Below, piece after piece: positions 1 to 64,000 of a stretch of DNA of 64,000 nucleotides; positions within the stretch are counted from its first letter, which is position 1, and each line of letters starts with the position of its first letter. Source of the DNA: Escherichia coli. GTDB lineage: Bacteria; Pseudomonadota; Gammaproteobacteria; Enterobacterales; Enterobacteriaceae. The DNA lies in assembly GCF_051903065.1 (NCBI RefSeq), contig NZ_CP178438.1. The stretch is one strand, 5' to 3'. Both the position numbers and the translations under genes were made by a program. The notes below the pieces were generated by a model. The model made no database searches. It had not been told where the DNA came from and saw only the letters and a program-made list of their open reading frames with translations.

Positions 1-99
1 GGTAAGATTCTTATCCCAAAAGTGAAGGATAAGCTGCATTTGTCAGTGATGTCCGAAGTTAACCGTCAGGTTATGCGTCTGCAAACAGAGATGGCTTAA
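1..99 (+). CDS. ytfK: 3' end of small protein YtfK (5' part lies outside the window)
   Basis: Frame-1 translation [32 protein letters not shown] ending at TAA 97-99; position upstream of ytfL matches K-12 order; identity recalled from memory. Confidence 0.6.
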
Positions 100-160
100 C
101 CAAAGTGCTATGCAGTAAAAAGACGGCTCCTGATTCAGGAGCCGTTGATGTTTATGGGGG

Positions 161-1504
161 TTACGCGACGCTTTCTTCTTTATCTTTAGCGTCAGGCAGT
201 TTTGGCGAAAGGGCTGTGGCCTTGCTGTCGATCCGGGTCACCAGCAGCTGGTCGATGCGGTAGTTATCGATATCCACCACTTCAAATTTGTAGCCGGCGA
301 ATTTCACCGAATCGGTGCGTTTCGGGATCTTACGCAGCATAAACATCATAAAGCCGCCGATGGTTTCGTAGTTGCCCGACTGCGGGAACTCGTCAATATC
401 CAGCACGCGCATGACGTCGTCAATCGGAGTGCCGCCGTCAATCAGCCATGAGTTCTCATCACGGGCGACAATCTGCTCTTCCAGTCCCTGACCGACCAGA
501 TCGCCCATCAGCGTGGTCATCACGTCGTTGAGGGTGATGATCCCCACTACCAGCGCGTACTCGTTCATGATCACCGCGAAGTCTTCTCCTGCGGTTTTAA
601 AACTTTCCAACGCCTCTGAAAGGGTTAACGTATCCGGCACAATCAGCGTGTTGCGAATTTGTACGCCGCTGTTCAGTGCCAGGCTTTGGTTAGCCAGCAC
701 GCGGTTCAGCAGGTCTTTAGAATCGACATAGCCGATGATGTGGTCAATATCTTCATTACAGACGAGGAACTTAGAGTGCGGATGTTCCGCCACCTTATTT
801 TTCAGACTTTGCTCATCTTCGTGGAGATCAAACCAAATCACGTTTTCACGCGGTGTCATTGAAGACGGAACGGTACGGGATTCCAGCTCAAAGACGTTTT
901 CAATCAGCTCGTGTTCCTGTTTACGTAACACGCCCGCCAGCGCACCGGCTTCCACTACCGCGTAGATGTCATCAGAAGTGATGTCATCTTTACGTACCAT
1001 TGGCAGTTTGAAAATACGGAAGATCATGTTCGCCAGGCCGTTGAAGAACCACACCAGCGGGGTGCAAACGTACAGGCAGAAGCGCATCGGGTTGATGATA
1101 CGCAAAGCCACCGCTTCTGGCGCAATCATACCGATGCGTTTCGGGGTTAAATCCGCAAACAGGATAAACATGCCAGTCACTAACGAGAAAGAGAGAATAA
1201 AGCTCAGTTGCTCAGAGAGCTCTGCCGACATATAGCGGGAGAACAGGCTGTGAAAAGCTGGAGAAAATGCCGCATCACCGACGATACCGCCGAGAATCGC
1301 CACTGCGTTCAGACCGATTTGGACCACGGTAAAGAACATGCCGGGATTTTCCTGCATATTCAGAACGCGTTGGGCATTTATATTGCCTTCATCAGCCAGC
1401 AGTTTAAGTTTGATTTTGCGTGAGGCGGCAAGCGAGATCTCGGACATCGAGAAGAACGCACTTACAGCGATCAAGCAGAGTATGACTAAAATACTGTTTA
1501 ACAT
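161..1504 (-). CDS. ytfL: CNNM/CorC-type inner membrane protein with CBS domains (YtfL/PaeA)
   Basis: 447-aa ORF with N-terminal TM segments and CBS/CorC-like C-terminus; length and synteny with msrA match YtfL. Confidence 0.9.
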   Translation of the reverse strand: MLNSILVILCLIAVSAFFSMSEISLAASRKIKLKLLADEGNINAQRVLNMQENPGMFFTVVQIGLNAVAILGGIVGDAAFSPAFHSLFSRYMSAELSEQLSFILSFSLVTGMFILFADLTPKRIGMIAPEAVALRIINPMRFCLYVCTPLVWFFNGLANMIFRIFKLPMVRKDDITSDDIYAVVEAGALAGVLRKQEHELIENVFELESRTVPSSMTPRENVIWFDLHEDEQSLKNKVAEHPHSKFLVCNEDIDHIIGYVDSKDLLNRVLANQSLALNSGVQIRNTLIVPDTLTLSEALESFKTAGEDFAVIMNEYALVVGIITLNDVMTTLMGDLVGQGLEEQIVARDENSWLIDGGTPIDDVMRVLDIDEFPQSGNYETIGGFMMFMLRKIPKRTDSVKFAGYKFEVVDIDNYRIDQLLVTRIDSKATALSPKLPDAKDKEESVA

Positions 1505-1681
1505 ATCTTATCCGACCTTTCAGGCCAGATCCTCGGAAGGGGAAGTTGATTAATTTGTGTGAAATACACATTGAAAGCCGATTCGAAGAAAGTGAACCGG
1601 CATTTTCAGTGGCTAGTATAGCGTAAGGTACTGTAAAGTCGCCAGAGGGTTAAAATTCAGACTGCTGATAAATGCAATACT

Positions 1682-1782
1682 GCCTGATGCGCTATGCCGA
1701 TCAGGCCTACGCAGTCCTTGCAATATATTGAATTTGGACGATTTTGTAGGCCTGGTAAGGCGTTTACGCCGCATCCGGCATA
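1682..1782. repeat. REP/BIME palindromic elements
   Basis: gcctgatgcg...tcaggcctac and gtaggcctg...gccgcatccggca motifs typical of E. coli REP units. Confidence 0.6.
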
Positions 1783-1826
1783 AATAAAGCGCACTTTATC
1801 AACAATCTACATTTGTACCCGTAACG

Positions 1827-2465
1827 CTATGCTTCCGGTGGCAGACAGACGCCAATTCCGCCAATTCCACAGTAACCATACGGGTTTTTATGCAGATATT
1901 GCTGGTGGTCATCTTCGGCATAATAAAACGGTGTGGCGTTAGCGATTTCCGTGGTGATGCGACGATCGTCATCGGCGGCAAGCATCGCCGCCTGAAAACG
2001 TTCCAGACTGGCGCGAGCTGCGGCATCCTGTTCTGGGGTCAGCGGATAAATCGCTGAACGATACTGCGTGCCGTGGTCATTGCCCTGACGCATTCCTTGG
2101 GCGGGATCGTGATTCTCCCAAAATACCTGTAGCAACTGCTCATAGCTGATGACGGAAGGATCGTAAACAATGCGTACCGCTTCGGCATGACCCGTATCAC
2201 CGGAGCACACTTCCCGATAAGTCGGATTTGGCGTATAGCCGCCGGTATAGCCTGCGGCGGTGCTGTAAACGCCGGGTAACTGCCAGAACAGACGCTCCAC
2301 ACCCCAGAAACAACCCATCGCAAAAATGGCAATCTCCATTCCGTCAGGTACATTGGTCATTGAGTGACCGTTGACCGCATGCAGCGTGGCTACGGGCATC
2401 GGGGTGTTACGTCCAGGCAGGGCATCGGCGGGGGAAACCAGATGCTTTTTATCAAATAAACTCAT
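1827..2465 (-). CDS. msrA: peptide methionine sulfoxide reductase A
   Basis: ORF contains [10 protein letters not shown]...GCFWGVE active-site motif; 212-aa product when started at ATG 2465 (tool ORF extends upstream to 2531). Confidence 0.95.
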
Positions 2466-2628
2466 GGTGTCGCTCTCCCGAAAATCGGTCATTGGGGTTA
2501 AGGTTGTAACAAGAGGCGTATTTGCACACAATAACCGCCGTGAATAGGTCTAAAGTAAAACATAAGAAATATTTGGGGTTTAGTCTGCTTTTTAATCCAT
2601 ATTACTGGATTTTTGTTAAGCCGTTTAA

Positions 2629-8180
<5,552 letters not shown>

Positions 8181-8182
8181 CA

Positions 8183-8524
8183 ATGCGAATATTTGTCTAC
8201 GGCAGTTTACGCCACAAACAAGGCAACAGTCACTGGATGACCAATGCCCAGTTACTGGGCGATTTCAGTATCGATAACTACCAGTTGTATAGCCTGGGCC
8301 ACTATCCAGGCGCAGTTCCGGGGAACGGAACGGTACACGGTGAAGTTTATCGTATTGACAACGCCACGCTGGCCGAACTTGATGCCTTGCGCACCAGGGG
8401 CGGTGAATACGCGCGCCAGTTGATTCAGACGCCGTACGGGAGTGCATGGATGTACGTTTATCAACGACCCGTCGATGGATTAAAGCTAATTGAAAGCGGC
8501 GACTGGTTAGACAGGGATAAGTAA
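8183..8524 (+). CDS. ytfP: gamma-glutamylcyclotransferase family protein YtfP
   Basis: 113-aa ORF MRIFVYGSLR... (AIG2-like YGSL motif) immediately after tamB. Confidence 0.85.
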   Translation: MRIFVYGSLRHKQGNSHWMTNAQLLGDFSIDNYQLYSLGHYPGAVPGNGTVHGEVYRIDNATLAELDALRTRGGEYARQLIQTPYGSAWMYVYQRPVDGLKLIESGDWLDRDK

Positions 8525-8735
8525 CCCTATGCATACGCCACCTTCGGGTGGCGTTGTTTTTTGCGAGACGACTCGCATTCTGTTTTGTAATTCCCTCACC
8601 TTTTGCTTTTCTCTCCGAGCCGCTTTCCATATCTATTAACGCATAAAAAACTCTGCTGGCATTCACAAATGCGCAGGGGTAAAACGTTTCCTGTAGCACC
8701 GTGAGTTATACTTTGTATAACTTAAGGAGGTGCAG

Positions 8736-8987
8736 ATGCGTATTACCATAAAAAGATGGGGGAACAGTGCAGGTATGGTCATTCCCAATATCGTAATGAA
8801 AGAACTTAACTTACAGCCGGGGCAGAGCGTGGAAGCGCAGGTGAGCAACAACCAACTGATTCTGACACCCATCTCCAGGCGCTACTCGCTTGATGAACTG
8901 CTGGCACAGTGTGACATGAACGCCGCGGAACTTAGCGAGCAGGATGTCTGGGGTAAATCCACCCCTGCGGGTGACGAAATATGGTAA
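8736..8987 (+). CDS. chpS: ChpS antitoxin (MazE-like)
   Basis: MRITIKRWGNSAGMVIP AbrB/MazE-type fold; RBS aaggagg 5 nt upstream of ATG 8736; 7-nt overlap with chpB. Confidence 0.9.
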   Translation: MRITIKRWGNSAGMVIPNIVMKELNLQPGQSVEAQVSNNQLILTPISRRYSLDELLAQCDMNAAELSEQDVWGKSTPAGDEIW

Positions 8988-9331
8988 AGAAAAGTGAATT
9001 TGAACGGGGAGACATTGTGCTGGTTGGCTTTGATCCAGCAAGCAGCCATGAACAGCAAGGTGCTGGTCGACCTGCGCTTGTGCTCTCCGTTCAAGCCTTT
9101 AATCAACTGGGAATGACGCTGGTGGCCCCCATTACGCAGGGTGGAAATTTTGCCCGTTATGCCGGATTTAGCGTTCCTTTACATTGCGAAGAAGGCGATG
9201 TGCACGGCGTGGTGCTGGTTAATCAGGTGCGGATGATGGATCTACGCGCCCGGCTGGCAAAGCGTATTGGTCTGGCTGCGGATGAGGTGGTGGAAGAGGC
9301 GTTATTACGCTTGCAGGCGGTGGTGGAATAA
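8981..9331 (+). CDS. chpB: ChpB toxin (MazF-family endoribonuclease)
   Basis: 116-aa ORF, PemK/MazF-like, overlapping the upstream antitoxin gene. Confidence 0.9.
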   Translation: MVKKSEFERGDIVLVGFDPASSHEQQGAGRPALVLSVQAFNQLGMTLVAPITQGGNFARYAGFSVPLHCEEGDVHGVVLVNQVRMMDLRARLAKRIGLAADEVVEEALLRLQAVVE

Positions 9332-9410
9332 GGTGTGTTTATTTATCGCGGGCATAAAAAAACCCTTACTAACCGAAGCCCGGCGTTCAGGGTTATTGCG
9401 CTAGAAGAAC

Positions 9411-9941
9411 TTATTTATTCTTGGCGCGCTCGAAGGAGGCAACGATTTCAGCTTTAGCGGCTTCTGCGTTTTCCCAACCTTCAACTTTCACCCACTTGCC
9501 TTTTTCGAGGTCTTTGTAGTGCTCGAAGAAATGAGCGATCTGTGCTTTCAGCAGCTCTGGCAGATCGTTAACGTCTTTAATGTGATCGTATTCTTTGCTC
9601 AGCTTGGTGTGCGGAACAGCAATCAGTTTCGCATCTTCACCGGCTTCGTCGGTCATTTTCAGAACGCCAACCGGACGGCAACGGATCACAGAACCCGGCT
9701 GCAGCGGGTACGGAGTCGGGACCAGTACGTCAACCGGGTCACCGTCCAGAGACAGGGTGTGGTTGATGTAACCGTAGTTGCACGGATAGAACATCGCGGT
9801 GGACATGAAGCGGTCAACGAACAGTGCGCCGCTCTCTTTGTCGATTTCGTATTTGATCGGATCTGCGTTAGCCGGGATCTCAATAACCACGTAGATGTCT
9901 TCCGGCAGATCTTTACCCGCAGGGACGTTGAGTAAGCTCAT
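9411..9941 (-). CDS. ppa: inorganic pyrophosphatase
   Basis: 176-aa [27 protein letters not shown]... classic family I PPase. Confidence 0.95.
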
Positions 9942-10250
9942 GTCTGTTTCCTTTAAAAATATGTGGCAAACAAGTGCCGAGTATTATAGCCAACTCGCGC
10001 CGAATGTCTTCGCTTGTTTTCGTCTTCATTTTCCTTTTTCGCCAGTTTTAAGACGGTATGCAGAGCAGGAAAATCCATAACCGTAGCCGCATTTTTCATA
10101 GTGAGATGAAAGCGATTACAAACTTGTGATTAACGTTTTATTTACTTTTTTGAAGTGTGATGTAACGCAATCCGTTACATAACGAATTGTCTATAGTTTT
10201 TTCGCGAACATCTTTTCACCAATAATAATTACTCCGACGAGGACAACCCT

Positions 10251-11207
10251 ATGTGGAAACGCTTACTTGTAGTCTCTGCAGTCTCGGCAGCCATGTCGTC
10301 TATGGCGTTGGCCGCTCCATTAACCGTAGGATTTTCGCAGGTCGGATCGGAATCCGGCTGGCGCGCCGCAGAAACCAATGTGGCGAAAAGTGAGGCAGAA
10401 AAACGCGGAATTACGCTGAAAATTGCCGATGGTCAGCAAAAGCAGGAAAACCAGATTAAAGCGGTACGTTCCTTCGTTGCACAAGGGGTGGATGCGATCT
10501 TTATCGCTCCGGTGGTCGCGACAGGTTGGGAACCGGTATTAAAAGAGGCGAAAGATGCCGAAATCCCGGTCTTCTTGCTCGACCGTTCCATCGATGTGAA
10601 AGACAAATCTCTCTATATGACCACCGTTACTGCCGACAACATCCTCGAAGGTAAGTTGATCGGTGACTGGCTGGTAAAAGAAGTGAATGGCAAACCATGC
10701 AACGTGGTGGAGCTGCAGGGCACCGTTGGGGCCAGCGTCGCCATTGACCGTAAGAAAGGCTTTGCCGAAGCCATTAAGAATGCGCCAAATATCAAAATCA
10801 TCCGCTCGCAGTCAGGTGACTTCACCCGCAGTAAAGGCAAAGAAGTCATGGAGAGCTTTATCAAAGCGGAAAACAACGGCAAAAACATCTGCATGGTTTA
10901 CGCCCATAACGACGACATGGTGATTGGTGCAATTCAGGCAATTAAAGAAGCGGGCCTGAAACCGGGCAAAGATATCCTCACGGGTTCCATTGACGGTGTA
11001 CCGGACATCTACAAAGCGATGATGGATGGCGAAGCGAACGCCAGTGTTGAACTGACGCCGAACATGGCGGGACCCGCTTTTGACGCGCTGGAGAAATACA
11101 AAAAAGACGGCACCATGCCTGAAAAGCTGACGTTAACCAAATCCACCCTTTACCTGCCTGATACCGCAAAAGAAGAGTTAGAGAAGAAGAAAAATATGGG
11201 GTATTGA
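10251..11207 (+). CDS. ytfQ: periplasmic sugar-binding protein of ABC transporter (galactofuranose-binding YtfQ)
   Basis: 318-aa ORF with signal peptide and periplasmic binding protein fold; first gene of ytfQRT-yjfF cluster. Confidence 0.9.
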   Translation: MWKRLLVVSAVSAAMSSMALAAPLTVGFSQVGSESGWRAAETNVAKSEAEKRGITLKIADGQQKQENQIKAVRSFVAQGVDAIFIAPVVATGWEPVLKEAKDAEIPVFLLDRSIDVKDKSLYMTTVTADNILEGKLIGDWLVKEVNGKPCNVVELQGTVGASVAIDRKKGFAEAIKNAPNIKIIRSQSGDFTRSKGKEVMESFIKAENNGKNICMVYAHNDDMVIGAIQAIKEAGLKPGKDILTGSIDGVPDIYKAMMDGEANASVELTPNMAGPAFDALEKYKKDGTMPEKLTLTKSTLYLPDTAKEELEKKKNMGY

Positions 11208-11214
11208 GGGTTGC

Positions 11215-11335
11215 TATGCCTGATGCCGATTCGTAGGCCGGATAAGGCGCTCGCGCCGCATCCGGCGATGGTGCACTGAAGCCTGATGCGACGCTTACCG
11301 CGTCTTATCATGCCTACTGGGAGCACGCTTTACAC
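11215..11335. repeat. REP/BIME palindromic elements
   Basis: gtaggccggataaggcg...gccgcatccggc and gcctgatgcgacgc...gtcttatcatgcctac motifs. Confidence 0.6.
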
Positions 11336-11346
11336 CGGGGGAAACC

Positions 11347-12849
11347 ATGACGACCGACCAACACCAGGAGATCCTCCGCACCGAAGGATTAAGTAAATTT
11401 TTCCCCGGCGTCAAAGCGTTAGACAACGTTGATTTCAGCCTGCGCCGTGGCGAAATCATGGCGCTGCTCGGTGAAAACGGGGCGGGAAAATCAACGCTAA
11501 TCAAAGCATTAACTGGTGTATACCACGCCGATCGCGGCACCATCTGGCTGGAAGGCCAGGCTATCTCACCGAAAAATACCGCCCACGCGCAACAACTCGG
11601 CATTGGCACCGTCTATCAGGAAGTCAACCTGCTACCCAATATGTCGGTCGCTGATAATCTATTTATAGGCCGCGAACCCAAACGCTTCGGCCTTCTACGC
11701 CGCAAAGAGATGGAAAAGCGCGCCACCGAACTGATGGCATCTTACGGTTTCTCCCTCGACGTGCGCGAACCGCTCAACCGCTTTTCAGTCGCGATGCAGC
11801 AAATCGTCGCTATTTGCCGGGCTATCGATCTCTCTGCCAAAGTGCTGATCCTCGATGAACCCACCGCCAGTCTCGACACCCAGGAAGTGGAGTTACTGTT
11901 TGACCTGATGCGTCAGTTGCGCGATCGCGGCGTCAGCCTGATCTTTGTCACTCACTTTCTCGATCAGGTCTATCAGGTCAGCGATCGGATCACCGTCTTA
12001 CGCAACGGCAGTTTCGTAGGCTGTCGGGAAACGTGCGAGCTACCGCAGATCGAACTGGTAAAAATGATGCTGGGGCGCGAGCTGGATACCCACGCGCTAC
12101 AGCGTGCCGGGCGAACATTGTTGAGCGACAAACCCGTTGCCGCGTTCAAAAATTACGGCAAAAAAGGAACGATCGCACCGTTTGATCTCGAAGTACGCCC
12201 CGGCGAGATCGTCGGTCTGGCTGGCTTGCTGGGATCAGGACGTACCGAAACCGCCGAAGTGATCTTCGGTATCAAACCTGCTGACAGCGGCACTGCGTTG
12301 ATCAAAGGCAAACCGCAAACCCTGCGATCGCCACATCAGGCGTCGGTACTGGGCATCGGCTTCTGCCCGGAAGACAGGAAAACCGATGGCATCATCGCCG
12401 CCACCTCGGTACGGGAAAATATCATCCTCGCTCTCCAGGCCCAGCGCGGCTGGCTACGACCCATTTCCCGCAAAGAGCAGCAAGAGATTGCCGAACGCTT
12501 TATCCGCCAGCTTGGCATTCGCACACCTTCAACTGAACAACCGATTGAATTTCTCTCTGGCGGCAATCAGCAAAAAGTGTTGCTTTCACGTTGGCTACTG
12601 ACCCGACCGCAATTTCTGATCCTTGATGAGCCAACTCGCGGCATTGATGTTGGTGCCCACGCCGAGATCATCCGCCTGATTGAAACGCTATGCGCCGATG
12701 GTCTGGCGCTGCTGGTGATCTCCTCCGAACTGGAAGAACTGGTGGGCTATGCCGACCGGGTGATCATCATGCGCGATCGCAAACAGGTGGCGGAGATCCC
12801 GCTGGCAGAGCTTTCCGTTCCGGCGATCATGAATGCCATTGCGGCGTAA
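11347..12849 (+). CDS. ytfR: ABC transporter ATP-binding protein with duplicated ATPase domains
   Basis: 500-aa ORF with two Walker A motifs (GENGAGKST, GLLGSGRTE) and LSGG signature. Confidence 0.9.
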   Translation: MTTDQHQEILRTEGLSKFFPGVKALDNVDFSLRRGEIMALLGENGAGKSTLIKALTGVYHADRGTIWLEGQAISPKNTAHAQQLGIGTVYQEVNLLPNMSVADNLFIGREPKRFGLLRRKEMEKRATELMASYGFSLDVREPLNRFSVAMQQIVAICRAIDLSAKVLILDEPTASLDTQEVELLFDLMRQLRDRGVSLIFVTHFLDQVYQVSDRITVLRNGSFVGCRETCELPQIELVKMMLGRELDTHALQRAGRTLLSDKPVAAFKNYGKKGTIAPFDLEVRPGEIVGLAGLLGSGRTETAEVIFGIKPADSGTALIKGKPQTLRSPHQASVLGIGFCPEDRKTDGIIAATSVRENIILALQAQRGWLRPISRKEQQEIAERFIRQLGIRTPSTEQPIEFLSGGNQQKVLLSRWLLTRPQFLILDEPTRGIDVGAHAEIIRLIETLCADGLALLVISSELEELVGYADRVIIMRDRKQVAEIPLAELSVPAIMNAIAA

Positions 12850-12859
12850 GGAGAACAGT

Positions 12860-13885
12860 GTGATGCCTCAATCTCTCCCGGACACTACGCCGCCGAAAAG
12901 GCGCTTTCGCTGGCCAACGGGAATGCCGCAGCTGGCGGCACTGTTGCTGGTGCTGCTGGTCGATAGCCTGGTGGCCCCGCATTTCTGGCAGGTGGTGCTT
13001 CAGGATGGGCGTTTGTTCGGTAGCCCTATCGACATTCTTAATCGCGCCGCCCCCGTTGCGCTACTGGCGATTGGTATGACGCTGGTGATCGCAACAGGTG
13101 GGATTGATCTCTCCGTAGGGGCGGTGATGGCTATCGCCGGAGCCACAACGGCTGCGATGACGGTCGCGGGATTCAGCCTGCCGATTGTTTTGTTAAGCGC
13201 CCTGGGCACCGGCATCCTGGCGGGATTGTGGAACGGCATACTGGTAGCGATCCTCAAAATTCAGCCGTTTGTCGCCACTCTGATCCTGATGGTCGCCGGG
13301 CGCGGCGTGGCGCAACTGATCACCTCCGGACAGATCATCACGTTTAACTCGCCGGATCTCTCATGGTTCGGCAGTGGATCGCTGTTGTTCCTGCCAACGC
13401 CGGTCATTATCGCGGTGCTGACGCTTATCCTGTTCTGGCTGTTGACCCGCAAAACGGCGCTGGGGATGTTTATCGAAGCCGTTGGTATCAACATTCGGGC
13501 GGCAAAAAATGCCGGGGTAAACACGCGGATCATCGTCATGCTTACCTACGTGTTGAGCGGGCTGTGTGCGGCGATTGCGGGCATTATCGTGGCGGCGGAT
13601 ATTCGCGGTGCCGATGCCAACAACGCCGGATTATGGCTGGAGCTGGACGCCATTCTCGCGGTGGTGATTGGCGGTGGTTCGCTGATGGGCGGACGTTTTA
13701 ACCTACTGCTTTCGGTGGTGGGGGCGCTGATTATTCAGGGGATGAACACCGGAATTTTGCTTTCGGGCTTTCCGCCAGAGATGAACCAGGTGGTGAAAGC
13801 GGTAGTGGTGCTTTGCGTGCTGATTGTCCAGTCGCAACGCTTTATCAGTCTGATTAAAGGAGTGCGTAGCCGTGATAAAACGTAA
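12860..13885 (+). CDS. ytfT: ABC transporter permease
   Basis: Multi-TM ORF; start set at GTG 12860 to give 341 aa (ATG 12863 also possible; tool ORF starts at 12833). Confidence 0.85.
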   Translation: MMPQSLPDTTPPKRRFRWPTGMPQLAALLLVLLVDSLVAPHFWQVVLQDGRLFGSPIDILNRAAPVALLAIGMTLVIATGGIDLSVGAVMAIAGATTAAMTVAGFSLPIVLLSALGTGILAGLWNGILVAILKIQPFVATLILMVAGRGVAQLITSGQIITFNSPDLSWFGSGSLLFLPTPVIIAVLTLILFWLLTRKTALGMFIEAVGINIRAAKNAGVNTRIIVMLTYVLSGLCAAIAGIIVAADIRGADANNAGLWLELDAILAVVIGGGSLMGGRFNLLLSVVGALIIQGMNTGILLSGFPPEMNQVVKAVVVLCVLIVQSQRFISLIKGVRSRDKT

Positions 13886-14867
13886 TTTGCCACTGATGAT
13901 CACCATCGGCGTCTTTGTGCTGGGTTATCTCTACTGCCTGACCCAGTTTCCCGGTTTTGCTTCCACAAGAGTGATCTGCAATATCCTGACCGATAATGCC
14001 TTTCTTGGGATAATCGCCGTTGGCATGACCTTTGTGATCCTCTCCGGTGGGATCGATCTCTCTGTTGGTTCGGTGATCGCCTTTACCGGCGTGTTTCTGG
14101 CAAAAGTGATTGGCGATTTCGGTCTCTCGCCGCTGCTGGCGTTTCCGCTGGTGCTGGTGATGGGCTGTGCCTTCGGCGCATTTATGGGGCTTCTGATCGA
14201 CGCCCTGAAGATCCCGGCGTTTATCATTACCCTTGCGGGGATGTTCTTTTTGCGCGGTGTCAGCTATCTCATCTCAGAAGAGTCGATCCCGATAAACCAT
14301 CCCATTTATGACACGCTCTCAAGCCTTACGTGGAAAATTCCTGGCGGCGGTCGCTTAAGTGCGATGGGGCTGCTGATGCTGGTGGTGGTGGTTATCGGCA
14401 TATTCCTCGCGCATCGTACCCGCTTTGGTAATCAGGTGTACGCCATTGGCGGCAATGCGACGTCGGCAAACCTGATGGGGATTTCCACTCGCAGCACAAC
14501 TATTCGCATTTATATGCTCTCTACCGGACTGGCGACACTGGCGGGGATTGTCTTCTCGATTTATACCCAGGCCGGATACGCGCTGGCGGGCGTAGGTGTG
14601 GAACTGGACGCTATCGCCTCAGTGGTGATTGGCGGTACGCTTTTGAGCGGTGGCGTTGGAACGGTATTAGGGACGCTTTTTGGCGTGGCGATTCAGGGAC
14701 TGATTCAGACTTACATAAACTTTGATGGTACGCTGAGCTCATGGTGGACGAAAATCGCCATCGGTATTTTGTTGTTTATTTTTATAGCATTACAGCGTGG
14801 GTTAACGGTGCTGTGGGAGAATCGTCAGAGTTCGCCAGTGACAAGAGTCAACATTGCGCAGCAATAA
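13872..14867 (+). CDS. yjfF: ABC transporter permease
   Basis: 331-aa multi-TM ORF overlapping the ytfT stop. Confidence 0.9.
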   Translation: MIKRNLPLMITIGVFVLGYLYCLTQFPGFASTRVICNILTDNAFLGIIAVGMTFVILSGGIDLSVGSVIAFTGVFLAKVIGDFGLSPLLAFPLVLVMGCAFGAFMGLLIDALKIPAFIITLAGMFFLRGVSYLISEESIPINHPIYDTLSSLTWKIPGGGRLSAMGLLMLVVVVIGIFLAHRTRFGNQVYAIGGNATSANLMGISTRSTTIRIYMLSTGLATLAGIVFSIYTQAGYALAGVGVELDAIASVVIGGTLLSGGVGTVLGTLFGVAIQGLIQTYINFDGTLSSWWTKIAIGILLFIFIALQRGLTVLWENRQSSPVTRVNIAQQ

Positions 14868-14899
14868 AAACGCCTCTCCGTGTGGAGAGGCGCAGGAGA

Positions 14900-15898
14900 T
14901 TACGCGTCCGGGAACTCACGGATAAAGCGTTCGACATCTTCAACCATATGGTCGTTGCCGACAAAGAACGAACGGCGCTGGTGCAGGGTTTCCGGGATAA
15001 TATCCAGAATACGCTCTTTGCCATCGCTCGCTTTACCGCCCGCTTGTTCCGCCAGGAATGCCATCGGGTTGCACTCATACAGCAAACGCAGTTTGCCGTC
15101 CGGGTGGCTGGCGGTGCTTGGGTAGAGATAAATACCGCCTTTCAGTAGGTTACGGTGGAAATCCGCAACCAGTGAGCCGATATAACGTGAGGTATACGGG
15201 CGGTTGGTGGATTTATCTTCTTCCTGGCAGAATTTAATGTACTTCTTCACCCCGTTCGGAAACTTAATGTAGTTTCCTTCGTTGATGGAGTAGGTTTTGC
15301 CTTTCTCCGGGAAGCGCATCCGTTCCTGGCACAGGCAGAAAACGCCGAGCGAAGGATCGTAAGTAAAGGCGTGAACACCGCATCCGGTGGTGTAAACCAG
15401 CATGGTAGAGGAGCCGTATACCACGTAACCTGCCGCAACCTGTTTGTTACCAGGCTGGAGGAAATCTTCTTCCGTTACCGGCGTGCCAACAGGCGTAATG
15501 CGGCGGTAGATGGAGAAAATGGTACCGACAGAGACGTTAACATCGATGTTGGACGAGCCATCCAGTGGGTCCATCAGCACCACGTATTTTGCATGTTCAC
15601 AGCCTTCAAAGACAACAATCTCATCTTCTTCTTCAGAGGCAATGCCCGCAACGATATCGCGTGCTTTCAGTGCGGCTTTCAGTTTTTCATTAGCGAACAA
15701 GTCGAGTTTCTGTTGAACCTCGCCCTGCACGTTCTCAGCACCGCTGGCACCCAGGATATCAACCAGTCCTGCTTTGTTGATATCGCGATGGATAATCTTG
15801 GCGCCCAGTTTTATTGCCGACAGCAAAGCAGTGAGCTCACCGGTAGCATGAGAAAACTCGTGCTGCTTTTCGACAATAAATTCACCTAACGTTTTCAT
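14900..15898 (-). CDS. fbp: fructose-1,6-bisphosphatase class I
   Basis: [15 protein letters not shown]... 332 aa from ATG at 15898; tool ORF extends further upstream. Confidence 0.95.
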
Positions 15899-16073
15899 AA
15901 AACTTTCCCTGCAATGTTTATGGAGTAAAGCGACCGCAACAATCTTAACAAATAATCTCAATGTTGCGCTCAGGTGAATCGCGCCAGCAAATTGCGGATT
16001 ATCCTGAAATGCGTTTCTCACTTGCCCGACATATGCGTAAAATGAGCGGCAGATTAAAAAAGGATAGTGACGT

Positions 16074-17447
16074 ATGCGCATTCATATTTTAGGAATTTGT
16101 GGCACGTTTATGGGCGGTCTGGCGATGCTGGCGCGCCAGTTAGGCCATGAAGTAACGGGTTCGGACGCCAATGTGTATCCGCCGATGAGCACCTTACTTG
16201 AGAAGCAAGGCATTGAACTGATTCAGGGTTACGATGCCAGCCAGCTCGATCCGCAGCCGGATCTGGTGATTATTGGCAACGCCATGACCCGTGGAAATCC
16301 GTGTGTGGAAGCGGTACTGGAAAAAAACATCCCTTATATGTCAGGTCCACAGTGGCTGCACGATTTTGTGCTGCGCGACCGCTGGGTGCTGGCCGTTGCC
16401 GGTACACACGGCAAAACCACCACCGCGGGAATGGCGACCTGGATTCTGGAACAGTGTGGTTACAAACCGGGCTTTGTAATCGGCGGTGTGCCGGGGAACT
16501 TTGAGGTTTCGGCGCGTCTGGGCGAAAGCGACTTCTTTGTTATCGAAGCGGATGAGTACGACTGCGCCTTCTTCGACAAACGCTCTAAATTTGTCCATTA
16601 CTGCCCGCGTACGCTGATCCTCAACAACCTTGAGTTCGATCACGCCGATATCTTTGACGACCTGAAAGCGATCCAGAAACAGTTCCACCATCTGGTGCGT
16701 ATCGTTCCGGGGCAGGGGCGTATTATCTGGCCGGAAAACGACATCAACCTGAAACAGACCATGACAATGGGCTGCTGGAGCGAGCAGGAGCTGGTGGGCG
16801 AGCAGGGCCACTGGCAGGCGAAAAAGCTGACGACTGATGCTTCTCAATGGGAAGTCTTGCTGGACGGCGAAAAAGTGGGCGAAGTGAAATGGTCGCTGGT
16901 GGGCGAACATAATATGCACAATGGCCTGATGGCGATTGCGGCGGCGCGCCATGTTGGCGTGGCTCCGGCAGATGCCGCTAACGCGCTGGGTTCGTTTATT
17001 AACGCCCGTCGCCGTCTGGAGTTGCGCGGTGAAGCAAATGGCGTGACGGTGTATGACGATTTTGCCCATCACCCAACGGCAATTCTGGCAACGCTTGCGG
17101 CGCTGCGTGGCAAAGTTGGCGGTACGGCGCGCATTATTGCTGTGCTGGAACCGCGCTCGAATACCATGAAAATGGGGATCTGCAAAGACGATTTGGCACC
17201 TTCATTAGGTCGTGCCGATGAAGTCTTCCTGCTGCAACCGGCACATATTCCGTGGCAGGTGGCAGAAGTGGCAGAAGCCTGCGTTCAGCCTGCACACTGG
17301 AGTGGCGATGTGGATACGCTGGCAGATATGGTGGTGAAAACCGCTCAGCCTGGCGACCATATTCTGGTGATGAGCAACGGCGGTTTTGGTGGGATCCATC
17401 AGAAACTGCTGGATGGTCTGGCGAAGAAGGCGGAAGCTGCGCAGTAA
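16074..17447 (+). CDS. mpl: UDP-N-acetylmuramate:L-alanyl-gamma-D-glutamyl-meso-diaminopimelate ligase
   Basis: 457-aa Mur ligase family ORF with GTHGKTTT P-loop. Confidence 0.95.
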
Positions 17448-17454
17448 TTCGGCC

Positions 17455-17570
17455 TCAGCCTGAGATAGTGTGCGTAGGCCGGATAAGGCGTTCACGCCGC
17501 ATCCGGCATTTGAGCATAGTGCCTGATGCGACGCTTGATGCGTCTTATCAGGCCTACAGGTGCACCGCAT
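17455..17570. repeat. REP/BIME palindromic elements
   Basis: gtaggccggataaggcgttcacgccgcatccggca and gcctgatgcgacgcttgatgcgtcttatcaggcctac. Confidence 0.65.
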
Positions 17571-17602
17571 CCGGCAAACCATACTCACATCAACAACGAA
17601 AA

Positions 17603-18154
17603 TTACCCTTCATTCTCCGCCAGTTCGCGCAGATACTGGAAAATCTGGCGTGCGGATTTCGGCGGCTTATTCCCTTCTTTCTCTTTCTTCGCGTTGCGGA
17701 TCAGAGTACGCAGTTGCTGACGATCGGCATCGGGCCACAGATTTAATACCTCAGCGATGGCGTCATCACCTTGATCGATCAGACGATCGCGCAGGTTTTC
17801 CAGTTTATGGAACAGCACCACCTGCTGATTGTGACGGTTTTTCAGCTTATCCAGCGCCTGACGAATAGGCTCTACGTCGCGCTGGCGCAGCATCTTACCG
17901 ATGAGCTGCAACTGGCGGCGGCGACCTTCCATCTTAATACGCTGGGCGAGCTCAATAGCCGCGCGCAGATCCGCATCTAACGGGATCTTATCCAGCGCGT
18001 TTTTCCCCAGATCAACAATTTCCGCGCCAAGGCGTTTTAGCTCCTCGGCATCACGTTTAATTTCACTTTTACTGACCCAGATAATTTCATCGTCTTCGTC
18101 TTCGATGTCATCACCGGGAACGTCGTCGAGCCAGTCTTCGGGCTGCTTAGTCAT
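17603..18154 (-). CDS. yjgA: ribosome-associated DUF615 protein YjgA (DarP)
   Basis: 183-aa ORF with acidic N-terminus; synteny between mpl and pmbA. Confidence 0.9.
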
Positions 18155-18247
18155 CTCAGGCTCCTTAAAAAAAGAGGCTAATGTTACCAGTTAAGATGCG
18201 CACTGAAAAACGGTTCTCTGTTAGACTTCAGAGAAACTCTCTACATT

Positions 18248-19600
18248 ATGGCACTTGCAATGAAAGTAATCTCTCAAGTTGAAGCGCAGCGCAAGATTCT
18301 GGAAGAAGCAGTTTCCACTGCGCTGGAGTTGGCCTCAGGCAAATCGGACGGTGCGGAAGTTGCCGTCAGCAAGACCACCGGCATTAGCGTAAGCACGCGT
18401 TATGGTGAAGTGGAGAATGTTGAATTCAATAGCGATGGCGCGCTGGGGATCACTGTTTATCACCAGAACCGCAAAGGTAGCGCATCATCCACCGATTTAA
18501 GCCCGCAGGCCATTGCCCGTACTGTACAGGCGGCGCTGGATATTGCCCGTTATACCTCGCCAGATCCCTGTGCCGGCGTGGCAGACAAAGAGCTGCTGGC
18601 CTTTGACGCACCAGATCTCGACTTGTTCCACCCTGCGGAAGTTTCCCCGGATGAAGCCATTGAACTGGCGGCCCGCGCAGAACAGGCGGCATTGCAGGCG
18701 GACAAACGTATTACCAATACCGAAGGCGGCTGCTTTAACAGCCACTACGGTGTCAAAGTTTTTGGCAACAGCCACGGCATGTTGCAGGGTTACTGCTCAA
18801 CGCGTCATTCGCTCTCCAGCTGTGTAATTGCCGAAGAAAATGGCGATATGGAGCGTGATTACGCCTACACCATTGGTCGTGCGATGAGCGATCTGCAAAC
18901 GCCAGAGTGGGTTGGGGCCGACTGTGCTCGCCGTACTTTATCGCGCCTGTCACCGCGTAAACTCTCCACCATGAAAGCGCCGGTCATTTTTGCCAATGAA
19001 GTGGCAACCGGGCTTTTTGGGCATCTGGTGGGGGCGATAGCGGGTGGATCGGTTTACCGTAAATCTACCTTCCTGCTGGATTCGCTGGGTAAACAAATTC
19101 TGCCGGACTGGCTGACCATTGAAGAGCATCCGCATCTGCTGAAAGGGCTGGCGTCGACGCCATTCGACAGCGAAGGTGTGCGCACCGAGCGTCGCGATAT
19201 TATTAAAGATGGCATCCTGACTCAGTGGCTGCTGACCAGCTATTCGGCGCGAAAACTGGGGCTGAAAAGCACCGGACATGCGGGCGGTATTCACAACTGG
19301 CGGATTGCCGGACAAGGTCTAAGCTTCGAACAAATGCTCAAAGAGATGGGCACCGGGCTGGTGGTGACGGAGCTGATGGGCCAGGGCGTGAGTGCCATTA
19401 CCGGTGATTATTCCCGTGGTGCGGCGGGCTTCTGGGTAGAAAACGGCGAAATTCAGTATCCGGTTAGCGAAATCACCATCGCAGGTAATTTAAAAGATAT
19501 GTGGCGCAATATTGTCACCGTCGGTAACGATATTGAAACACGCAGTAATATACAGTGTGGTTCTGTGCTGTTGCCGGAGATGAAAATCGCCGGACAGTAA
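18248..19600 (+). CDS. pmbA: metalloprotease PmbA (TldE)
   Basis: 450-aa ORF, TldD/PmbA family. Confidence 0.95.
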
Positions 19601-19780
19601 AAAAACTGGCGCGACCTGCCGCGCTATAAACTAAAAAATTACACAAAATCATTCGCACTGCATCGAGACGGAAAGTGAATGAGGGCCGGGGAGCGTACTC
19701 GCAGTACGTGACCCGGTCGAATGAGCGTAGTCGTCGATGAGGCAGTGTGAAGGATGAAGTGTAAATAAAAAAGGAAGTGA

Positions 19781-20170
<390 letters not shown>

Positions 20171-20214
20171 TTCCTTATTTCCCTGTTGCCTGCACTCAGG
20201 TAACAGGGAACTTA

Positions 20215-20679
20215 TCATCGCAAATGATGCACCACCTGATTGCTGCTGCCGCGCCAGATCAGGGAAGGGTCTTTTAAATCCTGCACAAATTTGCCGTCGA
20301 CCAGCACGTTAATCAAATCAACAACCTGCATTTGCGCAGCGTTGAGTTCGTCGAGTTTATAGCCTGTCCACACCCAGATGTCTTTACCCGGACACTCGGC
20401 GCGGATGCGTTGTACCAGTTTCAGAATATCCGGCACGTTTTGCGGATGCAGCGGATCGCCGCCGGAGAGGGAAATACCCTGGCGTTTGATACGAGTGTCA
20501 TTCAGATCGTTAATGATCTGGTCTTCCATTGCTTTGGTAAATGGCTGACCGGAATTTACCCGCCATGTGCTTTTGTTATAGCAACCGGGGCATTCATGAA
20601 CACACCCGGAGACAAACAGGGTGCAGCGAGTGCCGGGGCCGTTGACGATGTCGACAGGATAGTACTGATGATAATTCAT
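20215..20679 (-). CDS. nrdG: anaerobic ribonucleotide reductase activating protein (radical SAM)
   Basis: 154-aa ORF with CxxxCxxC motif (CVHECPGCYN). Confidence 0.95.
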   Translation of the reverse strand: MNYHQYYPVDIVNGPGTRCTLFVSGCVHECPGCYNKSTWRVNSGQPFTKAMEDQIINDLNDTRIKRQGISLSGGDPLHPQNVPDILKLVQRIRAECPGKDIWVWTGYKLDELNAAQMQVVDLINVLVDGKFVQDLKDPSLIWRGSSNQVVHHLR

Positions 20680-20724
20680 TATTTCGCCTGGCTTATCAGT
20701 CCGCGTGTAGGCTGCATCTGGTAA

Positions 20725-20860
20725 TCAATGCCTGATGCGACGCTGTCGCGTCTTATCAGGCCTACAGCCGTTGCCAAATGTAGGCCGGATAAGGCGTTTA
20801 CGCTGCATCCGGCAATCAACGCGGGATGCGACGCTTTCACATCACATCCGGCATTTGCTT
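20725..20860. repeat. REP/BIME palindromic elements
   Basis: gcctgatgcgacgctgtcgcgtcttatcaggcctac and gtaggccggataaggcgtttacgctgcatccggca. Confidence 0.65.
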
Positions 20861-20868
20861 AGTGCAGA

Positions 20869-23007
20869 TCAACCTATCTGCCCATTTCCCAAATGTTTAA
20901 CGCGGCGCTTAACTTCTTCCTGCTTGCCGGCGTTAAACGGACGTGCATCCGGGCTACCTAAATATCCGCACACGCGGCGAGTTACCGACACACGGGAGGC
21001 GTCATGGTTACCACATTTCGGGCAAGTGAAGCCTTTGCTGGTGCATTCGAACTCACCGGTAAAGCCACACTCGTAGCACTCATCAATCGGTGTATTGGTG
21101 CCGTAATACGGTACATGCTGATAGCTGTAATCCCAGACATCTTCCAGCGCCTTCAGGTTGTGCTGAATGTTTGGATACTCGCCGTAGCAAATGAAACCAC
21201 CGTTCGCCAGCGGCGGGTAAGGCGCTTCAAAGTCGATCTTGTCGTACGGGTTCACCTTCTTCTCCACATCGAGGTGGAAACTGTTGGTGTAGTAACCTTT
21301 ATCGGTCACGCCCGGCACCACGCCAAACTCAGCAGTATCGAGACGGCAGAAGCGGTCGCACAGGTTTTCACTCGGCGTGCTGTAGAGACTGAAACCATAA
21401 CCCGTTTCTTCTTTCCACTGATCCACTGCCTGACGTAGACGTTCAACAATGGCGATACCTTTCGCGCGAAGCTGCTCGTTGTCGTAAACATGTTCGCCGC
21501 CGAACAGCGCGTTAATGGTTTCGTGGATGCCGATGTAACCCAGCGAAATAGACGCACGACCGTTTTTGAAGATTTCAGAAACATCATCGTCAGCATTGAG
21601 ACGCACGCCACAAGCACCTTCCATATAGAGGATCGGGGCCACGCGCGCTTTCACGCCTTCGAGACGAGCGATACGGGTCATCAGCGCCTTACGTGCCAGC
21701 ACCAGACGTTCATCCAGCAGCTTCCAGAAGGTGGCTTCATCGCCTTTTGCTTCCAGAGCAATACGCGGCAGGTTCAGGCTGATCACGCCGAGGTTGTTAC
21801 GACCATCGTGGATCTGCTCGCCGTTTTCATTTTCCCACACGCCGAGGAAGCTGCGGCAGCCCATCGGAGTTTTAAACGAACCGGTGACTTTCACTACCTG
21901 ATCGTAGTTCAGGATATCCGGATACATGCGCTTGCTTGCGCACTCCAGCGCCAGCTGTTTGATGTCGTAGTTCGGATCGCCTTTTTTATGGTTCAGGCCA
22001 TCGCGAATCGCAAACACCAGTTTCGGGAACACCGCAGTTTTACGGTTTTTACCGAGGCCTGCGATACGGTTACGCAGGATCGATTCCTGAATCAGGCGCG
22101 ATTCCCAGCTGGTGCCCAGGCCAAAACCAAAGGTTACAAACGGCGTCTGACCGTTGGCGGTGTGCAGGGTGTTTACTTCGTACTCCAGTGACTGGAAGGC
22201 ATCGTAGCACTCTTTGATGGTTCGAGAGTTAGCGTAGCCTTCGGCGTCCGGGATGTTCCACTCTTCTGCGGTCTTGCGATGTTTGTTGTAGCTGGCAGTG
22301 ACAAACGGTGCCAGCACTTCATCGATACGGTTAATGGTGGTGCCGCCATAAATATGGCTGGCAACCTGAGCAATAATCTGCGCAGTTACCGCGGTTGCCG
22401 TAGAGATCGACTTCGGCGGTTCAATCTCGGCGTTCCCCATTTTAAAGCCCTGGGTCAGCATGCCTTTCAGGTCGATCAACATGCAGTTGAACATCGGGAA
22501 GAACGGTGAGTAATCGAGATCGTGATAGTGAATATCGCCACGCTCATGTGCCTGCACCACGTCACGCGGCAGCAGGTGCTGACGTGCATAGTGTTTAGCC
22601 ACGATCCCGGCCAGCAGGTCGCGCTGGGTTGGAATCACCTTGCTGTCTTTGTTGGCGTTTTCGTTGAGTAACGAGGCGTTGGTCTGCTCGACCAGACCAC
22701 GGATCTCCTGATTCAGGCGACCGCGTTTTTCACGTTCAATGTCGCGATCGTGACGGTACTCGATGTAAGCACGAGCCAGTTGTTTGTATGGACCTGACAT
22801 CAGCTGGTTTTCAACTGCGGTCTGGATCTCATTGATATCCACCTGGTTGCGGCCCTGCATCTGCTCGCTGACAACCGCGGCAACAGTGGCGCAATAATCG
22901 GCATCATCGACTTCCGCTGCTTTAGCTGCACGCAGAATCGCTTCTTTGATGCGCTCTGATTTAAACGGCACTTTGCAGCCGTCTCGTTTCATCACATGCG
23001 GTGTCAT
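20869..23007 (-). CDS. nrdD: anaerobic ribonucleoside-triphosphate reductase
   Basis: 712-aa ORF with C-terminal glycyl radical motif region and Zn-ribbon cysteines. Confidence 0.95.
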   Translation of the reverse strand: MTPHVMKRDGCKVPFKSERIKEAILRAAKAAEVDDADYCATVAAVVSEQMQGRNQVDINEIQTAVENQLMSGPYKQLARAYIEYRHDRDIEREKRGRLNQEIRGLVEQTNASLLNENANKDSKVIPTQRDLLAGIVAKHYARQHLLPRDVVQAHERGDIHYHDLDYSPFFPMFNCMLIDLKGMLTQGFKMGNAEIEPPKSISTATAVTAQIIAQVASHIYGGTTINRIDEVLAPFVTASYNKHRKTAEEWNIPDAEGYANSRTIKECYDAFQSLEYEVNTLHTANGQTPFVTFGFGLGTSWESRLIQESILRNRIAGLGKNRKTAVFPKLVFAIRDGLNHKKGDPNYDIKQLALECASKRMYPDILNYDQVVKVTGSFKTPMGCRSFLGVWENENGEQIHDGRNNLGVISLNLPRIALEAKGDEATFWKLLDERLVLARKALMTRIARLEGVKARVAPILYMEGACGVRLNADDDVSEIFKNGRASISLGYIGIHETINALFGGEHVYDNEQLRAKGIAIVERLRQAVDQWKEETGYGFSLYSTPSENLCDRFCRLDTAEFGVVPGVTDKGYYTNSFHLDVEKKVNPYDKIDFEAPYPPLANGGFICYGEYPNIQHNLKALEDVWDYSYQHVPYYGTNTPIDECYECGFTGEFECTSKGFTCPKCGNHDASRVSVTRRVCGYLGSPDARPFNAGKQEEVKRRVKHLGNGQIG

Positions 23008-23242
23008 GATCGCTCCATATTTTTAAGAACAGGTTATCCACAGAAATTGGGAAAGACGTTTTCCGGTTTTTTCGTTTCGTTTTCCGGTGCTTTCCGCAAT
23101 CGCCATCCGCTTATCCACAACGCCGCACCTTTTTCGTGGGGAGCTGTAGTAGCAATTATAGTCGATTAATACAACATATTGGGTTAGGACGCATTTTAAA
23201 GTCTATATATAGTGCTTTGCATCAAGGATGTTTGAACTTTTT

Positions 23243-23256
23243 TTGATGTAGCTCAA
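23243..23256. promoter_or_regulatory. possible FNR-type half-palindrome (TTGAT-N4-CTCAA) in the nrdDG upstream region
   Basis: ttgatgtagctcaa seen about 235 bp upstream of nrdD start; nrdDG is known to be FNR activated; site assignment unverified. Confidence 0.3.
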
Positions 23257-23400
23257 AGTAAAAAGCAGAGCGTACGGATGACGGGCGCTACAGCGTTATG
23301 TAAATTTTTTAATGAATTTGCTGGTTGAAAAATCAACAAAAACAACATGCTGACAGACAAAACCCCGGAATGACCGGCATTACCGGGGCTTAGGGAAGAT

Positions 23401-25056
23401 TTACTTCTGTAACCACCAGACAGCCTCAAAAGGCCGTAAATTCATGGCACAGGGTTGTGGTGAGGCTTCTTCGTAGTTATGCATCACAAGCTGCCAGTTG
23501 CCGCGCATTTGCTCTGGCTGCCAGGGTTGGATCTCACGGCTAAGGTTGGCAATGACCAGCAAGGTTTGCCCCTTCCATTCACGGCGATAGCACCACAATA
23601 CAGGGCTGTTTGGCAGCAGATCCTGGTAATTGCCCCATGTCAGAACGGCTTCTTGCTTACGCAGTGCGATTAACTTTTGGTAGGTGTAAAACACCGAGGA
23701 ATCATCGGCCAGCGCGGCTTCTACGTTAATTTGTTGATAGTTATCGCTCAGGCCAATCCACGGTTCGCCAGCCGTAAACCCGGCATTATCGCCGTTGCTC
23801 CATTGCATGGGCGTGCGACTGTTGTCACGGGATTTACTGGCGAGGATTGCCAATAACGCGTCGGCATCACGCCCATCGTTGCGCAGCTCGGCAAACATAT
23901 TGAGGCTCTCTACGTCGCGATAGTCAGTAATGCGCGTGAAATGCGGGTTGGTCATGCCAATCTCTTCGCCCTGGTAGATATACGGCGTTCCCTGCATGCC
24001 ATGCAGCACCATCGCCAGCATTTTTGCCGCAGGCACGCGGTATTCACCTTCATCACCAAAGCGAGAAACAATGCGCGGCTGATCGTGGTTACACCAGAAC
24101 AAGGCATTCCATGCCACGTTGTGCATTCCTTGTTGCCAGTGGCGGAACAATGTTTTCAACGCCACAAAGTCAGGTTTAGCCAGCGTCCATTTTTCACCAC
24201 CGGGATAATCGACCTTCAGGTGATGAAAATTAAAGGTCATCGACAATTCACTGCCTGTCAGAGCCGCGTATCGCTGGCAATGCTCAAGGCTGGTGGAGGA
24301 CATTTCACCTACGGTCATTAACCCGCGTGGCGTAAACACATCGCGGTTCATCTCGTGCAAAAACTCGTGTGCTCGTGGCCCGTCGGTGTAGAAGCGACGC
24401 CCGTCGCCGTCCAGGTCTTCAGGGAAACGCGGGTCTTTGGAGATCAGATTCACCACATCCAGGCGCAACCCGTCGACCCCACGATCGGCCCAGAACTCAC
24501 AGACTTTTTTCAGCTCTGCGCGTACCGCTGGATTCTCCCAGTTGAGATCCGCCTGTTCTGGTGCAAAGAGATGCAAATAGTACTGTTCGCTTTCCGCATG
24601 CCAGCGCCACGCACTACCGCCAAATTTTGAACGCCAGTTGTTCGGTGGCGTTTCTGGTTCGCCATCGCGCCAGATATAAAACTGGCGGTAAGGGCTTTCT
24701 TTGTTCAGCGCCTCGCGAAACCAGGCATGTTGGGTAGAGGTATGGTTAAACACCATATCGAGAATGATACGAATCCCGCGAGATTTTGCCTGCGTCACCA
24801 GTTCGTCAAAATCGTCCAGCGTGCCGTAGGTGGGATCAATCGCCGTATAGTTCGCTACATCGTAACCGTTATCGACCTGCGGAGAGACATAAAAGGGGGT
24901 TAGCCAGATGGCATCAACGCCCAGTTTATGCAGATAGTCCAGGCGTTGGATAACGCCACGTAAATCGCCGGTGCCGCTACCCGTGGTGTCCTGAAAACTC
25001 TTTGGATAAATCTGGTAGATAACGCCGTTTTGCCACCAGTGGGGAAGATTAGTCAT
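23401..25056 (-). CDS. treC: trehalose-6-phosphate hydrolase
   Basis: MTNLPHWWQNGVIYQIYPKSF... GH13 family; 551 aa from ATG at 25056. Confidence 0.95.
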   Translation of the reverse strand: MTNLPHWWQNGVIYQIYPKSFQDTTGSGTGDLRGVIQRLDYLHKLGVDAIWLTPFYVSPQVDNGYDVANYTAIDPTYGTLDDFDELVTQAKSRGIRIILDMVFNHTSTQHAWFREALNKESPYRQFYIWRDGEPETPPNNWRSKFGGSAWRWHAESEQYYLHLFAPEQADLNWENPAVRAELKKVCEFWADRGVDGLRLDVVNLISKDPRFPEDLDGDGRRFYTDGPRAHEFLHEMNRDVFTPRGLMTVGEMSSTSLEHCQRYAALTGSELSMTFNFHHLKVDYPGGEKWTLAKPDFVALKTLFRHWQQGMHNVAWNALFWCNHDQPRIVSRFGDEGEYRVPAAKMLAMVLHGMQGTPYIYQGEEIGMTNPHFTRITDYRDVESLNMFAELRNDGRDADALLAILASKSRDNSRTPMQWSNGDNAGFTAGEPWIGLSDNYQQINVEAALADDSSVFYTYQKLIALRKQEAVLTWGNYQDLLPNSPVLWCYRREWKGQTLLVIANLSREIQPWQPEQMRGNWQLVMHNYEEASPQPCAMNLRPFEAVWWLQK

Positions 25057-25105
25057 TACGTTATTCCTGCAAATGCGAGGGGGCGCAATTGCGCCCCGAA
25101 GAAAA

Positions 25106-26527
25106 TTAAACAATGTCCAGCGTGCCCAGGCGGTATTTCCGCTGATAGATAAACGAGGTGAGTACAATCGGGATGATGATGGCGATAGCCATTGCCAGCG
25201 CAAACACCTGCCAGTAGCTCGGTTGAATCGAGAGAATTCCCGGCAGGCCGCCTACGCCGATGCCATTCGCCATAACGCCGTTCAGGCCACATAGCAATCC
25301 TGCCAGACCAGAACCAATCATCGCGCACAGCATCGGGAAGCGATATTTCAGGTTGATGCCGTACATTGCAGGCTCAGTGACCCCAAGCCAGGCGGAGATC
25401 GCCGCAGGCACGGAGATCTCGCGTTCATTGTGCTTGCGGCTGGAAATGATAATGCCTATCACGGCGGAGCCCTGAGCGATATTCGACAGCGCAATCAGCG
25501 GCCACACTGGCGTACCACCCATGCTTTGAATCATCTGCAAATCAATAGCAAGCGTGGTCTGGTGTACCCCGGTGATCACCAGCGGGGCGTACAGGAAGCC
25601 AAACAATGCCGCGCCAATCGGAGCAAAGCTGCCGGTCATCAGGTGACGTACCGCAAAGGCAACACCATCGCCAATCATGCGACCAAACGGACCAATCAGC
25701 GCATGGGCGAGGAACACCGCGAGGATCAGCGAACAGACGGGCACCACCACCAGATAGAGGTAATCTGGCACGATGCGTTTAAGGCGAGTTTCAATAACGC
25801 CCAGTGCCAGCCCGGCTAACAGTGCCGGGATCACCTGTGCCTGATAGCCCACTTTGGCGATGCTGAACATGCCAAAGTCCCATACTTCCGGCAGCTGCTG
25901 CCCGAGCAGATAAGCGTTCATCAGTTGGGGGGAAACCAGTGTCACGCCAAGCACGATACCAAGGATCGGCGTGCCGCCCATTTTTTTCACCGCTGACCAG
26001 CAAATCCCGACCGGCAGGTAGAAGAAGATCGCTTCACCGATCAACCACAGAAAATCGTAGATCGTTTGCAGGGAAGGGTACATTTGTGCCAGCGTTTGAC
26101 CGTTGCTCATGGGCAAATCGCCGATCACATTGCGAAAACCGAGGATCAAACCGCCGCTAATCAACGCGGGCAGCAACGGGAAGAAGATCTCTGCGAAATG
26201 AGAGATCAACTGCTCATGCCATTTCATATTCTGCCGGGCGGCTTTTTTTACCTGCTCTTTATCAACCTGCGCCTGTCCGGTTGACGCTATCAGTGCTTGA
26301 TAGTAATCACCCACGTTGGTGCCAATCACCACCTGAAATTGCCCGGCATTGGTGAAACAGCCTTTCACCATGGGGAGTTGCTCAATTTCTTTCGGTCTGG
26401 CATTGGCCGGTTGGTTGAGGACAAAGCGCAGGCGAGTAATACAGTGGCTCACCGTCGCAATATTGCCGCGCCCGCCGACCAGTTCAATCAACCGATCGAT
26501 ATCCGTTTGGTTTATTTTGCTCATCAT
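25106..26527 (-). CDS. treB: PTS trehalose-specific EIIBC component
   Basis: 473-aa ORF with N-terminal EIIB cysteine motif (CITRLR) and EIIC membrane domain. Confidence 0.95.
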   Translation of the reverse strand: MMSKINQTDIDRLIELVGGRGNIATVSHCITRLRFVLNQPANARPKEIEQLPMVKGCFTNAGQFQVVIGTNVGDYYQALIASTGQAQVDKEQVKKAARQNMKWHEQLISHFAEIFFPLLPALISGGLILGFRNVIGDLPMSNGQTLAQMYPSLQTIYDFLWLIGEAIFFYLPVGICWSAVKKMGGTPILGIVLGVTLVSPQLMNAYLLGQQLPEVWDFGMFSIAKVGYQAQVIPALLAGLALGVIETRLKRIVPDYLYLVVVPVCSLILAVFLAHALIGPFGRMIGDGVAFAVRHLMTGSFAPIGAALFGFLYAPLVITGVHQTTLAIDLQMIQSMGGTPVWPLIALSNIAQGSAVIGIIISSRKHNEREISVPAAISAWLGVTEPAMYGINLKYRFPMLCAMIGSGLAGLLCGLNGVMANGIGVGGLPGILSIQPSYWQVFALAMAIAIIIPIVLTSFIYQRKYRLGTLDIV

Positions 26528-26592
26528 AAAGCCCCATGGCAGATGACATTTTTGGTTGGCTGCAGAATATATTGCGCGGAAAAATTTAAAAA

Positions 26593-26606
26593 CGGGAACG
26601 TTCCCG
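26593..26606. promoter_or_regulatory. palindromic operator candidate (TreR site) in treB promoter region
   Basis: Perfect palindrome cgggaacgttcccg between treR and treB. Confidence 0.5.
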
Positions 26607-26645
26607 AAACGCAGCGAAGATCACAATTTATCGTTCAGGAAACGA

Positions 26646-27593
26646 TCAGGACAGGGTGGCGGGGATGATGATTTGTTGCGGTTCGCTGCGCCCGGTTACC
26701 TGTGCGATCAACTGGCAGGCCGCCTGGCGTCCAGCTTCGGCGTAACCGGGATCTACGGTGACGATCTCCGGATGGAGGAATTTCATTAACGGCGTATTAC
26801 CGACGCTCGCCAGTTGCAAGGTGTCGATGCGTTGCTCTTGCAGGTATTTACTTGCGCCAAGTGCCAGCGTGTCGGTTGCGCACAGTAAGGCGGTAGTTTC
26901 AGGCGTAATCACTTTTGCTACGTTCTCATAGCCTTGCTTCATAGCAAGGCCTGGCAGGGCGGCAACGGGATGCAGTTTATGCGCTTTGCAGAACGCCAGG
27001 TAGGCTTCGTGACGTCGCTTACCGGTTGTCACGTCACTGTGCGGCACGCCGAGATAACTGATATTACGATGCCCCTGGTCATACAGCCGTTGCATCAGGA
27101 TCTTGATTGCCCCTTCGTCGTCATAACAGACCGAAGCAAAGCCTTTTGCGTCACGCGCCAGCAGAACCAGCGATGACTGCCAGTGGGCTAACATTTCTTC
27201 TGTTATGCCAGTAAAACCGAACAGCACTACGCCGTCGATATTACGCCGTTTCAGCACCCCCAAATGTTCGGCAACTAATTGCGGGGAAAACTGACTTTCC
27301 ATCATGATTGGGTCGTAACCTTGTTCATAGAACGCTGGCAGCATGGTTTGAACGGCGAGATTTTCTGACAACGAATCCAGACGGGTAACAATGATGGCGA
27401 CCACTTTATCGCTTTGCCCACGCATAGCGCGCGCAGAACGGGAAGGGGAAAATCCATGCTGATTCATCACTGCTTCAACACGCTCGCGCGTGCGCTGGCT
27501 CACGCCGCTTTCGTTATTCAGCACCCGGGAAACCGTAGATTTCCCCACGCCGCTTAAGCGCGCGATGTCTTTGATGGTCAGCCGATTTTGCAT
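26646..27593 (-). CDS. treR: trehalose operon repressor (LacI family)
   Basis: 315-aa ORF with N-terminal HTH (IKDIARLSGVGKSTVSRVLN). Confidence 0.95.
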   Translation of the reverse strand: MQNRLTIKDIARLSGVGKSTVSRVLNNESGVSQRTRERVEAVMNQHGFSPSRSARAMRGQSDKVVAIIVTRLDSLSENLAVQTMLPAFYEQGYDPIMMESQFSPQLVAEHLGVLKRRNIDGVVLFGFTGITEEMLAHWQSSLVLLARDAKGFASVCYDDEGAIKILMQRLYDQGHRNISYLGVPHSDVTTGKRRHEAYLAFCKAHKLHPVAALPGLAMKQGYENVAKVITPETTALLCATDTLALGASKYLQEQRIDTLQLASVGNTPLMKFLHPEIVTVDPGYAEAGRQAACQLIAQVTGRSEPQQIIIPATLS

Positions 27594-27667
27594 CCTGTTG
27601 TCCTGTAACGTGTTGTTTAATTATTTGAGCCTAACTTTACCCGTGCATTCAGCAATGGGTAAAGTCT

Positions 27668-27684
27668 GGTTTATCGTTGGTTTA
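27668..27684 (+). promoter_or_regulatory. PhoP box direct repeat upstream of mgtA
   Basis: GGTTTA-tcgtt-GGTTTA direct repeat matches the PhoP box consensus. Confidence 0.6.
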
Positions 27685-27777
27685 GTTGCCAGCAGGTATT
27701 ATATCGCCATAGATGCTACGAATATTATTGGATTCTCCTTATTATTTGCGGCGCTTTTTTCACTTACCGGAGGTTAT

Positions 27778-27831
27778 ATGGAACCTGATCCCACGCCTCT
27801 CCCTCGACGGAGATTAAAACTTTTCCGGTAA
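27778..27831 (+). CDS. mgtL: proline-rich leader peptide MgtL of the mgtA Mg2+-sensing leader
   Basis: 17-codon [20 protein letters not shown] in the mgtA 5' leader. Confidence 0.8.
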
Positions 27832-27971
27832 GCCCGTCTTTTCACGGCGTTACCGGATGCGTAAGGCCGTGACGTTTTAACGTCCCTGCTCAGCTTTATT
27901 ACCTTCAGGTAAGGCTTCGCCACGCCTGAAGACATTTCTGTACTGTTTCAGACAGTGCGGAGGGACTCCTT

Positions 27972-30668
27972 ATGTTTAAAGAAATTTTTACCCGGCTCAT
28001 TCGCCATTTACCTTCCCGTCTGGTTCATCGCGATCCATTGCCTGGCGCGCAGCAGACAGTGAATACGGCGGTCCCGCCGTCCTTAAGTGCGCATTGCCTG
28101 AAAATGGCGGTGATGCCCGAAGAAGAATTATGGAAAACGTTCGACACCCATCCGGAAGGGTTAAATCAGGCGGAAGTGGAATCTGCCCGCGAACAACATG
28201 GTGAAAATAAATTACCCGCACAACAACCGTCGCCGTGGTGGGTACATTTATGGGTCTGCTATCGCAACCCCTTTAATATTTTACTCACCATTCTCGGCGC
28301 TATTTCTTACGCCACGGAAGATTTATTTGCTGCGGGCGTTATCGCGCTAATGGTCGCTATTTCTACGTTGCTGAACTTTATTCAGGAAGCACGTTCCACT
28401 AAAGCGGCAGATGCCCTGAAAGCGATGGTCAGCAATACTGCGACGGTGCTGCGCGTAATTAACGACAAAGGCGAAAATGGCTGGCTGGAGATCCCGATCG
28501 ACCAGCTGGTGCCCGGCGATATTATAAAACTGGCGGCGGGAGATATGATCCCGGCAGATTTACGTATCTTGCAGGCGCGGGATCTGTTCGTCGCTCAGGC
28601 GTCGTTAACCGGTGAGTCTCTGCCCGTAGAAAAAGCCGCTACCACTCGCCAGCCGGAGCACAGCAATCCGCTGGAGTGCGACACGCTGTGTTTTATGGGC
28701 ACCACCGTGGTGAGCGGCACGGCACAAGCAATGGTGATTGCTACAGGTGCCAATACCTGGTTTGGTCAACTGGCGGGGCGTGTTAGTGAGCAGGAAAGCG
28801 AGCCGAATGCCTTTCAGCAAGGGATCAGCCGCGTCAGTATGCTGCTGATTCGCTTTATGCTGGTGATGGCACCGGTGGTGCTGTTAATCAATGGCTACAC
28901 CAAAGGCGACTGGTGGGAAGCGGCGCTGTTTGCGCTTTCGGTCGCGGTAGGCCTAACGCCGGAAATGTTGCCGATGATTGTTACCTCGACGCTGGCGCGC
29001 GGCGCAGTAAAGCTGTCGAAACAGAAAGTGATCGTCAAACATCTGGATGCTATTCAGAACTTTGGCGCAATGGATATTCTGTGCACTGATAAAACCGGCA
29101 CCCTGACGCAGGATAAAATTGTGCTGGAGAATCATACCGATATCTCCGGTAAAACCAGCGAACGCGTGCTGCATAGCGCGTGGTTGAACAGTCATTATCA
29201 GACCGGACTTAAAAACCTGCTCGATACAGCGGTGCTCGAAGGTACGGATGAAGAGTCAGCGCGCTCGCTGGCCAGTCGTTGGCAAAAAATCGATGAGATT
29301 CCGTTTGATTTCGAGCGTCGCCGGATGTCGGTGGTAGTGGCAGAAAATACCGAGCACCATCAGCTGGTTTGCAAAGGCGCATTGCAGGAAATCCTCAATG
29401 TGTGTTCGCAGGTGCGTCACAATGGCGAGATTGTGCCGCTCGATGACATCATGCTGCGTAAGATTAAGCGGGTTACTGATACGCTGAATCGTCAGGGGCT
29501 GCGCGTGGTTGCGGTGGCGACGAAATACCTGCCAGCGCGTGAAGGAGATTACCAGCGGGCGGATGAATCCGACCTGATCCTTGAAGGATATATTGCTTTT
29601 CTTGATCCGCCAAAAGAGACAACCGCTCCGGCACTGAAGGCATTAAAAGCGAGTGGAATTACCGTAAAAATCCTTACTGGCGACAGTGAGTTAGTTGCAG
29701 CGAAAGTGTGCCATGAAGTGGGGCTGGACGCGGGAGAGGTGGTCATTGGTAGTGATATTGAAACGCTATCTGACGACGAACTGGCAAATCTTGCACAGCG
29801 CACCACGCTGTTTGCCCGCCTGACGCCGATGCATAAAGAACGCATTGTGACCTTACTGAAGCGCGAAGGGCATGTGGTTGGCTTTATGGGCGATGGTATT
29901 AATGATGCGCCCGCCTTACGCGCGGCGGATATCGGCATTTCTGTGGACGGCGCGGTAGATATTGCCCGTGAAGCGGCTGATATCATCCTGCTGGAAAAAA
30001 GCCTGATGGTGCTGGAAGAGGGGGTTATTGAGGGACGTCGCACTTTCGCCAACATGCTGAAATACATCAAAATGACGGCGAGTTCTAACTTCGGTAATGT
30101 GTTCAGCGTGCTGGTGGCGAGTGCTTTCTTGCCCTTCCTGCCGATGTTGCCGTTACACTTGCTTATTCAGAACCTGCTGTACGATGTGTCACAGGTGGCG
30201 ATCCCGTTTGATAATGTCGACGACGAGCAAATTCAAAAGCCGCAGCGTTGGAATCCGGCGGATCTGGGGCGCTTTATGATCTTCTTCGGACCGATCAGCT
30301 CGATCTTCGATATTCTGACGTTTTGCCTGATGTGGTGGGTATTCCATGCCAACACGCCGGAAACGCAAACGCTGTTCCAGTCGGGATGGTTTGTGGTGGG
30401 CTTACTGTCGCAAACGCTGATTGTGCATATGATCCGCACCCGCCGTGTGCCGTTTATTCAGAGCTGTGCATCGTGGCCGTTAATGATCATGACCGTGATC
30501 GTGATGATTGTCGGTATCGCATTGCCGTTTTCACCGCTGGCCAGTTATCTGCAGCTGCAGGCGCTGCCGTTAAGCTATTTCCCGTGGCTGGTTGCGATTC
30601 TGGCAGGGTATATGACATTAACCCAGTTGGTGAAAGGGTTCTATAGCCGTCGTTACGGCTGGCAATAA
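27972..30668 (+). CDS. mgtA: Mg2+-importing P-type ATPase
   Basis: 898-aa ORF with DKTGTLT phosphorylation motif and GDGINDAPAL. Confidence 0.95.
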   Translation: MFKEIFTRLIRHLPSRLVHRDPLPGAQQTVNTAVPPSLSAHCLKMAVMPEEELWKTFDTHPEGLNQAEVESAREQHGENKLPAQQPSPWWVHLWVCYRNPFNILLTILGAISYATEDLFAAGVIALMVAISTLLNFIQEARSTKAADALKAMVSNTATVLRVINDKGENGWLEIPIDQLVPGDIIKLAAGDMIPADLRILQARDLFVAQASLTGESLPVEKAATTRQPEHSNPLECDTLCFMGTTVVSGTAQAMVIATGANTWFGQLAGRVSEQESEPNAFQQGISRVSMLLIRFMLVMAPVVLLINGYTKGDWWEAALFALSVAVGLTPEMLPMIVTSTLARGAVKLSKQKVIVKHLDAIQNFGAMDILCTDKTGTLTQDKIVLENHTDISGKTSERVLHSAWLNSHYQTGLKNLLDTAVLEGTDEESARSLASRWQKIDEIPFDFERRRMSVVVAENTEHHQLVCKGALQEILNVCSQVRHNGEIVPLDDIMLRKIKRVTDTLNRQGLRVVAVATKYLPAREGDYQRADESDLILEGYIAFLDPPKETTAPALKALKASGITVKILTGDSELVAAKVCHEVGLDAGEVVIGSDIETLSDDELANLAQRTTLFARLTPMHKERIVTLLKREGHVVGFMGDGINDAPALRAADIGISVDGAVDIAREAADIILLEKSLMVLEEGVIEGRRTFANMLKYIKMTASSNFGNVFSVLVASAFLPFLPMLPLHLLIQNLLYDVSQVAIPFDNVDDEQIQKPQRWNPADLGRFMIFFGPISSIFDILTFCLMWWVFHANTPETQTLFQSGWFVVGLLSQTLIVHMIRTRRVPFIQSCASWPLMIMTVIVMIVGIALPFSPLASYLQLQALPLSYFPWLVAILAGYMTLTQLVKGFYSRRYGWQ

Positions 30669-30727
30669 AGAATCAACTGGGCATGGTGACCCGGATTCAG
30701 ATTGCAGACAAAGTGAGTTTTGTTCAT

Positions 30728-30816
30728 GCCGGATGCGGCGTAAATGCCTTATCCGGCCAACAAATTCAATAAATTGCAGGAATCACGTAGGCCTGATAAG
30801 CGTAGCGCATCAGGCG
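30728..30816. repeat. REP/BIME palindromic elements
   Basis: gccggatgcggcgtaaatgccttatccggcc and gtaggcctgataagcgtagcgcatcaggc. Confidence 0.6.
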
Positions 30817-30873
30817 ATTTTGCGTTTGTCATCAGACTTAATCCGAGCATGATAGCCCGGATTTCCATCAAGA

Positions 30874-31260
30874 TTAGCGACGAACAGCGATCGCTTCGAT
30901 CTCAATCTTCACGTCTTTCGGCAGACGGGCTACTTCAACGCAAGAACGTGCCGGGAAGGTGGCGTTGTGTTCGGTGAAGAAGGCTTCGTAAGTGGCGTTT
31001 ACGGTTGCGAAGTCGTTCAGATCTTTTACAAACACGGTAGTTTTAACGATGTCGCCCACTTTCAGGCCAGCGGCTTCGACGATCGCTTTTACGTTATCCA
31101 GCGACTGACGTGCCTGTGCAGCGACGTCTGCCGGTACTTCGCCCGTTTTCGGATTTACCGGGATCTGACCGGAGGTGATGATCATATTGCCCAGATCAAC
31201 GCCCTGTACGTAAGGACCGATAGCTGCCGGTGCATTTTCCGTCGCGATAGTTTTGCTCAT
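30874..31260 (-). CDS. ridA: 2-iminobutanoate/2-iminopropanoate deaminase RidA
   Basis: MSKTIATENAPAAIGPY... 128 aa from ATG at 31260. Confidence 0.95.
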   Translation of the reverse strand: MSKTIATENAPAAIGPYVQGVDLGNMIITSGQIPVNPKTGEVPADVAAQARQSLDNVKAIVEAAGLKVGDIVKTTVFVKDLNDFATVNATYEAFFTEHNATFPARSCVEVARLPKDVKIEIEAIAVRR

Positions 31261-31332
31261 GATTTCTCCTTTATTACAGCGGTAAAAAGTCTGGCTCATT
31301 ATAGGGAGCCAGACTTTTATTACCAACCGCAA

Positions 31333-31794
31333 TTAATTGGCCAGCACCACATTATGGGAAAACTCTTTTTCACAGTATTTGCATTTGAGCGCGATGTCAT
31401 TGGCGCGTTTTCGCACGGCAAAGCTGGAAGAAACCGGTTCGGCATGGCTGATACAGTTGCTGTTCGGGCAGACCAGCACATTGTCGATGCGCTCCGGCAG
31501 ACTTGGGCGCGATTTACCCACCACTTCATAGTTGTCGATACGGTTAACCGTGGCTTGCGGCGCATACAATGCCAGTTGATCTACCTGGTCTTCACTCAAA
31601 AAGGTATTTTCGATTTTGATCAGATCTTTGCGGCCCATCTCGCCAGAAGGCAGGTTCAGACCGATGGTGATGCGCTGATCCGTTTCGGTCAGCTTGAACA
31701 GACTCAACAGCTTAAAACCGATCTGGGCGGGGATATGGTCAATTACCGTGCCGCGTTTAATAGCTTCAACCTGCAATTTATTATCGTGTGTCAT
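31333..31794 (-). CDS. pyrI: aspartate carbamoyltransferase regulatory subunit
   Basis: 153-aa ORF with C-terminal Zn-binding cysteines (CPNSNC...CKYC). Confidence 0.95.
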
Positions 31795-31806
31795 CTCTAT
31801 TTCCCC

Positions 31807-32742
31807 TTACAGTACCAGATCGCGATTCAGAACCAGTGCCAGTAACGCCTGGCGAGCGAAAATCCCGTTGCCTGCCTGCTGGAAGTACCAGGCGTGTGGC
31901 GTTTTATCAACATCCGTCGCAATCTCATCAACACGCGGCAGCGGATGAAGTACTTTCATATTGGCTTTGGCGTTGTGGAGATCGCTGGCGCGAAGAACAA
32001 ACTGCGCTTTCACGTTGGCGTACTCGGACGGGTCCAGACGCTCTTTTTGCACGCGGGTCATGTACAGGATGTCAACTTCCGCCATCACTTCTTCAATAGA
32101 GCTGTGCAGACTCCATGCGATCCCTTTTTCATCAAGCATATCCAGAATGTATTGCGGCATTGCCAGCGCGTCCGGCGCGATGAAGTAAAAACGGTTGCCG
32201 TCGAACTTCGCTAACGCCTGAGTCAGGGAGTGAACGGTGCGGCCATATTTCAGGTCACCAACCATTGCGACGTGGAGATTGTCCAGACGCCCCTGGGTTT
32301 CCTGAATGGTGAATAAGTCCAGCAAGGTTTGCGTCGGATGTTGGTTGGAGCCATCACCGGCATTCAGTACCGGTACATTGCCGGAAAACTCGGTGGCCAG
32401 GCGCGCCGCACCTTCCTGCGGATGACGCATCACTATCGCATCGACGTAAGTGCTGATAACCGAAATGGTATCGGCCAGCGTTTCGCCCTTTTTACCCAGT
32501 GATGTATTGGCGCTGTCGGAGAAGCCCACCACGCTGGCACCCAGGCGGTGCATGGAAGTTTCGAAAGAGAGGCGGGTACGGGTAGAGGCTTCGAAGAAAC
32601 AGCTGGCAATGACTTTGTGCTTCAACAGCTCTGGTTGCGGGTTTGCTTTCAGTTTCGCCGCTGTCGCCAGCACCAGATTAAGGTCATCGCGACTAAGGTC
32701 GTTTATGGAAATGATATGTTTCTGATATAGCGGATTAGCCAT
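31807..32742 (-). CDS. pyrB: aspartate carbamoyltransferase catalytic subunit
   Basis: 311-aa ORF with STRTR carbamoyl-phosphate binding motif. Confidence 0.95.
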
Positions 32743-32745
32743 CTT

Positions 32746-32880
32746 TTATCTCCTGACGCCTGGGCAAAAAAAAGCCCCTCGATTGAGGGGCTGGGAATGG
32801 GTGATCAACGGGAAGAAAAACGGCAGGCCAGCGTCTTTTTTCAGACGCGGTAAGACAAAATGTCGAACACACTGAACCAT
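32746..32880 (-). CDS. pyrL: pyrBI operon leader peptide
   Basis: 44-codon ORF MVQCVRHFVLPRLKKDAGLPFFFPLITHSQPLNRGAFFCPGVRR ending just upstream of pyrB. Confidence 0.85.
   Translation of the reverse strand: MVQCVRHFVLPRLKKDAGLPFFFPLITHSQPLNRGAFFCPGVRR
32765..32791 (-). terminator. pyrBI attenuator (rho-independent terminator)
   Basis: GC hairpin gcccctc-gatt-gaggggc followed on the minus strand by a run of 8 U, overlapping the end of pyrL. Confidence 0.65.
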
Positions 32881-33160
32881 ACATCCTCCCGGCAAATTGT
32901 CCGGCATTATACTCATCGTCAGAAGCGGTGCAAGCATTTGATGCAATATTTTGTCAGCGCAAACGGTTTATTTGAATTATAAGTCAAAATATATGCATTT
33001 TTATTTACTGTGATTCTGGAGGGGAACTGTCGTTCGGTATCAATAATTGCAGACATTTCCTGCTTTTTTCTTTTTCACTTTCACGCAATCAGATATGCAT
33101 TTTATTCCATTCATCCGACTTATAGGGCGGAGTGTGAAAACGAACGGCTAACACTATTGC

Positions 33161-33556
33161 TTACAGCTCAGGGATGCGCGCTATCACTTTAATTTCAAAA
33201 TCAAAGCCTGCCAGCCATGTAACGCCCACCGCCGTCCAGGTTGGATAAGGTGGCGCGCTAAATATTTCATTTTTCACCGTCATGATGTCTTCAAATTGTT
33301 TTTCTGGATCGGTATGAAAGCTCGTAACATCAATGATATCGTCAAAAGTGCATCCCGCAGCTGCCAGGGTCGCATGCAAATTATCAAATGCCAGTCTGAC
33401 TTGTTGCTGAAAATCGGGTTCTGGTGTTCCGTCCTCTCGACTTCCTACTTGCCCGGAAACAAACAGCAAATCGCCGGAACGAATAGCCGCAGAATAACGA
33501 TGTTCTGCATACAGTGAATGTCGGCCAGCAGGGAAAACAGCGGTTCTTTCTACCAT
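33161..33556 (-). CDS. yjgH: RidA/YjgF-family protein YjgH
   Basis: 131-aa ORF with Rid family features. Confidence 0.9.
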   Translation of the reverse strand: MVERTAVFPAGRHSLYAEHRYSAAIRSGDLLFVSGQVGSREDGTPEPDFQQQVRLAFDNLHATLAAAGCTFDDIIDVTSFHTDPEKQFEDIMTVKNEIFSAPPYPTWTAVGVTWLAGFDFEIKVIARIPEL

Positions 33557-33686
33557 TTGGTTATCCTCAAGATTTACGACATGAACAGAAGATTTATATT
33601 TACCAGGAGCCGCTTTTAGCGGACGACGTGAGTAAACAAAACCCAGACATCATGGGAAATGGCTGGGCTTAATTGAGCGTAGTCGG

Positions 33687-34400
33687 TTATGCGCCAAACG
33701 CGCCATCAATGGTATGCATCGCGCCGGTAACAAAACTGGCTTCTGGCCCTGCTAACCATGCGACCATACCAGCGACCTCTTCCGGTTGCCCATGTCTTTT
33801 GATAGCCATAAAACTATGCAACATATCGCGCATTGGCCCGTTGGCGGGATTAGCGTCGGTATCAATTGGCCCTGGCTGGACGACGTTGATGGTGATCCCA
33901 CGCGGTCCAAAATCACGGGCCAGCCCGCGCGCCATGCCTTGTAGGGCAGATTTACTGGCGGCATAAGCAGCCATGCCTGCAACAGGCATACGATCGCCAT
34001 TCACGGAGCCGATGATTAAGATGCGCCCGCCTTCGGGCATCTGCCGGGCGGCTTCAACAGAGGCATGGTAAGGAGCATGAATATTGATTTTGAAAAGGCG
34101 ATCAATATCGTCGGCATTTAATTCCAGGGCATCGCCAAAGACGCCAATACCTGCATTTACCACCAGGATATCCAATGCGCCGCTCTTACGAACGACATCA
34201 ATGACAGCGTCTCTGTCAGCACTATCTGTGAATACTGCTGTCGCTCCAGTCTCTTGTGCCAGGTGTTCAGCGGCATCTTTCGACCCCGCATAGGTGAATC
34301 GTACATTGGCCCCATCGGTGACGAAACGACGTACGATAGCGGCACCGATACCACGACTGCCACCGAGGATGAGAACTGTCTTACCTGTAAAAGCGCCCAT
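33687..34400 (-). CDS. bdcA: short-chain dehydrogenase/reductase BdcA (YjgI)
   Basis: MGAFTGKTVLILGGSRGIGAAIV Rossmann motif; 237 aa from ATG 34400. Confidence 0.9.
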   Translation of the reverse strand: MGAFTGKTVLILGGSRGIGAAIVRRFVTDGANVRFTYAGSKDAAEHLAQETGATAVFTDSADRDAVIDVVRKSGALDILVVNAGIGVFGDALELNADDIDRLFKINIHAPYHASVEAARQMPEGGRILIIGSVNGDRMPVAGMAAYAASKSALQGMARGLARDFGPRGITINVVQPGPIDTDANPANGPMRDMLHSFMAIKRHGQPEEVAGMVAWLAGPEASFVTGAMHTIDGAFGA

Positions 34401-34470
34401 AAGGACTCCTTGATTTATTATGTAACATGCATTACAAAACTGTTTTAACTTTCTGTCAATAAGTTTTGTA

Positions 34471-35064
34471 ATGGTCACTAAAAAACAATCTCGCGTTCCA
34501 GGTCGTCCCAGACGTTTCGCTCCTGAGCAGGCAGTCTCTGCGGCAAAAGTGCTTTTTCACCAAAAAGGTTTCGATGCTGTCAGTGTTGCTGAAGTTACTG
34601 ATTATCTTGGTATTAACCCCCCGAGCCTCTACGCGGCTTTTGGCAATAAGGCTGGGTTATTTAGCCGTGTACTCAATGAATATGTCGGTACGGAAGCTAT
34701 TCCGCTTGCCGATATTCTTCGTGATGATCGTCCGGTAGGGGAGTGCCTGGCTGAGGTATTAAAAGAAGCGGCGCGCAGATATAGCCAAAACGGCGGCTGC
34801 GCTGGCTGTATGGTTCTTGAAGGCATTCATAGTCATGATCCACAAGCGCGTGATATTGCCGTTCAATATTATCACGCCGCAGAAACGGCCATTTATGACT
34901 ATATCGCCAGGCGGCATCCACAAAGCGCACAATGTGTGACTGATTTTATGAGTACCGTGATGTCAGGGCTTTCTGCGAAGGCACGAGAGGGGCACTCCCT
35001 CGAACAACTCTGTGCAACAGCTGCACTGGCGGGGGGAGCGATAAAAACTATTCTCAAGGAGTGA
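34471..35064 (+). CDS. bdcR: TetR-family transcriptional regulator BdcR (YjgJ)
   Basis: 197-aa ORF with N-terminal TetR HTH; divergent from bdcA. Confidence 0.85.
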   Translation: MVTKKQSRVPGRPRRFAPEQAVSAAKVLFHQKGFDAVSVAEVTDYLGINPPSLYAAFGNKAGLFSRVLNEYVGTEAIPLADILRDDRPVGECLAEVLKEAARRYSQNGGCAGCMVLEGIHSHDPQARDIAVQYYHAAETAIYDYIARRHPQSAQCVTDFMSTVMSGLSAKAREGHSLEQLCATAALAGGAIKTILKE

Positions 35065-35196
35065 TGCGGGCCTTGACCCGAAAGGCGGGAACGCGCCTGC
35101 CGATAAGTTGTGATAAGACAATAATTCACGCGTTAAGGCTAGCGGAATTGATCATCTTTTCGTATAACGATAGAAATGAAACGTTGTTTTAATTAA

Positions 35197-35661
<465 letters not shown>

Positions 35662-35826
35662 TGACTTTTCGCCGTAAATAACTCCAGGTTTACGGCGAGT
35701 TTGTGAAAAGAGCGTTTTTTGATATTTTTTTGTGAGTAAAATTTGTAATGCTTAGACGTTCTTATTAACTCAAGGAGTTCGTCATGAGCAAAATATCAGA
35801 TTTGAATTATTGGTAATGACTCCAAC

Positions 35827-36330
35827 TTATTGATAGTGTTTTATGTTCAGATAATGCCCGATGACTTTGTCATGCAGCTCCACCGATTTTGAGAACGACA
35901 GCGACTTCCGTCCCAGCCGTGCCAGGTGCTGCCTCAGATTCAGGTTATGCCGCTCAATTCGCTGCGTATATCGCTTGCTGATTACGTGCAGCTTTCCCTT
36001 CAGGCGGGATTCATACAGCGGCCAGCCATCCGTCATCCATATCACCACGTCAAAGGGTGACAGCAGGCTCATAAGACGCCCCAGCGTCGCCATAGTGCGT
36101 TCACCGAATACGTGCGCAACAACCGTCTTCCGGAGCCTGTCATACGCGTAAAACAGCCAGCGCTGGCGCGATTTAGCCCCGACATAGCCCCACTGTTCGT
36201 CCATTTCCGCGCAGACGATGACGTCACTGCCCGGCTGTATGCGCGAGGTTACCGACTGCGGCCTGAGTTTTTTAAGTGACGTAAAATCGTGTTGAGGCCA
36301 ACGCCCATAATGCGGGCTGTTGCCCGGCAT
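35827..36330 (-). CDS. insB: IS1 transposase InsB (expressed as InsAB' by frameshift)
   Basis: 167-aa [30 protein letters not shown]... Confidence 0.9.
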
Positions 36331-36524
36331 CCAACGCCATTCATGGCCATATCAATGATTTTCTGGTGCGTACCGGGTTGAGAAGCGGTGTAAGTGAACT
36401 GCAGTTGCCATGTTTTACGGCAGTGAGAGCAGAGATAGCGCTGATGTCCGGCGGTGCTTTTGCCGTTACGCACCACCCCGTCAGTAGCTGAACAGGAGGG
36501 ACAGCTGATAGAAACAGAAGCCAC
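36249..36524 (-). CDS. insA: IS1 protein InsA
   Basis: 91-aa [43 protein letters not shown] (Zn finger). Confidence 0.9.
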
Positions 36525-36646
36525 TGGAGCACCTCAAAAACACCATCATACACTAAATCAGTAAGTTGGCAGCATCACCCACTGCATAAATTAATGTGAT
36601 GCCGGGATGTTTTTTGTGTTTCCCGGCATCTTTATAGCGATATCAA

Positions 36647-37651
36647 TTATTTACTGAGCGTCGCGACCATCACCGCTTTGATGGTATGCATGCGGTTTTC
36701 CGCCTGATCAAATACAATGCTGGCGGCAGATTCGAAGACCTCATCAGTCACTTCCATTCCGCCATGTAGGCCAAACTCTTCCGCCATTTTCTTGCCAAGC
36801 GTCGTCTGGTCGTCATGAAAAGCGGGCAGGCAGTGGAGGAATTTGACCTCAGGGTTACCAGTCAACTGCATCATCTTGCTGTTCACCTGATAATCACGCA
36901 GCAATGCAATGCGTTCAGCCCATTTCTCTTTTGCTTCACCCATCGACACCCATACATCGGTATAGATAAAGTCAGCACCTTCAACTCCTTTGGCTACATC
37001 TTCCGTCAGCGTAATATCCCCGCCATTTTGCTGTGCCAGGGCGCGGCATTCCGTAACCAGCGCAGCTTCCGGCCAGCATGCCTGTGGCGCGACCAGACGC
37101 AAATCCAGACCGGTAAGCGCCGCAGCTTCGAGCATCGAATTGCCCATGTTGTTACGTGCGTCACCTGCATAGACCAGCGTCATTTCGTTGAATGCTTTAC
37201 CGGGTAAATGCTCCTGCATGGTGAGGAGATCCGCCAGCAACTGCGTGGGGTGAAACTCATTGGTCAGGCCGTTCCATACCGGCACGCCAGCGTATTCCGC
37301 CAGTGTTTCGACAATCTCCTGACCATAGCCGCGATACTGAATACCGTCATACATGCGACCCAGCACGCGGGCAGTGTCTTTAATCGACTCTTTATGACCA
37401 ATCTGACTGCCGCTTGGGCCGAGATAAGTAACGCGAGCACCCTGGTCATATGCGGCAACTTCGAAAGAGCATCGGGTACGGGTCGAGTCTTTTTCGAAGA
37501 TGAGCGCGATGTTTTTACCAGTGAGTTTGGCTTCTTCTTTGCCGCTTTTCTTATTGGCTTTCAGCTTCGCGGCTAACTGCAGCAGGCTGTTGAGTTCAGC
37601 TGGCGTGAAATCGAGTAATTTCAGGAAATGCTTATGATAAAACCCGGACAT
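36647..37651 (-). CDS. argI: ornithine carbamoyltransferase
   Basis: 334-aa ORF with STRTR and HCLP motifs. Confidence 0.95.
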
Positions 37652-37663
37652 AGATCCCTCCTG

Positions 37664-37703
37664 TGGCTAACGCCTCAATGAATTAAAATTCAATTTATAT
37701 GGA
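37664..37703. promoter_or_regulatory. tandem ARG boxes (ArgR operator) upstream of argI
   Basis: caatgaattaaaattcaat and tatggatgattattcatt match TnTGAATwwwwATTCAnT, separated by about 3 bp. Confidence 0.65.
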
Positions 37704-37812
37704 TGATTATTCATTTGCAAGTCTAAAGCATAAATCTTTGTCACAAAGGTGGAGGCAATGTCAGTGGTGTGTGACAATAAGAGTATCGGCAGGACATTAA
37801 GAGGAATGAGCC

Positions 37813-38229
37813 ATGGCAAACCCGGAACAACTGGAAGAACAGCGTGAAGAAACACGTTTGATTATTGAAGAATTACTGGAAGATGGCAGCGATCCGGACG
37901 CGCTGTACACCATCGAACACCATCTTTCCGCAGACGATCTGGAAACCCTGGAAAAAGCAGCAGTTGAAGCGTTTAAACTCGGTTACGAAGTGACCGATCC
38001 AGAAGAGCTGGAAGTTGAAGATGGTGATATCGTGATTTGCTGCGACATCCTCAGCGAGTGCGCGTTGAATGCCGATCTGATCGATGCCCAGGTTGAACAA
38101 CTGATGACGCTGGCGGAGAAATTTGATGTTGAGTACGACGGTTGGGGCACTTACTTTGAAGATCCCAACGGCGAAGACGGCGACGATGAAGATTTTGTCG
38201 ATGAAGACGATGACGGGGTTCGCCACTAA
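37813..38229 (+). CDS. rraB: RNase E inhibitor RraB
   Basis: 138-aa highly acidic ORF ([13 protein letters not shown]-terminus). Confidence 0.9.
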
Positions 38230-38274
38230 TTAATTGATTAAAATGCCCGATAGCACACACTAGCGGGCATTTTT

Positions 38275-38778
38275 TTAGAGTTCGCGCAACATCCGCACTT
38301 CACAATCAACATGGCCCGTGCAGCCAAGTGCATAGTCGATATGTTGAAAACCTAAATGTTCATACAAACCAATCGCTTCTTTCAAAAAAGCGGTCGTTTC
38401 CAGATAGCAGCGTTTGAAGCCCATTTCTCTTGCCTGCTCCATCGCCTTTAAGGCCAGTTTTTTTGCCAGCCCTTTGCCGCGAATAGCCGGAAGAAAATAC
38501 ATCTTTTGCAGTTCGCAAATGTCCGATTCACTACCTGCTAATGGCGCAATCCCACCGCCGCCGACCACTTCACCCTCGTACTCAACCACCCAATATGCAT
38601 GACCAGGCTGACTATACACTTGATACAGCTCGTCAAGATTCGGATCGGCGACGGTGTAGCCTTTATCAGCGGTAAGACCGTATTCGGCGGATACCTGACG
38701 AATGACGCGGGCGATAGCAGGATTATCCTGCAGCGTCAGGCGACGCATTACAGGTGATTGCGGCGCAATGTTATTCAT
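38275..38778 (-). CDS. yjgM: GNAT-family N-acetyltransferase
   Basis: 167-aa ORF with acetyl-CoA binding motif region ([10 protein letters not shown]). Confidence 0.85.
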
Positions 38779-38970
38779 AGTTTAACCCAATAAAAATAAA
38801 GTAATTATACATTTGTTTAATACCACTCTCTTCTTACGTGCGCAAGCGTCTTATAAAGCAATAAAGTTTTTGCCAGTCTATTACTGATAAGAGTATTGTA
38901 ACGTGGCAGAACATTTTACTGTCTGTATCTATAAATTATATCAATGGATTTTTTAATTCAGGGAATTTTT

Positions 38971-40167
38971 ATGGCTCAAGTTATTAATGAAATGGATGTT
39001 CCGTCCCATTCGTTTGTTTTTCATGGTACAGGTGAGAGATATTTTCTTATTTGTGTGGTGAATGTGTTGTTAACGATTATAACGCTAGGTATCTATTTAC
39101 CATGGGCATTAATGAAATGTAAGCGTTATCTCTATGCTAATATGGAAGTTAACGGACAACGATTTTCTTATGGGATTACCGGTGGGAATGTTTTTGTTAG
39201 TTGTCTTGTTTTTGTTTTTTTCTATTTCGCAATCTTAATGACAGTGTCAGCAGATATGCCGCTTATTGGCTGTGTTTTGACTTTGTCACTGTTGGTTTTG
39301 CTTATATTTATGGCAGCAAAAGGACTGCGTTATCAGGCCTTGATGACTAGTCTCAACGGCGTAAGATTTAGTTTTAATTGCTCTATGAAAGGGTTCTGGT
39401 GGGTAACCTTTTTCTTGCCGATTTTAATGGCCATTGGGATGGGGACTGTTTTCTTTATCTCGACAAAGATGCTACATGCCAATAGTTCAAGTAGTGTTAT
39501 TATATCTGTGGTTCTGATGGCAATAGTTGGTATTGTTTCCATTGGTATTTTTAATGGTACTTTATATAGCCTGGTAATGAGTTTTCTCTGGAGCAATACC
39601 AGTTTCGGTATACATCGTTTCAAGGTGAAATTAGATACTGCGTATTGTATAAAATATGCCATCCTCGCATTTTTAGCTTTATTACCTTTTCTCGCTGTTG
39701 CTGGTTATATTATCTTCGATCAAATATTAAATGCGTATGATAGTTCTGTGTATTCAAATGATGATATTGAGAATTTACAGCAATTTATGGCAATGCAACG
39801 TAAAATGATAATCGCGCAGTTAATCTATTATTTTGGGATTGCTGTTAGCACCAGTTATTTAACGGTGTCGTTGCGAAATCATTTTATGAGCAACTTGTCA
39901 CTGAATGATGGGCGTATTCGTTTTCGCTCAACTTTAACATACCACGGTATGCTTTATCGCATGTGTGCGTTGGTGGTGATATCCGGGATTACGGGCGGTC
40001 TGGCTTATCCACTGCTGAAAATATGGATGGTTGACTGGCAGGCAAAAAATACGTATTTGCTGGGCGATTTGGATGACCTTCCTTTAATCAATAAAGAAGA
40101 ACAACCAGATAAAGGCTTCTTAGCCAGTATTTCACGGGGAATTATGCCTTCTTTACCATTTCTGTAA
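38971..40167 (+). CDS. yjgN: DUF898 inner membrane protein YjgN
   Basis: AT-rich multi-TM ORF; 398 aa from ATG 38971. Confidence 0.85.
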   Translation: MAQVINEMDVPSHSFVFHGTGERYFLICVVNVLLTIITLGIYLPWALMKCKRYLYANMEVNGQRFSYGITGGNVFVSCLVFVFFYFAILMTVSADMPLIGCVLTLSLLVLLIFMAAKGLRYQALMTSLNGVRFSFNCSMKGFWWVTFFLPILMAIGMGTVFFISTKMLHANSSSSVIISVVLMAIVGIVSIGIFNGTLYSLVMSFLWSNTSFGIHRFKVKLDTAYCIKYAILAFLALLPFLAVAGYIIFDQILNAYDSSVYSNDDIENLQQFMAMQRKMIIAQLIYYFGIAVSTSYLTVSLRNHFMSNLSLNDGRIRFRSTLTYHGMLYRMCALVVISGITGGLAYPLLKIWMVDWQAKNTYLLGDLDDLPLINKEEQPDKGFLASISRGIMPSLPFL

Positions 40168-40172
40168 GAGAT

Positions 40173-40205
40173 AAAAAAGGCCGGAGCATGCTCCGGCCTT
40201 CGTTT
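40173..40205. terminator. bidirectional rho-independent terminator between yjgN and valS
   Basis: Perfect palindrome ggccggagcatgctccggcc flanked by A-run upstream and T-run downstream. Confidence 0.7.
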
Positions 40206-40222
40206 TCATCACTGTGTTTTGA

Positions 40223-43078
40223 TTACAGCGCGGCGATAACAGCCTGCTGTTCAATCAGCTTCGCTTTCGCTTCCGCATAGCCTTCAAGCTTCTCACGCTC
40301 TTTCGCGATGACCGCTTCCGGTGCGCGGGCGACAAAGCCTTCATTCGCCAGCTTGTTCTCGATACGGCTGATTTCGCCTTCGATCTTCGCCACTTCTTTC
40401 GCCAGACGCGCCAGCTCATCTTCTTTGTTGATGAGGCCAGCCATCGGGATCAGCAGTTCTGCGCCGTCGATGATCTTCGTAACGGAAACCGGACCTTTGT
40501 CATCGGCAGGCAGCACGGTGATGCTTTCCAGACGCGCCAGGGTTTGCAGGAAGCCACGGTTTTCATTTACGCGACGTTCTGCATCCGCGCTGCAACCACG
40601 CAGCAGCAGCTCCAGCGGTTTGCCCGGCGCGATATTCATTTCTGCACGGATGTTACGTACCGCAACGATCGCCTGTTTCAGCCACTCGGTGTCGGCCAGC
40701 GCCGCTTCATCAACCTGAGATGCATCATACTGCGGGAACGGCTGCAGCATGATGGTGTCGGCAGTGATACCGCAAAGTACTTTCACACGCTGCCAGATGG
40801 TTTCGGTGATGAACGGAATGATCGGATGCGCGAGGCGCAGCAGACCTTCCAGTACAGTCACCAGCGTATGGCGAGTACCACGCAGTTCGGCTTCGGTGCC
40901 ACCGTTCATTACCGGCTTAGTCAGCTCCAGATACCAGTCACAGAACTGGTTCCAGGTGAACTCATACAGAATGCCTGCAGCGATATCGAAGCGGAAGCTG
41001 TCCAGCGCTTCGCGGTACGCTTTGATGGTCTGGTTGAACTCTGCCAGAATCCAGCGGTCCGCCAGCGACAGCGTCATTTCACCACCGTTGAAGCCGCAAT
41101 CCTGACCTTCCGTGTTCATCAGCACAAAGCGGCTGGCGTTCCACAGCTTGTTACAGAAGTTACGGTAGCCTTCCAGACGCTTCATATCCCAGTTGATGTC
41201 ACGACCGGTAGACGCCAGTGCCGCCAGGGTGAAGCGCAGGGCATCGGTGCCGTGCGGCTCAATACCGTTCGGGAACTGCTTCTCGGTGCGCTTACGGATT
41301 TTGTCCGCCAGCTGCGGCTGCATCATATTGCCGGTACGTTTCTCCAGCAGTTCCGGCAGCGAAATACCGTCAACCATATCCAGCGGGTCAATAACGTTAC
41401 CCTTGGATTTGGACATCTTCTGACCTTCGTCATCACGAATCAGACCAGTCATGTAAACGGTGTGGAACGGCACCTGCGGTTTGCCATTTTCATCTTTGAT
41501 GAAGTGCATGGTCATCATGATCATGCGGGCAATCCAGAAGAAGATGATGTCGAAGCCGGATACCATCACGCTGGTTGGGTGGAACTGACGCAGGGCGTCG
41601 GTGTTTTCCGGCCAGCCAAGGGTAGAGAAGGTCCACAGCGCAGAAGAGAACCAGGTGTCGAGAACGTCTTCGTCCTGACGTAGAGCAACGTCGGCACCGA
41701 GGTTATTTTCTTTACGCACTTCATCTTCGTTGCGGCCAACATAAACGTTACCCGCTTCGTCGTACCATGCCGGGATACGGTGACCCCACCACAGCTGACG
41801 AGAGATACACCAGTCCTGAATATCGCGCATCCAGGAGAAGTACATGTTTTCGTACTGCTTCGGTACGAACTGAATGTCGCCGTTCTCAACCGCTTCAACC
41901 GCCGGTTTCGCCAGTACATCGGCACGCACGTACCACTGGTCGGTCAGCATTGGTTCGATAACTACGCCGCCACGGTCGCCGTAAGGAACGGTCAGGTCGT
42001 GCGGTTTAATTTCTTCCAGCAGGCCGAGTGCGTCAACCGCAGCAACGACCGCTTTACGTGCAGCAAAACGCTCGAGTTTCTGGAACTCTGCCGGGATTTC
42101 GCTGGAATAAACGTCAGATTCGTTACCTTTGGTATCGAACACCTGGGCGCTTTCACGGATATCGCCGTCAAAGGTCAGGATGTTGATCATCGGCAGCGCG
42201 TGACGTTTACCCACTTCATAGTCGTTAAAGTCGTGCGCCGGAGTGATTTTCACGCAGCCGGTGCCTTTTTCCATGTCGGCGTGTTCGTCGCCAACGATCG
42301 GAATACGACGGTTAACCAGCGGCAGAATGACATATTTGCCAATCAGATCTTTGTAACGCGGATCTTCCGGGTTAACGGCTACGCCAGTATCGCCCAGCAG
42401 GGTTTCCGGACGGGTAGTCGCGACCACCAGATAATCTTTACCGTCTGCGGTTTTCGCACCGTCAGCCAGCGGATAGCGGATGTGCCACATCGAACCTTTC
42501 GATTCGCGGTTTTCGACTTCCAGGTCAGAGATAGCGGTGCGCAGTTTCGGGTCCCAGTTTACCAGGCGTTTGCCACGGTAAATCAGGTCTTCTTTATATA
42601 GACGAACGAAAACTTCTTTCACCGCATTGGACAGGCCTTCGTCCATCGTGAAGCGTTCACGCTCCCAGTCGACGGAGTTGCCGAGACGGCGCATCTGACG
42701 GGTAATCGTGCCGCCGGATTCCGCTTTCCATTCCCAGATTTTGTCGATGAAAGCTTCGCGGCCGTAGTCGTGACGGGTTTTACCTTCTTCTGCGGCAATC
42801 TTGCGCTCAACGACCATCTGGGTAGCGATCCCGGCGTGGTCAGTACCGACCTGCCACAGGGTGTTTTTGCCCTGCATGCGCTGATAGCGGATCATGGTAT
42901 CCATGATGGTTTGCTGGAAGGCGTGACCCATATGCAAACTGCCGGTGACGTTCGGCGGCGGGATCATGATGCAGAAACTCTCCTGGCTTTCATCGCCATT
43001 AGGCTTAAAGTAGCCCTGCTTTTCCCAGTGCTCGTAAAGCGGCTGTTCGATATCTTGTGGGTTATATGTCTTTTCCAT
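40223..43078 (-). CDS. valS: valine--tRNA ligase
   Basis: 951-aa ORF with HMGH and KMSKS class I motifs. Confidence 0.97.
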
Positions 43079-43521
43079 TATTTCCAGGTTGCCGTATTCA
43101 GGTTGAAACCAGCCACGCGGTAGGCTTTATAGCGTTCGCGCGCCAGTTGTTTCAGAGAATCTTCATAAGGAACGAAGTCTACCACTTCTGTGAAAGCGGT
43201 GGCAAAATCTGCAAAGCTTGTTCGCAGACTAATCAATATATCGCGCGGGCTGCTGCTGCGTTTTTGCGGCCAGGCGATCTCCACCGGCGCACCGCCGCGC
43301 GGTCCTTCTCCCGCTAAATTATGCGGAACAAAGCTTTCTGCCGGACGCGCCCACAGGGCTTCATCCAGCCGGTAAGCCTGCTTTTCATCTTCACAGGCGA
43401 TGAGCACGCGCTTACCGCTGCGCCAACGTTCTGCGGCAATTTCACACACCAGTTGCTCAACGGCGCTTAAGCCATCGACGGTGGTGTCATTGTCCAGAAG
43501 GTAGAACGTCGCGTTTTTCAT
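43078..43521 (-). CDS. holC: DNA polymerase III chi subunit
   Basis: 147-aa [28 protein letters not shown]... Confidence 0.95.
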
Positions 43522-43544
43522 AAATGGGGCTTCTTGTGGTGGAT

Positions 43545-43870
<326 letters not shown>

Positions 43871-43876
43871 ACGCAA

Positions 43877-45391
<1,515 letters not shown>

Positions 45392-45654
45392 CTACGCTCC
45401 TGAATCTTAAAGACAACGGCGGTGGCTACAGATAGAATTGCAAGCTTTCGTAACTCATGTCCGCTGTTGCGATGACTTCGTGTTAATCTTAACGTTATTA
45501 CGGCATTGGCACGTCAGAACAAAATCTGAGAGGTGAATCCGTTGAGTATAATTATCTTAGCGACGATTTCGACGACTCAAGAGAATAAATGACGTTTAAG
45601 CCATGAAACAAGCTAAAATCCTGCAAAAGACGAGTTTTTACGGGCGTATTTAAA

Positions 45655-46755
45655 GTGATAATCATAAGATATCTGGTGCGGGAGACGCTCAAAAGCCAGC
45701 TGGCGATACTCTTCATCTTGCTTTTGATCTTCTTCTGTCAAAAGTTAGTGAGGATCCTCGGCGCAGCGGTTGACGGCGATATTCCGGCGAATCTGGTGCT
45801 CTCCCTTCTCGGGTTGGGCGTGCCGGAAATGGCGCAGCTTATCCTGCCATTAAGCCTGTTCCTCGGGCTGCTGATGACGCTGGGCAAACTGTATACCGAA
45901 AGTGAAATTACGGTAATGCATGCCTGCGGCCTGAGCAAAGCGGTTCTGGTGAAAGCGGCAATGATCCTTGCGGTATTCACGGCAATCGTCGCGGCGGTTA
46001 ACGTGATGTGGGCGGGACCGTGGTCATCGCGTCATCAGGATGAAGTGTTAGCAGAAGCGAAAGCGAACCCTGGCATGGCGGCGCTGGCGCAAGGGCAATT
46101 CCAGCAAGCGACTAATGGCAGCTCGGTGCTGTTCATCGAAAGCGTTGACGGCAGCGATTTCAAAGATGTGTTCCTCGCACAAATTCGACCAAAAGGTAAT
46201 GCACGTCCTTCTGTGGTGGTGGCCGATTCCGGACATTTAACCCAGCTGCGCGACGGCTCCCAGGTCGTCACTCTCAACCAGGGAACGCGCTTCGAAGGCA
46301 CTGCACTGTTACGTGATTTCCGCATTACGGATTTCCAGGATTATCAGGCGATCATTGGTCACCAGGCGGTGGCGCTCGACCCGAACGATACCGACCAGAT
46401 GGACATGCGCACATTGTGGAACACTGACACCGATCGTGCTCGCGCAGAACTGAACTGGCGTATCACGTTGGTATTCACCGTGTTTATGATGGCACTTATG
46501 GTCGTACCGCTGAGCGTGGTTAACCCACGTCAGGGACGCGTACTGTCGATGCTGCCAGCCATGCTGCTGTATCTACTTTTCTTCCTGATCCAGACCTCCC
46601 TGAAATCGAACGGCGGTAAAGGTAAGCTGGACCCGACGCTGTGGATGTGGACCGTTAACCTGATTTATCTGGCTTTGGCGATTGTTCTCAACCTTTGGGA
46701 CACCGTGCCGGTCCGCCGCCTGCGCGCCAGTTTTTCGCGTAAAGGAGCGGTGTGA
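45655..46755 (+). CDS. lptF: LPS export ABC transporter permease LptF
   Basis: 366-aa ORF, GTG start, YjgP/YjgQ family. Confidence 0.95.
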   Translation: MIIIRYLVRETLKSQLAILFILLLIFFCQKLVRILGAAVDGDIPANLVLSLLGLGVPEMAQLILPLSLFLGLLMTLGKLYTESEITVMHACGLSKAVLVKAAMILAVFTAIVAAVNVMWAGPWSSRHQDEVLAEAKANPGMAALAQGQFQQATNGSSVLFIESVDGSDFKDVFLAQIRPKGNARPSVVVADSGHLTQLRDGSQVVTLNQGTRFEGTALLRDFRITDFQDYQAIIGHQAVALDPNDTDQMDMRTLWNTDTDRARAELNWRITLVFTVFMMALMVVPLSVVNPRQGRVLSMLPAMLLYLLFFLIQTSLKSNGGKGKLDPTLWMWTVNLIYLALAIVLNLWDTVPVRRLRASFSRKGAV

Positions 46756-47837
46756 TGCAACCTTTTGGCGTACTTGACCGCTATATCGGTAAAACTATTT
46801 TCACCACCATCATGATGACGCTGTTCATGCTGGTGTCGCTGTCAGGCATTATCAAATTTGTCGATCAGTTGAAAAAAGCCGGGCAGGGGAGTTACGACGC
46901 GTTAGGCGCAGGAATGTATACCTTGCTGAGCGTGCCGAAAGATGTGCAAATATTCTTCCCGATGGCGGCTCTGCTTGGGGCGTTGCTTGGTCTTGGGATG
47001 CTGGCGCAGCGCAGCGAACTGGTGGTGATGCAGGCTTCTGGTTTCACCCGTATGCAGGTTGCGCTGTCGGTGATGAAAACCGCCATTCCGCTGGTCTTAC
47101 TGACGATGGCGATTGGTGAATGGGTCGCGCCGCAGGGCGAGCAGATGGCGCGTAACTACCGTGCGCAGGCGATGTACGGCGGCTCGTTGCTCTCTACCCA
47201 GCAAGGTTTATGGGCGAAAGATGGCAACAACTTCGTCTACATTGAGCGGGTTAAAGGTGACGAAGAGTTAGGTGGCATCAGTATTTATGCCTTTAACGAG
47301 AATCGTCGTCTGCAATCCGTACGCTATGCCGCTACTGCGAAGTTTGACCCGGAACATAAAGTCTGGCGTCTGTCGCAGGTTGATGAATCTGATCTGACCA
47401 ATCCGAAACAGATTACCGGTTCGCAGACGGTGAGCGGCACCTGGAAAACCAACCTCACGCCTGACAAACTGGGCGTGGTGGCGCTGGACCCGGATGCACT
47501 CTCTATCAGCGGTTTGCACAACTATGTGAAGTATCTGAAGTCGAGCGGTCAGGATGCCGGACGTTATCAGCTCAACATGTGGAGCAAAATCTTCCAGCCG
47601 CTATCTGTGGCGGTGATGATGCTGATGGCGCTGTCGTTCATCTTTGGCCCACTGCGTAGCGTACCGATGGGCGTGCGTGTGGTCACCGGTATTAGCTTCG
47701 GTTTTGTCTTCTACGTACTGGACCAGATCTTCGGTCCGCTGACGTTGGTTTATGGTATCCCGCCGATCATCGGCGCACTGTTGCCAAGCGCCAGCTTCTT
47801 CTTAATCAGCCTGTGGCTGTTAATGAGAAAATCGTAA
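46755..47837 (+). CDS. lptG: LPS export ABC transporter permease LptG
   Basis: 360 aa from ATG 46755 with RBS aaggag upstream; overlaps lptF stop. Confidence 0.95.
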   Translation: MQPFGVLDRYIGKTIFTTIMMTLFMLVSLSGIIKFVDQLKKAGQGSYDALGAGMYTLLSVPKDVQIFFPMAALLGALLGLGMLAQRSELVVMQASGFTRMQVALSVMKTAIPLVLLTMAIGEWVAPQGEQMARNYRAQAMYGGSLLSTQQGLWAKDGNNFVYIERVKGDEELGGISIYAFNENRRLQSVRYAATAKFDPEHKVWRLSQVDESDLTNPKQITGSQTVSGTWKTNLTPDKLGVVALDPDALSISGLHNYVKYLKSSGQDAGRYQLNMWSKIFQPLSVAVMMLMALSFIFGPLRSVPMGVRVVTGISFGFVFYVLDQIFGPLTLVYGIPPIIGALLPSASFFLISLWLLMRKS

Positions 47838-47851
47838 CCGAATGAACGAAT

Positions 47852-47880
47852 AAAGGGAGCGAAAGCTCCCTTTATTATTG
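47852..47880 (+). terminator. rho-independent terminator after lptFG
   Basis: Hairpin aaagggagc-gaaa-gctcccttt followed by a T-rich tract. Confidence 0.65.
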
Positions 47881-47997
47881 TTAGCAAAGTGTGCTTCGTT
47901 CATTCCTGAAAAATTATGAAAATCCAATATATTGCAGTGGTGTAGGCATGATAAGACGCGCCAGCGTCGCATCAGGCAAAGACAAATCGCACCTGGC

Positions 47998-49500
47998 TTA
48001 CCTTTTTCTCCCCCCCAGCAAACTCCCCAACATTCCACGCACAATCTGATTCGTCACCTGGCGGGCGGCGCTTTTGGCCATTGTTCGCACCACACCATCT
48101 TTCTTCCCGCCGCGTGGTCCGGTAGTGCCAAACAAAATATCCTTCAATCCACCAAGAATGCCGTCATCCACCGCCACCTCTTTCCCTTTCACGGCAGGAT
48201 TATTTTGCTGCTCGGTGCTTGCCTGTACGCCTTTTTGCAACATCTCATAGGCGGATTCCCGGTCCACGTCATCCTCGTACTTGCCATACACCGGAGAGTG
48301 ATTAATCAAGCCATTACGCTCATCTTCCGTCACCGGTCCCATCCGCGAACAAGGCGCAATCACCATCGCCCGTTCCACCACAGAAGGACTTCCTTTTGCA
48401 TCGAGAAACGAGATTAACGCCTCGCCGGTCCCCAGTTCCTGGATTGCCTTTTCGGTATCAAATGCAGGGTTGGGGCGCATGGTTTGCGCCGCAGCTTTTA
48501 CCGCTTTCTGATCTTTGGGCGTAAAAGCCCGCAAAGCGTGCTGAACGCGATTACCGAGCTGGCCGAGCACATTATCCGGAATATCAGACGGGTTTTGCGA
48601 AACGAACCAGACGCCCACGCCTTTTGAGCGAATAAGCCTTATCACCTGCTCAATCTTATCCAGCAGTACCTGCGGGGCATCGTTAAACAGCAGATGTGCT
48701 TCGTCGAAGAAAAACACCAGTTTTGGTTTCTCCAGATCGCCCGCTTCCGGCAATTGTTCATATAACTCTGAAAGCATCCACAGCAGGCTGGCGGCGTACA
48801 GTTTTGGCATCTGATAAAGCTTCTCGGCGCTGAGGATATTGATAACGCCTTTACCGTTGGCATCGGTGCGCATCCAGTCTTTGATATCCAGCATCGGCTC
48901 ACCAAAGAAGTGTGCTGCGCCTTGCTGTTCCAGCGACAACAGCCCGCGCTGGATGGCACCAACCGATGCGCTACTGATATTTCCGTACTGATTCTGGAAA
49001 GATTTGGCGTTATCGCCGATGTACTGGGTAATCGCCCGCAAATCTTTAAAGTCGAGCAGTAACAGCCCCTGATCGTCAGCAATGCGGAAGATGATATTCA
49101 GCACGCCAGATTGCACATCGTTGAGATTCAACAGCCGCGCCAGCAACAGCGGCCCCAGGTCTGAAACCGTCGCCCGCACCGGATGGCCTTTCTCGCCAAA
49201 GATATCCCACACCACCACCGGATTGGCATGCGGTTGCCAGTCATTGACGCCGATATTTTTAAGCCTTGCGAGCAGTTTTTCCGATGCCGTTCCTGCCTGC
49301 GCGATGCCGGTCAGATCGCCTTTCACATCGGCCATAAACACCGGAACACCGATTTCCGATAGAGACTCCGCCAGTTTTTGCAGCGTGACAGTTTTACCCG
49401 TCCCCGTTGCGCCAGTAATCAGCCCGTGACGGTTAGCCATTCCCGGCAGTAAAAATAGTTCTGTGTCCGGCGTGCGGGCAATTAACAGGGGTTCGCTCAT
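47998..49500 (-). CDS. yjgR: DUF853-family P-loop NTPase YjgR
   Basis: [10 protein letters not shown]...GATGTGKT Walker A; 500 aa from ATG 49500. Confidence 0.9.
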
Positions 49501-49629
49501 GAGATTTCCTCCAGTTTCCTGCCTGGAGTATAGGCAACGGCTGCGCACTCTTCACCGCTAAATTCAGCAGATTGCGAGACGCCTTCCAAAGAGATTTAAG
49601 TGCCGGGCGACAGGCACCCGGCAAAGGGA

Positions 49630-50649
49630 TCAGAAGTCGGCTTTCAGGACCACTCGGTAGCGCGCTTTACCATCGCGCACATGCTTGATGGCGTCGTTAA
49701 TTTTCGACATCGGGAACAGTTCGGTAGTCGGCGCAACCTTGCTGCGGGCGGCAAAGCGCATCAGCTTACGCAACTCATAAGGCGTGCCGGTAGCAGAACC
49801 AGAGACGCTGCGGTCGCCCGCAATTAACGTAAAGGCCGGAACAGACAGCGGCGTGAGGACCGCACCGACCGTATGGAAATTACCGCCATAGGTCAGCGCC
49901 TCAAAATAGGGCTGCCAGTCGAGGCTGACGTTGACGGTGTTGATAATGAGATCAAACTGCCCCGCCAGTGCTTTCAGTGCCTGTGGATCGCGGCTATTCA
50001 CCACTTTATCGGCACCCATCGCCAGCACTTCCTGCTCTTTCGCCGGATTAGAACTAAAGGCCGTCACCTCGCATCCCATTGCGTGCAGAAGTTTTATAGC
50101 GATATGCCCCAGCCCGCCAATACCAATTACCCCAACGCGGCTGGTAGCAGTGATATGGTGCATCAACAGTGGTTTAAAGACCGTGATACCGCCGCACAAC
50201 AGCGGCCCGGCGGACTCGATATCAATATTTTCTGGCAGTGGAATCACCCATTGCCAGTCCGCACGCAACTTCTCGGCAAAGCCACCGCGATTCATAATCG
50301 TCGGCACCGCACCTTGCTCGCAGTTGATCTGATTACCGCTAATACAGGCGTCGCAGTGACCACAGCTACGCGCCGTCCAGCCAATCCCGACACGCTGACC
50401 GACCTGCAAACCTTTATCCTGCGCGGCGCTCCCGAGTGCCACCACGCGACCAATCACCTCATGCCCGGCAACCAGCGGATATTGTGAAAATCCCCATTCG
50501 TTATCGATCATCGACAGATCGGAATGGCAGATCCCGCAGTAATCCACCTGCACTTCAACATCTTGTGGCTTCAGTTCACCGGGATCGTACTCATAAACTT
50601 CCAGTTCGCCGCCTGCTTCTTTTGCGGCATAGCTTTTTATCATCGACAT
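49630..50649 (-). CDS. ahr: NADPH-dependent aldehyde reductase Ahr (Zn-dependent alcohol dehydrogenase family)
   Basis: [10 protein letters not shown]...GHEVIG...GIGGLGH motifs; 339 aa from ATG 50649. Confidence 0.9.
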
Positions 50650-50844
50650 TTTTTGGTCCTTCTCTGGTGTTGTCTGGGAAGTGTAGAGCATGGCAGGGCG
50701 GGGTGCCTGGAGTGTGACAAAGGTTACACATCGCTGTATGCAATGCTGAAAATTTCAGCACTTAGCAAAGTGGGTGCAAGCTGGCGCTTGCATGGTGGCG
50801 TGCGACAGGTATAATCCACAACGTTTTCCGCATACCTCTTCAGT

Positions 50845-50929
50845 GCCGAAGTGGCGAAATCGGTAGACGCAGTTGATTCAAAATCAACCGTAGAAATACG
50901 TGCCGGTTCGAGTCCGGCCTTCGGCACCA
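50845..50929 (+). tRNA. leuX: tRNA-Leu (anticodon CAA)
   Basis: 85-nt sequence gccgaagtggcgaaatcggtagacgcagttgattCAAaatcaacc...ggttcgagtccggccttcggcacca with D-arm, long variable arm, T-arm and CCA end. Confidence 0.95.
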
Positions 50930-50942
50930 AAAGTATGTAAAT

Positions 50943-50967
50943 AGACCTCAACTGAGGTCTTTTTTTA
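50943..50967 (+). terminator. rho-independent terminator of leuX
   Basis: Hairpin agacctc-aact-gaggtct followed by T7. Confidence 0.75.
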
Positions 50968-51042
50968 TGCCTGAAATCCAGTGTTTATCTACCTTTCCCG
51001 CTATATTAACTCTCTCAAGGTCAACCGATATCAACGTACATC

Positions 51043-51060
51043 TACCAACATATGTTGGTA
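51043..51060. promoter_or_regulatory. perfect 18-bp palindrome upstream of integrase gene
   Basis: taccaacatatgttggta, with a further half-site ttgtaccaacag about 40 bp downstream; possible integrase or repressor binding site. Confidence 0.3.
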
Positions 51061-51115
51061 CAGATGATGGTATTTCCGGTTCGATAATGCTTGTACCAAC
51101 AGGGAGGGAATACGC

Positions 51116-52381
51116 ATGGCATTAACAGATATCAAAGTCAGAGCAGCCAAGCCAACGGATAAGCAATATAAGCTGACTGATGGTGGCGGTATGCATCTGC
51201 TTGTCCATCCAAATGGTTCTAAGTACTGGCGTTTGCAGTACCGTTATGAGGGAAAGCAAAAAATGCTGGCACTTGGGGTTTATCCTGAAATCACACTAGC
51301 GGATGCCAGAGTACGTCGTGACGAGGCGCGTAAGCTGCTTGCGAATGGCGTCGATCCGGGAGACAAAAAGAAAAATGATAAGGTTGAACAGAGTAAAGCA
51401 CGAACCTTTAAAGAAGTCGCGATTGAGTGGCATGGCACCAATAAAAAGTGGTCTGAAGATCACGCCCATCGTGTGCTAAAAAGTCTGGAAGATAATCTTT
51501 TTGCAGCGCTTGGTGAACGTAATATCGCTGAGTTAAAAACTCGAGATTTATTAGCACCCATTAAGGCCGTAGAAATGTCTGGACGTCTTGAAGTGGCCGC
51601 TCGTCTTCAGCAGCGCACTACAGCCATCATGCGCTATGCAGTGCAAAGTGGGTTAATTGATTATAACCCGGCACAAGAGATGGCTGGGGCGGTTGCTTCC
51701 TGTAATCGACAACATCGTCCCGCGCTTGAATTAAAGCGCATCCCTGAGTTGCTTACAAAAATAGATAGCTATACTGGTAGGCCGCTAACCCGATGGGCGA
51801 CAGAACTCTCTTTGCTGATCTTTATTCGGTCCAGTGAGCTGCGTTTTGCTCGTTGGTCAGAGATCGATTTCGAAGCGTCTATATGGACTATCCCACCGGA
51901 GCGGGAGCCTATTCCTGGAGTGAAACATTCCCATAGAGGCTCAAAAATGCGTACAACGCATCTAGTGCCTCTTTCAACGCAAGCTCTTGCAATTTTAAAG
52001 CAGATAAAACAGTTTTGTGGGGCCCATGACTTGATATTTATTGGTGATCACGATTCGCACAAACCCATGAGTGAGAATACGGTAAATAGTGCGTTACGGG
52101 TCATGGGGTATGATACAAAAGTAGAGGTTTGTGGTCATGGCTTTCGAACAATGGCCTGTAGTTCATTGGTCGAATCAGGTTTGTGGTCTCGTGATGCTGT
52201 TGAACGTCAGATGAGCCACATGGAGCGAAATTCAGTGAGGGCCGCGTATATCCATAAAGCAGAGCATCTGGAAGAACGCCGCTTGATGCTACAATGGTGG
52301 GCCGATTTTCTGGATGCAAACAGAGAAAAATTTATCAGTCCATTTGAATATGCAAAGATTAATAATCCATTAAAACAGTAA
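51116..52381 (+). CDS. P4-type tyrosine integrase (IntB-like) marking a leuX-integrated island
   Basis: 421-aa ORF immediately 3' of a tRNA gene, N-terminal MALTDIKVRAAKP...KYWRL typical of P4 integrases, C-terminal catalytic region with conserved HxxR and Tyr; RBS agggaggg. Confidence 0.9.
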   Translation: MALTDIKVRAAKPTDKQYKLTDGGGMHLLVHPNGSKYWRLQYRYEGKQKMLALGVYPEITLADARVRRDEARKLLANGVDPGDKKKNDKVEQSKARTFKEVAIEWHGTNKKWSEDHAHRVLKSLEDNLFAALGERNIAELKTRDLLAPIKAVEMSGRLEVAARLQQRTTAIMRYAVQSGLIDYNPAQEMAGAVASCNRQHRPALELKRIPELLTKIDSYTGRPLTRWATELSLLIFIRSSELRFARWSEIDFEASIWTIPPEREPIPGVKHSHRGSKMRTTHLVPLSTQALAILKQIKQFCGAHDLIFIGDHDSHKPMSENTVNSALRVMGYDTKVEVCGHGFRTMACSSLVESGLWSRDAVERQMSHMERNSVRAAYIHKAEHLEERRLMLQWWADFLDANREKFISPFEYAKINNPLKQ

Positions 52382-52704
52382 TCATCCCGGGCAAATGCCC
52401 GGGAACTTACTCCATGAATATTTTCTTTGTTAAAAAGGCAAAACGATATTAACTGATGTATTAAATGTTTACCGGATTGCTCCCTGCAGGTGGATTATCA
52501 GAATCCGCAGTTATTCGTTATTTATATATATTCAATAAAAAGAAACATCATAAAAAATCCCGCACCCACAGGGTGATGCGGGATAACTGACGTAAGGAAT
52601 GTTACCGGGATTTGGTGGTCCCTTGTGCTGATATGAATACAGGTTCTATTCTATACAGAATCCTTTTCAGTACAAGAGACTGTATTACAGTTTGCCATAT
52701 ATGA

Positions 52705-54204
52705 TTACCTGTGGTCCGGAAGAATAAGTGGCTGCGGTTTCAGACTGTCTGCCGGCACATTTTTCTCTCCGTTAAAAACCATAACGGGTTCATTATCTTC
52801 GTCTGTCAGCGGATTGAATGGCGGTATATTTTCGGTACGAATACCGGTCAGCCACTGAAAAATGCCTGCGAAATTACGGGCACTGATTTTCCTGCTGACG
52901 GACTGATGAGACGTGATGTCACTGGCGGTAATAATCAGGGGAACGCTGTAGCCCCCCTGCACATGACCATCATGATGAACAGGATTAGCACTGTCGCTGA
53001 CCGACAGCCCATGGTCAGAAAAGTAAAGCATTGCAAAGTGACGGGAATGCCGGCGAAGGATACCATCAAGCTGACCGAGAAAGTTATCCAGTTTACTGAT
53101 GCTGGCGAGGTAACAGGCAATCTTTCGGGGATACTGCTCCAGGTAATAATTCGGCCAGGAGTTAAGTCGGTCACACGGATTCGGATGAGAGCCAATCATG
53201 TGCAGGAAAATCACCTTCGGCGAGGATTTATCCGCCAGCGCACGTTCTGTTTCCTGTAACAACAACATGTCATCCGTTTTACGGGAAGCGAAGCTGCCTT
53301 TCTTGAGGAAAACGGTATGCTCCGCATCAGAAGCAATAACAGAGATGCGTGTGTCATGCTCTCCCAGTTTTCCCTGATTGGATATCCACCATGTGCTGTA
53401 TCCTGCTTTTGCTGCCAGCGCCACCACGTTGTTGCCGGAGTCAGGGTTCTGCTCATAGTCATAAATCAGTGTCCGGCTCAGGGAAGGTACGGTACTGGCT
53501 GCTGTCGATGTATAGCCGTCAATAAATAAACCGGGAGCAGTATTCAGCCACGGCGTGGTTGGCACGGGATAGCCATATACCGACATATAATCCCTGCGCA
53601 CACTCTCACCAGTAACGATAACAATCGTGTCATACAACGGCACACCCGGCAGGATTTTCCAGTTATCAGCCCCGTGCTGACTCAGTTGTTTATAACGCTG
53701 CATTTCACGCAATGTGTCAGTTGTCCCCACAACAGTTCCTTTAACCATCCGCAACGGCCAGCTGTTTACAGAGCATAATACGAATAGCAGCAGTGCCAGC
53801 CAGTTACGGTGACCGCGGTGGTGTGTCCGCCAGAAAATCACCATGAATACCAGAATCGCGGCACTGACCAGAAAATGATAAACAGGAATCATCCCGGTAA
53901 ACTCTGCAGCCTCATCAGCCGTGGTCTGCAGCAACGCGACAATAAAACTGTTGTTGATTTTACCGTACGTCATACCCGCAGGCGCATACAGTGCACAACA
54001 GAACAGAAATAACAGCGCTGTAATGGATGTGAGGGTATTTCTGTGTGCAAGGAGAAGAAGGAGAAACAGAAGCAGCACATTTCCTGTGGCATTCTTCTCA
54101 GTGTATCCGCATGCAATTGTGGTTATTGCAGAAACAACAAAAAAGAATAAAAACAATAAAATCCGGGGTGTGTTTCCCGGACAAAACAGTTTTCTGATAT
54201 TCAT
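52705..54204 (-). CDS. sulfatase-family inner membrane protein, phosphoethanolamine transferase-like (EptA/OpgE family; yjgX-like)
   Basis: 499-aa ORF with N-terminal TM helices and C-terminal sulfatase-type domain (HMIGSH...SDHG). Confidence 0.75.
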   Translation of the reverse strand: MNIRKLFCPGNTPRILLFLFFFVVSAITTIACGYTEKNATGNVLLLFLLLLLAHRNTLTSITALLFLFCCALYAPAGMTYGKINNSFIVALLQTTADEAAEFTGMIPVYHFLVSAAILVFMVIFWRTHHRGHRNWLALLLFVLCSVNSWPLRMVKGTVVGTTDTLREMQRYKQLSQHGADNWKILPGVPLYDTIVIVTGESVRRDYMSVYGYPVPTTPWLNTAPGLFIDGYTSTAASTVPSLSRTLIYDYEQNPDSGNNVVALAAKAGYSTWWISNQGKLGEHDTRISVIASDAEHTVFLKKGSFASRKTDDMLLLQETERALADKSSPKVIFLHMIGSHPNPCDRLNSWPNYYLEQYPRKIACYLASISKLDNFLGQLDGILRRHSRHFAMLYFSDHGLSVSDSANPVHHDGHVQGGYSVPLIITASDITSHQSVSRKISARNFAGIFQWLTGIRTENIPPFNPLTDEDNEPVMVFNGEKNVPADSLKPQPLILPDHR

Positions 54205-54363
54205 CGGAGTATATCGACAACATTATGATGAAGAGAACAGGATAATAAAAATCAGAAATTATCTGTAAAACAGATAACAGACAACCCTGCAGTATAATTA
54301 CTGCAGGGTGTTTCCTTTTAATTACAGAAGATAAGTAATTATTATCTTTCAGGAGCAGTTTCG

Positions 54364-55104
54364 TCAGAAGTTATAAGTCACACCAAGCATGATGTCATGA
54401 CTTTTAACATCAACCTCTGATTTATATTTATCGCCCCACTCATCCTTGTAACTCACACTGCTGTCACCTGCATCAATATAGCGATAGCTGAGGTCAAGAG
54501 CGATATCCGGGGTTACGTCATAACGGACACCAGCCCCAAGGCTCCATGCAAAGTTGTCAGCAGAGTCTGAGTGTGACAACGACTCACGCCCACTGTACCC
54601 GTACCCATAATCCCAGGTACTGATACCAGTTGTTTTCTGATGAATTCTGGCGTAACCAATCCCTGCGGATACCCATGGTGTGAATGCACTGTCGTTCCGG
54701 AAGTCATAGTACGTATTCAGCATCAGAGTGTTGACTGACACTTCATTCTTCAGGTCATCACGCCAGTAACCACCTGACCAGCTGTCTTTATCTACGTTAT
54801 ACTTCGAATCAGCTTTTCCACGCGCGTAAAACTCCAGTTCTGTACGAACCGGAATACTGAACTGCGGATAAAAATCATAACCGGCCGCAATACCGCCACT
54901 GAATACCGTATCATGGTCATCGCCGCCTTTATACTTTGACGTTTCTTCCTCATCTCCTGACAGGAAACGCTGGTCTGAAAGTGACACCACAGAGGCACCG
55001 GCTTTACCGGTCAGATAAAAACCGCTTTTACCTTCCTCAGCACCTGCATTTGCTGCAAATACACAGGCTGCGGCCACCACTGAAACAGCAAAAACCTTTT
55101 TCAT
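54364..55104 (-). CDS. outer membrane beta-barrel protein (OmpA-like transmembrane domain family)
   Basis: 246-aa ORF with signal peptide MKKVFAVSVVAAACVFAANAGA, alternating aromatic/hydrophobic beta-strand pattern and C-terminal ...GVTYNF. Confidence 0.7.
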   Translation of the reverse strand: MKKVFAVSVVAAACVFAANAGAEEGKSGFYLTGKAGASVVSLSDQRFLSGDEEETSKYKGGDDHDTVFSGGIAAGYDFYPQFSIPVRTELEFYARGKADSKYNVDKDSWSGGYWRDDLKNEVSVNTLMLNTYYDFRNDSAFTPWVSAGIGYARIHQKTTGISTWDYGYGYSGRESLSHSDSADNFAWSLGAGVRYDVTPDIALDLSYRYIDAGDSSVSYKDEWGDKYKSEVDVKSHDIMLGVTYNF

Positions 55105-55455
55105 TTCAATTATCTCCGTTATTGCTCCGTTGCTGCAAGCAGTACTCAGTGCATTTTAAAACCCGCCATGCGATAGTCTCAATTGAATAAAATCGATCTA
55201 ATCGATAGATGATATCGATCGTCATTAACCAGAAATTTTTATCGTATTCAGTCAGCACAGATACAACAAATGCATGCCATGCAGACAGTCATACCCGGCA
55301 ACAACAGCAGATGGTTGCTGAGCAAGCAGGGAGTGAGGCTGAATCCCGGGGAAGAAAAAACCTGTAAAATTTGTTTATTCTGCCAGGAGATAAAAGTGAC
55401 GTGTGTTCATGTAACACACCAGGGACGAAAGATGCATGGACTGACAGTTTGGGGG

Positions 55456-56512
55456 GGCTTTGTTGAATAAATCGAACTTTTGCTGAGTTGAAGGATCAGA
55501 TCACGCATCCTCCCGACAACACAGACCATTCCGTGGCAAAGCAAAAGTTCAGAATCACCAACTGGTCCACCTACAACAAAGCTCTCATCAACCGTGGCTC
55601 CCTCACTTTCTGGCTGGATGATGAAGCGATTCAGGCCTGGTATGAGTCGGCAACGCCTTCATCACGAGGAAGGCCCCAGCGCTATTCTGATCTCGCCATC
55701 ACCACCGTTCTGGTGATTAAACGCGTATTCCGGCTGACCCTGCGGGCTGCGCAGGGTTTTATTGATTCCATTTTTGCCCTGATGAACGTTCCGTTGCGCT
55801 GCCCGGATTACACCAGTGTCAGTAAGCGGGCAAAGTCGGTTAATGTCAGTTTCAAAACGTCCACCCGGGGTGAAATCGCACACCTGGTGATTGATTCCAC
55901 CGGGCTGAAGGTCTTTGGTGAAGGCGAATGGAAAGTCAGAAAGCACGGCAAAGAGCGCCGTCGTATCTGGCGAAAGTTGCATCTTGCTGTTGACAGCAAC
56001 ACACATGAAGTTGTCTGTGCAGACCTGTCGCTGAATAACGTCACGGACTCAGAAGCCTTCCCGGGCCTTATCCGGCAGACTCACAGAAAAATCAGGGCAG
56101 CCGCGGCAGACGGGGCTTACGATACCCGGCTCTGTCACGATGAACTGCGCCGCAAAAAAATCAGCGCGCTTATTCCTCCCCGAAAAGGAGCAGGTTACTG
56201 GCCCGGTGAGTACGCAGACCGCAACCGTGCCGTTGCTAATCAGCGGCTGAGCGGAAGCAATGCACGGTGGAAATGGACAACGGAATATAACCGTCGCTCG
56301 ATAGCGGAAACGGCAATGTACAGAATGAAGCAGTTGTTGGGAGATTCACTGACGCTGCGTGACTACGATGGTCAGGTAGCGGAAGCTATGGCCATGGTGC
56401 GTGCGTTGAACAGGATGACAAAGGCTGGGATGCCAGAAAGCGTGCGTATTGCCTGAAAATCCAGCCAGCTACAGGGTCGTTCGCACGAAATCTTATTTAT
56501 TCAACAAAGCCC
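55456..56512 (+). mobile_element. IS903-group insertion sequence (IS5 family), about 1057 bp
   Basis: Left end ggctttgttgaataaatcgaacttttgctgagttgaaggatcag and inverted right end ...tcttatttattcaacaaagcc; single transposase ORF; no flanking 9-bp direct repeat. Confidence 0.85.
55533..56456 (+). CDS. IS903-type transposase (DDE)
   Basis: ORF VAKQKFRITNWSTYNKALINRGSLTFWLDDEAIQAWYE...; start placed at in-frame GTG to give 307 aa (tool ORF begins at TTG 55488). Confidence 0.85.
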   Translation: MAKQKFRITNWSTYNKALINRGSLTFWLDDEAIQAWYESATPSSRGRPQRYSDLAITTVLVIKRVFRLTLRAAQGFIDSIFALMNVPLRCPDYTSVSKRAKSVNVSFKTSTRGEIAHLVIDSTGLKVFGEGEWKVRKHGKERRRIWRKLHLAVDSNTHEVVCADLSLNNVTDSEAFPGLIRQTHRKIRAAAADGAYDTRLCHDELRRKKISALIPPRKGAGYWPGEYADRNRAVANQRLSGSNARWKWTTEYNRRSIAETAMYRMKQLLGDSLTLRDYDGQVAEAMAMVRALNRMTKAGMPESVRIA

Positions 56513-57624
56513 ATACCCCTCTGAAAATCAGTCATCAACTCACCAACACATCTTCTGAAATCTGTATTAAACTTATTGCTTAAATAGATGATATAACACA
56601 TCTTCCATTGCACGGAATCAGCGAAAACTGTCATTCTGGCAATCTTAACAAGATCATTTATCGGTTAATTTTATCAGTAAACAATGGAATATCACACTGA
56701 TAAAATGAACATTCAGGGTAAGATGATAAAATTCACATAAAAAATGCTGAAGATTATTTATTTCATGCAGATAAACGATAAAATACAAGAGAGTATATTT
56801 TTCAGTGTAAGAGTCAATCGTTCATCTCCACTGACGATCACGGTCAGCACATAAACAAAGTGAGTCCTCCTGCTTAGTCATTGCGTATCAGAAACTAAAA
56901 AACAAAAGATTCTGTAAACAACGTGACATTTTTTATGACATTTCCCGAATACAGATATATCAACAAACAGTAGTCAGCGTTGAATTAATAAGTTTTACAG
57001 GGCTATACGTATCTTATAAAACCACTCAACGACCATCATCACCTGACTATTTAGCGGGAGTATCATCTGTATAAATTCCTAAATAATAACACCTGTTATT
57101 AAAATAAGAATGCTGTCAGCAGTAAATTATTAACATAACACCTGTCCACTCTATCTGTTCTTCTAACTCAACCGGCATCGAAAATATTGCCTGATTAGTG
57201 CATCATAGCCTTCTTTTTTCTTTCCCGACCATCAAAACAAATACAACATTTACAACCACACAATAAAACAAAACTAAAACAAAACTAAAACATAAGATTA
57301 ACAACACCAATCAACAGGAAAACACTGAATATTGAGGTGCCCTGTAACCTGGAGAGCGCATACGGCGCATGTGATCAACACAGCCCATTCTTTTCTGTCA
57401 TCCCCCAAATGCAGAACAAACAAGCATAACCTAATGAATATAAAATAAAATATTATTTTTCACCATCATAAAAACATCAATGTATCTTTATATAAAAACA
57501 CTGATAACATGACATAAACATTTAAAAACATAAACAAATCACAACAAAAACATTTGATAATCACTTAGTGACAAAATAAAATTGAGACGATTTTGTTATA
57601 AGAGAGGCGCCATGGAGTGAGATA

Positions 57625-58644
57625 ATGAATAACGAACAGATGCTTATCAAATGCAAAGATCCCCGTAAATGTCGGTTTTATGCTGAATATCTGAATCACA
57701 AATACCCCAATGAATTCCCTCAGTTTGCGCCTGACAACCCACAAAACTGTATCAGAAATGTTAATGCGTTTTTAAAAGAAAAGTATTGTAATACTTCAAA
57801 CAATTCTTTTGGTGTTTTTGGTTCGACTGCAGAAGAAGCTCTCAGCAAAGAAATTAATGAACTTGAAATTATTGCAGGGCAGGCAATACTGCCTGAAGAG
57901 AGTTTTCTCTGGTTGAAAACTGACGAACTTGCGACTTTCTTTACCTGGACTACTATTTATCTGTCGAAGGAAGACCATACAAATTTCCCGGAAATAAACC
58001 ATAATTCATCAGGGATAAAAAACGGAATTGAAGTCAGAAAAAGACGAACAGTTACCGATGAAACGTTAAATACTTACAAAAAAAGTAACCTTCCGGATAA
58101 TCCATCATCCCATAACGAACGAATAAAAGTAATCATTTTATATTTTGATTCCTGTCATTCTTTAATTAATAAAAATGCAAAAAGCATATACCTCGAGGAA
58201 CTCAGGCAGACGTGGCTTAAAAATAAAAGCGCTTGTCAAAAGTTTAAGTGGCTCCTTCCTGACGATGATGAAATGTGTCAGTGGTTCTGGACAAGACTGA
58301 AACAAAAACAGGATGAAACACATCCGGTACATAACCCGGTGACCCGGTGGTTCATACCATCTTCAACGAAAGAATATTATCTTGCCTCTCTCGTCGCCTT
58401 TGCTTTATGGAAAGAGGCACCTGATACCATTGAACTGTTCAGAACACGCATAAATCATGCCTGGCATCAAAAAAAACAAAAAGACAAATATCGGAATGAT
58501 GGTAAAAAGGCTATTAATATACATATAAGAAGCAATGCGAAAGAAATGCTTGATGAACTCAGAACTGTTTACGGTCTGAGAACAGGAGAGTTTTTTGAAA
58601 TGCTGATTACAGAAAAATATCTTGAACACAAGCGAAGGAAGTAA
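57625..58644 (+). CDS. hypothetical protein, AT-rich orphan ORF
   Basis: 339-aa ORF with RBS ggagtgag upstream; lysine/asparagine-rich, several Cys/His; no family recognised from sequence alone. Confidence 0.5.
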   Translation: MNNEQMLIKCKDPRKCRFYAEYLNHKYPNEFPQFAPDNPQNCIRNVNAFLKEKYCNTSNNSFGVFGSTAEEALSKEINELEIIAGQAILPEESFLWLKTDELATFFTWTTIYLSKEDHTNFPEINHNSSGIKNGIEVRKRRTVTDETLNTYKKSNLPDNPSSHNERIKVIILYFDSCHSLINKNAKSIYLEELRQTWLKNKSACQKFKWLLPDDDEMCQWFWTRLKQKQDETHPVHNPVTRWFIPSSTKEYYLASLVAFALWKEAPDTIELFRTRINHAWHQKKQKDKYRNDGKKAINIHIRSNAKEMLDELRTVYGLRTGEFFEMLITEKYLEHKRRK

Positions 58645-58695
58645 TTCATTACCTGTTACATTCTAAATAATCTCAGACAGATATTATCTCCGTGA

Positions 58696-58731
58696 ATCCC
58701 CCGCCACCTTTCCGGTGCGCGGGGTTTTGTC
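58696..58731 (+). terminator. putative rho-independent terminator downstream of the 339-aa ORF
   Basis: GC-rich inverted repeat ccccgc...gcgggg followed by ttttgtctttttt. Confidence 0.45.
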
Positions 58732-58753
58732 TTTTTTCACCGGGAATACATGT

Positions 58754-59581
58754 ATGAATCCGTCTGATGCCATTGAGGCAATTGAAAAACCGCTCTCCTC
58801 CCTGCCTTACTCACTTTCCCGTCACATCCTGGAACATCTGCGCAAACTCACCAGCCACGAACCCGTGATTGGCATTATGGGGAAAAGCGGGGCCGGTAAA
58901 TCCTCACTCTGTAATGCACTGTTTCAGGGGGAGGTCACCCCGGTCAGTGATGTTCACGCCGGCACCCGGGAAGTGCAGCGCTTCCGTCTGAGTGGCCATG
59001 GTCACAGCATGGTTATCACTGACCTGCCCGGGGTGGGCGAGAGCCGTGACAGGGATGCAGAGTATGAAGCCCTGTACCGTAACATTCTGCCTGAACTTGA
59101 CCTGGTACTGTGGCTGATTAAAGCCGATGACCGTGCCTTGTCTGTGGATGAGTATTTCTGGCGACACATTCTGCACCGGGGACATCAGCAGGTGCTGTTT
59201 GTGGTGACGCAGGCCGATAAAACGGAGCCCTGCCATGAATGGGATATGGCCGGTATTCAGCCTTCTCCCGCACAGGCACAGAACATTCGCGAAAAAACGG
59301 AGGCGGTATTCCGTCTGTTCCGGCCCGTACATCCGGTTGTGGCCGTATCGGCTCGCACCGGCTGGGAACTGGATACGCTGGTCAGTGCGCTCATGACAGC
59401 GCTTCCCGACCATGCCGCCAGTCCCCTGATGACCCGCCTGCAGGACGAGCTGCGCACGGAATCTGTCCGCGCTCAGGCCCGTGAACAGTTTACCGGTGCG
59501 GTGGACCGGATATTTGACACGGCGGAGAGCGTCTGTATTGCCTCTGTTGCCCGCGCGGTATGGAACTGGATTTTCTTCTGA
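58754..59581 (+). CDS. YfjP/YeeP/YkfA-family small GTPase (prophage-like island backbone GTPase)
   Basis: P-loop GIMGKSGAGKSSLCNALF, G3 DLPGVGE, G4-like TQADK, C-terminal ...ARAVWNWIFF resembling K-12 YfjP/YkfA from memory; start at ATG 58754 (tool ORF starts at GTG 58715). Confidence 0.8.
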   Translation: MNPSDAIEAIEKPLSSLPYSLSRHILEHLRKLTSHEPVIGIMGKSGAGKSSLCNALFQGEVTPVSDVHAGTREVQRFRLSGHGHSMVITDLPGVGESRDRDAEYEALYRNILPELDLVLWLIKADDRALSVDEYFWRHILHRGHQQVLFVVTQADKTEPCHEWDMAGIQPSPAQAQNIREKTEAVFRLFRPVHPVVAVSARTGWELDTLVSALMTALPDHAASPLMTRLQDELRTESVRAQAREQFTGAVDRIFDTAESVCIASVARAVWNWIFF

Positions 59582-59701
59582 ACCCGGTGGTGATGCACCA
59601 GACTCTTGTTACAGATTTTTAACTCCATGAAAACACAATGCAAACGCAGCCATACCCGGGTTGTCCCCTTGTGTTGTGTTTTCCAGATTAATAGAATGCA
59701 T

Positions 59702-59720
59702 CGATCGTTATAAACGATCG
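59702..59720. promoter_or_regulatory. perfect inverted repeat (cgatcgtt-ata-aacgatcg) about 60 bp upstream of the dynamin-like gene
   Basis: 8-bp arms with 3-bp spacer in the 200-bp gap between the two GTPase genes; candidate operator. Confidence 0.3.
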
Positions 59721-59780
59721 TTTGTGGTAAATGACCTCCTCCGTGGTTGTCATGAAAATGCGTCTCAGGAAGGTTAAATA

Positions 59781-62165
59781 ATGCACGAAAAGAACATCGC
59801 CCTGCTTTGTGATGAAGCCGACCGACTTTTGCAACTGAACATTAATCTGCTCCGGCAAATGGTTGATGAACCGGATGTGTTATCTGACAGTAAGAACGAA
59901 AACAGACTGCTTTTCGATAAACAGAAAGCACTGAAAAGAATTGAGGAGCTGGAGGGCGAACAAATCAAAACCGCCCGCAGGGAGATGGTGCTGGCTGTTG
60001 TCGGCACGATGAAAGCAGGTAAATCAACTACCATCAACGCCATTGTGGGGCAGGAAATTCTGCCTAACCGTAACCGCCCCATGACCTCTGTACCGACGCT
60101 CATCCGCCACGTTCCCGGAAAAACTGAGCCGGTCCTCCATCTGGAACATATTCAGCCCGTCCGCAATTTATTAAGCACACTGCAACAAAAACTCGACACC
60201 CCGGCAGGACAGCAAGTCGCACAGACCCTGCAGCAAACCGGGGATACCTGCGAACTGCTGGATATTCTGGCAAATGATGGCTGGCTCAAAAATGAATACC
60301 ACGGGGAGGAGGAAATCTTTACCGGACTGGCATCGTTAAACGATCTGGTTCGCCTTGCTGCGGCAATGGGGAGTGAGTTTCCTTTTGATGAATACGCAGA
60401 AGTGCAGAAACTGCCGGTGATCGACGTGGAATTCAGCCATCTGGTGGGGATGGATGCATGCCAGGGAACACTCACACTGCTGGATACCCCCGGCCCTAAT
60501 GAGGCCGGACAACCGCAGATGGAAGTGATGATGCGGGATCAACTGCAGAAAGCCTCTGCGGTGCTGGCGGTGATGGATTACACCCAGATGAACTCAAAAG
60601 CGGATGAAGACGTCCGTAAAGAGCTTAATGCCATTGCTGACGTATCAGCCGGCCGCCTGTTTGTGCTGGTCAATAAATTTGATGAGAAAGACCGCAATGG
60701 CGATGGGGCAGATGCCGTACGCCAGAAAGTTCCGGCAATGCTGAACAGTGATGTGCTGCCCGCCTCCCGCGTTTATCCAGGCTCATCACGTCAGGCGTAC
60801 CTGGCTAACCGTGCGCTTCATGAGTTACGGAAAAACGGAACCCTTCCTGTTGATGAAGCCTGGGTCGATGATTTTGTCAGGGAAGCCTTCGGTCGCATGA
60901 AAAAAGAATACGTCTGTAAAGACAGTGAAATGGCAACCGAAGGGGCGACAGACCTGTGGGAAGGTTCACTTATCGATCAACTGATAACGGAAGTCATACA
61001 GAGCTCCCATTCCAGAGCGGCGGCACTGGCGGTTGATTCTGCCGCCGCAAAACTGATGCAGAATGCGGAAAATGTCAGCGAATATCTGTCATTACGCCAT
61101 CAGGGGCTACAGCAAAGCATTCAGTCACTGCAGGCGCATATCTCCAGCCTGCTGGCGGATATCCGGGAAATCGCGGACTGTCAGGAGCAGGTGACCGCAG
61201 ATGTCAGAATGGCTATGGAGGAGATCGATACTAAAACCCGGGAATTACTGACGGGGGTCTGCACCTCACTGGAAGAGGAGCTGAATGACTATTTCAGAAG
61301 CGGTAAACGCAAAGAACAGCAAATGCTGGAGGAAGAAAATTCAGCGCAGCCCCGGGAGAGAAACGCATTCGCTTTCTTTCACGATATTTTCGGAACCGGA
61401 AATCAGCATGACAGGATGCGGGACTTTGATCCGGACAGCCCCGAAATAAAATTCAGTGATCGCAGGGAAGCCCTTGAACTGATGACGCAAATCGAATCGA
61501 CCGTGACCAGCCTGCACCGTGAGGCTGAAGCACAGTTCCGTCCTGAACTGGAAAAAATCGTCAGGGGTATTGAAACAGGTTTTCGTGGTACGGCCCTGTA
61601 CGCCACAGAAAATATTGCCGGACGCATCAATGCCCGTCTGGAGGATGAAGGTTTCACTGTAAAAATCAGTTTTCCGGCAGTCAGCCAGTTACAGACCCGG
61701 CTCGCAGTAAAAACAAATCTGAGCGCGCTTATGGAGGAAAGAACGGAGACCGTCACTCGTCGCTGTCGACAGGATGGTGTCTGGGGTACGCTTTGTCGAT
61801 GGGCAAACACCAGTGACTGGGGCTGGAAAGAGTACAGTGTGGATGTGAGCCGCAGCGTGATCAATATCAACAAGGTCAGAGAGGAAGTGATGTCACTGAC
61901 CCGGGCATATTTCGGGGAGCTGCAGGCATCCATTGAGCAGGATATTAACCAGCCCGTCCGCCAGGAAATCGATGCCTTTTTCTGCGCATTCAGGGAGAAA
62001 GTTGAACAACTGCGTAACACGCTGATTCAGAGCTCTGAAGATCGTAAACGCGATCAGCAGGCGCAGGAACGGCTTACCGGGCGACTTCAGGCATTAAATG
62101 AAAGGGTTCCTGAGCTCATTACTGACAGTAAGGCGCTGAGGGAAGAGCTGGAGACAATGCTGTGA
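59781..62165 (+). CDS. bacterial dynamin-like large GTPase
   Basis: 794-aa ORF; G1 VVGTMKAGKSTTINAIVG (res 73-90), G3 LLDTPGPNE, G4 VLVNKFDEKD, followed by about 500 aa of helical/coiled-coil stalk-like sequence; RBS caggaagg 7 nt upstream. Confidence 0.8.
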   Translation: MHEKNIALLCDEADRLLQLNINLLRQMVDEPDVLSDSKNENRLLFDKQKALKRIEELEGEQIKTARREMVLAVVGTMKAGKSTTINAIVGQEILPNRNRPMTSVPTLIRHVPGKTEPVLHLEHIQPVRNLLSTLQQKLDTPAGQQVAQTLQQTGDTCELLDILANDGWLKNEYHGEEEIFTGLASLNDLVRLAAAMGSEFPFDEYAEVQKLPVIDVEFSHLVGMDACQGTLTLLDTPGPNEAGQPQMEVMMRDQLQKASAVLAVMDYTQMNSKADEDVRKELNAIADVSAGRLFVLVNKFDEKDRNGDGADAVRQKVPAMLNSDVLPASRVYPGSSRQAYLANRALHELRKNGTLPVDEAWVDDFVREAFGRMKKEYVCKDSEMATEGATDLWEGSLIDQLITEVIQSSHSRAAALAVDSAAAKLMQNAENVSEYLSLRHQGLQQSIQSLQAHISSLLADIREIADCQEQVTADVRMAMEEIDTKTRELLTGVCTSLEEELNDYFRSGKRKEQQMLEEENSAQPRERNAFAFFHDIFGTGNQHDRMRDFDPDSPEIKFSDRREALELMTQIESTVTSLHREAEAQFRPELEKIVRGIETGFRGTALYATENIAGRINARLEDEGFTVKISFPAVSQLQTRLAVKTNLSALMEERTETVTRRCRQDGVWGTLCRWANTSDWGWKEYSVDVSRSVININKVREEVMSLTRAYFGELQASIEQDINQPVRQEIDAFFCAFREKVEQLRNTLIQSSEDRKRDQQAQERLTGRLQALNERVPELITDSKALREELETML

Positions 62166-63067
62166 CTTCACCATTTATTCAACAAATTGCTGATAACCGG
62201 GTATGTCAGGTACTCACCTGTCTTCCTGAAAAATTTGTGGTTGATTTCGCAAACGGAATCGATGTTGCACAGGAGCATATCCGCACGGCCGGAGAGCGCA
62301 CGTTCTTCCGGCGTTTAAAAGAGGGGATGACCGGCGAAGGCGCTGCACGGCAGAATGCCATCAATGCTTCGCTTGCACAGGGCGTTGAGGCGTCCCTGCG
62401 CTGGCTGACGGAGCTGACAACGTCACTTGCCACCACAAACTACGCGATTACCCGGGTAAACGACAGGGTCAGTTCACTGGTCAGTGATACTGCCAGGCTG
62501 GCGCATTATTCGGCTGACACGCGGGAGCAGTTACTCACCCTGGCCGATCAGGTTCACCAGAAACTGAATCATCTTGAAGAAAAACTCCACCGTGTTGACC
62601 AGGTTCAGCGGGCGCAGTTACATCTTGAGCAGATATTCTCATGGTGGAGCGCCGGGCGATATGCGTCATTTTCCCCTGCCGGACGTTGTTATGTGGCACT
62701 TGAAGAGCTTCGCTGGGGCGCGTTTGGTGATGTGATACGCCAGGGCGAAACAGGCCAGGTTAACCAGCTACTGGATATTCTCAGACATAAAGCATTAACG
62801 CAGATGGCACAGGAGAGTGGCGGTAGTGCAACCGTGCGTCTGAACACTCTGGACTGGCTTGGTGGTCAGGGCCGGGAGCAGGCAGATAACGAGTGGCATG
62901 ACGCGATTAACTGGCTGGGGGACTGGTGCAGTGAAGAGCAGCATCCGGTGATCTGGTCAACCACGCAGGCTGCAGAACACTTACCGGTTCGCATGCCTCG
63001 CCTCTGCTCTGCAGAACGCCTCTCTGAAAGTATGGTCGATGAAATATTTCAGAAGGGGGCAGCATGA
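62162..63067 (+). CDS. hypothetical protein of unknown function, translationally coupled to flanking genes
   Basis: 301-aa ORF whose GTG start overlaps the upstream stop (GTGA) and whose stop overlaps the downstream ATG (ATGA); predicted helical middle region. Confidence 0.55.
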   Translation: MTSPFIQQIADNRVCQVLTCLPEKFVVDFANGIDVAQEHIRTAGERTFFRRLKEGMTGEGAARQNAINASLAQGVEASLRWLTELTTSLATTNYAITRVNDRVSSLVSDTARLAHYSADTREQLLTLADQVHQKLNHLEEKLHRVDQVQRAQLHLEQIFSWWSAGRYASFSPAGRCYVALEELRWGAFGDVIRQGETGQVNQLLDILRHKALTQMAQESGGSATVRLNTLDWLGGQGREQADNEWHDAINWLGDWCSEEQHPVIWSTTQAAEHLPVRMPRLCSAERLSESMVDEIFQKGAA

Positions 63068-64000
63068 GTACAGAAATGAAAACGGGGCTGGTGCTGTCCG
63101 GCGGCGGGGCGGTGGGCGCTTATCAGGCAGGTGTGGTTAAGGCACTGGCAGAGTGTGGCACACAGATCAGCATGGTTTCAGGGGCCAGCATTGGCGCATT
63201 CAATGGTGCCATTATCGCGGCCTCTCCCGATCTGTCAGAAGCAGCCGCACGCCTGGAGGCGCTCTGGAAGCATCTGGGGAATAATCAGGTGCTGTCGGTA
63301 AACCGATCGGTTTACTTTTCATTGCTGAAAAAAATGGTTCAGGCCATGAACCTCTGCCAGATCCCCGGACGTGCAGGAGCACTGCTTACGACACTTCTTC
63401 GCCATATATCGATAATCAACGGCTTCGACAATCCGATGGCTCAGCCGCTGTTGTCAGATGAGCCTCTGACAGCGCTGTTGGATCATTATCTTGATACTGA
63501 TGCTCTGGCAGACGGGCTACCGCTGTATGTGTCGCTGTACCCCACAGAAGGGGGCATGCAGGATATTATTGACTGCATTCGTGCTGAACTGGGTGCCGGA
63601 ACCACGAAAAACGCCGTTTTTCAGCATATCCAGAGCCTGCCCCGCGGACAGCAGAAAGAGGCTCTGCTTGCGTCAGCCGCGCTGCCCCTGCTGTTCCGTC
63701 CCCGTGAGGTTCAGGGGACAATGTTCGGTGATGGTGGTATGGGAGGATGGCGAAATATGCAGGGAAATACCCCTGTGACGCCTCTGGTCGATGCCGGATG
63801 CAATATGGTGATTGTGACGCATCTGAGTGACGGTTCTTTATGGGATCGCCAGGCTTTTCCGGACACCACAATCCTTGAGATCCGTCCCCGGAAAAGGCTG
63901 AAATATGCAGGTGATGGTGGCAACAGCGGCGGTCTGCTCAGTTTCACGTTGGCACATACCGACGCCTGGCGTCAGCAGGGCTATGAAGACACGATGCTGA
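63064..64000 (+). CDS. patatin-like phospholipase (3' end beyond window)
   Basis: Oxyanion-hole GGGAVGAY, catalytic Ser in GASIG (GxSxG) and catalytic Asp in FGDGGM (DGG) in the correct order and spacing; ORF is open to the window end. Confidence 0.8.
   Translation, partial: MSTEMKTGLVLSGGGAVGAYQAGVVKALAECGTQISMVSGASIGAFNGAIIAASPDLSEAAARLEALWKHLGNNQVLSVNRSVYFSLLKKMVQAMNLCQIPGRAGALLTTLLRHISIINGFDNPMAQPLLSDEPLTALLDHYLDTDALADGLPLYVSLYPTEGGMQDIIDCIRAELGAGTTKNAVFQHIQSLPRGQQKEALLASAALPLLFRPREVQGTMFGDGGMGGWRNMQGNTPVTPLVDAGCNMVIVTHLSDGSLWDRQAFPDTTILEIRPRKRLKYAGDGGNSGGLLSFTLAHTDAWRQQGYEDTML

Follow-up and report, generated by a model that had tools for sequence, protein, structure and literature searches.

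The chpSB toxin-antitoxin operon between ytfP and ppa in Escherichia coli: a resident pair with a rare toxin allele at a locus that is decayed in part of the species

The gene pair at positions 8736-9331 of the 64-kb stretch of Escherichia coli DNA that we analysed (hereafter called the window) is, with high confidence, the resident type II toxin-antitoxin operon chpSB, which has stayed intact at its ancestral site between ytfP and ppa, and we regard this as the best explanation of the locus as a whole. The identification is based on equivalog profiles, on near-identity to the pair of E. coli K-12 and on synteny, and it agrees with the first-pass annotation, which had recognised a chromosomal, MazEF-like chpSB pair here. 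Our analysis departs from that annotation in one respect, namely its designation of the pair as a core-genome module. In E. coli, chpSB rather shows a presence/remnant dimorphism, with the intact pair and a decayed chpB remnant at a ratio of roughly 57:43.

Identity of the gene pair

Both genes are encoded on the plus strand. The antitoxin gene, chpS (chpBI), occupies positions 8736-8987 and encodes 83 amino acids (ATG at 8736, TAA at 8985-8987). It is followed at 8981-9331 by the toxin gene chpB (chpBK), which encodes a 116-amino acid predicted ribosome-independent endoribonuclease with the MazF/PemK fold (ATG at 8981, TAA at 9329-9331). The start of chpB lies inside the stop region of chpS, such that the two genes share the 7 nt ATGGTAA (8981-8987, plus strand), an overlap that implies translational coupling. 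Upstream of chpS, a Shine-Dalgarno sequence, AAGGAGG, is found on the same strand at 8724-8730, with the ATG 5 nt further on, and the GGAGG part of it is conserved in 5/5 genera (E. coli, E. albertii, Enterobacter, Lelliottia, Trabulsiella). When the reading frames were re-read, the coordinates, strand, gene order and overlap given in the first-pass annotation proved to be exact, and its strong ribosome binding site ahead of the antitoxin was likewise found. In the mechanical list of open reading frames, the chpS frame begins at a GTG at 8730; counted from the ATG, the ChpS profile covers all 83 residues (1-83).

Both proteins score far above the cut-offs of their own equivalog profiles (NCBIfam). 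ChpS reaches 196.5 bits with NF008463 (cut-off 101; residues 1-83/83), and ChpB 225.8 bits with NF007320 (cut-off 129; residues 1-116/116). At the level of Pfam families, residues 5-49 of ChpS match PF04014 (MazE_antitoxin; E = 1.3e-11), and residues 8-114 of ChpB match PF02452 (PemK_toxin; 87.8 bits against a gathering score of 23.1, E = 6.9e-25). The antitoxin thus consists of an N-terminal swapped-hairpin DNA-binding domain of the AbrB/MazE type (residues 5-49) and an acidic C-terminal tail that ends in the residues EIW. The gene layout of a type II operon is found: the antitoxin gene comes first, its product has the AbrB/MazE fold at the N-terminus, and the toxin gene overlaps with it.

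The chpSB pair has been known since 1993, and the K-12 genes (b4224/b4225) are reportedly the subject of Masuda et al. 1993 and Zhang et al. 2005. The first-pass annotation had suggested an alignment with these genes, which we carried out. ChpS is 100% identical to its K-12 counterpart at the amino acid level, and ChpB is identical in 114 of 116 residues (98.3%), the differences being G22S and H89R. The 596 nt of the coding region are 98.8% identical to K-12, and the 886-bp interval from ytfP to ppa contains 10 differences. None of these falls within 8528-8833, and hence the control region is the one of K-12. The order tamB-ytfP-chpS-chpB-ppa(-)-ytfQ-ytfR matches MG1655 at 4,447,894-4,450,918, and from 4,440,000 onward K-12 and the window are collinear. 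The K-12 operon therefore shares with the one described here its locus, neighbours, control region, gene overlap and Shine-Dalgarno sequence, and it differs in having Gly22 in place of a rare Ser22, and a minority residue, His89, where this ChpB has the majority Arg89. In RefSeq, thousands of genomes carry the chpS/chpB annotation on this stretch.

Among solved structures, the closest to ChpB is that of Kid (1m1f; E = 1.3e-20), the toxin of the Kis/Kid system (PemI/PemK) of plasmids R1/R100, and several MazF structures come next. The similarity to Kid is high enough to settle the fold of ChpB. Kid has in common with ChpB the GHEQQG...RP loop, whose first Gly is Ser here, and the PxTxGGNFAR motif. 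The Kis/Kid operon also places the antitoxin first and has a palindromic operator at its promoter, for which there is a candidate in chpSB. However, Kid is plasmid-borne, it carries Arg73/Asp75 where the ChpB family has Leu79/Asn81, and PemK/Kid cleaves at UA[ACU], whereas ChpB is described as cleaving at ACY/UAC (PMC8546651, PMC7781912).

MazE and MazF (chpA) belong to the same two fold families, PF04014 and PF02452, as ChpS and ChpB, and Arg29 and Thr52 of MazF correspond to Arg30 and Thr52 of ChpB. MazE (1mvf/1ub4) can be aligned with ChpS from end to end, including the terminal E-[IV]-W, and in MazE it is this C-terminal motif that occupies the groove of MazF. Neither toxin needs the ribosome for RNA cleavage, and their recognition motifs, ACA (MazF) and UAC/ACY (ChpB), are related (PMC8546651). 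Nevertheless, the relationship is a distant one, since the MazF and MazE equivalog profiles score ChpB and ChpS at 60 and 35 bits, respectively, which is under their cut-offs of 120 and 113. The mazEF pair moreover resides at another locus and has another operator sequence, and ChpB inhibits translation more weakly than MazF (PMC7781912).

Two states of the locus and a rare toxin allele

The distribution of chpSB among 5426 complete E. coli genomes is not that of a core gene. In 3097 of them (57%) we found the 596-nt coding region, as compared to 5425 of 5426 for both ytfP and ppa. A further 2322 genomes harbor, without annotation, a decayed 142-bp remnant of chpB, such that the two states together account for 5419 genomes; in 188 genomes, esiB is found upstream of the remnant. 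In the negative strain ATCC 8739, for instance, about 140 bp separate the conserved upstream intergenic sequence from the ppa terminator, and there is no clean empty site. The remnant aligns at about 80% identity with chpB codons ~6-41 (positions ~8995-9103 of the window) and, past the missing middle of the gene, with its final codons, GGTGGAATA[AG]. Also missing from the negative genomes are chpS, the operator and the promoter region. That these genomes carry a decayed remnant instead of a clean empty site argues for loss of the pair rather than for its gain.

A locus with three states was described earlier for 47 genomes, of which 53% had chpBS, 15% esiB and 32% neither (Pastorello et al. 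2013, PMC3735183, as excerpted). Our counts of 3097 genomes with the pair and 2322 with the remnant, 188 of the latter also with esiB, agree with these proportions, and the remnant does not figure in the passages of that paper that we consulted.

The sequence upstream of the pair differs strongly between the two states. Over 163 bp, the haplotypes are about 81% identical to each other (a difference of about 19%), whereas identity between them is 97.5-99.7% in ytfP, in ppa and at the 3′ end of tamB. In this upstream stretch, identity to E. albertii is about 88% for either haplotype, which is thus closer to that species than to its counterpart, a pattern suggestive of an old split or of introgression. 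One possibility, which we put forward tentatively and consider rather less probable than its contrary, is that the ytfP-ppa interval harbors an old two-haplotype polymorphism, intact chpSB versus remnant, whose split is at least as old as the species and which either selection has held near 57:43 or recombination has spread.

With respect to the toxin itself, the first-pass annotation had considered that a loss of the catalytic residues conserved in the MazF family would speak against a chpSB pair, but Arg30, Thr52, His23, Glu24 and Gln25 are all retained. We judged conservation in a set of 87 full-length cluster representatives of the ChpB family that are 56-98% identical. Arg30 (codon at 9068-9070, plus strand) aligns with Arg29 of E. 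coli MazF (3nfc_A) and is Arg in 86/87 representatives, and Thr52 (9134-9136, plus strand) aligns with Thr52 of MazF and is Thr in 79/87. In MazF, Arg29 is catalytic and Thr52 stabilising (PMC8887465). In Kid, by comparison, the catalytic residues are Arg73, Asp75 and His17 (PMC3879964, PMC8887465). The counterpart of His17 is retained as His23 of ChpB. In place of the acid/base pair Arg73/Asp75, however, 86/87 representatives, including K-12, have Leu79/Asn81. Because this replacement is family-wide, the chemistry of ChpB would be expected to follow the Arg/Thr scheme of MazF and not that of Kid.

The two substitutions relative to K-12 differ in how unusual they are. At codon 89 (9245-9247, plus strand), a change of nucleotide 9246 gives CGC (Arg) instead of the CAC (His) of K-12, and the position is variable across the family (E/Q/G/R/N/H). 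At codon 22 (9044-9046, plus strand), AGC (Ser) is found instead of GGC (Gly). The residue at this position is Gly in 85/87 representatives, Asp in the other two and Ser in none, and a Gly is also present at the equivalent position of Kid, of E. coli MazF and of two further solved homologues. Ser22 immediately precedes His23-Glu24-Gln25 in the β1-β2 loop, whose motif, G-[HRS]-E-Q-x-G ahead of the catalytic Arg, reads S-H-E-Q-Q-G here and is otherwise intact. This is a deviation of a single allele and does not affect the family assignment. A literature search on the equivalent glycine (Gly16 in Kid, Gly22 in MazF) returned nothing relevant.

Allele frequencies were determined with 41-nt queries that had the SNP in their center, such that the 28-nt word seeds only if the SNP matches. 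With this approach, Arg89 was found in 2608 complete E. coli genomes, which makes His89 of K-12 the minority form and Arg89 that of the majority. Ser22 was found in 6 of the 5426 genomes, a count that is a lower bound because exact words of this length can miss genomes with a second SNP nearby.

Since G22S alters a near-invariant glycine, full toxicity of the Ser22 protein cannot be taken for granted. It has to be considered, then, whether the substitution attenuates or inactivates the toxin within a structurally intact pair and marks an early step on the path to decay, which would leave an operon that is mainly a harmless antitoxin and repressor. The conservation of Gly22, its location next to the His-Glu-Gln residues in a loop over the active site and the rarity of the Ser22 allele would fit with this, as would two further facts: the locus is prone to loss, the path to decay having been completed in 43% of E. 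coli, where the 142-bp remnant alone is left, and ChpB of K-12 is already a weak toxin (PMC7781912). Still, we think this unlikely. The chpB reading frame is complete and keeps the residues discussed above, the exchange of Gly for Ser is a small one, and the only other substitution, H89R, affects a variable site. Furthermore, the exact ChpB protein (S22, R89) is found on 650 contigs in a large protein collection, together with an unchanged antitoxin, which argues for a successful lineage in which the allele is stably kept. In the reading that we prefer, an intact resident operon, we assume that the Ser22 protein is still active. If it were not, the G22S allele could represent a third state within the two-haplotype polymorphism suggested above, with a toxin that is attenuated in situ.

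Control region and a possible mode of action

On its upstream side, the chpSB control region is bounded by the intrinsic terminator of ytfP (8535-8554, plus strand), a hairpin of the form ACGCCACC-TTCG-GGTGGCGT that is followed by a T-run and has 8 pairs, 6 of them G-C. The fold of 8530-8600 has a free energy of -25.1 kcal/mol (z = -3.8), and the terminator is invariant across the five genera.

Closer to the genes, the palindrome GTTATAC-TTT-GTATAAC (8705-8721; 7-3-7) constitutes the central part of an imperfect inverted repeat that extends over 8691-8735, with 21-nt arms that are 76% complementary. Across E. coli, E. albertii, Enterobacter, Lelliottia and Trabulsiella, the palindrome shows almost no variation, whereas the other intergenic DNA diverges, and it is absent from the chpSB-negative haplotype. 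Palindromic operators are known from mazEF and parD (PMC3879964). On the grounds of this analogy and of the near-invariance over five genera, the palindrome is likely the operator for ChpS or for the ChpS-ChpB complex. Within it, and conserved along with it, lies the hexamer TATACT (8707-8712, plus strand), which resembles a -10 element and which, judging from its sequence, may be that of the chpS promoter. A scan for the σ70 consensus on the plus strand upstream of chpS gave no full match, and by eye there is no credible -35 element for TATACT.

A second candidate element, a perfect CRP-S core (TGCGA-N6-TCGCA), is located at 8562-8577 and might be the Sxy/CRP site of an upstream chpSB promoter. 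The half-site that defines CRP-S is TGCGA (PMC1635313). This is the only perfect match in the 64 kb, with 0.13 expected, but 12 of 100 shuffles contained at least one, such that the core by itself is statistically not compelling. It is kept at 10/10 positions in E. albertii, and Lelliottia and Trabulsiella keep 9/10; the Enterobacter copy is altered, and that of the esiB haplotype is degraded. Its assignment fits with the report, attributed to Sinha 2009 in PMC11951105, that overexpression of sxy induces chpSB. CRP-S promoters act in a class I-like manner (PMC6728893), and by eye there is no -10 element at class I distance from the core. Cameron & Redfield 2006 mention neither chpS nor ytfP. 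The same 16 nt also score as a second small hairpin just past the ytfP terminator, and this hairpin could belong to termination instead of CRP-S control.

In this context, a parallel can be drawn to hicAB, which has a CRP-S promoter, P1, and a second promoter, P2, that is repressed by the antitoxin. It is a hypothesis that chpSB is organised alike, with the core at 8562-8577 and the palindrome with its -10-like hexamer at 8705-8721 in the corresponding roles. Both operons are reported to be induced by Sxy. The proteins of the two systems are unrelated, however, and hicAB has the reverse gene order, with the toxin gene ahead of the antitoxin gene.

Downstream of chpB, the only structure is the hairpin with U-run of the ppa terminator (9361-9394, minus strand). 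Read on the plus strand it has no U-run, and no plus-strand terminator was called after chpB. A scan of the whole window with Rfam gave no RNA family in 8500-9400, and for this reason we dropped an overlapping sRNA or antisense element as a candidate.

Taken together with the literature on K-12, these elements suggest how the operon may work. Both genes would be translated from a single mRNA with the strong Shine-Dalgarno sequence ahead of chpS; from gene order and overlap, the antitoxin would be made first, and translation of chpB would be coupled to that of chpS. The AbrB/MazE-type domain of ChpS would serve for dimerisation and DNA binding, and its acidic tail would neutralise ChpB by filling the RNA-binding groove of the toxin dimer. 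ChpS, with or without ChpB, would most likely repress the operon at the palindrome, where it would cover the TATACT hexamer, and the CRP-S core, 129 bp upstream of the palindrome, would probably provide a second input that depends on Sxy and CRP. When the labile ChpS is degraded faster than it is resynthesised, free toxin would result, and the ChpB dimer would then cut single-stranded RNA at ACY/UAC without the ribosome and cause a partial shutdown of translation. The function of the operator, the position of the promoter and the role of the CRP-S core are what we infer from the region itself, and the RNase activity, its specificity and the induction by Sxy are carried over from published work on chpSB of K-12. 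According to this work, ChpBK cleaves at ACY in vitro and lowers protein synthesis only partly (PMC7781912), and in vivo ChpB cuts at U^AC, independently of the ribosome and without special transcript targets (PMC8546651).

Origin and significance

Genes of the same size, encoding 83 and 116 amino acids, follow tamB-ytfP in E. albertii, Enterobacter, Lelliottia and Trabulsiella, and the 7-nt overlap is identical in 4/4 orthologous loci from other genera. On account of this shared position, gene size and overlap, chpSB is an old, vertically inherited resident that has been partly lost in E. coli, and not a recent insertion.

This history also bears on a possible function in defence against phages. 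Toxin-antitoxin systems, and specifically MazEF, have been tied to phage exclusion (PMC7781912), and the presence of chpSB varies within the species as it does for many defence genes, so that anti-phage defence by abortive infection might be thought of as its main role. We consider this very improbable and have rejected it as unsupported, since no family of PADLOC-DB v2 matches ChpS or ChpB at E ≤ 0.001. In addition, the pair is surrounded by housekeeping genes at a site that is shared by at least five genera, and this speaks for old vertical inheritance and not for a mobile defence island, and no phage phenotype of chpSB is reported in the literature that we found. The first-pass annotation had pointed to candidate defence cargo in the same window. 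Such defence-like cargo does exist, at the leuX island, but the island lies about 42 kb away from chpSB and is unrelated to it.

A recent acquisition of the pair as a mobile addiction module, akin to a plasmid cassette of the pem/parD type, is barely credible and largely refuted: although the closest solved homologue is the toxin Kid of plasmid R1, chpB was first identified as a chromosomal homologue of pem (PMC7781912), chpSB-like sequence occurs on three plasmid records and the pair varies in presence among E. coli, we rejected a recent plasmid origin because insertion site, overlap and operator are common to E. albertii, Enterobacter, Lelliottia and Trabulsiella, with protein divergence (68-90%) that tracks the distance between genera, because the flanks contain no repeats, integrase or IS, and because negative E. 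coli harbor the decayed remnant.

That chpSB and esiB alternate at this site has been published before, as has the biochemistry of chpSB, and the discovery value of the pair as such is small. What the present analysis adds is the correction of its core-genome status together with the remnant haplotype, the rare G22S allele, the conserved candidate operator palindrome and the CRP-S core. The palindrome and the core provide concrete positions at which the poorly described regulation of chpSB can be tested, and G22S is a natural variant that may be used to probe the β1-β2 loop of the MazF-family RNases. For E. coli as a species, it follows that chpSB should not be counted as core when toxin-antitoxin content is judged, and that genomes scored as chpSB-negative in fact hold an unannotated, decayed chpB.

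Decayed and mosaic copies of chpB, and esiB at the same site

A decayed chpB remnant of 142 bp, which carries no annotation, was found in 2322 of the 5426 complete E. coli genomes surveyed. In E. coli ATCC 8739, for example, it lies at positions 2006-2147 of the compared locus (L002), at the site equivalent to window 8687-9336. The copies fall into two identity classes, one of at least 99% (1528 genomes) and one of 90-95% (687 genomes, e.g., APEC O1), so that the remnant must itself be old.

E. coli HH45 carries a mosaic version of the remnant (L012:560-925), in which chpB codons ~6-40, 99% like the intact gene and with Gly22, are fused to the 3′ portion of the remnant in its common form. PGAP labels this copy as a partial PemK/MazF pseudogene. 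Immediately upstream lies sequence rich in G/C homopolymers, and this stretch looks like low-quality assembly.

The site can also harbor an inserted gene. In E. coli MS20659, esiB (L004:2189-3661), which encodes a secretory IgA-binding protein, sits between ytfP and the chpB remnant, the site corresponding to window 8525-8735, and the ytfP-terminator region is present twice, flanking esiB on each side. esiB was found in 188 of the 5426 genomes, again in two identity classes (at least 99% in 167 genomes, 90-95% in 21). Furthermore, chpSB-like sequence, including the Arg89 41-mer, is found in three E. coli records of the complete-genome collection that are labelled as plasmids.

Repeats, K-12 differences and the leuX island

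Four naRNA4 (REP-type) elements are present in the window, at 11236-11314, at 17477-17554 and, as a tandem pair, at 43629-43802 near 43.7 kb, where the alignment to K-12 also displays a duplication or offset of approximately 100 bp. The mgtA Mg2+ riboswitch lies at 27763-27878, and a match to Ysr276 (44636-44830) runs antisense to the pepA-lptF region. According to the same alignment, the window carries ~770 bp of different sequence (35811-36580) where K-12 has yjgL (4,475,464-4,477,242), and it lacks the idnRTODK cluster (K-12 4,490,102-4,495,190), with ~90 bp left at window 49539-49630.

An island follows the tRNA-Leu(CAA) gene leuX (50845-50929), the whole stretch including leuX covering window 50845-64000. 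It carries an intact P4-type integrase (51116-52381), yjgX (EptA/sulfatase-like, 52705-54204) and an OMP beta-barrel protein (54364-55104), the latter two on the minus strand, an IS5-family transposase (55488-56456), an ORF of 339 aa (57625-58644) for which a Pfam search gave no match, a YeeP-like GTPase (58715-59581), a dynamin-family protein of 794 aa (59781-62165) and a YjcZ/RdcB-like protein (62162-63067). RefSeq product names for the matching stretch in other genomes, given for the stretch as a whole, include a patatin-like phospholipase. PADLOC returned only weak matches on the island, to LeoBC/LeoA. The complete 10-kb arrangement was found in one of the 5426 complete genomes.

The 3′ flank of chpSB in other genera

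Downstream of chpB, the place of ppa is taken by MFS sugar transporters and RbsD/FucU in E. albertii (L006:3404-6351), and by a TonB-dependent receptor in Lelliottia (L010:3460-6351). The 3′ side of chpSB is thus a recurrent point of rearrangement or insertion, the tamB-ytfP-chpSB side being stable.

Follow-up and report, generated by a model that had tools for sequence, protein, structure and literature searches.

Transcription of mgtA, the gene for a Mg2+-importing P-type ATPase, is activated by PhoQ/PhoP at low external Mg2+ (PMC11552253, PMC7667037), and PhoP-dependent transcription of this gene has been published also for Salmonella (PMC3335776). The sequence recognized by PhoP, the PhoP box, is described by a consensus of the KGTTTA type in direct repeat (PMC3335776, PMC7667037). 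In the PhoP promoters classified as architecture I a single box in direct orientation is located 12 nt from the −10 hexamer and overlaps the position of the −35 element, and class II activation is predicted for them (PMC3335776). Zwir et al. tabulated Salmonella mgtA as a member of this class, with the box TGGTTTATCGTTGGTTTAA and a leader of 264 nt (PMC3335776). The architecture I promoters of phoP, yrbL, slyB, and pmrD, as well as orgB, share the direct-orientation box and the 12-nt spacing with mgtA, but only mgtA possesses a 264-nt regulatory leader, whereas the leaders of the other members of the set are 20–100 nt long (PMC3335776).

For the leader of E. coli mgtA a model has been published in which stem-loops A and B alternate with stem-loop C, depending on translation of the short open reading frame mgtL (PMC11552253). 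Leader conformation and read-through are reported to respond to Mg2+, as summarized in PMC11552253, and an account of mgtA control based on mgtL translation is given also in PMC12360218. At low Mg2+ the EPDP motif of the leader peptide causes ribosome drop-off, which is counteracted by the ABC-F factor EttA, and in E. coli mgtL toeprints were obtained at Pro3 (PMC11282234). According to PMC11552253, the field has yet to settle if the RNA itself detects Mg2+ or if detection proceeds via the translation of mgtL.

A comparable organization is known for the corA leader in E. coli and Salmonella, which contains the upstream ORF corL (PMC11552253). Like the mgtA leader, it forms a three-way junction holding the short ORF and adopts either an OFF fold with stems A and B or an ON fold with stem C, which exclude each other; translation of corL, like that of mgtL, is inversely related to how strongly the Mg2+ transporter encoded downstream is expressed (PMC11552253). 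Unlike mgtA, corA is transcribed from a constitutive promoter with no PhoP box, its leader ORF has a single conserved proline, and its Rho dependence is supported in E. coli (PMC11552253).

The mgtA control region in the window and in K-12

The DNA analyzed here, hereafter referred to as the window, is a 64,000-nt stretch of the E. coli contig NZ_CP178438.1 (assembly GCF_051903065.1). Its intergenic space at 27594–27971 lies between a minus-strand ORF of the LacI family and a plus-strand ORF for a P-type ATPase. The first of these, treR (26646–27593), encodes a 315-AA product, and the second, mgtA, which is the regulated gene, encodes an 898-AA Mg2+-importing ATPase with the Pfam domains E1-E2_ATPase, Cation_ATPase_N, and Cation_ATPase_C.

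The window could be aligned without gaps to positions 4465000–4471500 of K-12 MG1655 over 6.5 kb, with 69 substitutions, and treB, treR, mgtL, mgtA, ridA, pyrI, and pyrB are common to both sequences. The initial annotation of this DNA, which had recognized here the PhoP box and the proline-rich leader ORF of mgtA, had named the annotated K-12 leader as the reference against which to check it. This comparison was run and bore the assignment out: mgtL (b4702) mapped to 27778–27831 with identical DNA, and mgtA (b4242) to 27972–30668. Within the intergenic region (NC_000913.3, 4467247–4467624) the window and K-12 do not differ in PhoP box, −10 hexamer, mgtL, or any other part of the transcribed leader, and only two substitutions were found, at 27636 (T in the window, G in K-12) and 27689 (C in the window, T in K-12). 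Both are located upstream of the inferred transcription start, the latter in the variable spacer between the box and the −10 hexamer, and from that start to the mgtA ATG the identity with K-12 is 100%. The MgtA proteins differ in a single amino acid, residue 33, which is alanine in the window and valine in K-12.

The treR–mgtA intergenic region is present in 5423–5425 of the 5426 complete E. coli genomes, with at least 99% identity in 4185, and the allele of the window occurs at 100% identity in O157:H7 and many other E. coli strains. Under the intergenic match, RefSeq E. coli genomes carry the annotation "mgtL: mgtA regulatory leader peptide MgtL". We consider it very probable that the region represents the native mgtA promoter of E. 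coli and its mgtL leader in their already known reference form, with a two-tier control by Mg2+, at initiation and at elongation through the leader. There is no argument against the identification of the mgtA control region, and the doubts discussed below touch its mechanism only. The significance of the result is one of annotation only. The window carries an intact control region of the reference type; judged from this sequence, induction of MgtA at low Mg2+ is to be expected as in K-12.

Orthologous leaders were collected in one DNA-pattern scan of species-representative genomes, which gave 106 loci, and 96 Enterobacteriaceae leaders were kept after chance matches had been removed. These leaders span Escherichia, Salmonella, Citrobacter, Enterobacter, Klebsiella, Raoultella, Kluyvera, Kosakonia, Leclercia, Lelliottia, and other genera, and nearly all have an MgtA-like ORF approximately 140 nt downstream of the small ORF. 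Among the discarded loci, L021 (from Arthrobacter), L036, L037, L040, L067, L078, and L079 were chance matches in unrelated genomes, with long ORFs and no mgtA, and L084 had a 7-codon ORF and no mgtA. The conservation of mgtL codons 1–7 and of the ACCGG motif of stem A is imposed by the search pattern and was excluded as evidence. Pairing in stems A, B, and C was evaluated on 94 distinct leaders of the orthologues after alignment, and that in the distal helices on 71.

PhoP box and promoter

The PhoP box GGTTTATCGTTGGTTTA (GGTTTA-TCGTT-GGTTTA) occupies positions 27668–27684 of the plus strand, points towards mgtA, and stands in for a −35 element. The exact GGTTTA-N5-GGTTTA repeat, noticed upstream of mgtA in the initial annotation, was indeed found at these positions; it is the only match on both strands of the 64-kb window and was seen in none of 100 dinucleotide-preserving shuffles. 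The box agrees with the consensus (T/G)GTTTA-N5-(T/G)GTTTA with 0 mismatches. When one mismatch was allowed in KGTTTA-N5-KGTTTA, one match, again this site, was obtained in the window vs. 0.67 expected by chance, and GGTTTA-N5-GGTTTA with two mismatches allowed gave 9 matches vs. 3.75 expected. Because approximately 0.7 chance matches are expected at that stringency, the loose consensus is uninformative; it is the perfect match and the position of the box that go beyond chance, not the loose motif. In its 19-nt form, tGGTTTAtcgttGGTTTAg, the box agrees in every letter with the predicted mgtA site of Shigella flexneri 301 (PMC5775216). In that strain PhoP-P shifted the mgtA promoter fragment in EMSA, and the DNase I footprints obtained for mgtA were, according to the authors, in accordance with the PhoP-box consensus (PMC5775216).

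The −10 hexamer TATTAT is located at 27697–27702 of the plus strand, exactly 12 nt 3′ of the box (spacer 27685–27696). With its direct-orientation box, the 12-nt spacing, and no TTGACA-type promoter detected, the mgtA promoter of the window has the features of architecture I. A sigma-70 promoter scan of the 27400–28200 region found no promoter, which is the expected outcome because an activator-dependent PhoP promoter has the box in place of the −35 element. Since the scan demands a −35 match, the reading of this null result as promoter absence was rejected.

Transcription would start at 27708/27709, as inferred from spacing. A length of 264 nt, counted back from the mgtA ATG, leads to 27708, and 27708/27709 lie 6–7 nt after the −10 hexamer. 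The mgtA region of the window resembles in this the mgtA leader of Salmonella enterica (RF01056), where PhoP box and −10 hexamer are likewise 12 nt apart and the leader is 264 nt long (PMC3335776). The box, with up to two mismatches, is present in most of the 96 orthologues, and in 75 of them, across genera, a TATNAT-like hexamer (TATCAT in 30, TATTAT in 19, TATGAT in 16, and TATAAT in 10) comes exactly 12 nt later; this result is independent of the search pattern.

Leader RNA and the mgtL reading frame

Counted from the inferred start, the mgtA 5′ leader comprises 264 nt of the plus strand (27708–27971) and folds with −88 kcal/mol (z = −4.37). The Rfam family RF01056, Magnesium-II (Mg sensor), which covers the three-way junction and stem B, was matched at 27763–27878 on the same strand with 125.8 bits vs. 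a gathering score of 40 (E = 1.4e-26), over model positions 1–115 of 115. Between the end of the match and the mgtA ATG at 27972 there are 93 nt.

Stem-loop A (27763–27832), present in both the Rfam structure and the MFE fold, is closed by an outer helix of 27763–27773 with 27822–27832 and encloses two hairpins, at 27779–27793 and 27798–27813; it holds the Shine-Dalgarno sequence of mgtL and all of mgtL. Stem-loop B (27844–27870), formed by 27844–27853 with 27861–27870 and likewise common to the Rfam structure and the MFE fold, belongs to the high-Mg2+, mgtL-translated conformation. In the 94 orthologous leaders 95.3% of the cells of stems A and B are paired, vs. 36–49% in slid controls. The outer helix of stem A is 96% paired and mostly invariant, an invariance that is partly forced by the search pattern, and stem B is 97.7% paired, 7 of its 10 pairs showing compensatory changes.

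In the alternative stem-loop C (27824–27857), 27824–27831 pairs with 27850–27857 and 27834–27837 with 27844–27847. Folded alone, the 27815–27860 segment gave −18.6 kcal/mol (z = −4.18), and none of 200 shuffles was as stable. Among the 94 orthologues, 87.4% of the stem C cells are paired vs. 11–43% in slid controls; the core is almost invariant and the covariation weak. Since stem C is built from the 3′ arm of stem A together with the 5′ arm of stem B, its formation excludes both. Covariation cannot discriminate stem A from the stem C core, both being nearly invariant. The competing folds of the window match the published stem-loops A/B of high Mg2+ and stem-loop C of low Mg2+ (PMC11552253), and the Salmonella enterica mgtA leader has likewise a three-way junction with mgtL, stem B, and the alternative stem C. 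The interval of 27668–27831, to which the mgtA leader had been assigned at the outset, does hold its elements at the coordinates given, but it leaves out 27832–27971, where stem B, the 3′ arm of stem C, and the distal part of the leader are located. The functional unit is 27668–27971 and does not end at 27831.

The leader-peptide gene mgtL (27778–27831, plus strand) runs from the ATG at 27778 to the TAA at 27829–27831 and contains 17 sense codons, with four prolines (ATG GAA CCT GAT CCC ACG CCT CTC CCT CGA CGG AGA TTA AAA CTT TTC CGG TAA). It is preceded by a Shine-Dalgarno sequence, GGAGG (27769–27773), 4 nt 5′ of the ATG. The 17-codon proline-rich ORF reported upstream of mgtA in the initial annotation could be verified both by its identity with K-12 b4702 and by a match to the Pfam family PF17059 "MgtA leader peptide", obtained with 38.3 bits vs. 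a cut-off of 25 (E = 9.3e-10) over profile positions 1–17 of 17 (27778–27828). The distance from mgtL to mgtA is 140 nt, the same as in the two Salmonella subspecies recovered in the scan; the Salmonella peptide, MDPEPTPLPRW R(I/V)FLFR (L073, L035), differs from the 17-residue peptide of the window.

The embedding of mgtL in stem-loop A together with its own Shine-Dalgarno sequence, with the stop codon in the 3′ arm (CCGGTAA in the window), was seen in all 96 orthologues. The stop is always the TAA or TAG of a C(C/T)GGTA(A/G) motif in that arm. ATG and stop codon are likewise in frame in 96 of 96, at lengths of 15 (2 orthologues), 16 (23), 17 (70), or 18 (1) codons, so that the length differences are all multiples of three, and 76 distinct peptides are encoded; these results, too, are independent of the search pattern. 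Because the length changes by multiples of three and the C-terminal half varies freely, both ends of the ORF being anchored by structure, these sequence comparisons show that selection acts on mgtL translation itself and not only on the RNA structure.

The proposal of the initial annotation that the region is under PhoPQ control and under leader control by Mg2+ and proline is supported by the identity with K-12, the RF01056 and PF17059 matches, and the identity of the Shigella site. For the model given here, PhoP binding, Mg2+ dependence, ribosome destabilization, and termination were taken from the literature; the elements and their spacing, the reference identity, the conservation, the constraint on the mgtL frame, the exclusive helices, and the lack of an intrinsic terminator come from our analysis. 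Low periplasmic Mg2+ would be sensed by PhoQ, and phosphorylated PhoP would be placed on the direct repeat at 27668–27684. Acting as a class II activator, PhoP would recruit RNA polymerase, with the repeat replacing the −35 element 12 nt upstream of TATTAT, and transcription would begin near 27708. While the leader is being transcribed, a ribosome would load on mgtL (27778–27831). At sufficient cytoplasmic Mg2+ (and proline) it would pass the destabilizing Glu-Pro-Asp-Pro and proline codons and reach the stop in the 3′ arm of stem A; with mgtL read through, the RNA would settle in stems A and B, and transcription would end before mgtA. At low Mg2+ the ribosome would stall or drop off early in mgtL, which would let 27824–27831 pair with 27850–27857 as stem C; the termination signal would then be masked and mgtA transcribed.

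Transcription termination, the distal leader, and alternative readings

A terminator scan found no intrinsic terminator in 27708–27971; its sole match, at 27488–27505, is inside treR. The C-minus-G profile has peaks at 27778–27817, inside mgtL, and at 27878–27907, with no clear rut site singled out, and pyrimidine-rich tracts are present on both sides of stem B. Rho-dependent termination of mgtA was demonstrated in Salmonella and is questioned for E. coli (PMC5499598, PMC12360218). The ChIP-based Rho termination score of E. coli mgtA is 1.0, which points to no Rho effect, and the authors suggest a different mechanism (PMC5499598). On the other hand, a 3′-end mapping study includes mgtA in its list of 5′ UTRs whose 3′ ends coincide with regulatory sites already known (PMC7815308).

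Downstream of the RF01056 model, the distal leader (27882–27966, plus strand) can form a long-range helix of GUCCCU (27882–27887) with AGGGAC (27961–27966), which encloses hairpins at 27903–27931 and 27938–27960 and overlaps the mgtA Shine-Dalgarno sequence GGAGGG, 8 nt before the ATG. The MFE of the 27880–27975 region is −37.6 kcal/mol (z = −4.83). In 71 distinct orthologues the three distal helices are 95%, 85%, and 93% paired, vs. 42–49% in slid controls, and 15 of their 27 pairs show compensatory changes. The long-range helix is the one 95% paired and shows a CG-to-UA switch in 10 orthologues; these are pair counts for a pairing named from the window's own fold and carry that bias. A blind RNAalifold run on the distal leader returned parts of the two hairpins only, with a weak −10.4 kcal/mol, and did not recover the long-range helix. 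In the folds of the window the distal helix is present in both leader conformations. An RNA Biology paper mentions "additional stem-loop structures" beyond the three-way junction, and our search found no literature on sequestration of the mgtA ribosome-binding site; the primary structure papers lay outside this search and may already draw the helix. That the GUCCCU/AGGGAC helix is a functional anti-Shine-Dalgarno element, adding a layer of translational control to E. coli mgtA, we regard as quite unlikely. If true, it could help to explain why Rho dependence was not seen in E. coli.

Two alternatives concern the mechanism, one its sensor and the other its output. The leader could be a true metal-binding riboswitch, in which Mg2+ binds the RNA and stabilizes stems A and B while mgtL is secondary or senses proline only; Rfam classes RF01056 as a riboswitch aptamer, and the match in the window is full length. 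A sensor made of RNA only, however, has no need for an mgtL frame that is kept in 96 of 96 orthologues through 3- and 6-nt indels and variable C-terminal residues, and recent work places Mg2+ sensing mainly in the elongation of mgtL translation (PMC11552253, PMC11282234, PMC12360218). We consider the riboswitch reading unlikely; direct RNA sensing and sensing through mgtL translation may also coexist. The output of the switch in E. coli could be something other than Rho-dependent termination, either a Rho-independent loss of transcript or a gating of mgtA translation by the distal helix (27882–27887 with 27961–27966). The termination score and the different mechanism suggested by the same authors (PMC5499598) speak for this, as do a review, which notes of the mechanism found in Salmonella that it "may not be conserved in E. 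coli" (PMC12360218), and the pairing and CG-to-UA switch of the helix over the Shine-Dalgarno sequence. Yet the leader has no intrinsic terminator, the R66S Rho mutant may, as the ChIP authors note, simply leave the mgtA terminator unaffected (PMC5499598), and a Rho-dependent terminator continues to be depicted in later papers on E. coli (PMC11282234; model of PMC11552253). As for gating, a helix found in both folds gives no sign of switching. An output that does not depend on Rho is in our judgment unlikely. Whether Rho acts on the E. coli leader, and what the distal helix does, are questions of the field and not a discovery made in the window.

Two further alternatives touch the identity of the elements themselves. 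The GGTTTA repeat might be a chance match, or it might serve the divergent treR instead of mgtA: on the minus strand the same 17-mer sits 75 nt upstream of the treR start, and the Shigella motif list carries it as a predicted treR site (PMC5775216). Chance is opposed by the shuffles, none of which produced an exact match, and a role at treR by the orientation of the box and its exact 12-nt spacing to the mgtA-side −10 hexamer, both conserved across genera, as well as by the absence of treR from the 11 targets verified in Shigella (PMC5775216). Such an origin or role of the repeat is very improbable, and we retain it as the PhoP box of mgtA. The mechanical ORF list also contained a 113-AA ORF (27490–27831, plus strand) with a GTG start, which is an in-frame upstream extension of mgtL and had been dismissed from the beginning as an artefact ending in mgtL. 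Were it a real protein-coding gene, "mgtL" would merely be its C-terminus, and the frame is in fact open over 342 nt from the GTG; 34 of the 96 orthologues likewise keep this frame free of stops over the 130 nt upstream of the mgtL ATG. In the other 62, however, the frame is closed by a stop within that distance, and Pfam matched residues 97–113 only, to the MgtL family, with nothing outside them. The first 104 nt of the ORF are antisense inside treR, and it extends through box and −10 hexamer beyond the inferred start, so its start codon cannot be in the mgtA transcript. The dismissal therefore stands: RefSeq does not annotate the ORF in K-12 or other genomes, its being a gene is extremely improbable, and it should not be called as one.

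Distal helix at the mgtA Shine-Dalgarno sequence

The mgtA Shine-Dalgarno sequence is covered by a conserved long-range GUCCCU/AGGGAC helix, in which 27882-27887 pairs with 27961-27966 and which encloses two hairpins (27903-27931 and 27938-27960). Across 71 orthologues the helix is 95% paired, and a CG-to-UA switch within it occurs in 10 of them. The helix lies outside the Rfam model of the leader, and we found no discussion of it in the accessible mgtA-leader literature.

Leader length and PhoP boxes among orthologues

Comparison of the leaders collected by our DNA-pattern scan of species-representative genomes (loci numbered with L) showed that the 5′ segment ahead of stem A differs in length by 10-100 nt among genera, while the spacing from the PhoP box to the -10 element and the junction are constant across them. 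The switch therefore probably does not require nucleotides 27708-27762, which make up the first ~55 nt of the leader in E. coli. Relative to the mgtL ATG, the PhoP box is located at -100 in L030 and L059, and at -74 to -84 in L003, L011, L026, L027, L048, L052, L083, L096, L100 and L103. Differences within this 10-100 nt range also affect the distal leader in a few species; the mgtL-mgtA spacing is approximately 240 nt in L011, L052 and L096.

A PhoP box with fewer than four mismatches was not found in the 130 nt examined upstream of four loci, L039 (Pluralibacter MAG), L077 (Klebsiella indica), L070 (Citrobacter amalonaticus S646) and L044 (Citrobacter sp.). The mgtL-mgtA leader is normal in all four. 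Either PhoP control has been lost or relocated at these loci, or the box is situated beyond the 130-nt stretch.

An enterobacterial-type mgtL-mgtA leader was also observed in L011, from a MAG named 'Proteobacteria bacterium', and in L075, on contig NODE_7 of a record entitled Chryseobacterium sp. 18061. The MgtL peptides of L075 and L102 are identical. As the leader of L075 is typically enterobacterial and the genome is labelled as Bacteroidota, contamination or mislabelling of this assembly is suggested.

The treR-mgtA intergenic region and other sites in the window

The treR-mgtA intergenic region differs from that of K-12 at only two positions, 27636 (T for G) and 27689 (C for T), and this allele is common to O157:H7 and many other strains. 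Read on the minus strand, the PhoP box (27668-27684) falls in the region upstream of treR, at 75 nt from the start of that gene (27593). A motif screen in Shigella gives it as a predicted treR site; the verified targets in the same study do not include treR (PMC5775216).

Elsewhere in the window, an A-rich run made up of short repeats (ATAAAACAAAACTAAAACAAAACTAAAACA) at 57262-57292 resembled the PhoP-box pattern twice on the minus strand, with 2 mismatches in each pseudo-match; this site was rejected as a PhoP box, the sequence being of low complexity. Between the mgtA stop and ridA (30669-30873) we observed REP/BIME-like palindromic units, such as GCCGGATGCGGCGTAAATGCCTTATCCGGCC and GTAGGCCTGATAAGCGTAGCGCATCAGGC, and seven substitutions relative to K-12 are clustered directly past the mgtA stop, at 30674-30705.

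Follow-up and report, generated by a model that had tools for sequence, protein, structure and literature searches.

Deletion of the DNA beside an insertion sequence is an established outcome of IS activity, with classical cases described for IS1. Within the chromosome, IS1 transposes replicatively, and its insertions generate target duplications of 8–9 bp (PMC12428005). Where such duplications are missing, their absence has been attributed to adjacent deletions or to recombination between IS copies (PMC11708052). In the LTEE (the Lenski lines), 14 of 14 IS-linked deletions arose by insertion followed by adjacent deletion (PMC11708052). The cases of IS-mediated adjacent deletion described for IS150, IS903 and IS10 leave an intact IS at the edge of a deletion that starts at the IS terminus (PMC11708052). 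For the gene considered here, yjgL, IS interruption in O104:H4 isolates has already been tabulated (PMC3486847).

The window, meaning the whole 64,000-nt stretch of E. coli DNA that was analysed, holds a locus with the same architecture. An intact IS1 stands at the edge of a deletion that starts at the IS terminus, there is likewise no duplication, and the loss is single and gene-scale; the window's case is assigned to this class by product structure only. The annotated gene order in K-12 is tabA, yjgL (b4253) and argI. In the window, an IS1-associated deletion has almost certainly left only the first 28 and the last 10 nt of yjgL, and an IS1A-type element marks the site. The features of the region, with the evidence for each, are:

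35209–35661, plus strand: tabA, intact upstream neighbour (ORF; annotation of 23CRST027 and K-12)
35784–35811, plus strand: first 28 nt of yjgL, the 5′ remnant (BLAST, with the junction aligned to K-12 and LH13-b; flank identical to the intact alleles L040, L042 and L043)
35812–36579, minus strand: IS1, IS1A type, 768 bp (767/768 identity to K-12 IS1A; IS1A-family transposase in the annotation of the near-identical 23CRST027)
35812–35834, no strand: IRR, the right terminal inverted repeat, GGTAATGACTCCAACTTATTGAT (end-versus-end alignment)
35827–36330, minus strand: insB′ frame, a 167-aa ORF, the catalytic part of the InsAB′ transposase (ORF; Pfam DDE_Tnp_IS1, E=2.3e-78, full-length profile)
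36249–36524, minus strand: insA, 91 aa (ORF; Pfam Zn_ribbon_InsA, E=1.3e-21, and HTH_Tnp_IS1, E=4.7e-31)
36267–36273, minus strand: A6C (AAAAAAC), the programmed −1 frameshift motif in the insA/insB′ overlap (IS1 position 307–313 on the coding strand; also direct reading)
36557–36579, no strand: IRL, the left terminal inverted repeat, which carries the insA promoter (end-to-end alignment)
36580–36589, plus strand: last 10 nt of yjgL, CACTGCATAA, the 3′ remnant with the stop codon (alignment to K-12 and LH13-b)
36598–36630, no strand: GC-rich inverted repeat (GATGCCGGG...CCCGGCATC), located between the stop codons of yjgL and argI (direct reading; conserved in K-12 and LH13-b)
36647–37651, minus strand: argI (PGAP name argF), intact convergent downstream neighbour (334-aa ORF; annotation; exact protein in many assemblies)

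The element at 35812–36579 is the only IS1 copy in the window. It is complete at exactly 768 bp, begins with GGTAATGACTCC and ends with GGCAGCATCACC, and differs from the IS1A of K-12 MG1655 at a single base. Like that reference element, it has imperfect terminal repeats, insA, insB′ and the A6C frameshift site. Its transposase genes lie on the minus strand, so that the IRR end faces tabA and the IRL end faces argI. The two ends are imperfect inverted repeats of the ~23 bp typical of the family, matching at 18 of the first 23 positions (GGTAATGAC... versus GGTGATGCT...), and a simple scan placed a promoter-like site at 36572–36545 on the minus strand, in the IRL region. The profiles PF03811, PF12759 and PF03400 all scored far above their cut-offs, with insB′ in the −1 frame relative to insA and the A6C site in place. 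Given the intact insA, insB′, A6C motif and terminal repeats, this IS1 is complete and apparently functional.

BLAST against the K-12 tabA-yjgL-argI region gave two collinear blocks, window 33000–35811 and 36580 onward. The left junction falls at yjgL nt 28 (window 35811), and the right junction (window 36580) at nt 1806 of 1815 in K-12 numbering or nt 1728 of 1737 in LH13-b. Upstream of IS1, the yjgL ribosome-binding site AAGGAG (35772–35777) and the ATG at 35784 remain, followed by the nine codons MSKISDLNY; the truncated ORF (35784–35816) reads MSKISDLNYW*, a product of 10 residues in which TGG TAA comes from the IS1 end and the TAA occupies 35814–35816. Both remnants, the 28 nt of the start and the 10 nt of the end, match yjgL in K-12, LH13-b, L040, L042 and L043, in the same gene order. 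At both ends, yjgL sequence adjoins the very last base of IS1. The 9 bp on either side, TGAATTATT and CACTGCATA, do not repeat each other, and no target duplication of 7–10 bp appeared when either boundary was shifted by up to 4 bp, the longest word common to the two flanks being 5 bp. This IS1 thus differs from a simple IS1 insertion, which carries an 8–9-bp duplication; the duplication is absent because of the flanking deletion.

Much of this had been anticipated by the initial annotation, which bracketed the feature correctly at 35781–36588. It had described a complete 768-bp IS1 between tabA and argI, preceded by aaggag and an ATG frame, MSKISDLNY, that runs into the element, and both descriptions agree with the coordinates and ORF given above. 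Its proposal that yjgL occupies this position in K-12, and that the frame is the start of that gene, was borne out by BLAST and by the conserved tabA-yjgL-argI synteny. Its statement that the flanking 9 bp are not a direct repeat also holds. The alignment to K-12 that it had proposed as a check places the sequence right of IS1 at the yjgL 3′ end and its flank, with ~1.8 kb missing. The short 5′ remnant that it described is the 28-nt 5′ part; the 10-nt 3′ remnant with its stop codon had been overlooked. It had also proposed an IS1-mediated adjacent deletion rather than a simple insertion. With ~1.8 kb missing, the event was not a simple insertion; adjacent deletion is the leading reading, and recombination between two IS1 copies gives the same product.

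The extent of the missing DNA depends on the reference. It is 1777 bases relative to K-12, 1699 relative to LH13-b and 1630 relative to OkiPb01695. The best references are L035, L040, L042 and L043, which encode exactly the ArgI protein of the window and, for the last three, also its TabA, and whose flanks show 1–3 mismatches to the window in 3–5 kb; relative to these, 1807 (L035), 1825 (L040), 1861 (L042) and 1843 (L043) bases are missing. The lengths of yjgL differ among strains because of an 18-bp tandem array, which has 16.3 copies in L042 and encodes KLNNLQ-like repeats. The alleles in L040, L042, L043 and L035, which among them measure 614, 620, 626 and 632 aa, differ by whole 18-bp units. 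The event removed ~1.8 kb, all within the yjgL coding sequence; with the 10-nt 3′ remnant and its stop codon surviving, the deletion lies wholly inside the gene. The 620-aa allele has an internal stop codon, read in L040, the representative of this allele and of seven further similar contigs. With this nonsense allele in the closest relatives, yjgL is decaying by several routes in the window's lineage.

The same IS1 and deletion are present in the RefSeq genomes 23CRST027 and 23CRST031 and in GCA_949766195.1. Among 24 contigs read with the same TabA allele, 12 end inside IS1 at the identical left junction (junction sequence checked for the representative L044), and 5 of the 24 read with the same ArgI allele end inside IS1 at the identical right junction (checked for the representative L039). 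Because the allele recurs in other long assemblies and in draft contigs at identical junctions, it is real and clonally inherited in a small E. coli lineage, and is not an assembly error. The window is near-identical to 23CRST027, which holds ~37 IS1 places, from position 1 to ~50,930 (one substitution and one homopolymer indel) and then diverges at the leuX island, indicating that the window comes from a sister strain. GDSC2BY4G, which shares the leuX island at 99.9%, was considered as the closest relative and set aside as uninformative: identity in the core reaches only 98.3%, and its yjgL pseudogene is a different one.

Several other differences were observed within the window. The island downstream of tRNA-Leu (leuX), at 51084–64000, is unlike that of K-12 and unlike that of 23CRST027, which carries a type I R-M system and McrBC. 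In the window, the island, 99.9% identical to that of GDSC2BY4G, has an intact integrase ORF (51116–52381), dynamin-family, patatin-like and RdcB-family genes, and an IS903-like stretch (55456–56512); the IS2K of K-12 is absent. In K-12, the idn operon (idnR, idnT, idnO, idnD and idnK) fills ~5.1 kb between yjgR and ahr; the window lacks it and has ~90 bp in its place (49539–49630). Between holC and pepA (43574–43871) lies a tandem array of a 98-bp REP-like unit in 3.1 copies with a 91% match, of which K-12 has fewer copies. The rraB-yjgM spacer (38233–38263) measures 29 bp, compared with ~128 bp in K-12; a short intergenic element present in K-12 is probably absent from the window.

Comparison of the yjgL regions of other genomes (loci L003–L021 and L024, equivalent to window 35784–36589) placed the window's allele among many IS1 events at this gene. 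In the window's orientation, 18 IS1 copies at yjgL were mapped in 17 representative genomes. Thirteen of the mapped copies are flanked by perfect duplications of 8 or 9 bp, with no DNA lost; FDAARGOS_1248 and 90-9281 share one site with the same TGATTCTG duplication, so the 13 copies represent 12 different sites. One duplication-flanked site, in YZ22MPE54, is only 14 bp from the window's left junction. Six other copies, in EC0026B, 2EC1, KFu014, 2017.18.04CC, ET734 and WWCOL-236, have no duplication, and at least four of the six are partial or near-complete deletions. The losses amount to 232 bp in 2EC1, ~1.4 kb including the yjgL start in KFu014, and ~1.5 kb in 2017.18.04CC; ET734 shows a rearrangement, and WWCOL-236 a further deletion with IS1 in the opposite orientation to the window's. 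The junction retained in 2EC1 coincides with the site of a duplication-flanked IS1 in AVS0247. FDAARGOS_1248 has two direct IS1 copies inside yjgL (L007 5224–5991 and 6382–7149) with duplications CAGTTGATT and TGATTCTG, the copies being only ~91% and 99.5% identical to the window's IS1, and this pair is a ready-made substrate for recombinational deletion. Strain 200112, judged by search matches, also has two direct copies in yjgL. Overall, as the sum of four partly overlapping counts, some 100 of the 5426 complete genomes carry an IS1 end no more than ~620 bp from one or other end of yjgL.

The window's allele shares its locus, element family and yjgL inactivation with O104:H4 2009EL-2050/2071, KFu014, 2017.18.04CC, 2EC1, WWCOL-236 and FDAARGOS_1248, but each of these alleles arose independently, with junctions at other positions. 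In O104:H4, IS1 simply inserted and is flanked by a AAGAACACT duplication, whereas the window has a deletion, the most complete among the compared alleles that stay within the coding sequence. Orientation bias of IS1 in yjgL was considered as a signal of selection and rejected, both orientations being common. The window's orientation and its opposite were found in 22 and 20 genomes, respectively, near the yjgL 5′ end, and in 48 and 17 near the 3′ end, where the excess of 48 is largely made up of O104:H4 and RIVM_C-series genomes with one common insertion.

A further rearrangement was observed in PSS-08-2, a strain unrelated to the window's (L023 3621–4388 and L025 2825–3592). There, an IS1 uses the same bond as the window's, directly after yjgL nt 28, with its IRL end at the junction and thus in the opposite orientation. 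Two IS1 copies in the same orientation, only 93% identical to each other, bracket an inverted segment that reaches from yjgL into yjgN. An IRL end lies on either side of the break in yjgL, together with an 8-bp duplication, GAATTTTT, in inverted form, and yjgN lacks ~300 bp. Neither a single intramolecular transposition nor a single inter-IS recombination fits the orientations of the ends, and both were rejected as sources of this inversion.

The route that we favour for the window, with somewhat better than even confidence, is insertion of IS1 followed by an IS1 adjacent deletion. In the initial step, an ordinary IS1 insertion with an 8–9-bp duplication would have entered AT-rich yjgL at the present left or right junction. 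InsAB′ would then have driven intramolecular replicative transposition from this copy into another yjgL site ~1.8 kb off, in the orientation that joins the new target to one end of IS1, the DNA between being lost as a circle. The product would be an intact IS1 bordered by one old and one new flank, without a duplication, and the outcome a yjgL null allele, inherited clonally, with tabA, argI and the intergenic hairpin untouched. The structure found in the window is of this kind: an intact IS with precise termini, flanks that are ancestrally non-adjacent, no duplication, and a loss of 1777–1861 bp, according to which reference is used. What was observed is this structure, the loss of DNA, the lack of a duplication and the clonal spread; the order of events and a transposase-driven second step are what we infer from these observations. 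With a GC content of 32%, compared with 51% for the window, and 13 duplication-flanked copies in other genomes, yjgL is a good IS1 target, which counts in favour of this route. Recurrence of a single IS1 with adjacent loss in 2EC1, KFu014, 2017.18.04CC and WWCOL-236 also counts in its favour, as does the reuse of the AVS0247 insertion site as a junction in 2EC1.

The same product could have been generated by two independent same-orientation IS1 insertions, duplicating TGAATTATT at the yjgL start and CACTGCATA at its end, followed by RecA-dependent recombination that deleted the interval together with one copy. Inter-IS recombination is a frequent cause of missing duplications (PMC11708052), and it would leave exactly what is seen, a single IS1 with the outer half of each duplication beside it. 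IS1 enters yjgL very often, direct pairs inside the gene do exist (FDAARGOS_1248 and, by search matches, 200112), and with the ~37 IS1 places of the related 23CRST027 a second insertion is not improbable. We nevertheless consider recombination possible rather than probable. It needs three events, while insertion followed by adjacent deletion needs two; no double-insertion relative was seen among genomes of the same flanking haplotype; and double insertions occur in one lineage only, against six other duplication-less copies, most with DNA missing. Adjacent deletion is favoured both for the smaller number of events and because single-copy deletion products are much commoner at yjgL than double insertions. 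No precursor, that is, an IS1 at either junction with its duplication and the rest of yjgL present, was found in 5426 complete E. coli genomes searched with each junction of the window's IS1, the only one-piece matches being 23CRST027 and 23CRST031, both deleted. The 48 contigs with the same TabA or ArgI allele held intact, nonsense and IS1-deleted yjgL and no intermediate, and a scan of JGI metagenome contigs gave 0 matches for each of the two hypothetical precursor junctions, IRL-TGAATTATT-CTCAACAC and CTATCACTGCATA-IRR (GGTAATGAC).

Non-canonical routes appear improbable. IS1 might have inserted in one step into the break of a spontaneous deletion (“IS-Del without TSD”), or an internal IS1 might have been followed by separate deletions from each end. 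Movement of IS5 coupled to a duplication-less deletion is described, insertion into breaks has been proposed, and adjacent deletions often grow stepwise (PMC11708052). However, capture of a break by IS1 is without support in the literature examined, the two-sided version takes three events, and both junctions are clean at the exact IS1 termini, like transposase-made joints. A simple insertion with a decayed duplication, or an assembly artefact that collapsed the locus, would explain the bare absence of a duplication and nothing else. The alignments refute this explanation, to which we give practically no credence: all close relatives have the ~1.8 kb that the window lacks, and the identical structure recurs at many draft contig ends and in complete assemblies made independently (23CRST027, 23CRST031 and GCA_949766195.1).

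It is a separate question whether yjgL is a true IS1 hot spot, repeatedly disrupted or deleted beyond what its AT-richness predicts. This reading draws on the duplication-flanked copies (at least 13), the six copies without a duplication, the reuse in PSS-08-2 of the bond found in the window and the nonsense allele in the closest relatives; we put it forward with considerable doubt. One possible cause of such a pattern is that IS1 is directed to DNA bound by H-NS; another is that losing an uncharacterised repeat-containing protein is favoured by selection.

As a consequence of the deletion, yjgL is predicted to be null in the window's strain. Judged from the sequence, the yjgL promoter and ribosome-binding site would now be able to make only the 10-residue peptide, and transcription would run antisense into IS1. 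The coding sequences of tabA and argI and the yjgL/argI hairpin are unchanged. The hairpin, the inverted repeat at 36598–36630, has a loop of 15 nt, above the 3–8-nt limit of a simple hairpin scan, which hence did not report it; it is probably a bidirectional terminator shared by yjgL and argI and spared by the deletion. The yjgL product gave only a sub-threshold Pfam match, SopA-like (24.6 bits against a cut-off of 27), and matched no NCBIfam family. The nonsense allele in close relatives would fit a dispensable gene.

What the window shows is a textbook case of IS1-associated gene deletion, one that public genomes already contain, with IS1 annotated. Its significance is mainly one of annotation: the allele, a clean yjgL null, marks a small E. 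coli lineage and is an example of IS1 eroding AT-rich accessory genes. The many independent IS1 insertions and deletions in yjgL could serve as a natural data set on how IS1 chooses its targets and on how dispensable yjgL is.

Follow-up and report, generated by a model that had tools for sequence, protein, structure and literature searches.

The idn cassette of Escherichia coli encodes the regulator IdnR, the L-idonate/5-ketogluconate/gluconate transporter IdnT, the 5-ketogluconate reductase IdnO, the L-idonate dehydrogenase IdnD, and the thermosensitive gluconokinase IdnK. In K-12 MG1655 this GntII locus (idnK and idnDOTR; b4264-b4268) is chromosomal, and the RefSeq annotation (NC_000913.3) gives yjgR, idnR, idnT, idnO, idnD, idnK, ahr, and leuX in order. 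The K-12 arrangement given in a preliminary description of the present locus, idnR-idnT-idnO-idnD-idnK between yjgR and ahr, is thus correct, and yjgR and ahr are not neighbors in MG1655, where the five idn genes intervene. Variation at this locus has been published for ST131, in which idnK is absent from JJ1886 (H30) and S250 (H22) and present in SE15 (H41), and strains without idnK still grow on gluconate, through gntK (PMC5369007). The leuX tRNA integration hotspot is defined as the interval from ahr to uxuA in those passages of bioRxiv 10.1101/2020.03.26.007484 and PMC2617782 that cite Lescat 2009 and Touchon 2009. Furthermore, a region of strong phylogenetic incongruence, ~200 kb in size and centered on leuX (K-12 4421-4618 kb) includes the idn site (PMC2617782). 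Beyond the ST131 paper and general papers on the leuX hotspot, no dedicated survey of idn distribution was found in the literature.

Structure of the yjgR-ahr junction

The window, that is the whole 64-kb stretch of E. coli DNA analyzed here, carries pepA, lptF, lptG, and yjgR in the same order as K-12 upstream of the junction. The features of the junction, in window positions, are as follows.

47998-49500, minus strand: yjgR, HerA-like C-terminal domain/DUF853 P-loop ATPase of 500 aa (open reading frame; Pfam HerA_C, 844 bits)
49501-49539, minus strand: 39-bp yjgR leader with ribosome-binding site (K-12 BLAST match ends at 49539; alignments)
49540-49629, no strand assigned: 90-bp segment particular to the idn-less allele (no K-12 idn counterpart; orthologous in E. 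albertii and C. werkmanii)
49588-49621, minus strand: predicted intrinsic terminator of ahr (terminator scan match 49619-49598; RNA fold)
49630-50649, minus strand: ahr (yjgB), NADPH-dependent aldehyde reductase of 339 aa (NCBIfam NF047908 AldhRedAhr, 553 bits against a cutoff of 470; RefSeq annotation)
50845-50929, plus strand: leuX, tRNA-Leu(CAA), integration hotspot (ARAGORN)
51116-52381, plus strand: P4-type tyrosine integrase, intact, with which the leuX island opens (PRK09692 integrase domain of NCBIfam, E 2e-77; annotation of the GDSC2BY4G locus, 99.4% identical to the window)

Amino acid identity between the window and K-12 was 98.4% for YjgR and 99.4% for Ahr, and yjgR is annotated by RefSeq on identical DNA in NZ_AP045789.1. 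The mechanically called open reading frame of ahr is 14 codons longer upstream (window 50650-50691), giving 353 aa from an ATG at 50691; RefSeq places the start at 50649 (339 aa), and the NCBIfam model match begins at residue 15 of the longer frame. The yjgR-ahr spacer, described earlier as about 130 bp of non-coding DNA, measures 129 bp (49501-49629) and contains no credible open reading frame, only chance frames of at most 75 aa. None of idnK, idnD, idnO, idnT, and idnR lies between yjgR and ahr in the window, and a tblastn search of the 64 kb with the K-12 proteins returned no idn orthologue, only paralogues of 21-27% identity elsewhere in the window.

Alignment with K-12 by BLAST confirmed that a 5,087-bp idn segment is absent from the window. 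Positions 47901-49539 aligned with K-12 to 39 bp upstream of the yjgR start codon, and the match resumed at 49630, from the ahr stop codon onward; between these breakpoints the unmatched sequence amounted to 5,087 bp in K-12 (8104-13190 of the K-12 locus, L001) versus 90 bp in the window (49540-49629). The window therefore shares the chromosomal address of the K-12 GntII locus, with flanks 95-98% identical, but lacks the entire 5,087-bp cassette and carries instead 90 bp that include the ahr terminator hairpin. This hairpin is missing from K-12, in which idnK and ahr are convergent with stop codons only 3 bp apart.

The hairpin (49598-49621) was found by both terminator scan and RNA fold directly 3' of the ahr stop codon on the ahr-sense strand; in the predicted structure, 9 bp pair in a G+C-rich stem (UGCCGGGUG/CGCCCGGCA) around a loop of 5 nt, with a U-rich tail (CUUAAAUCUCUUU) after it. 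This stem-loop at the ahr-proximal end of the spacer most likely terminates ahr transcription. At the other end, the 39-bp yjgR leader is common to idn-less and idn+ alleles and is kept in E. albertii and Citrobacter according to the alignments. The conserved 39 bp include a -10-like hexamer recognized by eye (TATACT) with no convincing -35. At the scan threshold the spacer yielded no sigma-70 promoter for yjgR, which leaves its regulatory interpretation incomplete.

Distribution of the empty and idn-containing alleles

Complete genomes of E. coli (5,426) were used to estimate how common each arrangement is. A contiguous yjgR-ahr junction was present in 3,212 of these (59%) by a 1.6-kb junction-spanning probe, and a contiguous spacer in 3,217 by a 131-bp spacer-centered probe, both at ≥80% coverage. 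The K-12 idn cassette was present in 2,055 of the 5,426 (38%), and ~150 genomes carried other alleles at the slot. Examples of idn-less genomes include O157:H7, ST131 strain 81009, and environmental isolates, and examples of idn+ genomes include K-12, BL21, and CFT073; in all four idn+ E. coli loci that were opened, idn lay between yjgR and ahr. The idn-less junction of O157:H7, ST131 81009, many other strains, and E. albertii NBRC 107761 has a spacer of 129-132 bp like that of the window, and the spacer of O157:H7 TR01 is 100% identical to the window over 131 bp. Differences between the window and other idn-less E. coli junctions are limited to allelic point differences. The precise yjgR-ahr allele of the window was found in identical form in just two genomes of the collection (23CRST027 and 23CRST031), the next best match being 98.2%.

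The idn-less state is a real and ordinary one, the majority state in E. coli, and already known through the published variability of idnK. The ST131 report describes the same polymorphism at the level of gene content (PMC5369007); it differs from the present case in that only idnK was undetected and the other gluconate genes were stated to be present, whereas all five idn genes are absent from the window. ST131 strain 81009, which was opened here, has a contiguous empty junction like the window. The absence had been interpreted as a strain-level presence/absence polymorphism beside leuX. The polymorphism itself is upheld, with both states occurring among the 5,426 genomes and leuX situated 195 bp past ahr, while an absence specific to the strain is not, idn-less genomes making up 59% of the sample. 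A recent loss in this strain is improbable, because most E. coli lack idn at the slot and so do E. albertii and C. werkmanii.

Two further forms of the locus were encountered. A third allele, in ~140 complete genomes, has most of ahr deleted, leaving a 236-bp frameshifted remnant (L003, NZ_CP080066.1, 8982-9507), and the yjgR-proximal spacer of NZ_CP080066.1 is only 83% identical to that of the window. In NZ_CP116925.1 (L004, 8395-9322), the RefSeq annotation between yjgR and ahr consists of a LacI-family pseudogene and a 'hypothetical protein'. The only candidate for a 'decaying idn' intermediate, this locus was discarded, the ~900 bp being homopolymer-rich assembly noise; the insert resembles an artefact of unpolished long-read assembly at a locus that contains idn, and not a biological intermediate.

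Comparison was extended to at least six close Enterobacteriaceae, a thin outgroup sample with no Salmonella and no E. fergusonii among the matches listed. The slot is empty in E. albertii and C. werkmanii. Citrobacter sp. FP75 carries idnK-idnD-idnO-idnT-idnR in the yjgR-ahr slot with the left junction as in K-12, and its idn proteins are 80-96% identical to those of E. coli, compared with 91-94% for the flanking core proteins. Enterobacter cloacae, Pseudocitrobacter faecalis, and Enterobacter sp. Ag1 hold ~1.8 kb in the slot, which in E. cloacae and P. faecalis is occupied by a single Dak1+Dak2 gene (ATP-dependent dihydroxyacetone kinase-like, 548-558 aa):

L008 8217-9863: Dak1+Dak2 gene, Enterobacter cloacae DSM 26481
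L009 8225-9901: Dak1+Dak2 gene, Pseudocitrobacter faecalis

In Salmonella enterica, idn is presumably also located at the yjgR-ahr position. Judging by these alignments, the empty allele seems to have arisen once, and so does the idn allele, although each is present in two genera.

Diversity of the slot and its relation to the leuX hot region

As stated in the preliminary description, the locus is adjacent to the leuX hotspot, with leuX at 50845-50929 followed by the P4-type integrase at 51116-52381. The idn slot and the hotspot are neighbors and both fall within the ~200-kb region of elevated recombination, but ahr separates the slot from leuX, and the slot has no integrase, tRNA target, or repeats. 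Their contents also differ, as the slot holds metabolic cassettes (idn, and the Dak kinase in other genera) and the leuX hotspot holds integrative islands. The idn slot is a separate variable site within the leuX hot region and not part of the leuX island, because it is on the far side of ahr and without integrase, transposase, or flanking repeats. Neither direct nor inverted repeats were found at the ends of the K-12 idn segment (L001 positions 8104 and 13190), and the K-12 annotation of the cassette lists the five idn genes only, with no mobility genes. The integrase, transposase, and flanking repeats of an integrative island or transposon are thus all lacking from the idn cassette, and its lower G+C content (47.3% versus 54-56% in the flanks) is the sole sign of a foreign origin.

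The leuX island of the window was surveyed over 51116-63067. Its integrase (51116-52381) and a phosphoethanolamine transferase (52705-54204) are the intact counterparts of the K-12 pseudogenes intB and yjgX; next come genes for an outer-membrane protein (54364-55104) and an IS5-family transposase (55488-56456) and, at 58.7-63 kb, those for a GTPase, a dynamin-family protein, and an RdcB-family protein. From yjgR through the leuX island, the window and GDSC2BY4G are 99.4% identical. In 23CRST027 (L002, NZ_AP045789.1, 14355-25601) the segment comprising yjgR, spacer, and ahr is 100% identical to the window, and a different island is present at leuX, with a type I restriction-modification system and McrBC in place of the integrase/phosphoethanolamine transferase island. 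The same flank next to another island indicates that island content is uncoupled from the adjoining core flank.

The genes on either side of the slot are unusually variable, with pairwise nucleotide differences of 3-6.7% for yjgR and ahr among E. coli versus 1-2% in most lptG comparisons (window versus L001 and L085-L090). The idn cassette shows the opposite pattern. Among K-12, CFT073, and TCM_B_2 it differs by 0.8-1.0%, compared with 4.6-5.9% for yjgR and ahr in the same strains; per 200 bp, 0-3 differences were counted inside the cassette versus 6-22 in the two flanking genes, and diversity drops right at the cassette junctions. Clustering of yjgR or ahr alleles by idn status was considered and rejected by pairwise comparison: yjgR of K-12 (idn+) differs by 3.2% from that of an idn-less strain and by 5.9% from that of CFT073 (idn+).

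Taken together, we consider it very likely that the window carries the 'empty' allele of an old, variable yjgR-ahr slot, with an intact functional spacer, for which the alternative allele has the 5.1-kb GntII cassette in place of 90 bp; the patchy distribution would stem from homologous recombination through the flanks, and the empty state would be the older one. The empty allele would comprise the 39-bp yjgR leader with its ribosome-binding site at one end and an ahr-terminating stem-loop at the other. In an ancient insertion, the 5.1-kb idn cassette would have taken the place of 90 bp of this empty-allele spacer, the two alleles would since have been swapped by homologous recombination via the flanking genes in the leuX hot region, and no mobile-element mechanism would be needed for the patchy distribution of idn.

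It is also possible, if rather doubtful, that the lineage of the window was once idn+ and that homologous recombination through yjgR and ahr then brought in the empty allele of another E. coli. Consistent with such a replacement, the site lies within the leuX recombination hot region (PMC2617782), yjgR and ahr have very diverse, mosaic alleles that show no correspondence with idn status, both states occur within ST131 (PMC5369007; the 81009 locus), and 23CRST027 combines identical yjgR-ahr DNA with a different leuX island. Against this, the window contains no feature that separates replacement from vertical inheritance of the empty allele. A replacement is compatible with the favored explanation, an empty allele of an old slot, and differs from it only in the history of this one lineage.

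Origin of the empty allele and implications for sugar acid catabolism

A recent, lineage-specific deletion, in which an idn+ ancestor lost 5.1 kb by an illegitimate or short-homology event and the 129-bp spacer is the scar, would agree with the presence of idn in the slot of K-12 and many other strains, and with the occurrence of other deletions at the site, e.g. the ~140 genomes from which most of ahr is gone. The spacer itself argues otherwise. The 90 bp at 49540-49629 have no counterpart in idn+ genomes and are not derived from any idn+ sequence; no idn remnants were found in them by local alignment to the K-12 idn region (scores of 21-23, compared with 21.2 ± 2.0 for shuffled sequences), and nothing derivable from an idn+ allele was recovered, whether from idnR, from idnK, or from the spacers next to them. 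The same spacer is found in 59% of E. coli, in unrelated lineages (O157:H7, ST131, and environmental strains), as well as in E. albertii and C. werkmanii. The ~130-bp spacer is contiguous and homologous end to end with that of other idn-less genomes; the E. albertii spacer aligns from end to end, 7 of 129 bp being different (~95% identical), unlike the flanking genes, which differ from those of the window by 9-11%, and the C. werkmanii spacer is recognizably alignable. By reading of the alignment, both species would have a hairpin at the same position with a different sequence. Furthermore, the spacer holds an organized, predicted hairpin terminator. The spacer is an organized and conserved intergenic region and not a deletion scar, because it is conserved across relatives, contains the hairpin, and has the 39-bp leader common to both alleles. 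A recent deletion is accordingly very improbable and already largely refuted. Relocation of the idn genes elsewhere in the genome or to a plasmid, conceivable in that 64 kb of the source genome is all that was read, can be dismissed as vanishingly improbable, given that the window holds no idn orthologue, that all 2,070 idn matches among the 5,426 genomes are chromosomal with 0 on plasmids, that the 2,055 idn+ and 3,212 contiguous genomes together fall below 5,426 as expected of mutually exclusive states, and that idn was situated between yjgR and ahr in every one of the idn+ loci opened.

Within the favored explanation of an old slot with two alleles, the evidence favors the empty state as the older one and idn as an old, derived insertion, because the 90 bp have no idn+ counterpart, the G+C content of the cassette is lower, and its diversity is low and sharply bounded. 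The idn+ arrangement is also old, because the idn proteins of FP75 have diverged about as much as the flanking core proteins. Conversely, the idn+ arrangement could be ancestral, with a single ancient deletion giving rise to the empty allele; idn at this position in Salmonella enterica would point the same way. Short stretches of the empty spacer that match the left junction of K-12 (CAAAGAGA and CCGGCAAAGRGA) allow for a more complex rearrangement.

A broader interpretation is offered tentatively. The yjgR-ahr interval may serve the Enterobacteriaceae as a conserved 'cargo slot', where sugar-metabolism cassettes (idn, Dak1/Dak2) have coexisted with an empty allele across genera, and which in E. 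coli holds one low-diversity (~0.8-1%), low-G+C idn cassette within hyperdiverse yjgR and ahr (4.6-6.7%). If this were true, either one idn allele spread through the species comparatively recently, or presence and absence have long been balanced, in both cases without recognizable mobility machinery.

Carriers of the empty allele, being without IdnT, IdnD, IdnO, IdnK, and IdnR, would be unable to use L-idonate or 5-ketogluconate through GntII. Gluconate utilization would then rest on GntI (gntT/U/K, outside the window), as in the ST131 strains without idnK (PMC5369007). In annotation and metabolic modeling, catabolism of L-idonate and 5-ketogluconate should be entered as absent from this strain, and so should the second gluconokinase. 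K-12 is not a typical E. coli at yjgR-ahr, as 59% of complete genomes are idn-less. Past such bookkeeping the finding matters little, and its mild interest lies in the population genetics of the slot, namely an old, cross-genus presence/absence polymorphism without mobility genes, in which a low-diversity cassette is set against hyperdiverse flanks in the leuX hot region.

Follow-up and report, generated by a model that had tools for sequence, protein, structure and literature searches.

The left part of a P4-integrase-type genomic island with mosaic cargo at leuX in Escherichia coli

The window, i.e. the whole stretch of 64,000 nt of Escherichia coli DNA that was analysed here, ends with the tRNA gene leuX, an integrase gene and a series of cargo genes, the last of which is cut by the window end. 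The following features were assigned:

50845-50929, plus strand: leuX, tRNA-Leu(CAA), the integration target (ARAGORN; Rfam tRNA, 59.4 bits)
50907-50930, plus strand: attL core TTCGAGTCCGGCCTTCGGCACCAA, 24 nt, one copy in the window
50943-50967, plus strand: intrinsic terminator for leuX, provided by the left arm of the island (hairpin with a 7-bp stem and T7)
51043-51050 (minus), 51053-51060 (plus) and 51094-51101 (minus): three 8-nt repeats TGTTGGTA, candidate arm-type integrase sites
51116-52381, plus strand: P4-type tyrosine integrase, 421 aa, apparently intact (Pfam Arm-DNA-bind_3, Phage_int_M and Phage_integrase)
52705-54204, minus strand: sulfatase-family phosphoethanolamine (PEtN) transferase (database name; NCBIfam CptA/EptA-type matches, all below the curated cut-offs)
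54364-55104, minus strand: outer-membrane beta-barrel protein of the Hra1/Hek/Tia adhesin family (cluster names, NCBIfam, DNA identity)
55455-56512, plus strand: IS903-group (IS5-family) insertion sequence with the transposase at 55488-56456 (NCBIfam IS5-family transposase, 354 bits)
56513-57624, no strand: AT-rich non-coding stretch of 1.1 kb
57625-58644, plus strand: AT-rich ORF of 339 aa, labelled 'transcriptional regulator' in databases
58754-59581, plus strand: small P-loop GTPase, 275 aa, Era/Der-like (NCBIfam Era/MnmE/Der-type; annotated 'GTPase family protein')
59781-62165, plus strand: dynamin-family GTPase, 794 aa (annotated dynamin family protein; NCBIfam CrfC, 570 bits, cut-off 1146)
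62162-63067, plus strand: YjcZ/RdcB-like protein, 301 aa (Pfam YjcZ PF13990, E 1.8e-70)
63064-64000, plus strand: patatin-like phospholipase, truncated by the window end after 312 of 356 codons (Pfam Patatin)

An earlier note on this DNA had described a leuX-integrated island of at least 13 kb with mosaic cargo, which begins with a P4-type integrase gene directly after the tRNA and its terminator. The integrase assignment is borne out by the three Pfam domains, by 59.5% identity to phage P4 Int over 97% of the length and by the catalytic residues R238, H341-x-x-R344, H368 and Y378, which are conserved between both proteins. The membrane sulfatase-family protein of that note turned out to be the PEtN transferase at 52705-54204 and its outer membrane barrel protein the Hra1/Hek/Tia family member at 54364-55104. 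The AT-rich DNA was found as described (GC of 0.347 for 56513-58700), its GTPases correspond to the small P-loop GTPase and the dynamin-family GTPase, and the patatin gene is present and runs off the window end. The name IS903 needs correction: an element of the IS903 group is indeed present, but it is only ≈88% identical to IS903B and hence an isoform, not IS903 itself.

ARAGORN found tRNA-Leu(CAA) as the sole tRNA of the window, and the integrase gene adjoins its 3' end (tRNA at 50845-50929, integrase start at 51116). The core TTCGAGTCCGGCCTTCGGCACCAA comprises the 3'-terminal 23 nt of leuX and one additional base, and the 20-nt attP core of phage P4, GAGTCCGGCCTTCGGCACCA, is contained in it. 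The arm sequence that bears the terminator is also present in KpLE2 of K-12 and in a BREX island, and in a diverged version in 23CRST027. It is absent after the right attachment site (attR) of GDSC2BY4G, the only one of 5,426 complete E. coli genomes that contains the whole 13 kb. Three of the four copies of TGTTGGTA in the 64-kb window cluster at 51043-51101, and in the 97-kb locus of GDSC2BY4G all five copies are located no more than 200 bp from attL or attR. On the 5' side of the core a tandem pair lies at a distance of about 60 nt, on its 3' side three copies lie at 136-194 nt beside the integrase start, and this layout mirrors the annotated attP of P4. The count in the 64-kb window alone is not significant (4 observed versus 1.6 expected; 7 of 100 shuffles reach 4), and the weight of these repeats comes from their clustering and from the comparison with attR and P4 only. 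We consider them candidate arm-type binding sites of the integrase. A promoter scan performed at chance level (18 found versus 17.2 expected) and was left unused; an Rfam scan of 50000-64000 at E ≤ 0.1 yielded only the tRNA and one chance-level match.

The left part of the cargo comprises the PEtN transferase and the adhesin-family protein. The former corresponds, in intact form, to the PEtN-transferase pseudogene found beside leuX in K-12. The region from the integrase to the PEtN transferase shares ≈94.7% DNA identity with its K-12-like counterpart, and this module has some match in 4,202 genomes. Cluster names for the beta-barrel protein include heat-resistant agglutinin 1, Hek and Tia invasion determinant; NCBIfam places it with the adhesin Adr subfamily at 100.8 bits, which is below the cut-off, and the gene has ≈86% DNA identity to loci annotated tia.

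The insertion sequence that follows has perfect inverted repeats of 18 nt; a flanking 9-bp target duplication was looked for and not found. It represents the boundary between two cargo modules, since its right end is the point where homology switches from COL60J to NCTC9699. COL60J matches the left module at 99.96% identity and shares the outer frame, but lacks the 8.6-kb dynamin block. The 7.5 kb to the right of the element are 100% identical to part of an island that NCTC9699 carries at another chromosomal site, beside yghD/gsp. An insertion sequence without target-site duplication that separates modules with such different closest relatives, the right one known from a different locus, is in agreement with the mosaic cargo suspected before.

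The right module starts with the AT-rich stretch, in which no ORF longer than 59 aa (56513-57624) and no match to a known sRNA or Rfam family was detected. An 11-nt tandem repeat of 2.6 copies is located at 57264-57292 (TRF); one repeat unit is missing in GDSC2BY4G, and this is the only difference between that genome and the island of the window. Searches of NCBIfam, PADLOC, PHROGs and Pfam with the 339-aa ORF were negative, and the exact protein is encoded on at least 885 contigs. Downstream of the small GTPase, the dynamin-family GTPase, a distant paralogue of CrfC/RdcA, forms an operon with the YjcZ-like gene, whose start overlaps the dynamin stop, and with the patatin gene. A full-length copy of the latter in L001 matches Pfam Patatin with E 4.9e-25 and features the motifs GGGxxG, G-A-S-I-G and D-G-G. 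The dynamin operon is present in 2,440 genomes, corresponding to 45% of complete E. coli, and in up to five places per genome. In the NCTC9699 island the dynamin-YjcZ-patatin operon is flanked by the small GTPase on one side and the antirestriction/CbtA module on the other. Going by the gene order of CP4-44, this would be the usual place of flu (Ag43). The same three-gene architecture has been published for dynamin/RdcB-type operons on horizontally acquired islands, with only ≈30% identity to core RdcA/RdcB; here it is found within a leuX island.

PADLOC assigned none of the cargo proteins to a defence system. The dynamin-like defence system Eleos (LeoA/LeoBC) was considered and set aside, since the PADLOC matches to LeoBC are only weak and partial (E 3.6e-5 and 21 bits for the dynamin, E 2.9e-8 for the small GTPase). 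The patatin gave a weak match to a generic 'Effector' phospholipase (E 2.9e-5), the YjcZ-like protein had no match, and the module of all three genes showed no significant match to any described defence family. As a tentative and rather doubtful suggestion, the dynamin, the YjcZ/RdcB-like protein and the patatin (59781 to beyond 64000) might constitute a self-contained membrane-acting module with an anti-phage (e.g. abortive-infection) or membrane-repair function that serves as exchangeable cargo among CP4-type islands.

Comparison with other genomes defines the left end of the island to the base. In the two genomes whose core is 100% identical, the match to the window is lost precisely behind the final tRNA base (50929), i.e. 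from 50930 onwards, and an integrase-less R-M island follows leuX instead. Core identity thus stops exactly at 50929/50930, as expected for the leuX-integrated island of at least 13 kb that had been proposed. The tRNA 3' end occurs only once in the window, so that the right boundary indeed lies outside, as the earlier note had stated. The search for a downstream direct repeat suggested there was successful in GDSC2BY4G, where an exact 24-nt attR is located 45,182 bp downstream and only two copies of the repeat exist in 97 kb. The island of GDSC2BY4G amounts to 45.2 kb; it contains two small GTPase genes, a YadA-like adhesin and a candidate excisionase resembling Vis/AlpA, and has an antirestriction/RadC/CbtA-CbeA module at its right end. 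The right end in the source genome is presumably the same, the size of 45.2 kb being read from this other strain. Between the same repeats EC21Z-097 has a different island of 7.3 kb, and 222 genomes contain the predicted (synthetic) empty-site junction without interruption. A look-up with the exact Ahr protein yielded ten leuX loci of other configuration, this island being absent from all of them; Ahr is too widespread for this approach.

The window and GDSC2BY4G show no substitution over 13.2 kb of island, whereas 83 sites (≈3%) differ in the 2.8 kb to the left of leuX. Together with the empty site in 222 genomes this substantiates the recent horizontal acquisition that had been claimed. Two findings had been named as arguments against such an acquisition, and neither was obtained. 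The gene content, far from being contiguous in all E. coli, is so in only one of 5,426 complete genomes, and composition does shift relative to the upstream core, both in GC content (0.476 for the island versus 0.520 for the core) and in dinucleotide delta*. The latter (x1000) is 68-114 in the six 4-kb windows that start at or after 50001, the first of which includes ≈0.9 kb of core, versus 16-50 in the earlier ones.

The island can be related to several known elements. KpLE2 of K-12 (intB, yjgX), with which the earlier note had proposed a comparison, occupies the same insertion site and has a near-identical left arm with terminator and arm repeats. The K-12-like homology is limited to the 2,962 nt that directly follow the tRNA. 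In the K-12-like genome an IS2 is inserted between the integrase and PEtN-transferase genes, the latter gene is broken and the integrase start shows a 1-nt deletion, whereas the genes of the window are intact. Read for ≈6 kb beyond the match, the K-12-like locus continues into IS4 and nanX/nanY, while the window continues with the Hek/Tia-family protein, the IS903-group element and the dynamin block. Since no fec is annotated in the GDSC2BY4G island either, we do not regard the island as the same element as KpLE2. The intP4-type islands (GI-pheV, PAI II536 and other leuX PAIs, CP4-44-like islands) carry a P4-related integrase beside a tRNA gene (PMC11537424, PMC7545054). The island of the window shares with them modules that are separated by insertion sequences and vary independently; the bounding direct repeat of ≈23 nt of the tRNA 3' end and the 'yee' right-end module are features of the GDSC2BY4G island. 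Lists of leuX PAI content in UPEC include a Hek-family adhesin (PMC7545054). Nevertheless, the island is not a UPEC-type leuX PAI of the PAI II536 kind: by annotation, hly, pap, cnf and cdi are missing from the window and from the GDSC2BY4G island, and the only adhesins are the Hek/Tia-family protein and the YadA-like protein. In the 45-kb GDSC2BY4G island, hly, pap, cnf, fec and Ag43 are all without annotation. An integrative conjugative element was likewise dismissed, as no type IV secretion system, relaxase or coupling protein is annotated in the 45-kb island or among the ORFs of the window.

We conclude, with a probability of about 0.9, that 50907-64000, about 13 kb, is the left portion of an integrative genomic island at leuX that is not self-transmissible and belongs to the P4-integrase (CP4/intP4) type. 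This reading builds on direct observations, namely the insertion point, the integrase family with its catalytic residues, the empty site, the mosaic junction, the identity of the island across divergent backgrounds and the repeat-bounded unit of 45 kb in GDSC2BY4G. Integration in this lineage was presumably mediated by the integrase. The island could also have entered by homologous recombination of a large imported segment after transduction or conjugation, with a crossover in or near leuX and without a role of the integrase. Such an import would fit an island without annotated conjugation or packaging genes (window and GDSC2BY4G), and the tRNA gene, being identical in all compared genomes, could host the crossover; as this gene is invariant in E. 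coli, a crossover within it leaves the same left junction as site-specific integration, and the left junction is all that the window holds. We nevertheless consider this route unlikely, because the switch of ancestry on the left is confined to 50770-50929 (the tRNA and 76 nt), exact att repeats, each accompanied by cognate arm repeats, delimit the GDSC2BY4G island, and precise empty sites exist in 222 genomes. Vertical inheritance of ancestral DNA that most other E. coli have lost is very improbable. Parts of the island are certainly widespread, as the numbers of genomes with the integrase-PEtN module (4,202) or the dynamin operon (2,440) demonstrate; however, the absence of substitutions relative to a genome whose adjacent core differs by ≈3%, the atypical composition, the other content at this site in sister genomes with identical core and the location of the modules at different loci in different strains all speak against it.

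The composition of the cargo allows for two further explanations. The locus could consist of two independent adjacent elements, a left KpLE2-type remnant (integrase, PEtN transferase, outer-membrane protein) and a second CP4-type island on the right. The IS junction without target duplication, the separate occurrence of the right block in the NCTC9699 island and the two small GTPase genes of GDSC2BY4G, a kind normally present once per island, are compatible with this. However, neither an internal copy of the att repeat nor a second integrase is present in the 45 kb of GDSC2BY4G, and because the outer frame is shared by COL60J, which lacks the dynamin block, the block is better understood as an insertion or exchange inside one frame; two elements are thus quite improbable. 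The second explanation, a functional P4-like satellite prophage, has next to no likelihood. P4 uses the same attB (leuX) and has a related integrase and the same geometry of arm repeats, and a Vis-like gene is present in the GDSC2BY4G island. The sequence of the arm repeats, however, differs (TGTTGGTA here versus a GGGGGCA-type repeat in P4), and the window and the GDSC2BY4G island lack cos as well as genes for replication, capsid size, helper control and immunity of P4. A tblastn search of both detected none of alpha, sid, psu, delta, epsilon, cI, cII, gop and beta, the P4 ends are unmatched by blastn, and the matched P4 genes are Int and the Vis-like ORF only.

For the island integrated at leuX we therefore retain the following model. 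From what is known of the family, the tyrosine integrase would recombine the att core of the island with chromosomal leuX. The island's own copy of the core and the terminator it carries would now complete the tRNA gene, and the original 3' end of leuX, once displaced, should be located at the far end of the island as attR. The cargo is a patchwork in which the IS903-group element connects a KpLE2-like left end (integrase, PEtN transferase and Hek/Tia-family adhesin) with a block that stems from a different island of this family and comprises the 339-aa ORF, the small GTPase and the dynamin-YjcZ-patatin operon.

The leuX island described here, of which the window contains the left part, is of an ordinary kind and a recent acquisition in E. 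coli. Islands at leuX with P4-type integrases are textbook examples of genome plasticity in this species, and the present one has little significance beyond correct annotation. It is an unusually clean example, with an insertion point resolved to the base, no substitution in the island versus ≈3% in the flanking core and an empty site in 222 genomes. Of use to specialists may be the proposed arm-site motif TGTTGGTA for this subgroup of integrases and the dynamin-YjcZ-patatin operon, which is very common and mobile between islands.

In the window, the DNA behind leuX carries the following features:

50845-50929, plus strand: tRNA-Leu(CAA), leuX; the single tRNA that ARAGORN finds in the window, in agreement with Rfam
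50943-50967: terminator (hairpin plus a run of seven T), 3' of leuX
51116-52381, plus strand: integrase, 421 aa
52705-54204, minus strand: phosphoethanolamine transferase of the sulfatase family, 499 aa
54364-55104, minus strand: outer-membrane beta-barrel protein, 246 aa (named Hra1, Hek or Tia in the sources)
55455-56512: IS5-family element of the IS903 group
between this element and the next ORF: AT-rich non-coding DNA, 1.1 kb
57625-58644: 339-aa ORF that matches no family
58754-59581: small GTPase
59781-62165: dynamin-family GTPase, 794 aa
62162-63067: YjcZ/RdcB-like protein
from 63064, past the window end: patatin-like phospholipase gene

The earlier note had read a tRNA-Leu(CAA) with its terminator and the cargo ORFs in this order, and ARAGORN, Rfam and ORF and domain searches bear out order and content. 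Its observation and its interpretation as a leuX-integrated island are both judged right. Only the name IS903 has to be given up: the insertion sequence is present, but its identity to IS903B is only ~88% and it is therefore an IS903-group isoform, not IS903 proper.

The insertion point can be located by comparison with two backgrounds. The core at 40000-50844 is 100% identical to two genomes only, 23CRST027 and 23CRST031, all others reaching at most 98.6%. The identity between the window and 23CRST027 stops exactly behind the final tRNA base (50929); behind leuX, that genome has hsdRSM, mcrBC and further restriction genes but no integrase. GDSC2BY4G, the sole complete genome with the whole 13 kb, shows 83 differences to the window in 47981-50769 and none in 50770-64000, except for one unit (57264-57274) of the 11-nt tandem repeat TAAAACAAAAC. 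This repeat (57264-57292) has 2.6 copies in the window and one unit fewer in GDSC2BY4G, the sole difference between the two islands across 13.2 kb. The breakpoints of GDSC2BY4G and 23CRST027 thus confine the switch of ancestry to the tRNA gene and 76 nt. Judged by these sequences, the divergence of the two backgrounds long predates the island.

Some observations concern the core itself. An IS1 copy (35812-36579) stands where, between tabA and argF, GDSC2BY4G has ~1.6 kb of other sequence with a hypothetical gene that carries a frameshift (L001, a locus of that genome, 2330-3922), which suggests an IS1-associated deletion in the lineage of the window. The spacer between holC and pepA contains 3.1 tandem copies of a 98-nt unit (43574-43871); gene positions in the leuX-side loci of genomes sharing the same Ahr protein (L010-L019) suggest that the length of this spacer differs among strains. 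The genes idnK, idnD, idnO, idnT and idnR adjoin ahr in a K-12-like genome (L008) and are absent from that place in the window (yjgR-ahr gap, 49549-49629) and in all other loci fetched.

The tRNA 3' end occurs only once within the 64-kb window, as the earlier note had stated in placing the right boundary outside it. The proposed search for a downstream direct repeat succeeded in GDSC2BY4G, where an exact 24-nt copy, TTCGAGTCCGGCCTTCGGCACCAA, lies 45,182 bp downstream and delimits an island of 45.2 kb, a size that is that of GDSC2BY4G and is used here as a proxy. This repeat has two copies only within 97 kb of that genome; in EC21Z-097 the same repeats enclose another element, of 7.3 kb and with a different integrase, ahead of the same downstream DNA; and a synthetic empty site, joining ahr-leuX to the DNA behind attR, is contiguous in 222 genomes. 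The proxy island is therefore a discrete unit. Its remainder contains remnants of IS1, IS3, IS110, IS256 and IS630, a group II intron, a YadA-like adhesin, an H-NS paralogue, a restriction endonuclease, a 78-aa Vis/AlpA-like excisionase candidate and, as end module, the usual antirestriction-RadC-CbeA/CbtA genes. Past attR in GDSC2BY4G, fimH is truncated by an ISKpn26 copy (locus L002, 30726-32409), and the annotation of this genome is without fimB-fimG or nan genes, which 23CRST027 has between leuX and fimH; this suggests an IS-associated deletion beside the island.

The integrase is of the P4 type, as had been claimed: it has the three domains of these enzymes and 59.5% identity to phage P4 Int across 97% of its length, the alignment showing that R238, H341-x-x-R344, H368 and Y378 are kept, and its PDB matches are 'CP4-like integrase' domains. 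In the annotation of P4, the attP core is a 20-nt sequence, GAGTCCGGCCTTCGGCACCA, with two tandem 12-nt arm repeats ~55 nt to one side and three more on the other, beside the int start. The island shows this same geometry, but the motif differs: TGTTGGTA lies at 51043 (minus), 51053 (plus) and 51094 (minus), between core and int start, and in GDSC2BY4G there are two tandem copies with 12-nt spacing, 62-74 nt ahead of attR. Across 97 kb of that genome the motif has five copies, none more than 200 bp from an att site. We infer that these repeats are candidate arm-type binding sites.

Two other loci have nearly the same left arm, terminator included: the K-12-like locus of KpLE2, the K-12 leuX element, and an unrelated leuX island that carries BREX; a diverged, integrase-less copy (~75% identical) lies directly 3' of leuX in 23CRST027 (locus L003, 1781-2004). 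Since the arm is common to several leuX islands, arm and integrase form a shared integration module with varied cargoes. The 23CRST027 copy spans the terminator and the arm-repeat region within a restriction-modification island, and appears to be a remnant of this island family, fixed and without integrase. In the K-12-like genome the integrase start (L008, 6186-6250) has, relative to the integrase of the window, a 1-nt deletion near the start codon and TAG for AAG a few codons in, changes that may lie behind the later annotated start.

Composition and distribution argue for a foreign origin. The GC content is 0.476 in the island versus 0.520 in the 50.8 kb of core, with extremes of 0.347 (56513-58700) and 0.536 (58701-64000). 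The six 4-kb windows starting at or after 50001, the first of which still holds ~0.9 kb of core, have dinucleotide distances to the core (delta* x1000) of 68-114, versus 16-50 in all earlier ones, so that even the GC-normal right part of the island is atypical. Among 5,426 complete E. coli genomes, a single one contains 80% or more of the 13.3 kb. Neither of the patterns that the earlier note had named as contrary to recent acquisition, contiguity with core genes in all E. coli or a composition like that of the upstream core, was thus obtained. The yjgN region (38944-40167) is markedly AT-rich amid ordinary core (GC 0.373 for 39001-40000).

The cargo is indeed mosaic. The IS (55455-56512) is bounded by perfect 18-nt inverted repeats, but its 9-nt flanks are unlike (gtttggggg left, catacccct right); it thus marks a rearrangement, not a simple insertion. 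The sequence to its left matches COL60J at 99.96% identity and, at ~94.7%, the left end of K-12 KpLE2; there, an IS2 lies between the integrase and a degraded phosphoethanolamine transferase gene. To the right of the IS, 56510-64000 matches part of an NCTC9699 island at 100% identity; that island adjoins yghD/gsp, which by K-12 gene order is the pheV site. In COL60J the outer island is the same but does not contain this 8.6-kb block, and the adjacent IS1-bounded 3.9 kb are inverted.

The dynamin-YjcZ-patatin operon spans 59781-64000 and continues in L001 to about 32460. This part occurs in 2,440 of 5,426 complete E. coli genomes, at up to five places per genome and many chromosomal positions. 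The patatin keeps its GGGxxG, GxSxG and DGG motifs; PADLOC, PHROG and NCBIfam equivalog searches gave no match for the operon. A dynamin/RdcB-like/phospholipase operon has been seen on other islands, is reportedly strongly induced in a lysogen and was put forward, without test, as a defence system (PMC12922286).

As to class, a P4-like satellite is rejected: apart from int and a Vis-like ORF, neither the window nor the proxy island has counterparts of P4 genes, and cos is missing as well. The annotation contains no conjugation genes, and PADLOC assigns no defence system. The island is also neither of the PAI II536 type nor KpLE2 proper, because the proxy annotation is without hly, pap, cnf and fec clusters. 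Islands at pheV carry intP4 alleles, ~23-nt direct repeats and modules parted by IS elements, of which the 'flu' and 'yee' modules evolve independently (PMC11537424); the features of the window and the proxy island match this pattern. Reviews count leuX among the most used tDNA hotspots of E. coli, with pathogenicity islands of 39-123 kb, several of which carry the Hek adhesin (PMC7545054). Public genomes with the same Ahr protein hold at least seven other contents beside leuX, among them hsdRSM/mcrBC, BREX, DndB with TGT, BrxR with a JetD-like protein, ScoMcrA-type nucleases and an islet with a 636-aa integrase. The island is an unremarkable new example of a class that has been thoroughly described already, and leuX is a hotspot for defence islands.

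Follow-up and report, generated by a model that had tools for sequence, protein, structure and literature searches.

A predicted YjgX-family phosphoethanolamine transferase co-inherited with an Hra1/Hek-type adhesin in tRNA-associated islands of Escherichia coli

What the genes next to the integrase of the leuX island encode, and which molecule an envelope-modifying enzyme among them would act on, is the question raised by this locus in a 64,000-nucleotide stretch of Escherichia coli DNA (contig NZ_CP178438.1; hereafter the window). The initial annotation described two minus-strand genes there, one for a 499-aa phosphoethanolamine (pEtN) transferase-like protein and one for a 246-aa outer-membrane beta-barrel protein, and both open reading frames were found exactly as claimed (Table 1). 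Given the position of the integrase gene, these two genes are the first cargo past it. No frameshifts or internal stops were seen in either gene, and both match alleles of 499 aa and 246 aa from other strains over their whole length, in agreement with the earlier description of the pair as intact. The segment 52400-55480 is 100% identical to strain GDSC2BY4G, for which the RefSeq annotation gives WP_021552159.1 'phosphoethanolamine transferase' and WP_000755102.1 'outer membrane protein', and the exact protein sequences are present on 555 (transferase) and 806 (barrel) public contigs. An IS903-like element forms the module boundary 350 bp upstream of the adhesin gene, and a 9-bp target duplication around this element was absent. 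At the other end, a terminator-like hairpin lies about 120 nt past the transferase stop codon. An Rfam scan of 50500-57700 returned nothing beyond the tRNA and a sub-threshold chance match on a hairpin.

Table 1. Positions of the features at the leuX end of the island, in window coordinates.
Feature	Position	Strand	Basis or remark
tRNA-Leu(CAA) leuX, island integration site	50845..50929	+	ARAGORN; Rfam tRNA, 59 bits
P4-type tyrosine integrase, 421 aa, intact	51116..52381	+	Pfam Arm-DNA-bind_3, Phage_int_M, Phage_integrase
Intrinsic-terminator-like hairpin, 10-bp stem with 6 GC pairs, then T run	52557..52584	-	Consensus
YjgX-family (predicted) phosphoethanolamine transferase gene, 499 aa	52705..54204	-	ORF, Pfam, AF2, homologs
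Sigma-70 promoter-like site TTTACA, 16-nt spacer, TATTAT	54242..54269	-	10/12 consensus matches only
Perfect 11-bp hairpin ACCCTGCAGTA-ATTA-TACTGCAGGGT, terminator-like, weak T tail	54284..54309	-	3' of adhesin gene
Hra1/Hek-type (predicted) outer-membrane adhesin gene, 246 aa	54364..55104	-	ORF, Pfam, AF2, identity to Hra1
Sigma-70 promoter-like site TTGAGA, 18-nt spacer, TAAAAT	55153..55182	-	10/12 consensus matches only
IS903-like IS5-family element, 18-bp perfect terminal inverted repeats, 322-aa ORF	55455..56512	+	

As judged from its sequence and predicted structure, the 499-aa protein is a complete pEtN transferase-type membrane protein of the sulfatase family. Pfam searches returned the Sulfatase domain (PF00884, 7e-37) and EptA_B_N (6.9e-5, just above the cutoff). 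The AF2 model (pLDDT 89, pTM 0.82) has an N-terminal domain of five membrane helices (residues 14-31, 39-53, 57-80, 108-127 and 135-145), a bridging helix (149-177) and a periplasmic alpha/beta domain of the sulfatase fold that starts at residue 190, and Foldseek and Pfam agree with this two-domain architecture. Foldseek matched the model best to the catalytic domain of EptC from E. coli (E 1e-18), with further matches to full-length MCR-1 (TMq 0.64) and to EptA of N. meningitidis, and the predicted fold corresponds to 6a82, 9nww and 5fgn, structures of the EptA/MCR-1/EptC group. The predicted catalytic residues are Glu200, Thr238 (the nucleophile), His335/His340, Asp397, His398 and His411, of which the last is conserved in at least 90% and all the others are invariant in 46 homologs. 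These residues align with the GE(S/T), T-S-T and SDHG motifs of MCR-1 and EptC, and together they comprise the threonine nucleophile and the Glu/Asp/His metal ligands of pEtN transferases. The earlier assignment to pEtN transferase-like membrane proteins of the sulfatase family was borne out by the Pfam domain searches, the HMMs and the fold, while domain, HMM and structure matches to pEtN transferases ruled out an arylsulfatase.

The more specific label 'EptA-like' is misleading, since no K-12 paralog is more distant from the window transferase than EptA (45 bits, with 22% identity limited to the catalytic domain). OpgE is the closest K-12 paralog, with 30% identity over the full length (233 bits, 4e-74), and the gonococcal Dca open reading frame, which we take to be PptA from its position between murE and murF, shares 32% identity over 492 aligned columns (204 bits). 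Other paralogs scored lower: YhbX 107 bits, EptC 92 bits (25% by BLASTP, catalytic domain only) and EptB 55 bits. In the NJ tree, YjgX, OpgE and PptA were grouped with 98% bootstrap support, with YhbX, EptA, EptB and EptC outside. Within this group, the window protein lies in a separate YjgX branch and not in the OpgE clade (P0058, P0063, P0065 and P0069), and it is thus not grouped as an OpgE ortholog. For all family members at least 35% identical to the window protein, OpgE was the best-scoring K-12 paralog. The best NCBIfam model was the CptA subfamily (5.9e-31), but its score was 107.6 bits against a cutoff of 404. Every NCBIfam EptA, EptB, CptA and MCR model scored far under its cutoff, with 39-57 bits for the EptA models against 561-660 (39 against 660 for EptA) and 18-31 bits for the MCR models against about 1075-1250. 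Since OpgE itself and gonococcal Dca/PptA are also assigned no specific NCBIfam family, and no structure of the OpgE/PptA clade appeared among the transferase structure matches, the top rank of CptA/EptC by HMM and by structure may reflect gaps in these libraries. The tree and the pairwise comparisons place the YjgX family as a third branch, beside OpgE and PptA, of one pEtN transferase clade.

K-12 carries a copy of this gene, yjgX (b4575), which is a pseudogene at the same position after leuX-intB. Its nucleotide identity is 91.5% over window 52621-53891 (the 3' 1.27 kb), and its aligned residues are 92% identical to the window transferase; this high identity and the shared position after leuX and an integrase assign the window gene to the YjgX family. 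The K-12 and window flanks are collinear, from ahr up to and including the integrase. K-12 lacks roughly the first 104 codons of yjgX as well as the entire barrel gene, while the remaining part of yjgX contains one frameshift and two in-frame stops, and its Asp397-His398 metal site has become Gly-Leu. In addition, IS2K is inserted just downstream of yjgX, and intB, the K-12 counterpart of the window integrase, is a pseudogene by the K-12 annotation. The initial annotation had pointed to a disrupted yjgX at leuX in K-12, and the alignment, which identifies K-12 yjgX as a decayed ortholog of the window transferase, confirms this. Its suggestion that the window holds the intact ancestral form stands only loosely: the window allele is intact and marginally the closest to K-12, but all intact alleles sampled share about 91% identity with the remnant. 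Deletion of yjgX in K-12 came up as a false positive in a screen of the Keio collection.

The 246-aa protein had been described as an outer-membrane beta-barrel, and this description holds, although it left anonymous a protein whose sequence and model identify it as an Hra1/Hek-type adhesin. Pfam returned OMP_b-brl (3e-22), and the protein has a Sec signal peptide, an eight-stranded barrel and a C-terminal YNF; the AF2 model (8 strands, pLDDT 86) matches the folds of NspA, the OmpA membrane domain and Ail. This is the architecture of the Hra family, whose members are outer-membrane proteins of roughly 25 kDa that have a signal peptide, eight strands and a C-terminal aromatic residue. The barrel is 89.8% identical to Hra1 of EAEC 042 and 64% identical to Tia of H10407, and is thus at or above about 60% identity to characterised members of the group Hra1, Hek, Hes, Tia and Hra2; the exact sequence is named 'Heat resistant agglutinin 1' in one source. 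The value for Tia fits the 65% identity between Tia and Hes, a close relative of Hra1 (PMC5539235). Either hra1 or hes alone confers haemagglutination, autoaggregation and adherence on HB101 (PMC5539235), and judged from these close relatives the window adhesin should by itself mediate the same three phenotypes. Hra1 of EAEC 042 also shares the order of integrase, transferase and barrel, but lies at pheV, whereas the window module is at leuX. Within the Hra family the window barrel is a distinct allele, with differences mostly in predicted surface loops, and its upstream regulatory region (55105-55454) was found in only 109 of 5426 genomes.

Between the two genes, the stem of the hairpin is kept in 6 of 6 E. 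coli alleles aligned while its loop varies, and most E. coli alleles also retain the promoter-like site, which lies 38 nt before the start codon of the transferase gene. Because this conserved hairpin and promoter-like site separate them, the adhesin and transferase genes are probably transcribed separately, and for the same reason a strict operon reading of the pair was rejected as unproven. Another promoter-like site is located upstream of the adhesin gene. Pattern scans for PhoP boxes and PmrA boxes upstream of both genes gave no site.

At least 80% of the module is present in 1093 of 5426 complete E. coli genomes (about 20%), and a near-full-length copy of the transferase gene is present in 1450 genomes. 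The pair is found in E. coli at leuX, pheV or pheU, usually beside an integrase. The order barrel-then-transferase on the same strand recurs in E. coli, in Salmonella and in metagenome relatives with a transferase 56-58% identical to that of the window, and the transferase is partnered by barrels of the Hra1 type, by others of the Tia type (64%) and by ones with 74% and 71% identity to the window barrel. Across 12 targeted neighbourhoods, which gave a consistent picture and left out P0012 (66% identical, no contig on record), a barrel gene lay upstream of every transferase relative examined at 56% identity or more. Transferase homologs of 52% identity or less had no barrel neighbour, Hra-like barrels of 56-61% identity had no transferase neighbour, and Tia in H10407 lies near a YhbX-type enzyme instead. 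Both genes diverge together (transferase 57%, barrel 50-53%), and the transferase is 97% conserved even where the adjoining barrel is only 64% identical. With a dN/dS of 0.09-0.18 between alleles, the transferase is under purifying selection. Loss was also seen: among rows sampled from 3006 matching genomes, K-12-type remnants truncated at the 5' end accounted for about 30% (an estimate from this sample), IS21 and IS1 insertions also occur, and some strains have an intact barrel gene with a disrupted transferase gene. Since it is often lost or disrupted, the transferase is dispensable. Taken together, these results show that the module is a two-gene pair travelling in tRNA-associated genomic islands of E. 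coli and Salmonella, usually adjoining an integrase.

The gene content itself is already known, since RefSeq contains the exact proteins, roughly one in five complete E. coli genomes has the pair, and the two genes already stand side by side in published island maps, with the transferase entered as 'sulfatase, unknown'. In module I of the LAA pathogenicity island the pair appears as ORF4 'sulfatase' and ORF5 hes, and in GIselC17584/1 as CDS 5-6; those islands are inserted at pheV or selC with different cargo, and there too the transferase has no assigned function. Neither protein matched an anti-phage defence family in PADLOC, and the search of PHROGs led no further than families lacking annotation and a weak match to Lom. 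The phage collection yielded only weak partial matches (24-27% identity) to unannotated or 'arylsulfatase' records, which ruled out the transferase as a phage moron. A 2023 review of 11 pEtN transferase classes does not mention the YjgX family (PMC10525099), and our search of the literature on yjgX, on Hra/Hek/Tia together with a pEtN transferase and on island-borne transferases found gene lists only and no functional study.

We favour, with a probability of about 0.6, the reading that the locus is an intact island module in which an Hra1/Hek adhesin and a YjgX-family inner-membrane pEtN transferase are co-inherited, and in which the acceptor of the transferase is probably not lipid A. Phosphatidylethanolamine would serve as the pEtN donor on the periplasmic side of the inner membrane, and the transfer would run via a covalent Thr238 intermediate at a zinc site of Glu200, Asp397 and His398. 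The pEtN group would then pass to a periplasm-exposed acceptor, for which a glycan (either a periplasmic glucan or a sugar of LPS) or a protein that is secreted or sits in the envelope is more likely than lipid A. Among the named enzymes, OpgE (YbiP) is the pEtN transferase for osmoregulated periplasmic glucans (class IX) and Dca/PptA of Neisseria is a pilin phospho-form transferase (class XI) (PMC10525099). OpgE resembles the window transferase in its full-length similarity, its clade and its catalytic residues, but it is a core gene, whereas the window transferase is island-borne, on a separate branch and about 28 residues shorter. Likewise, Dca/PptA shares the clade, yet PptA is encoded in a cell-division gene cluster and targets pilin. 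The LPS-directed enzymes with solved structures, EptA, MCR-1 and EptC, share the architecture and the zinc/threonine active site, but are only 22-25% identical in the catalytic domain only and fall outside the clade. Homology at the level of 30-32% identity to OpgE and PptA does not allow acceptor specificity to be transferred.

Several other activities were weighed against this reading. An LPS-directed enzyme, acting on core heptose phosphate like EptC/CptA or on lipid A like EptA/MCR, would change surface charge, cationic-peptide resistance or phage receptors. The initial annotation had suggested such effects on LPS or phage receptors; the CptA subfamily is indeed the best NCBIfam model, and among solved structures both sequence and fold point first to the catalytic domain of E. 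coli EptC. However, the low model scores relative to their cutoffs, pairwise matches to EptC, EptB and EptA that are two to five times weaker than those to OpgE/PptA and limited to the catalytic domain, the well-supported placement of these three enzymes outside the clade, and the absence of both PmrA-box or PhoP-box-like sites upstream and PADLOC matches make this activity unlikely. That the transferase is a second OpgE, redundant with core opgE in adding pEtN to osmoregulated periplasmic glucans, would agree with the full-length similarity to OpgE, membrane domain included, and with the OpgE-best scores of the closer family members; we nevertheless regard it as quite unlikely, since the YjgX family branches outside the OpgE clade, a redundant copy of a core function on mobile islands would not be expected to keep a dN/dS of about 0.1, and the role of glucan decoration is itself unclear (PMC10525099). 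It is very improbable that the transferase is a functionless hitch-hiker heading to decay while the adhesin alone matters: the truncated remnants and IS insertions are what such a course would leave, but the number of near-full-length copies, the low dN/dS with an invariant catalytic site, and the conservation of the transferase beside a far more divergent barrel all argue against it.

The conserved gene order raises the matter of a protein acceptor. A PptA-like, protein-directed transferase would attach pEtN to the Hra-family adhesin inherited with it, or to some other envelope protein, and so tune aggregation, antigenicity or receptor binding; for PptA itself, PilE and two lipoproteins are given as substrates (PMC10525099). 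The barrel-then-transferase order in all closer relatives, across varied barrel types and two genera, is consistent with this activity, as are the joint divergence of the two genes and the clade shared with the gonococcal homolog, although the last point depends on our equation of dca with pptA. Against it, hra1 and hes give full adhesin phenotypes alone in HB101, a host that would share the dead yjgX of K-12 by inference, and the hairpin and separate promoter-like site lie between the genes. Moreover, the more distant homologs and barrels lack each other as neighbours, the H10407 Tia gene has a YhbX-type neighbour, and the barrel stays intact in some strains that have a disrupted transferase. 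We give a protein-directed activity only a slim chance. The stronger proposal by analogy, that the YjgX-family enzyme is a dedicated partner of Hra adhesins, adding pEtN to the adhesin in the periplasm or to the surrounding LPS/glycan, would account for the persistence of the pair across allele swaps, different tRNA sites and two genera; it is offered as speculation with odds just as slim, and the consequence, if true, would be a change in antigenicity, in aggregation, in binding to the host or in recognition by phages.

On our preferred reading of a co-inherited adhesin and transferase, the remaining interest of the locus is the chemistry, that is, a branch of predicted pEtN transferases that is under purifying selection and lies beside a virulence-island integrase and a known adhesin. 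Describing the enzyme as 'OpgE/PptA-like' rather than 'EptA-like' has practical weight for annotation, since the label 'lipid A phosphoethanolamine transferase', which is sometimes given to the gene, wrongly points to a determinant of colistin resistance. If the acceptor is a surface protein or an LPS sugar, its modification would matter for adhesion, for antigenic variation and for susceptibility to phages or antimicrobial peptides in ExPEC, EAEC and STEC.

The transferase-adhesin pair studied here is a known, widespread island module. Because tRNA-Leu(CAA) and a P4-type integrase lie upstream, the pair is the first cargo past the integrase; the initial annotation had put it there, and the positions of the ORFs, the tRNA and the integrase bear this out. 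The observation that it recorded, an intact EptA-like protein and a barrel gene beside the integrase, was confirmed as a whole, while its interpretation was supported in part and has since been refined. Over 52400-55480, the window and E. coli strain GDSC2BY4G do not differ (100% identity); in that strain, RefSeq names the products 'phosphoethanolamine transferase' (WP_021552159.1) and 'outer membrane protein' (WP_000755102.1), and the exact sequences occur on 555 (transferase) and 806 (barrel) public contigs. The core flank has a G+C content of about 55%, and the pair one of 38-50%. Somewhere in 56456-57625 the window has 11 bp more than GDSC2BY4G, and gene coordinates are offset by 11.

Positions of the gene pair and neighbouring elements in the window
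Feature	Position	Strand	Details
tRNA-Leu(CAA)	50845-50929		
P4-type integrase	51116-52381		421 aa
Strong terminator-like hairpin	52557-52584		after transferase
Transferase ORF	52705-54204	-	499 aa; ORF call
Promoter-like site	54242-54269		within 159-bp intergenic gap
Perfect 11-bp hairpin	54284-54309		within 159-bp intergenic gap
Barrel ORF	54364-55104	-	246 aa; ORF call
IS903-like IS5-family element	55455-56512		perfect 18-bp terminal inverted repeats
Cluster downstream of the IS	57625-64000		339-aa protein, 288-aa GTPase, 794-aa dynamin-family, 301-aa RdcB-family, patatin-like phospholipase

In MG1655, the gene order is ahr, leuX, intB (pseudogene), IS2K and yjgX (pseudogene), and the K-12 locus aligned with window positions 49630-52626 (97.5% identity) and 52621-53891 (91.5% identity), with IS2K exactly between both blocks, downstream of yjgX. 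This gene order and alignment show that K-12 does carry a disrupted yjgX at leuX, in agreement with the initial annotation. K-12 yjgX spans only residues ~93 to 499; it is broken by a frameshift near codon 177 and by two in-frame stops, and its metal-binding Asp397-His398 has become Gly-Leu. Since homology ends at 53891, K-12 is without the first ~104 codons and the entire barrel gene. The remnant is ~91% identical to each intact allele sampled, the window allele being closest by a slight margin, and K-12-type remnants with the identical breakpoint are found in many further complete E. coli genomes.

The transferase matched the Pfam families Sulfatase (7e-37) and, barely over the cutoff, EptA_B_N (6.9e-5). 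Its NCBIfam matches were all sub-threshold; the top one was the CptA subfamily (107.6 bits, where the cutoff is 404), with much weaker matches to the EptA and MCR models. Among solved structures, sequence relatives were limited to the E. coli EptC catalytic domain (1e-17) and MCR-1 (~3e-4), and in these alignments the GES, T-S-T and SDHG motifs are in register. In a 46-sequence alignment, Glu200, Thr238, His335, His340, Asp397 and His398 are invariant and His411 is kept in at least 90%. This alignment was the basis of an AlphaFold model (pLDDT 89.3, pTM 0.82) that comprises five membrane helices at the N-terminus, a long bridging helix and an alpha/beta domain. In Foldseek, the model came closest to the E. 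coli EptC domain (1e-18) and to MCR-1 (TMq 0.64) and N. meningitidis EptA, both as full-length structures. Arylsulfatases ranked far lower, and therefore the protein does not group with an unrelated sulfatase family, the grouping against which the initial annotation had proposed to check it.

We compared the window protein pairwise with five K-12 paralogs. OpgE scored highest (233 bits, 30% identity, residues 20-492), followed by YhbX (107 bits, 33%, 247 columns), EptC (92 bits, 25%, 313 columns), EptB (55 bits, 24%, 268 columns) and EptA (45 bits, 22%, 244 columns). A gonococcal ORF between murE and murF, the interval where published work locates dca, scored 204 bits against the window protein (32% over 492 columns) and 234 bits against OpgE. 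We take dca and pptA to be one gene and hence name this ORF Dca/PptA. In a neighbour-joining tree (100 bootstraps), the YjgX family, the OpgE clade and Dca/PptA form one group with 98% support, with YhbX, EptC, EptB and EptA outside, and the YjgX family is a branch of its own (65% support). In the 2023 review of phosphoethanolamine transferases, which does not mention YjgX, OpgE is class IX, acting on periplasmic glucans, and PptA is class XI, acting on pilin and two lipoproteins (PMC10525099). Thus, the description 'EptA-like' holds for the phosphoethanolamine transferase type and is otherwise imprecise, EptA being the weakest of the five paralogs and outside the 98% group. The YjgX-family enzyme may act on a glycan or on a protein; of the possible acceptors, lipid A has the least support. 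In K-12, opgE (850450-852597), the closest characterised relative, is convergent with the adjoining ompX, a small 8-stranded barrel; this adjacency may be an echo of the island pair or a coincidence.

The barrel matched Pfam OMP_b-brl (3e-22). AlphaFold modelled it with eight long strands and a signal helix (pLDDT 86), and the model is similar in structure to NspA, the OmpA membrane domain, Ail and OmpW. The protein shares 89.8% identity with the transferase-adjoining barrel of EAEC 042, the strain from which the hra1 clone of PMC5539235 came, and 64% with Tia of ETEC H10407. The exact sequence is called 'Heat resistant agglutinin 1' in one source, sequences that cluster with it go by the names Hek or Tia, and alleles differ mainly in predicted loops.

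At least 80% of the two-gene region was present in 1093 of 5426 complete E. coli genomes, a near-full-length transferase gene in 1450 and an Hra-family barrel gene (down to ~68% nucleotide identity) in 1757. The pair lies beside a P4-type integrase at leuX (window, strain Z247), at the tRNA-Phe adjoining yqgA (pheV site; strains 042 and AR_0151) and, with a Tia-type barrel and an adjacent pap operon, at a second tRNA-Phe site (dsbD, dicD) in E7. Relatives with a 56-58% identical transferase (a Salmonella genome and two metagenome contigs) have an Hra-like barrel directly upstream on the same strand, diverged in parallel (50-53% identity), and barrels 74% and 71% identical to the window's retain a transferase neighbour. 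In the neighbourhoods examined, no barrel adjoined transferases of 52% identity or less (IncI-group conjugative plasmids, one IncK2/Z; Erwinia, Enterobacter lignolyticus, Pantoea, Aquitalea), and no transferase adjoined barrels of 56-61% identity. The E. coli transferase alleles have dN/dS of 0.09-0.18. The window and E7 enzymes share 97.4% protein identity although the adjacent E7 barrel is only 64% identical, and therefore the enzyme stays conserved as the adjoining barrel diverges or is exchanged.

In the H10407 selC island (L036/L037), tia, leoC, leoB, leoA and then a 557-aa transferase lie on one strand. With 65% identity to YhbX, this enzyme belongs to the YhbX type and not to the YjgX type, and therefore a second, different family of island-borne transferases occurs near an Hra-family adhesin: in H10407, where Tia was defined, Tia is near a YhbX-type enzyme, whereas in the window an Hra1-type barrel is beside a YjgX-type one. 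E. coli plasmids, more than 100 of them, carry a 511-aa paralog with 52% identity to the window transferase, and most matching records are typed conjugative (L021, L006/L007). In pO111-CRL-115 (L021; IncK2/Z, the only record typed), it follows a DUF2569 gene near the surface-exclusion gene excA, with no adjoining barrel gene. Some records label it 'lipid A phosphoethanolamine transferase'; we saw no evidence supporting this label.

The intergenic hairpin stem is kept in six of six aligned E. coli alleles with a variable loop, and the promoter-like region is largely conserved among them; the Salmonella spacer is unrelated. Because the conserved hairpin and the promoter-like site lie between the genes, the sequence argues for, rather than proves, separate transcription units, with read-through possible. 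A pattern scan found no PhoP-box- or PmrA-box-like sites upstream of either gene. Elsewhere in the window, a direct-repeat proxy for the PhoP box matched perfectly at 27668-27684 (GGTTTATCGTTGGTTTA), and with up to two mismatches it occurred 27 times in the whole window versus 12.8 expected, about twofold. The 350 bp upstream of the adhesin (55105-55454) were found in 109 of 5426 genomes versus more than 1000 for the coding pair, and in most alleles homology to the window extends no further than ~20 bp from the start codon of the adhesin gene; regulatory regions therefore differ between modules.

Conserved pairing with Hra-family adhesins, together with the kinship of the YjgX family to the protein-modifying PptA, would fit an enzyme and adhesin that work together. 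We consider such a partnership improbable, since cloned adhesins function alone, there are signs of separate transcription and either gene is found without the other. Indeed, hra1 and hes, each cloned alone in HB101, conferred haemagglutination, autoaggregation, biofilm formation and adherence (PMC5539235). Published island maps list the transferase gene without a function: ORF4 of LAA, adjoining hes, is given as 'sulfatase, unknown', and a 2024 pheV island study mentions tia and not the transferase. Our literature search found no functional study of a YjgX-family transferase.

Beyond the adhesin, the IS903-like element has perfect terminal repeats but its flanks (left ...GTTTGGGGG, right CATACCCCT...) lack a matching 9-bp target duplication, which points to an IS-mediated deletion or junction where the adhesin upstream region meets the AT-rich DNA (33-37% G+C) that comes next. 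In the cluster downstream, the 339-aa protein matched no family and the phospholipase gene continues past the window end. This cluster recalls the H10407 tia-leoCBA neighbourhood but is not homologous at the BLASTP sensitivity used: PADLOC gave only weak LeoBC and LeoA matches, and BLASTP against LeoA, LeoB and LeoC of H10407 gave none. In other islands, the interval from the integrase to the pair holds a 1171-aa protein that matches MkoC of the Mokosh defence system with 1686 bits (L019 3381-6896; L003 4381-7896), and EAEC 042 and AR_0151 have a TerB-N / ATPase / DEAD-box helicase trio after the pair. The DNA beside the integrase acts as a site for variable cargo, defence systems included.

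Follow-up and report, generated by a model that had tools for sequence, protein, structure and literature searches.

The insertion sequence (IS) that lies upstream of an outer membrane protein (OMP) gene in the leuX island of this Escherichia coli genome is not bracketed by a target-site duplication, and an IS-mediated one-sided deletion or exchange very probably explains the missing duplication (a probability of about 0.9). We favour adjacent deletion by intramolecular transposition as the event that made the joint, and give it an even chance. That transposition rather than recA-dependent recombination was responsible is what we infer from comparisons that do not decide between the two, and recombination between two copies of the element is a close rival.

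Results

Boundaries and integrity of the element

We analysed a stretch of 64,000 nucleotides, referred to here as the window, and the features that bear on the IS are collected in Table 1. The IS sits 351 bp upstream of the OMP gene start codon. The OMP matched a generic beta-barrel in Pfam and gave sub-threshold matches only in NCBIfam, and its Tia/Hek label rests on the RefSeq annotation of an 88%-identical gene.

Table 1. Features of the leuX island on either side of the IS, with positions in the window.
Feature	Position	Strand	Remarks
leuX (tRNA-Leu CAA)	50845-50929		
Integrase gene	51116-52381		
Phosphoethanolamine-transferase gene	52705-54204	-	
Tia/Hek-like beta-barrel outer membrane protein gene	54364-55104	-	Last gene of the conserved integrase/phosphoethanolamine-transferase/OMP module
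Left 9-bp flank GTTTGGGGG, old junction	55447-55455	.	Common to 13 of 5426 complete genomes
Complete IS5-family, IS903-group insertion sequence, ISKpn74-like	55456-56511	+	1056 bp; boundaries from empty-site genomes and IS903B controls with duplications
Left terminal inverted repeat GGCTTTGTTGAATAAAT	55456-55472	+	17 nt, perfect
DDE transposase gene	55488-56456	+	322 aa from TTG (RefSeq WP_000654811.1); 307 aa from GTG at 55533
Right terminal inverted repeat	56495-56511	-	17 nt, perfect complement of left repeat
Right 9-bp flank CATACCCCT, new junction	56512-56520	.	Present only in the window and NZ_CP136025
AT-rich non-coding stretch, right flank, native island DNA	56512-57624	.	99.9% identical to NCTC9699

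IS-free genomes aligned with the window through 55455 and then diverged, which marked the left boundary. The base that follows ...CAAAGCC varied between copies of the element (c, g, t or a), and the right end was therefore placed at 56511. The preliminary description had delimited the element as 55456-56512; its start stands, and its end lay 1 bp too far. Even with 3 mismatches allowed, only 0.15 matches to the terminal repeat would be expected in shuffled sequence, and IS903B and IS102 have the same 17 nt at their ends. Where the dynamin-family gene meets the RdcB-family gene, a sequence with 3 mismatches to the repeat was seen (CAATTTGTTGAATAAAT, 62173-62189, minus strand), which is probably due to chance. 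The transposase reading frame was uninterrupted, its product matched NF033579 (IS5 family transposase) over positions 1-289 of 289 with 354 bits against a cutoff of 140, and DDE_Tnp_1_5 and DDE_Tnp_1 of Pfam both matched as well. The identical protein is recorded in at least 1000 contigs. Perfect arms, an open transposase frame and a full-length family match bear out the intact terminal repeats and intact transposase gene described earlier.

The two flanks, GTTTGGGGG and CATACCCCT, had nothing in common and did not form a 9-bp target-site duplication, nor were they inverted copies of each other. The longest word common to both 20-nt flanks, as judged by eye, was 4 nt (CTGA), at different offsets. 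A direct repeat might have lain at slightly different boundaries, as the preliminary description had pointed out; we looked for one, including shifts of 1 bp at either end, and found none. The flanks had been given there as gtttggggg and atacccctc: they do differ, and the right-hand 9-mer is corrected here to CATACCCCT. Two copies of IS903B at related loci, delimited in the identical manner, served as controls and showed perfect 9-bp duplications, CGGGAATAC (L008) and CCGCAAAAC (L009). The absent duplication is a property of the insertion event and not of the element.

Identity of the element

The element fits the IS903 group of the IS5 family, whose members have terminal repeats of ~18 bp beginning GGCTTTGTTGAATAAAT, a length of ~1.05 kb and one DDE transposase of ~307 aa. 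IS903, IS903B and IS102 (1057 bp, 9-bp duplication) have the same 17-nt terminal repeats and a single 307-aa DDE transposase. Nucleotide identity was 94.9% to IS102 of pSC101 (54 differences) and 88.3% to an IS903B copy (124 differences), and the transposase was 93% identical to that of IS903B at the protein level. ISKpn74, published in Klebsiella pneumoniae PBIO2030, is 1056 bp long and is 94.52% identical to IS102, 89.04% to IS903B and 88.9% to IS903 (PMC8431375). Both in length and in identity to IS102 and to IS903B the window element agrees with these published values, so that it fits ISKpn74, a putative name reached by triangulation, and not IS903 proper.

An assignment as IS903 proper or as an IS903B isoform was rejected, as nucleotide identity was not above ~95% (88.3% to IS903B as measured, and 88.9% to IS903 as published). 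With ~12% nucleotide difference from IS903B and a length shorter by 1 bp, the element is a distinct IS and not an isoform. The earlier label of an IS903-family element is therefore correct for family and group, and would not hold for IS903 itself. The window element is identical to copies in L001, L003, L004 and L011 (0 differences), and has the length, the IS903-type terminal repeats and the plasmid abundance of ISKpn74: at least 1634 plasmid records carry an element of this type at >= 99% identity, and it is very common on plasmids of Klebsiella and E. coli.

Native sequence at the two sites

We surveyed 5426 complete E. coli genomes, and scanned metagenome contigs for exact patterns. The left flank of the window was present in 43 genomes, and the site was empty in 23 of these, reading ...gacagtttggggg/ATATGATGCAACTACAGACCAAAGTG..., where the slash marks the position of the IS. 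In such genomes the region upstream of the OMP gene continues (...gtttggggg/ATATGATGCAAC...) for ~90 bp into an IS1 and then into variable or defence cargo. This agrees with the earlier proposal that the event accounts for the abrupt transition from the OMP gene to AT-rich DNA in the window, as the empty-site relatives run into IS1 and defence cargo instead. The cargo that follows the IS1 ~90 bp past the site includes a complete BREX-1 system in NCTC9699 (L007, 12062-25439) and, in the leuX island of SEV1 (L013, 21143-39857), where the site is empty, a cluster of UvrD-helicase, DEAD-box helicase, methyltransferase and DUF1998 genes.

The right flank could also be traced to native sequence, which reads ...gggatcccatacactttcc/catacccctctg... 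(...cactttcc/catacccct). In the pheV island of NCTC9699 both native sites were found, colinear, in the same orientation and 23,212 bp apart; the interval holds an IS1, a hypothetical gene, the complete BREX-1 system, zinc-ribbon genes, hha, an IS3 and small regulator genes, and past the right site NCTC9699 and the window encode the same proteins (hypothetical, GTPase and dynamin-family). A reading frame of 339 aa in the window (57625-58644), in the most AT-rich stretch (~35% G+C), was matched by no family in Pfam or NCBIfam. Its product (WP_023145611.1) is conserved in several islands, where it is encoded upstream of the GTPase, dynamin-family, RdcB-family and patatin-like genes. For the left flank of the window, identity was higher to a leuX island (99.2%) than to NCTC9699 (97.4%); for the right flank it was higher to NCTC9699 (99.9%) than to a leuX island (99.3%). 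A leuX ancestor carrying both native sites was not found in the survey, and NCTC9699 represents a pheV island. Two matches in which the IS at first appeared to adjoin the right flank (H10 and H19) proved to be copies of IS903B that lie elsewhere nearby and have duplications of their own.

These comparisons with related islands, which the preliminary description had suggested, show native sequence at both sites and bear out its proposal of an IS-mediated deletion or of recombination between two copies; the native sites, their colinearity in NCTC9699 and the loss of the ~90 bp in a second genome, described below, all agree with it.

The same structure in a second genome

The whole structure of the window was found in one of the 5426 complete genomes, NZ_CP136025. 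The two islands were identical, both junctions included, save for one unit of an 11-bp tandem repeat (TAAAACAAAAC, 57264-57292, 2.6 copies in the window and one unit fewer in NZ_CP136025). The native ~90 bp to the right of the left site were absent from NZ_CP136025, in which positions 1-151 alone of the empty-site query were present, and the chromosome, the replicon searched, held a single IS903-group copy. Just upstream of leuX, the core gene ahr (50013-50769) differed between the two genomes by 16 SNPs. An identical island next to divergent ahr alleles indicates that two core backgrounds carry the rearranged island, as a result of either transfer or recombination near leuX, and hence that the island is not an assembly artefact.

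Copies of an IS are classic sites of misjoining, and a false join across a repeated IS could give the structure seen; so could a composite transposon of which the IS is one end, with a duplication at its outer ends. Both seem very improbable, given that both junctions recur unchanged in a separate complete genome whose core allele differs, that the chromosome of this genome carries one IS903-group copy and that the window contains no second one.

One left junction and many right junctions

An IS903-group element was present at exactly the position of the window IS in 13 genomes, in leuX or pheV islands. Right junctions were read in 12 genomes and were compared along with that of the window, giving 13 sequences. 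There were ten different right junctions among them, none of which equalled GTTTGGGGG and none of which formed a duplication. Several endpoints were nested along the pheV island and the downstream chromosome, lying inside pglX of BREX-1 (ETEC1738), spt and a ytfJ-like gene, and beside glcA. The same left junction occurred in both leuX and pheV islands and on two left-flank haplotypes, whose differences are concentrated in 53261-54760 and at the end of the integrase gene, with hardly any in the 700 bp next to the IS. Of the two junctions, the left is the old one and the right the new one.

The elements at this junction were not uniform, and in 7 of the 12 genomes read the IS was not purely of the window type. 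Those in L010, L012, L017 and L018 were of the window (ISKpn74) type up to about position 290 and of the IS903B type from 302, L016 and L019 carried other mosaics, and L020 had an almost pure IS903B at the same nucleotide. Such chimeric elements at one junction are direct evidence of recombination between members of the IS903 group. Four genomes with one common chimeric IS, two of them differing by a single base near the right end, had three different right flanks, which implies that the right end moved again while the IS otherwise stayed unchanged.

A mosaic-like structure was also seen in IS102 of pSC101 (L015, NC_002056, 6916-7972), which resembles ISKpn74 at the informative sites in roughly its left two thirds and IS903B at those in its right third. 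This copy, too, has no 9-bp duplication, its flanks being catactgaaagt and gggtgtggtgaa.

In four genomes (L006, 6526-7581; H124-H127) the same IS, with 1 SNP, occurred at a second anchor 25 bp further right (...GACCAAAGT/IS), also without a duplication and with right flanks that apparently vary between genomes. The second anchor may have arisen by a separate insertion, or a 25-bp deletion may link it to the window junction.

The presence of several IS903-group sequence types at the same nucleotide, with a second anchor 25 bp away in four genomes, might suggest a target hot spot at which elements inserted independently and the duplications then decayed by point mutation. We regard this as scarcely credible, and duplication decay as effectively refuted, because each flank equals native sequence as far as the IS end, and the two come from different places. 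A difference at all nine of nine bases does not amount to decay, no trace of a duplication was left in any of the 13 sequences, and NZ_CP136025 lacks the DNA that natively follows the left site on its right.

Search for precursors

Two precursors were sought, one with a second copy at the right-hand site and one with the primary insertion and its duplication. None of the 5426 complete E. coli genomes had an IS903-group element at the right-hand site, and the exact-pattern scan of metagenome contigs gave neither an IS left end after CATACCCCT nor an IS right end before GTTTGGGGGATATGATG. The two-copy precursor is thus unobserved, which is negative evidence only. A primary insertion with an intact GTTTGGGGG duplication was likewise not found in the complete genomes or the metagenome contigs. 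The window contained no second IS903-group copy, and in COL60J no second ISKpn74 copy that would mark a possible inversion was seen in the 48 kb to the right.

Discussion

The missing duplication may reflect either a deletion made by the element itself, or homologous (recA-type) recombination between two direct copies of ISKpn74, one at the left site and one before CATACCCCT, in which the surviving copy keeps one flank of each. Both copies could have been on the same chromosome, with loss of the interval, or the crossover could have joined incoming and resident DNA during horizontal transfer. Taken as a whole, recombination between two copies is a serious possibility whose odds fall somewhat short of even. 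The chimeric elements at exactly this junction prove that such recombination occurs at the locus, the left and right flanks of the window are not closest to the same relative, as would fit a joint between DNA of different histories, and the abundance of ISKpn74 on enterobacterial plasmids means that second copies are easily supplied. Against it stand the lack of any IS903-group copy at the right-hand site in the genomes and metagenome contigs searched, and the need for an insertion as well as a crossover for each of the many right junctions. The IS in the window is non-mosaic, although a crossover between identical copies would leave no trace.

Adjacent deletion would start from a single resident element. 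The left junction is ancestral (13 genomes), the right site is distal and colinear (23,212 bp away in NCTC9699), and the chromosome of NZ_CP136025 has neither the intervening DNA nor a reciprocal junction. Further, both flanks of the window equal native sequence right to the IS ends, and there is no duplication, though the same boundary rule yields perfect 9-bp duplications in the IS903B controls. We favour adjacent deletion over recombination because a right-site copy is absent from the 5426 genomes and the metagenome contigs, because many right junctions on one left junction then need one event each instead of two, and because one chimeric IS has three right flanks.

In the sequence of events that we envisage, a single ISKpn74-like element would have resided upstream of the OMP gene, at the edge of the integrase/phosphoethanolamine-transferase/OMP module of the leuX island, with the left junction as the older one. 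The right end of the IS would later have been joined to a distal point of the island just before CATACCCCT, within AT-rich DNA that precedes the GTPase/dynamin cluster, with removal of the interval between. This interval measures 23.2 kb in NCTC9699, the only colinear relative found, where it includes IS1, BREX-1 and other genes. NCTC9699 shows that the two sites can be colinear, and the leuX relative SEV1 carries a different cargo after the IS1. The transposase would use both IS ends to attack a target on the same molecule, such that the chromosome retains one copy of the IS between the old left flank and the new target and the intervening DNA exits as a circle. Loss of the circle would leave the retained copy without a bracketing 9-bp duplication.

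IS903 has been reported to form adjacent deletions and cointegrates (PMC12670165; PMC11708052; PMC8431375). Adjacent deletions mediated by IS903, IS26, IS1 and IS5 (PMC11708052; PMC12670165) resemble the case in the window in several ways: one IS end retains its flank, the other abuts DNA that was once distal and has kept its orientation, no duplication is present, and endpoints are nested in relatives. They differ in that the mechanism proposed here comes from comparing sequences, and recombination between copies gives the same product.

The event in the window is an ordinary one of an already known kind, the scar left by an IS after a deletion or exchange in a tRNA-linked island, by a textbook mechanism. 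Its main value for the window is one of annotation: the IS marks the scar of lost island cargo, and the gene order across it is therefore secondary, the lost interval being 23 kb and including the BREX-1 phage-defence system in the one colinear relative. With one anchored IS, ten right-hand partners and several mosaic types, the locus is a clear example of an IS reshuffling tRNA-linked islands.

The only wider interest lies in the anchored IS903-group copy, at which breaking and joining have recurred in many E. coli lineages. It is conceivable, though we think it unlikely, that the point upstream of the OMP gene in pheV and leuX islands is a standing joint for the swapping of cargo. If so, a resident IS903-group element would repeatedly delete or exchange the downstream cargo by adjacent deletion and by recombination between IS copies, and the cargo swapped would include anti-phage systems such as BREX-1 and the helicase/methyltransferase/DUF1998 cluster. 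One anchored IS would then drive the turnover of defence islands across lineages, and even between the two tRNA sites.
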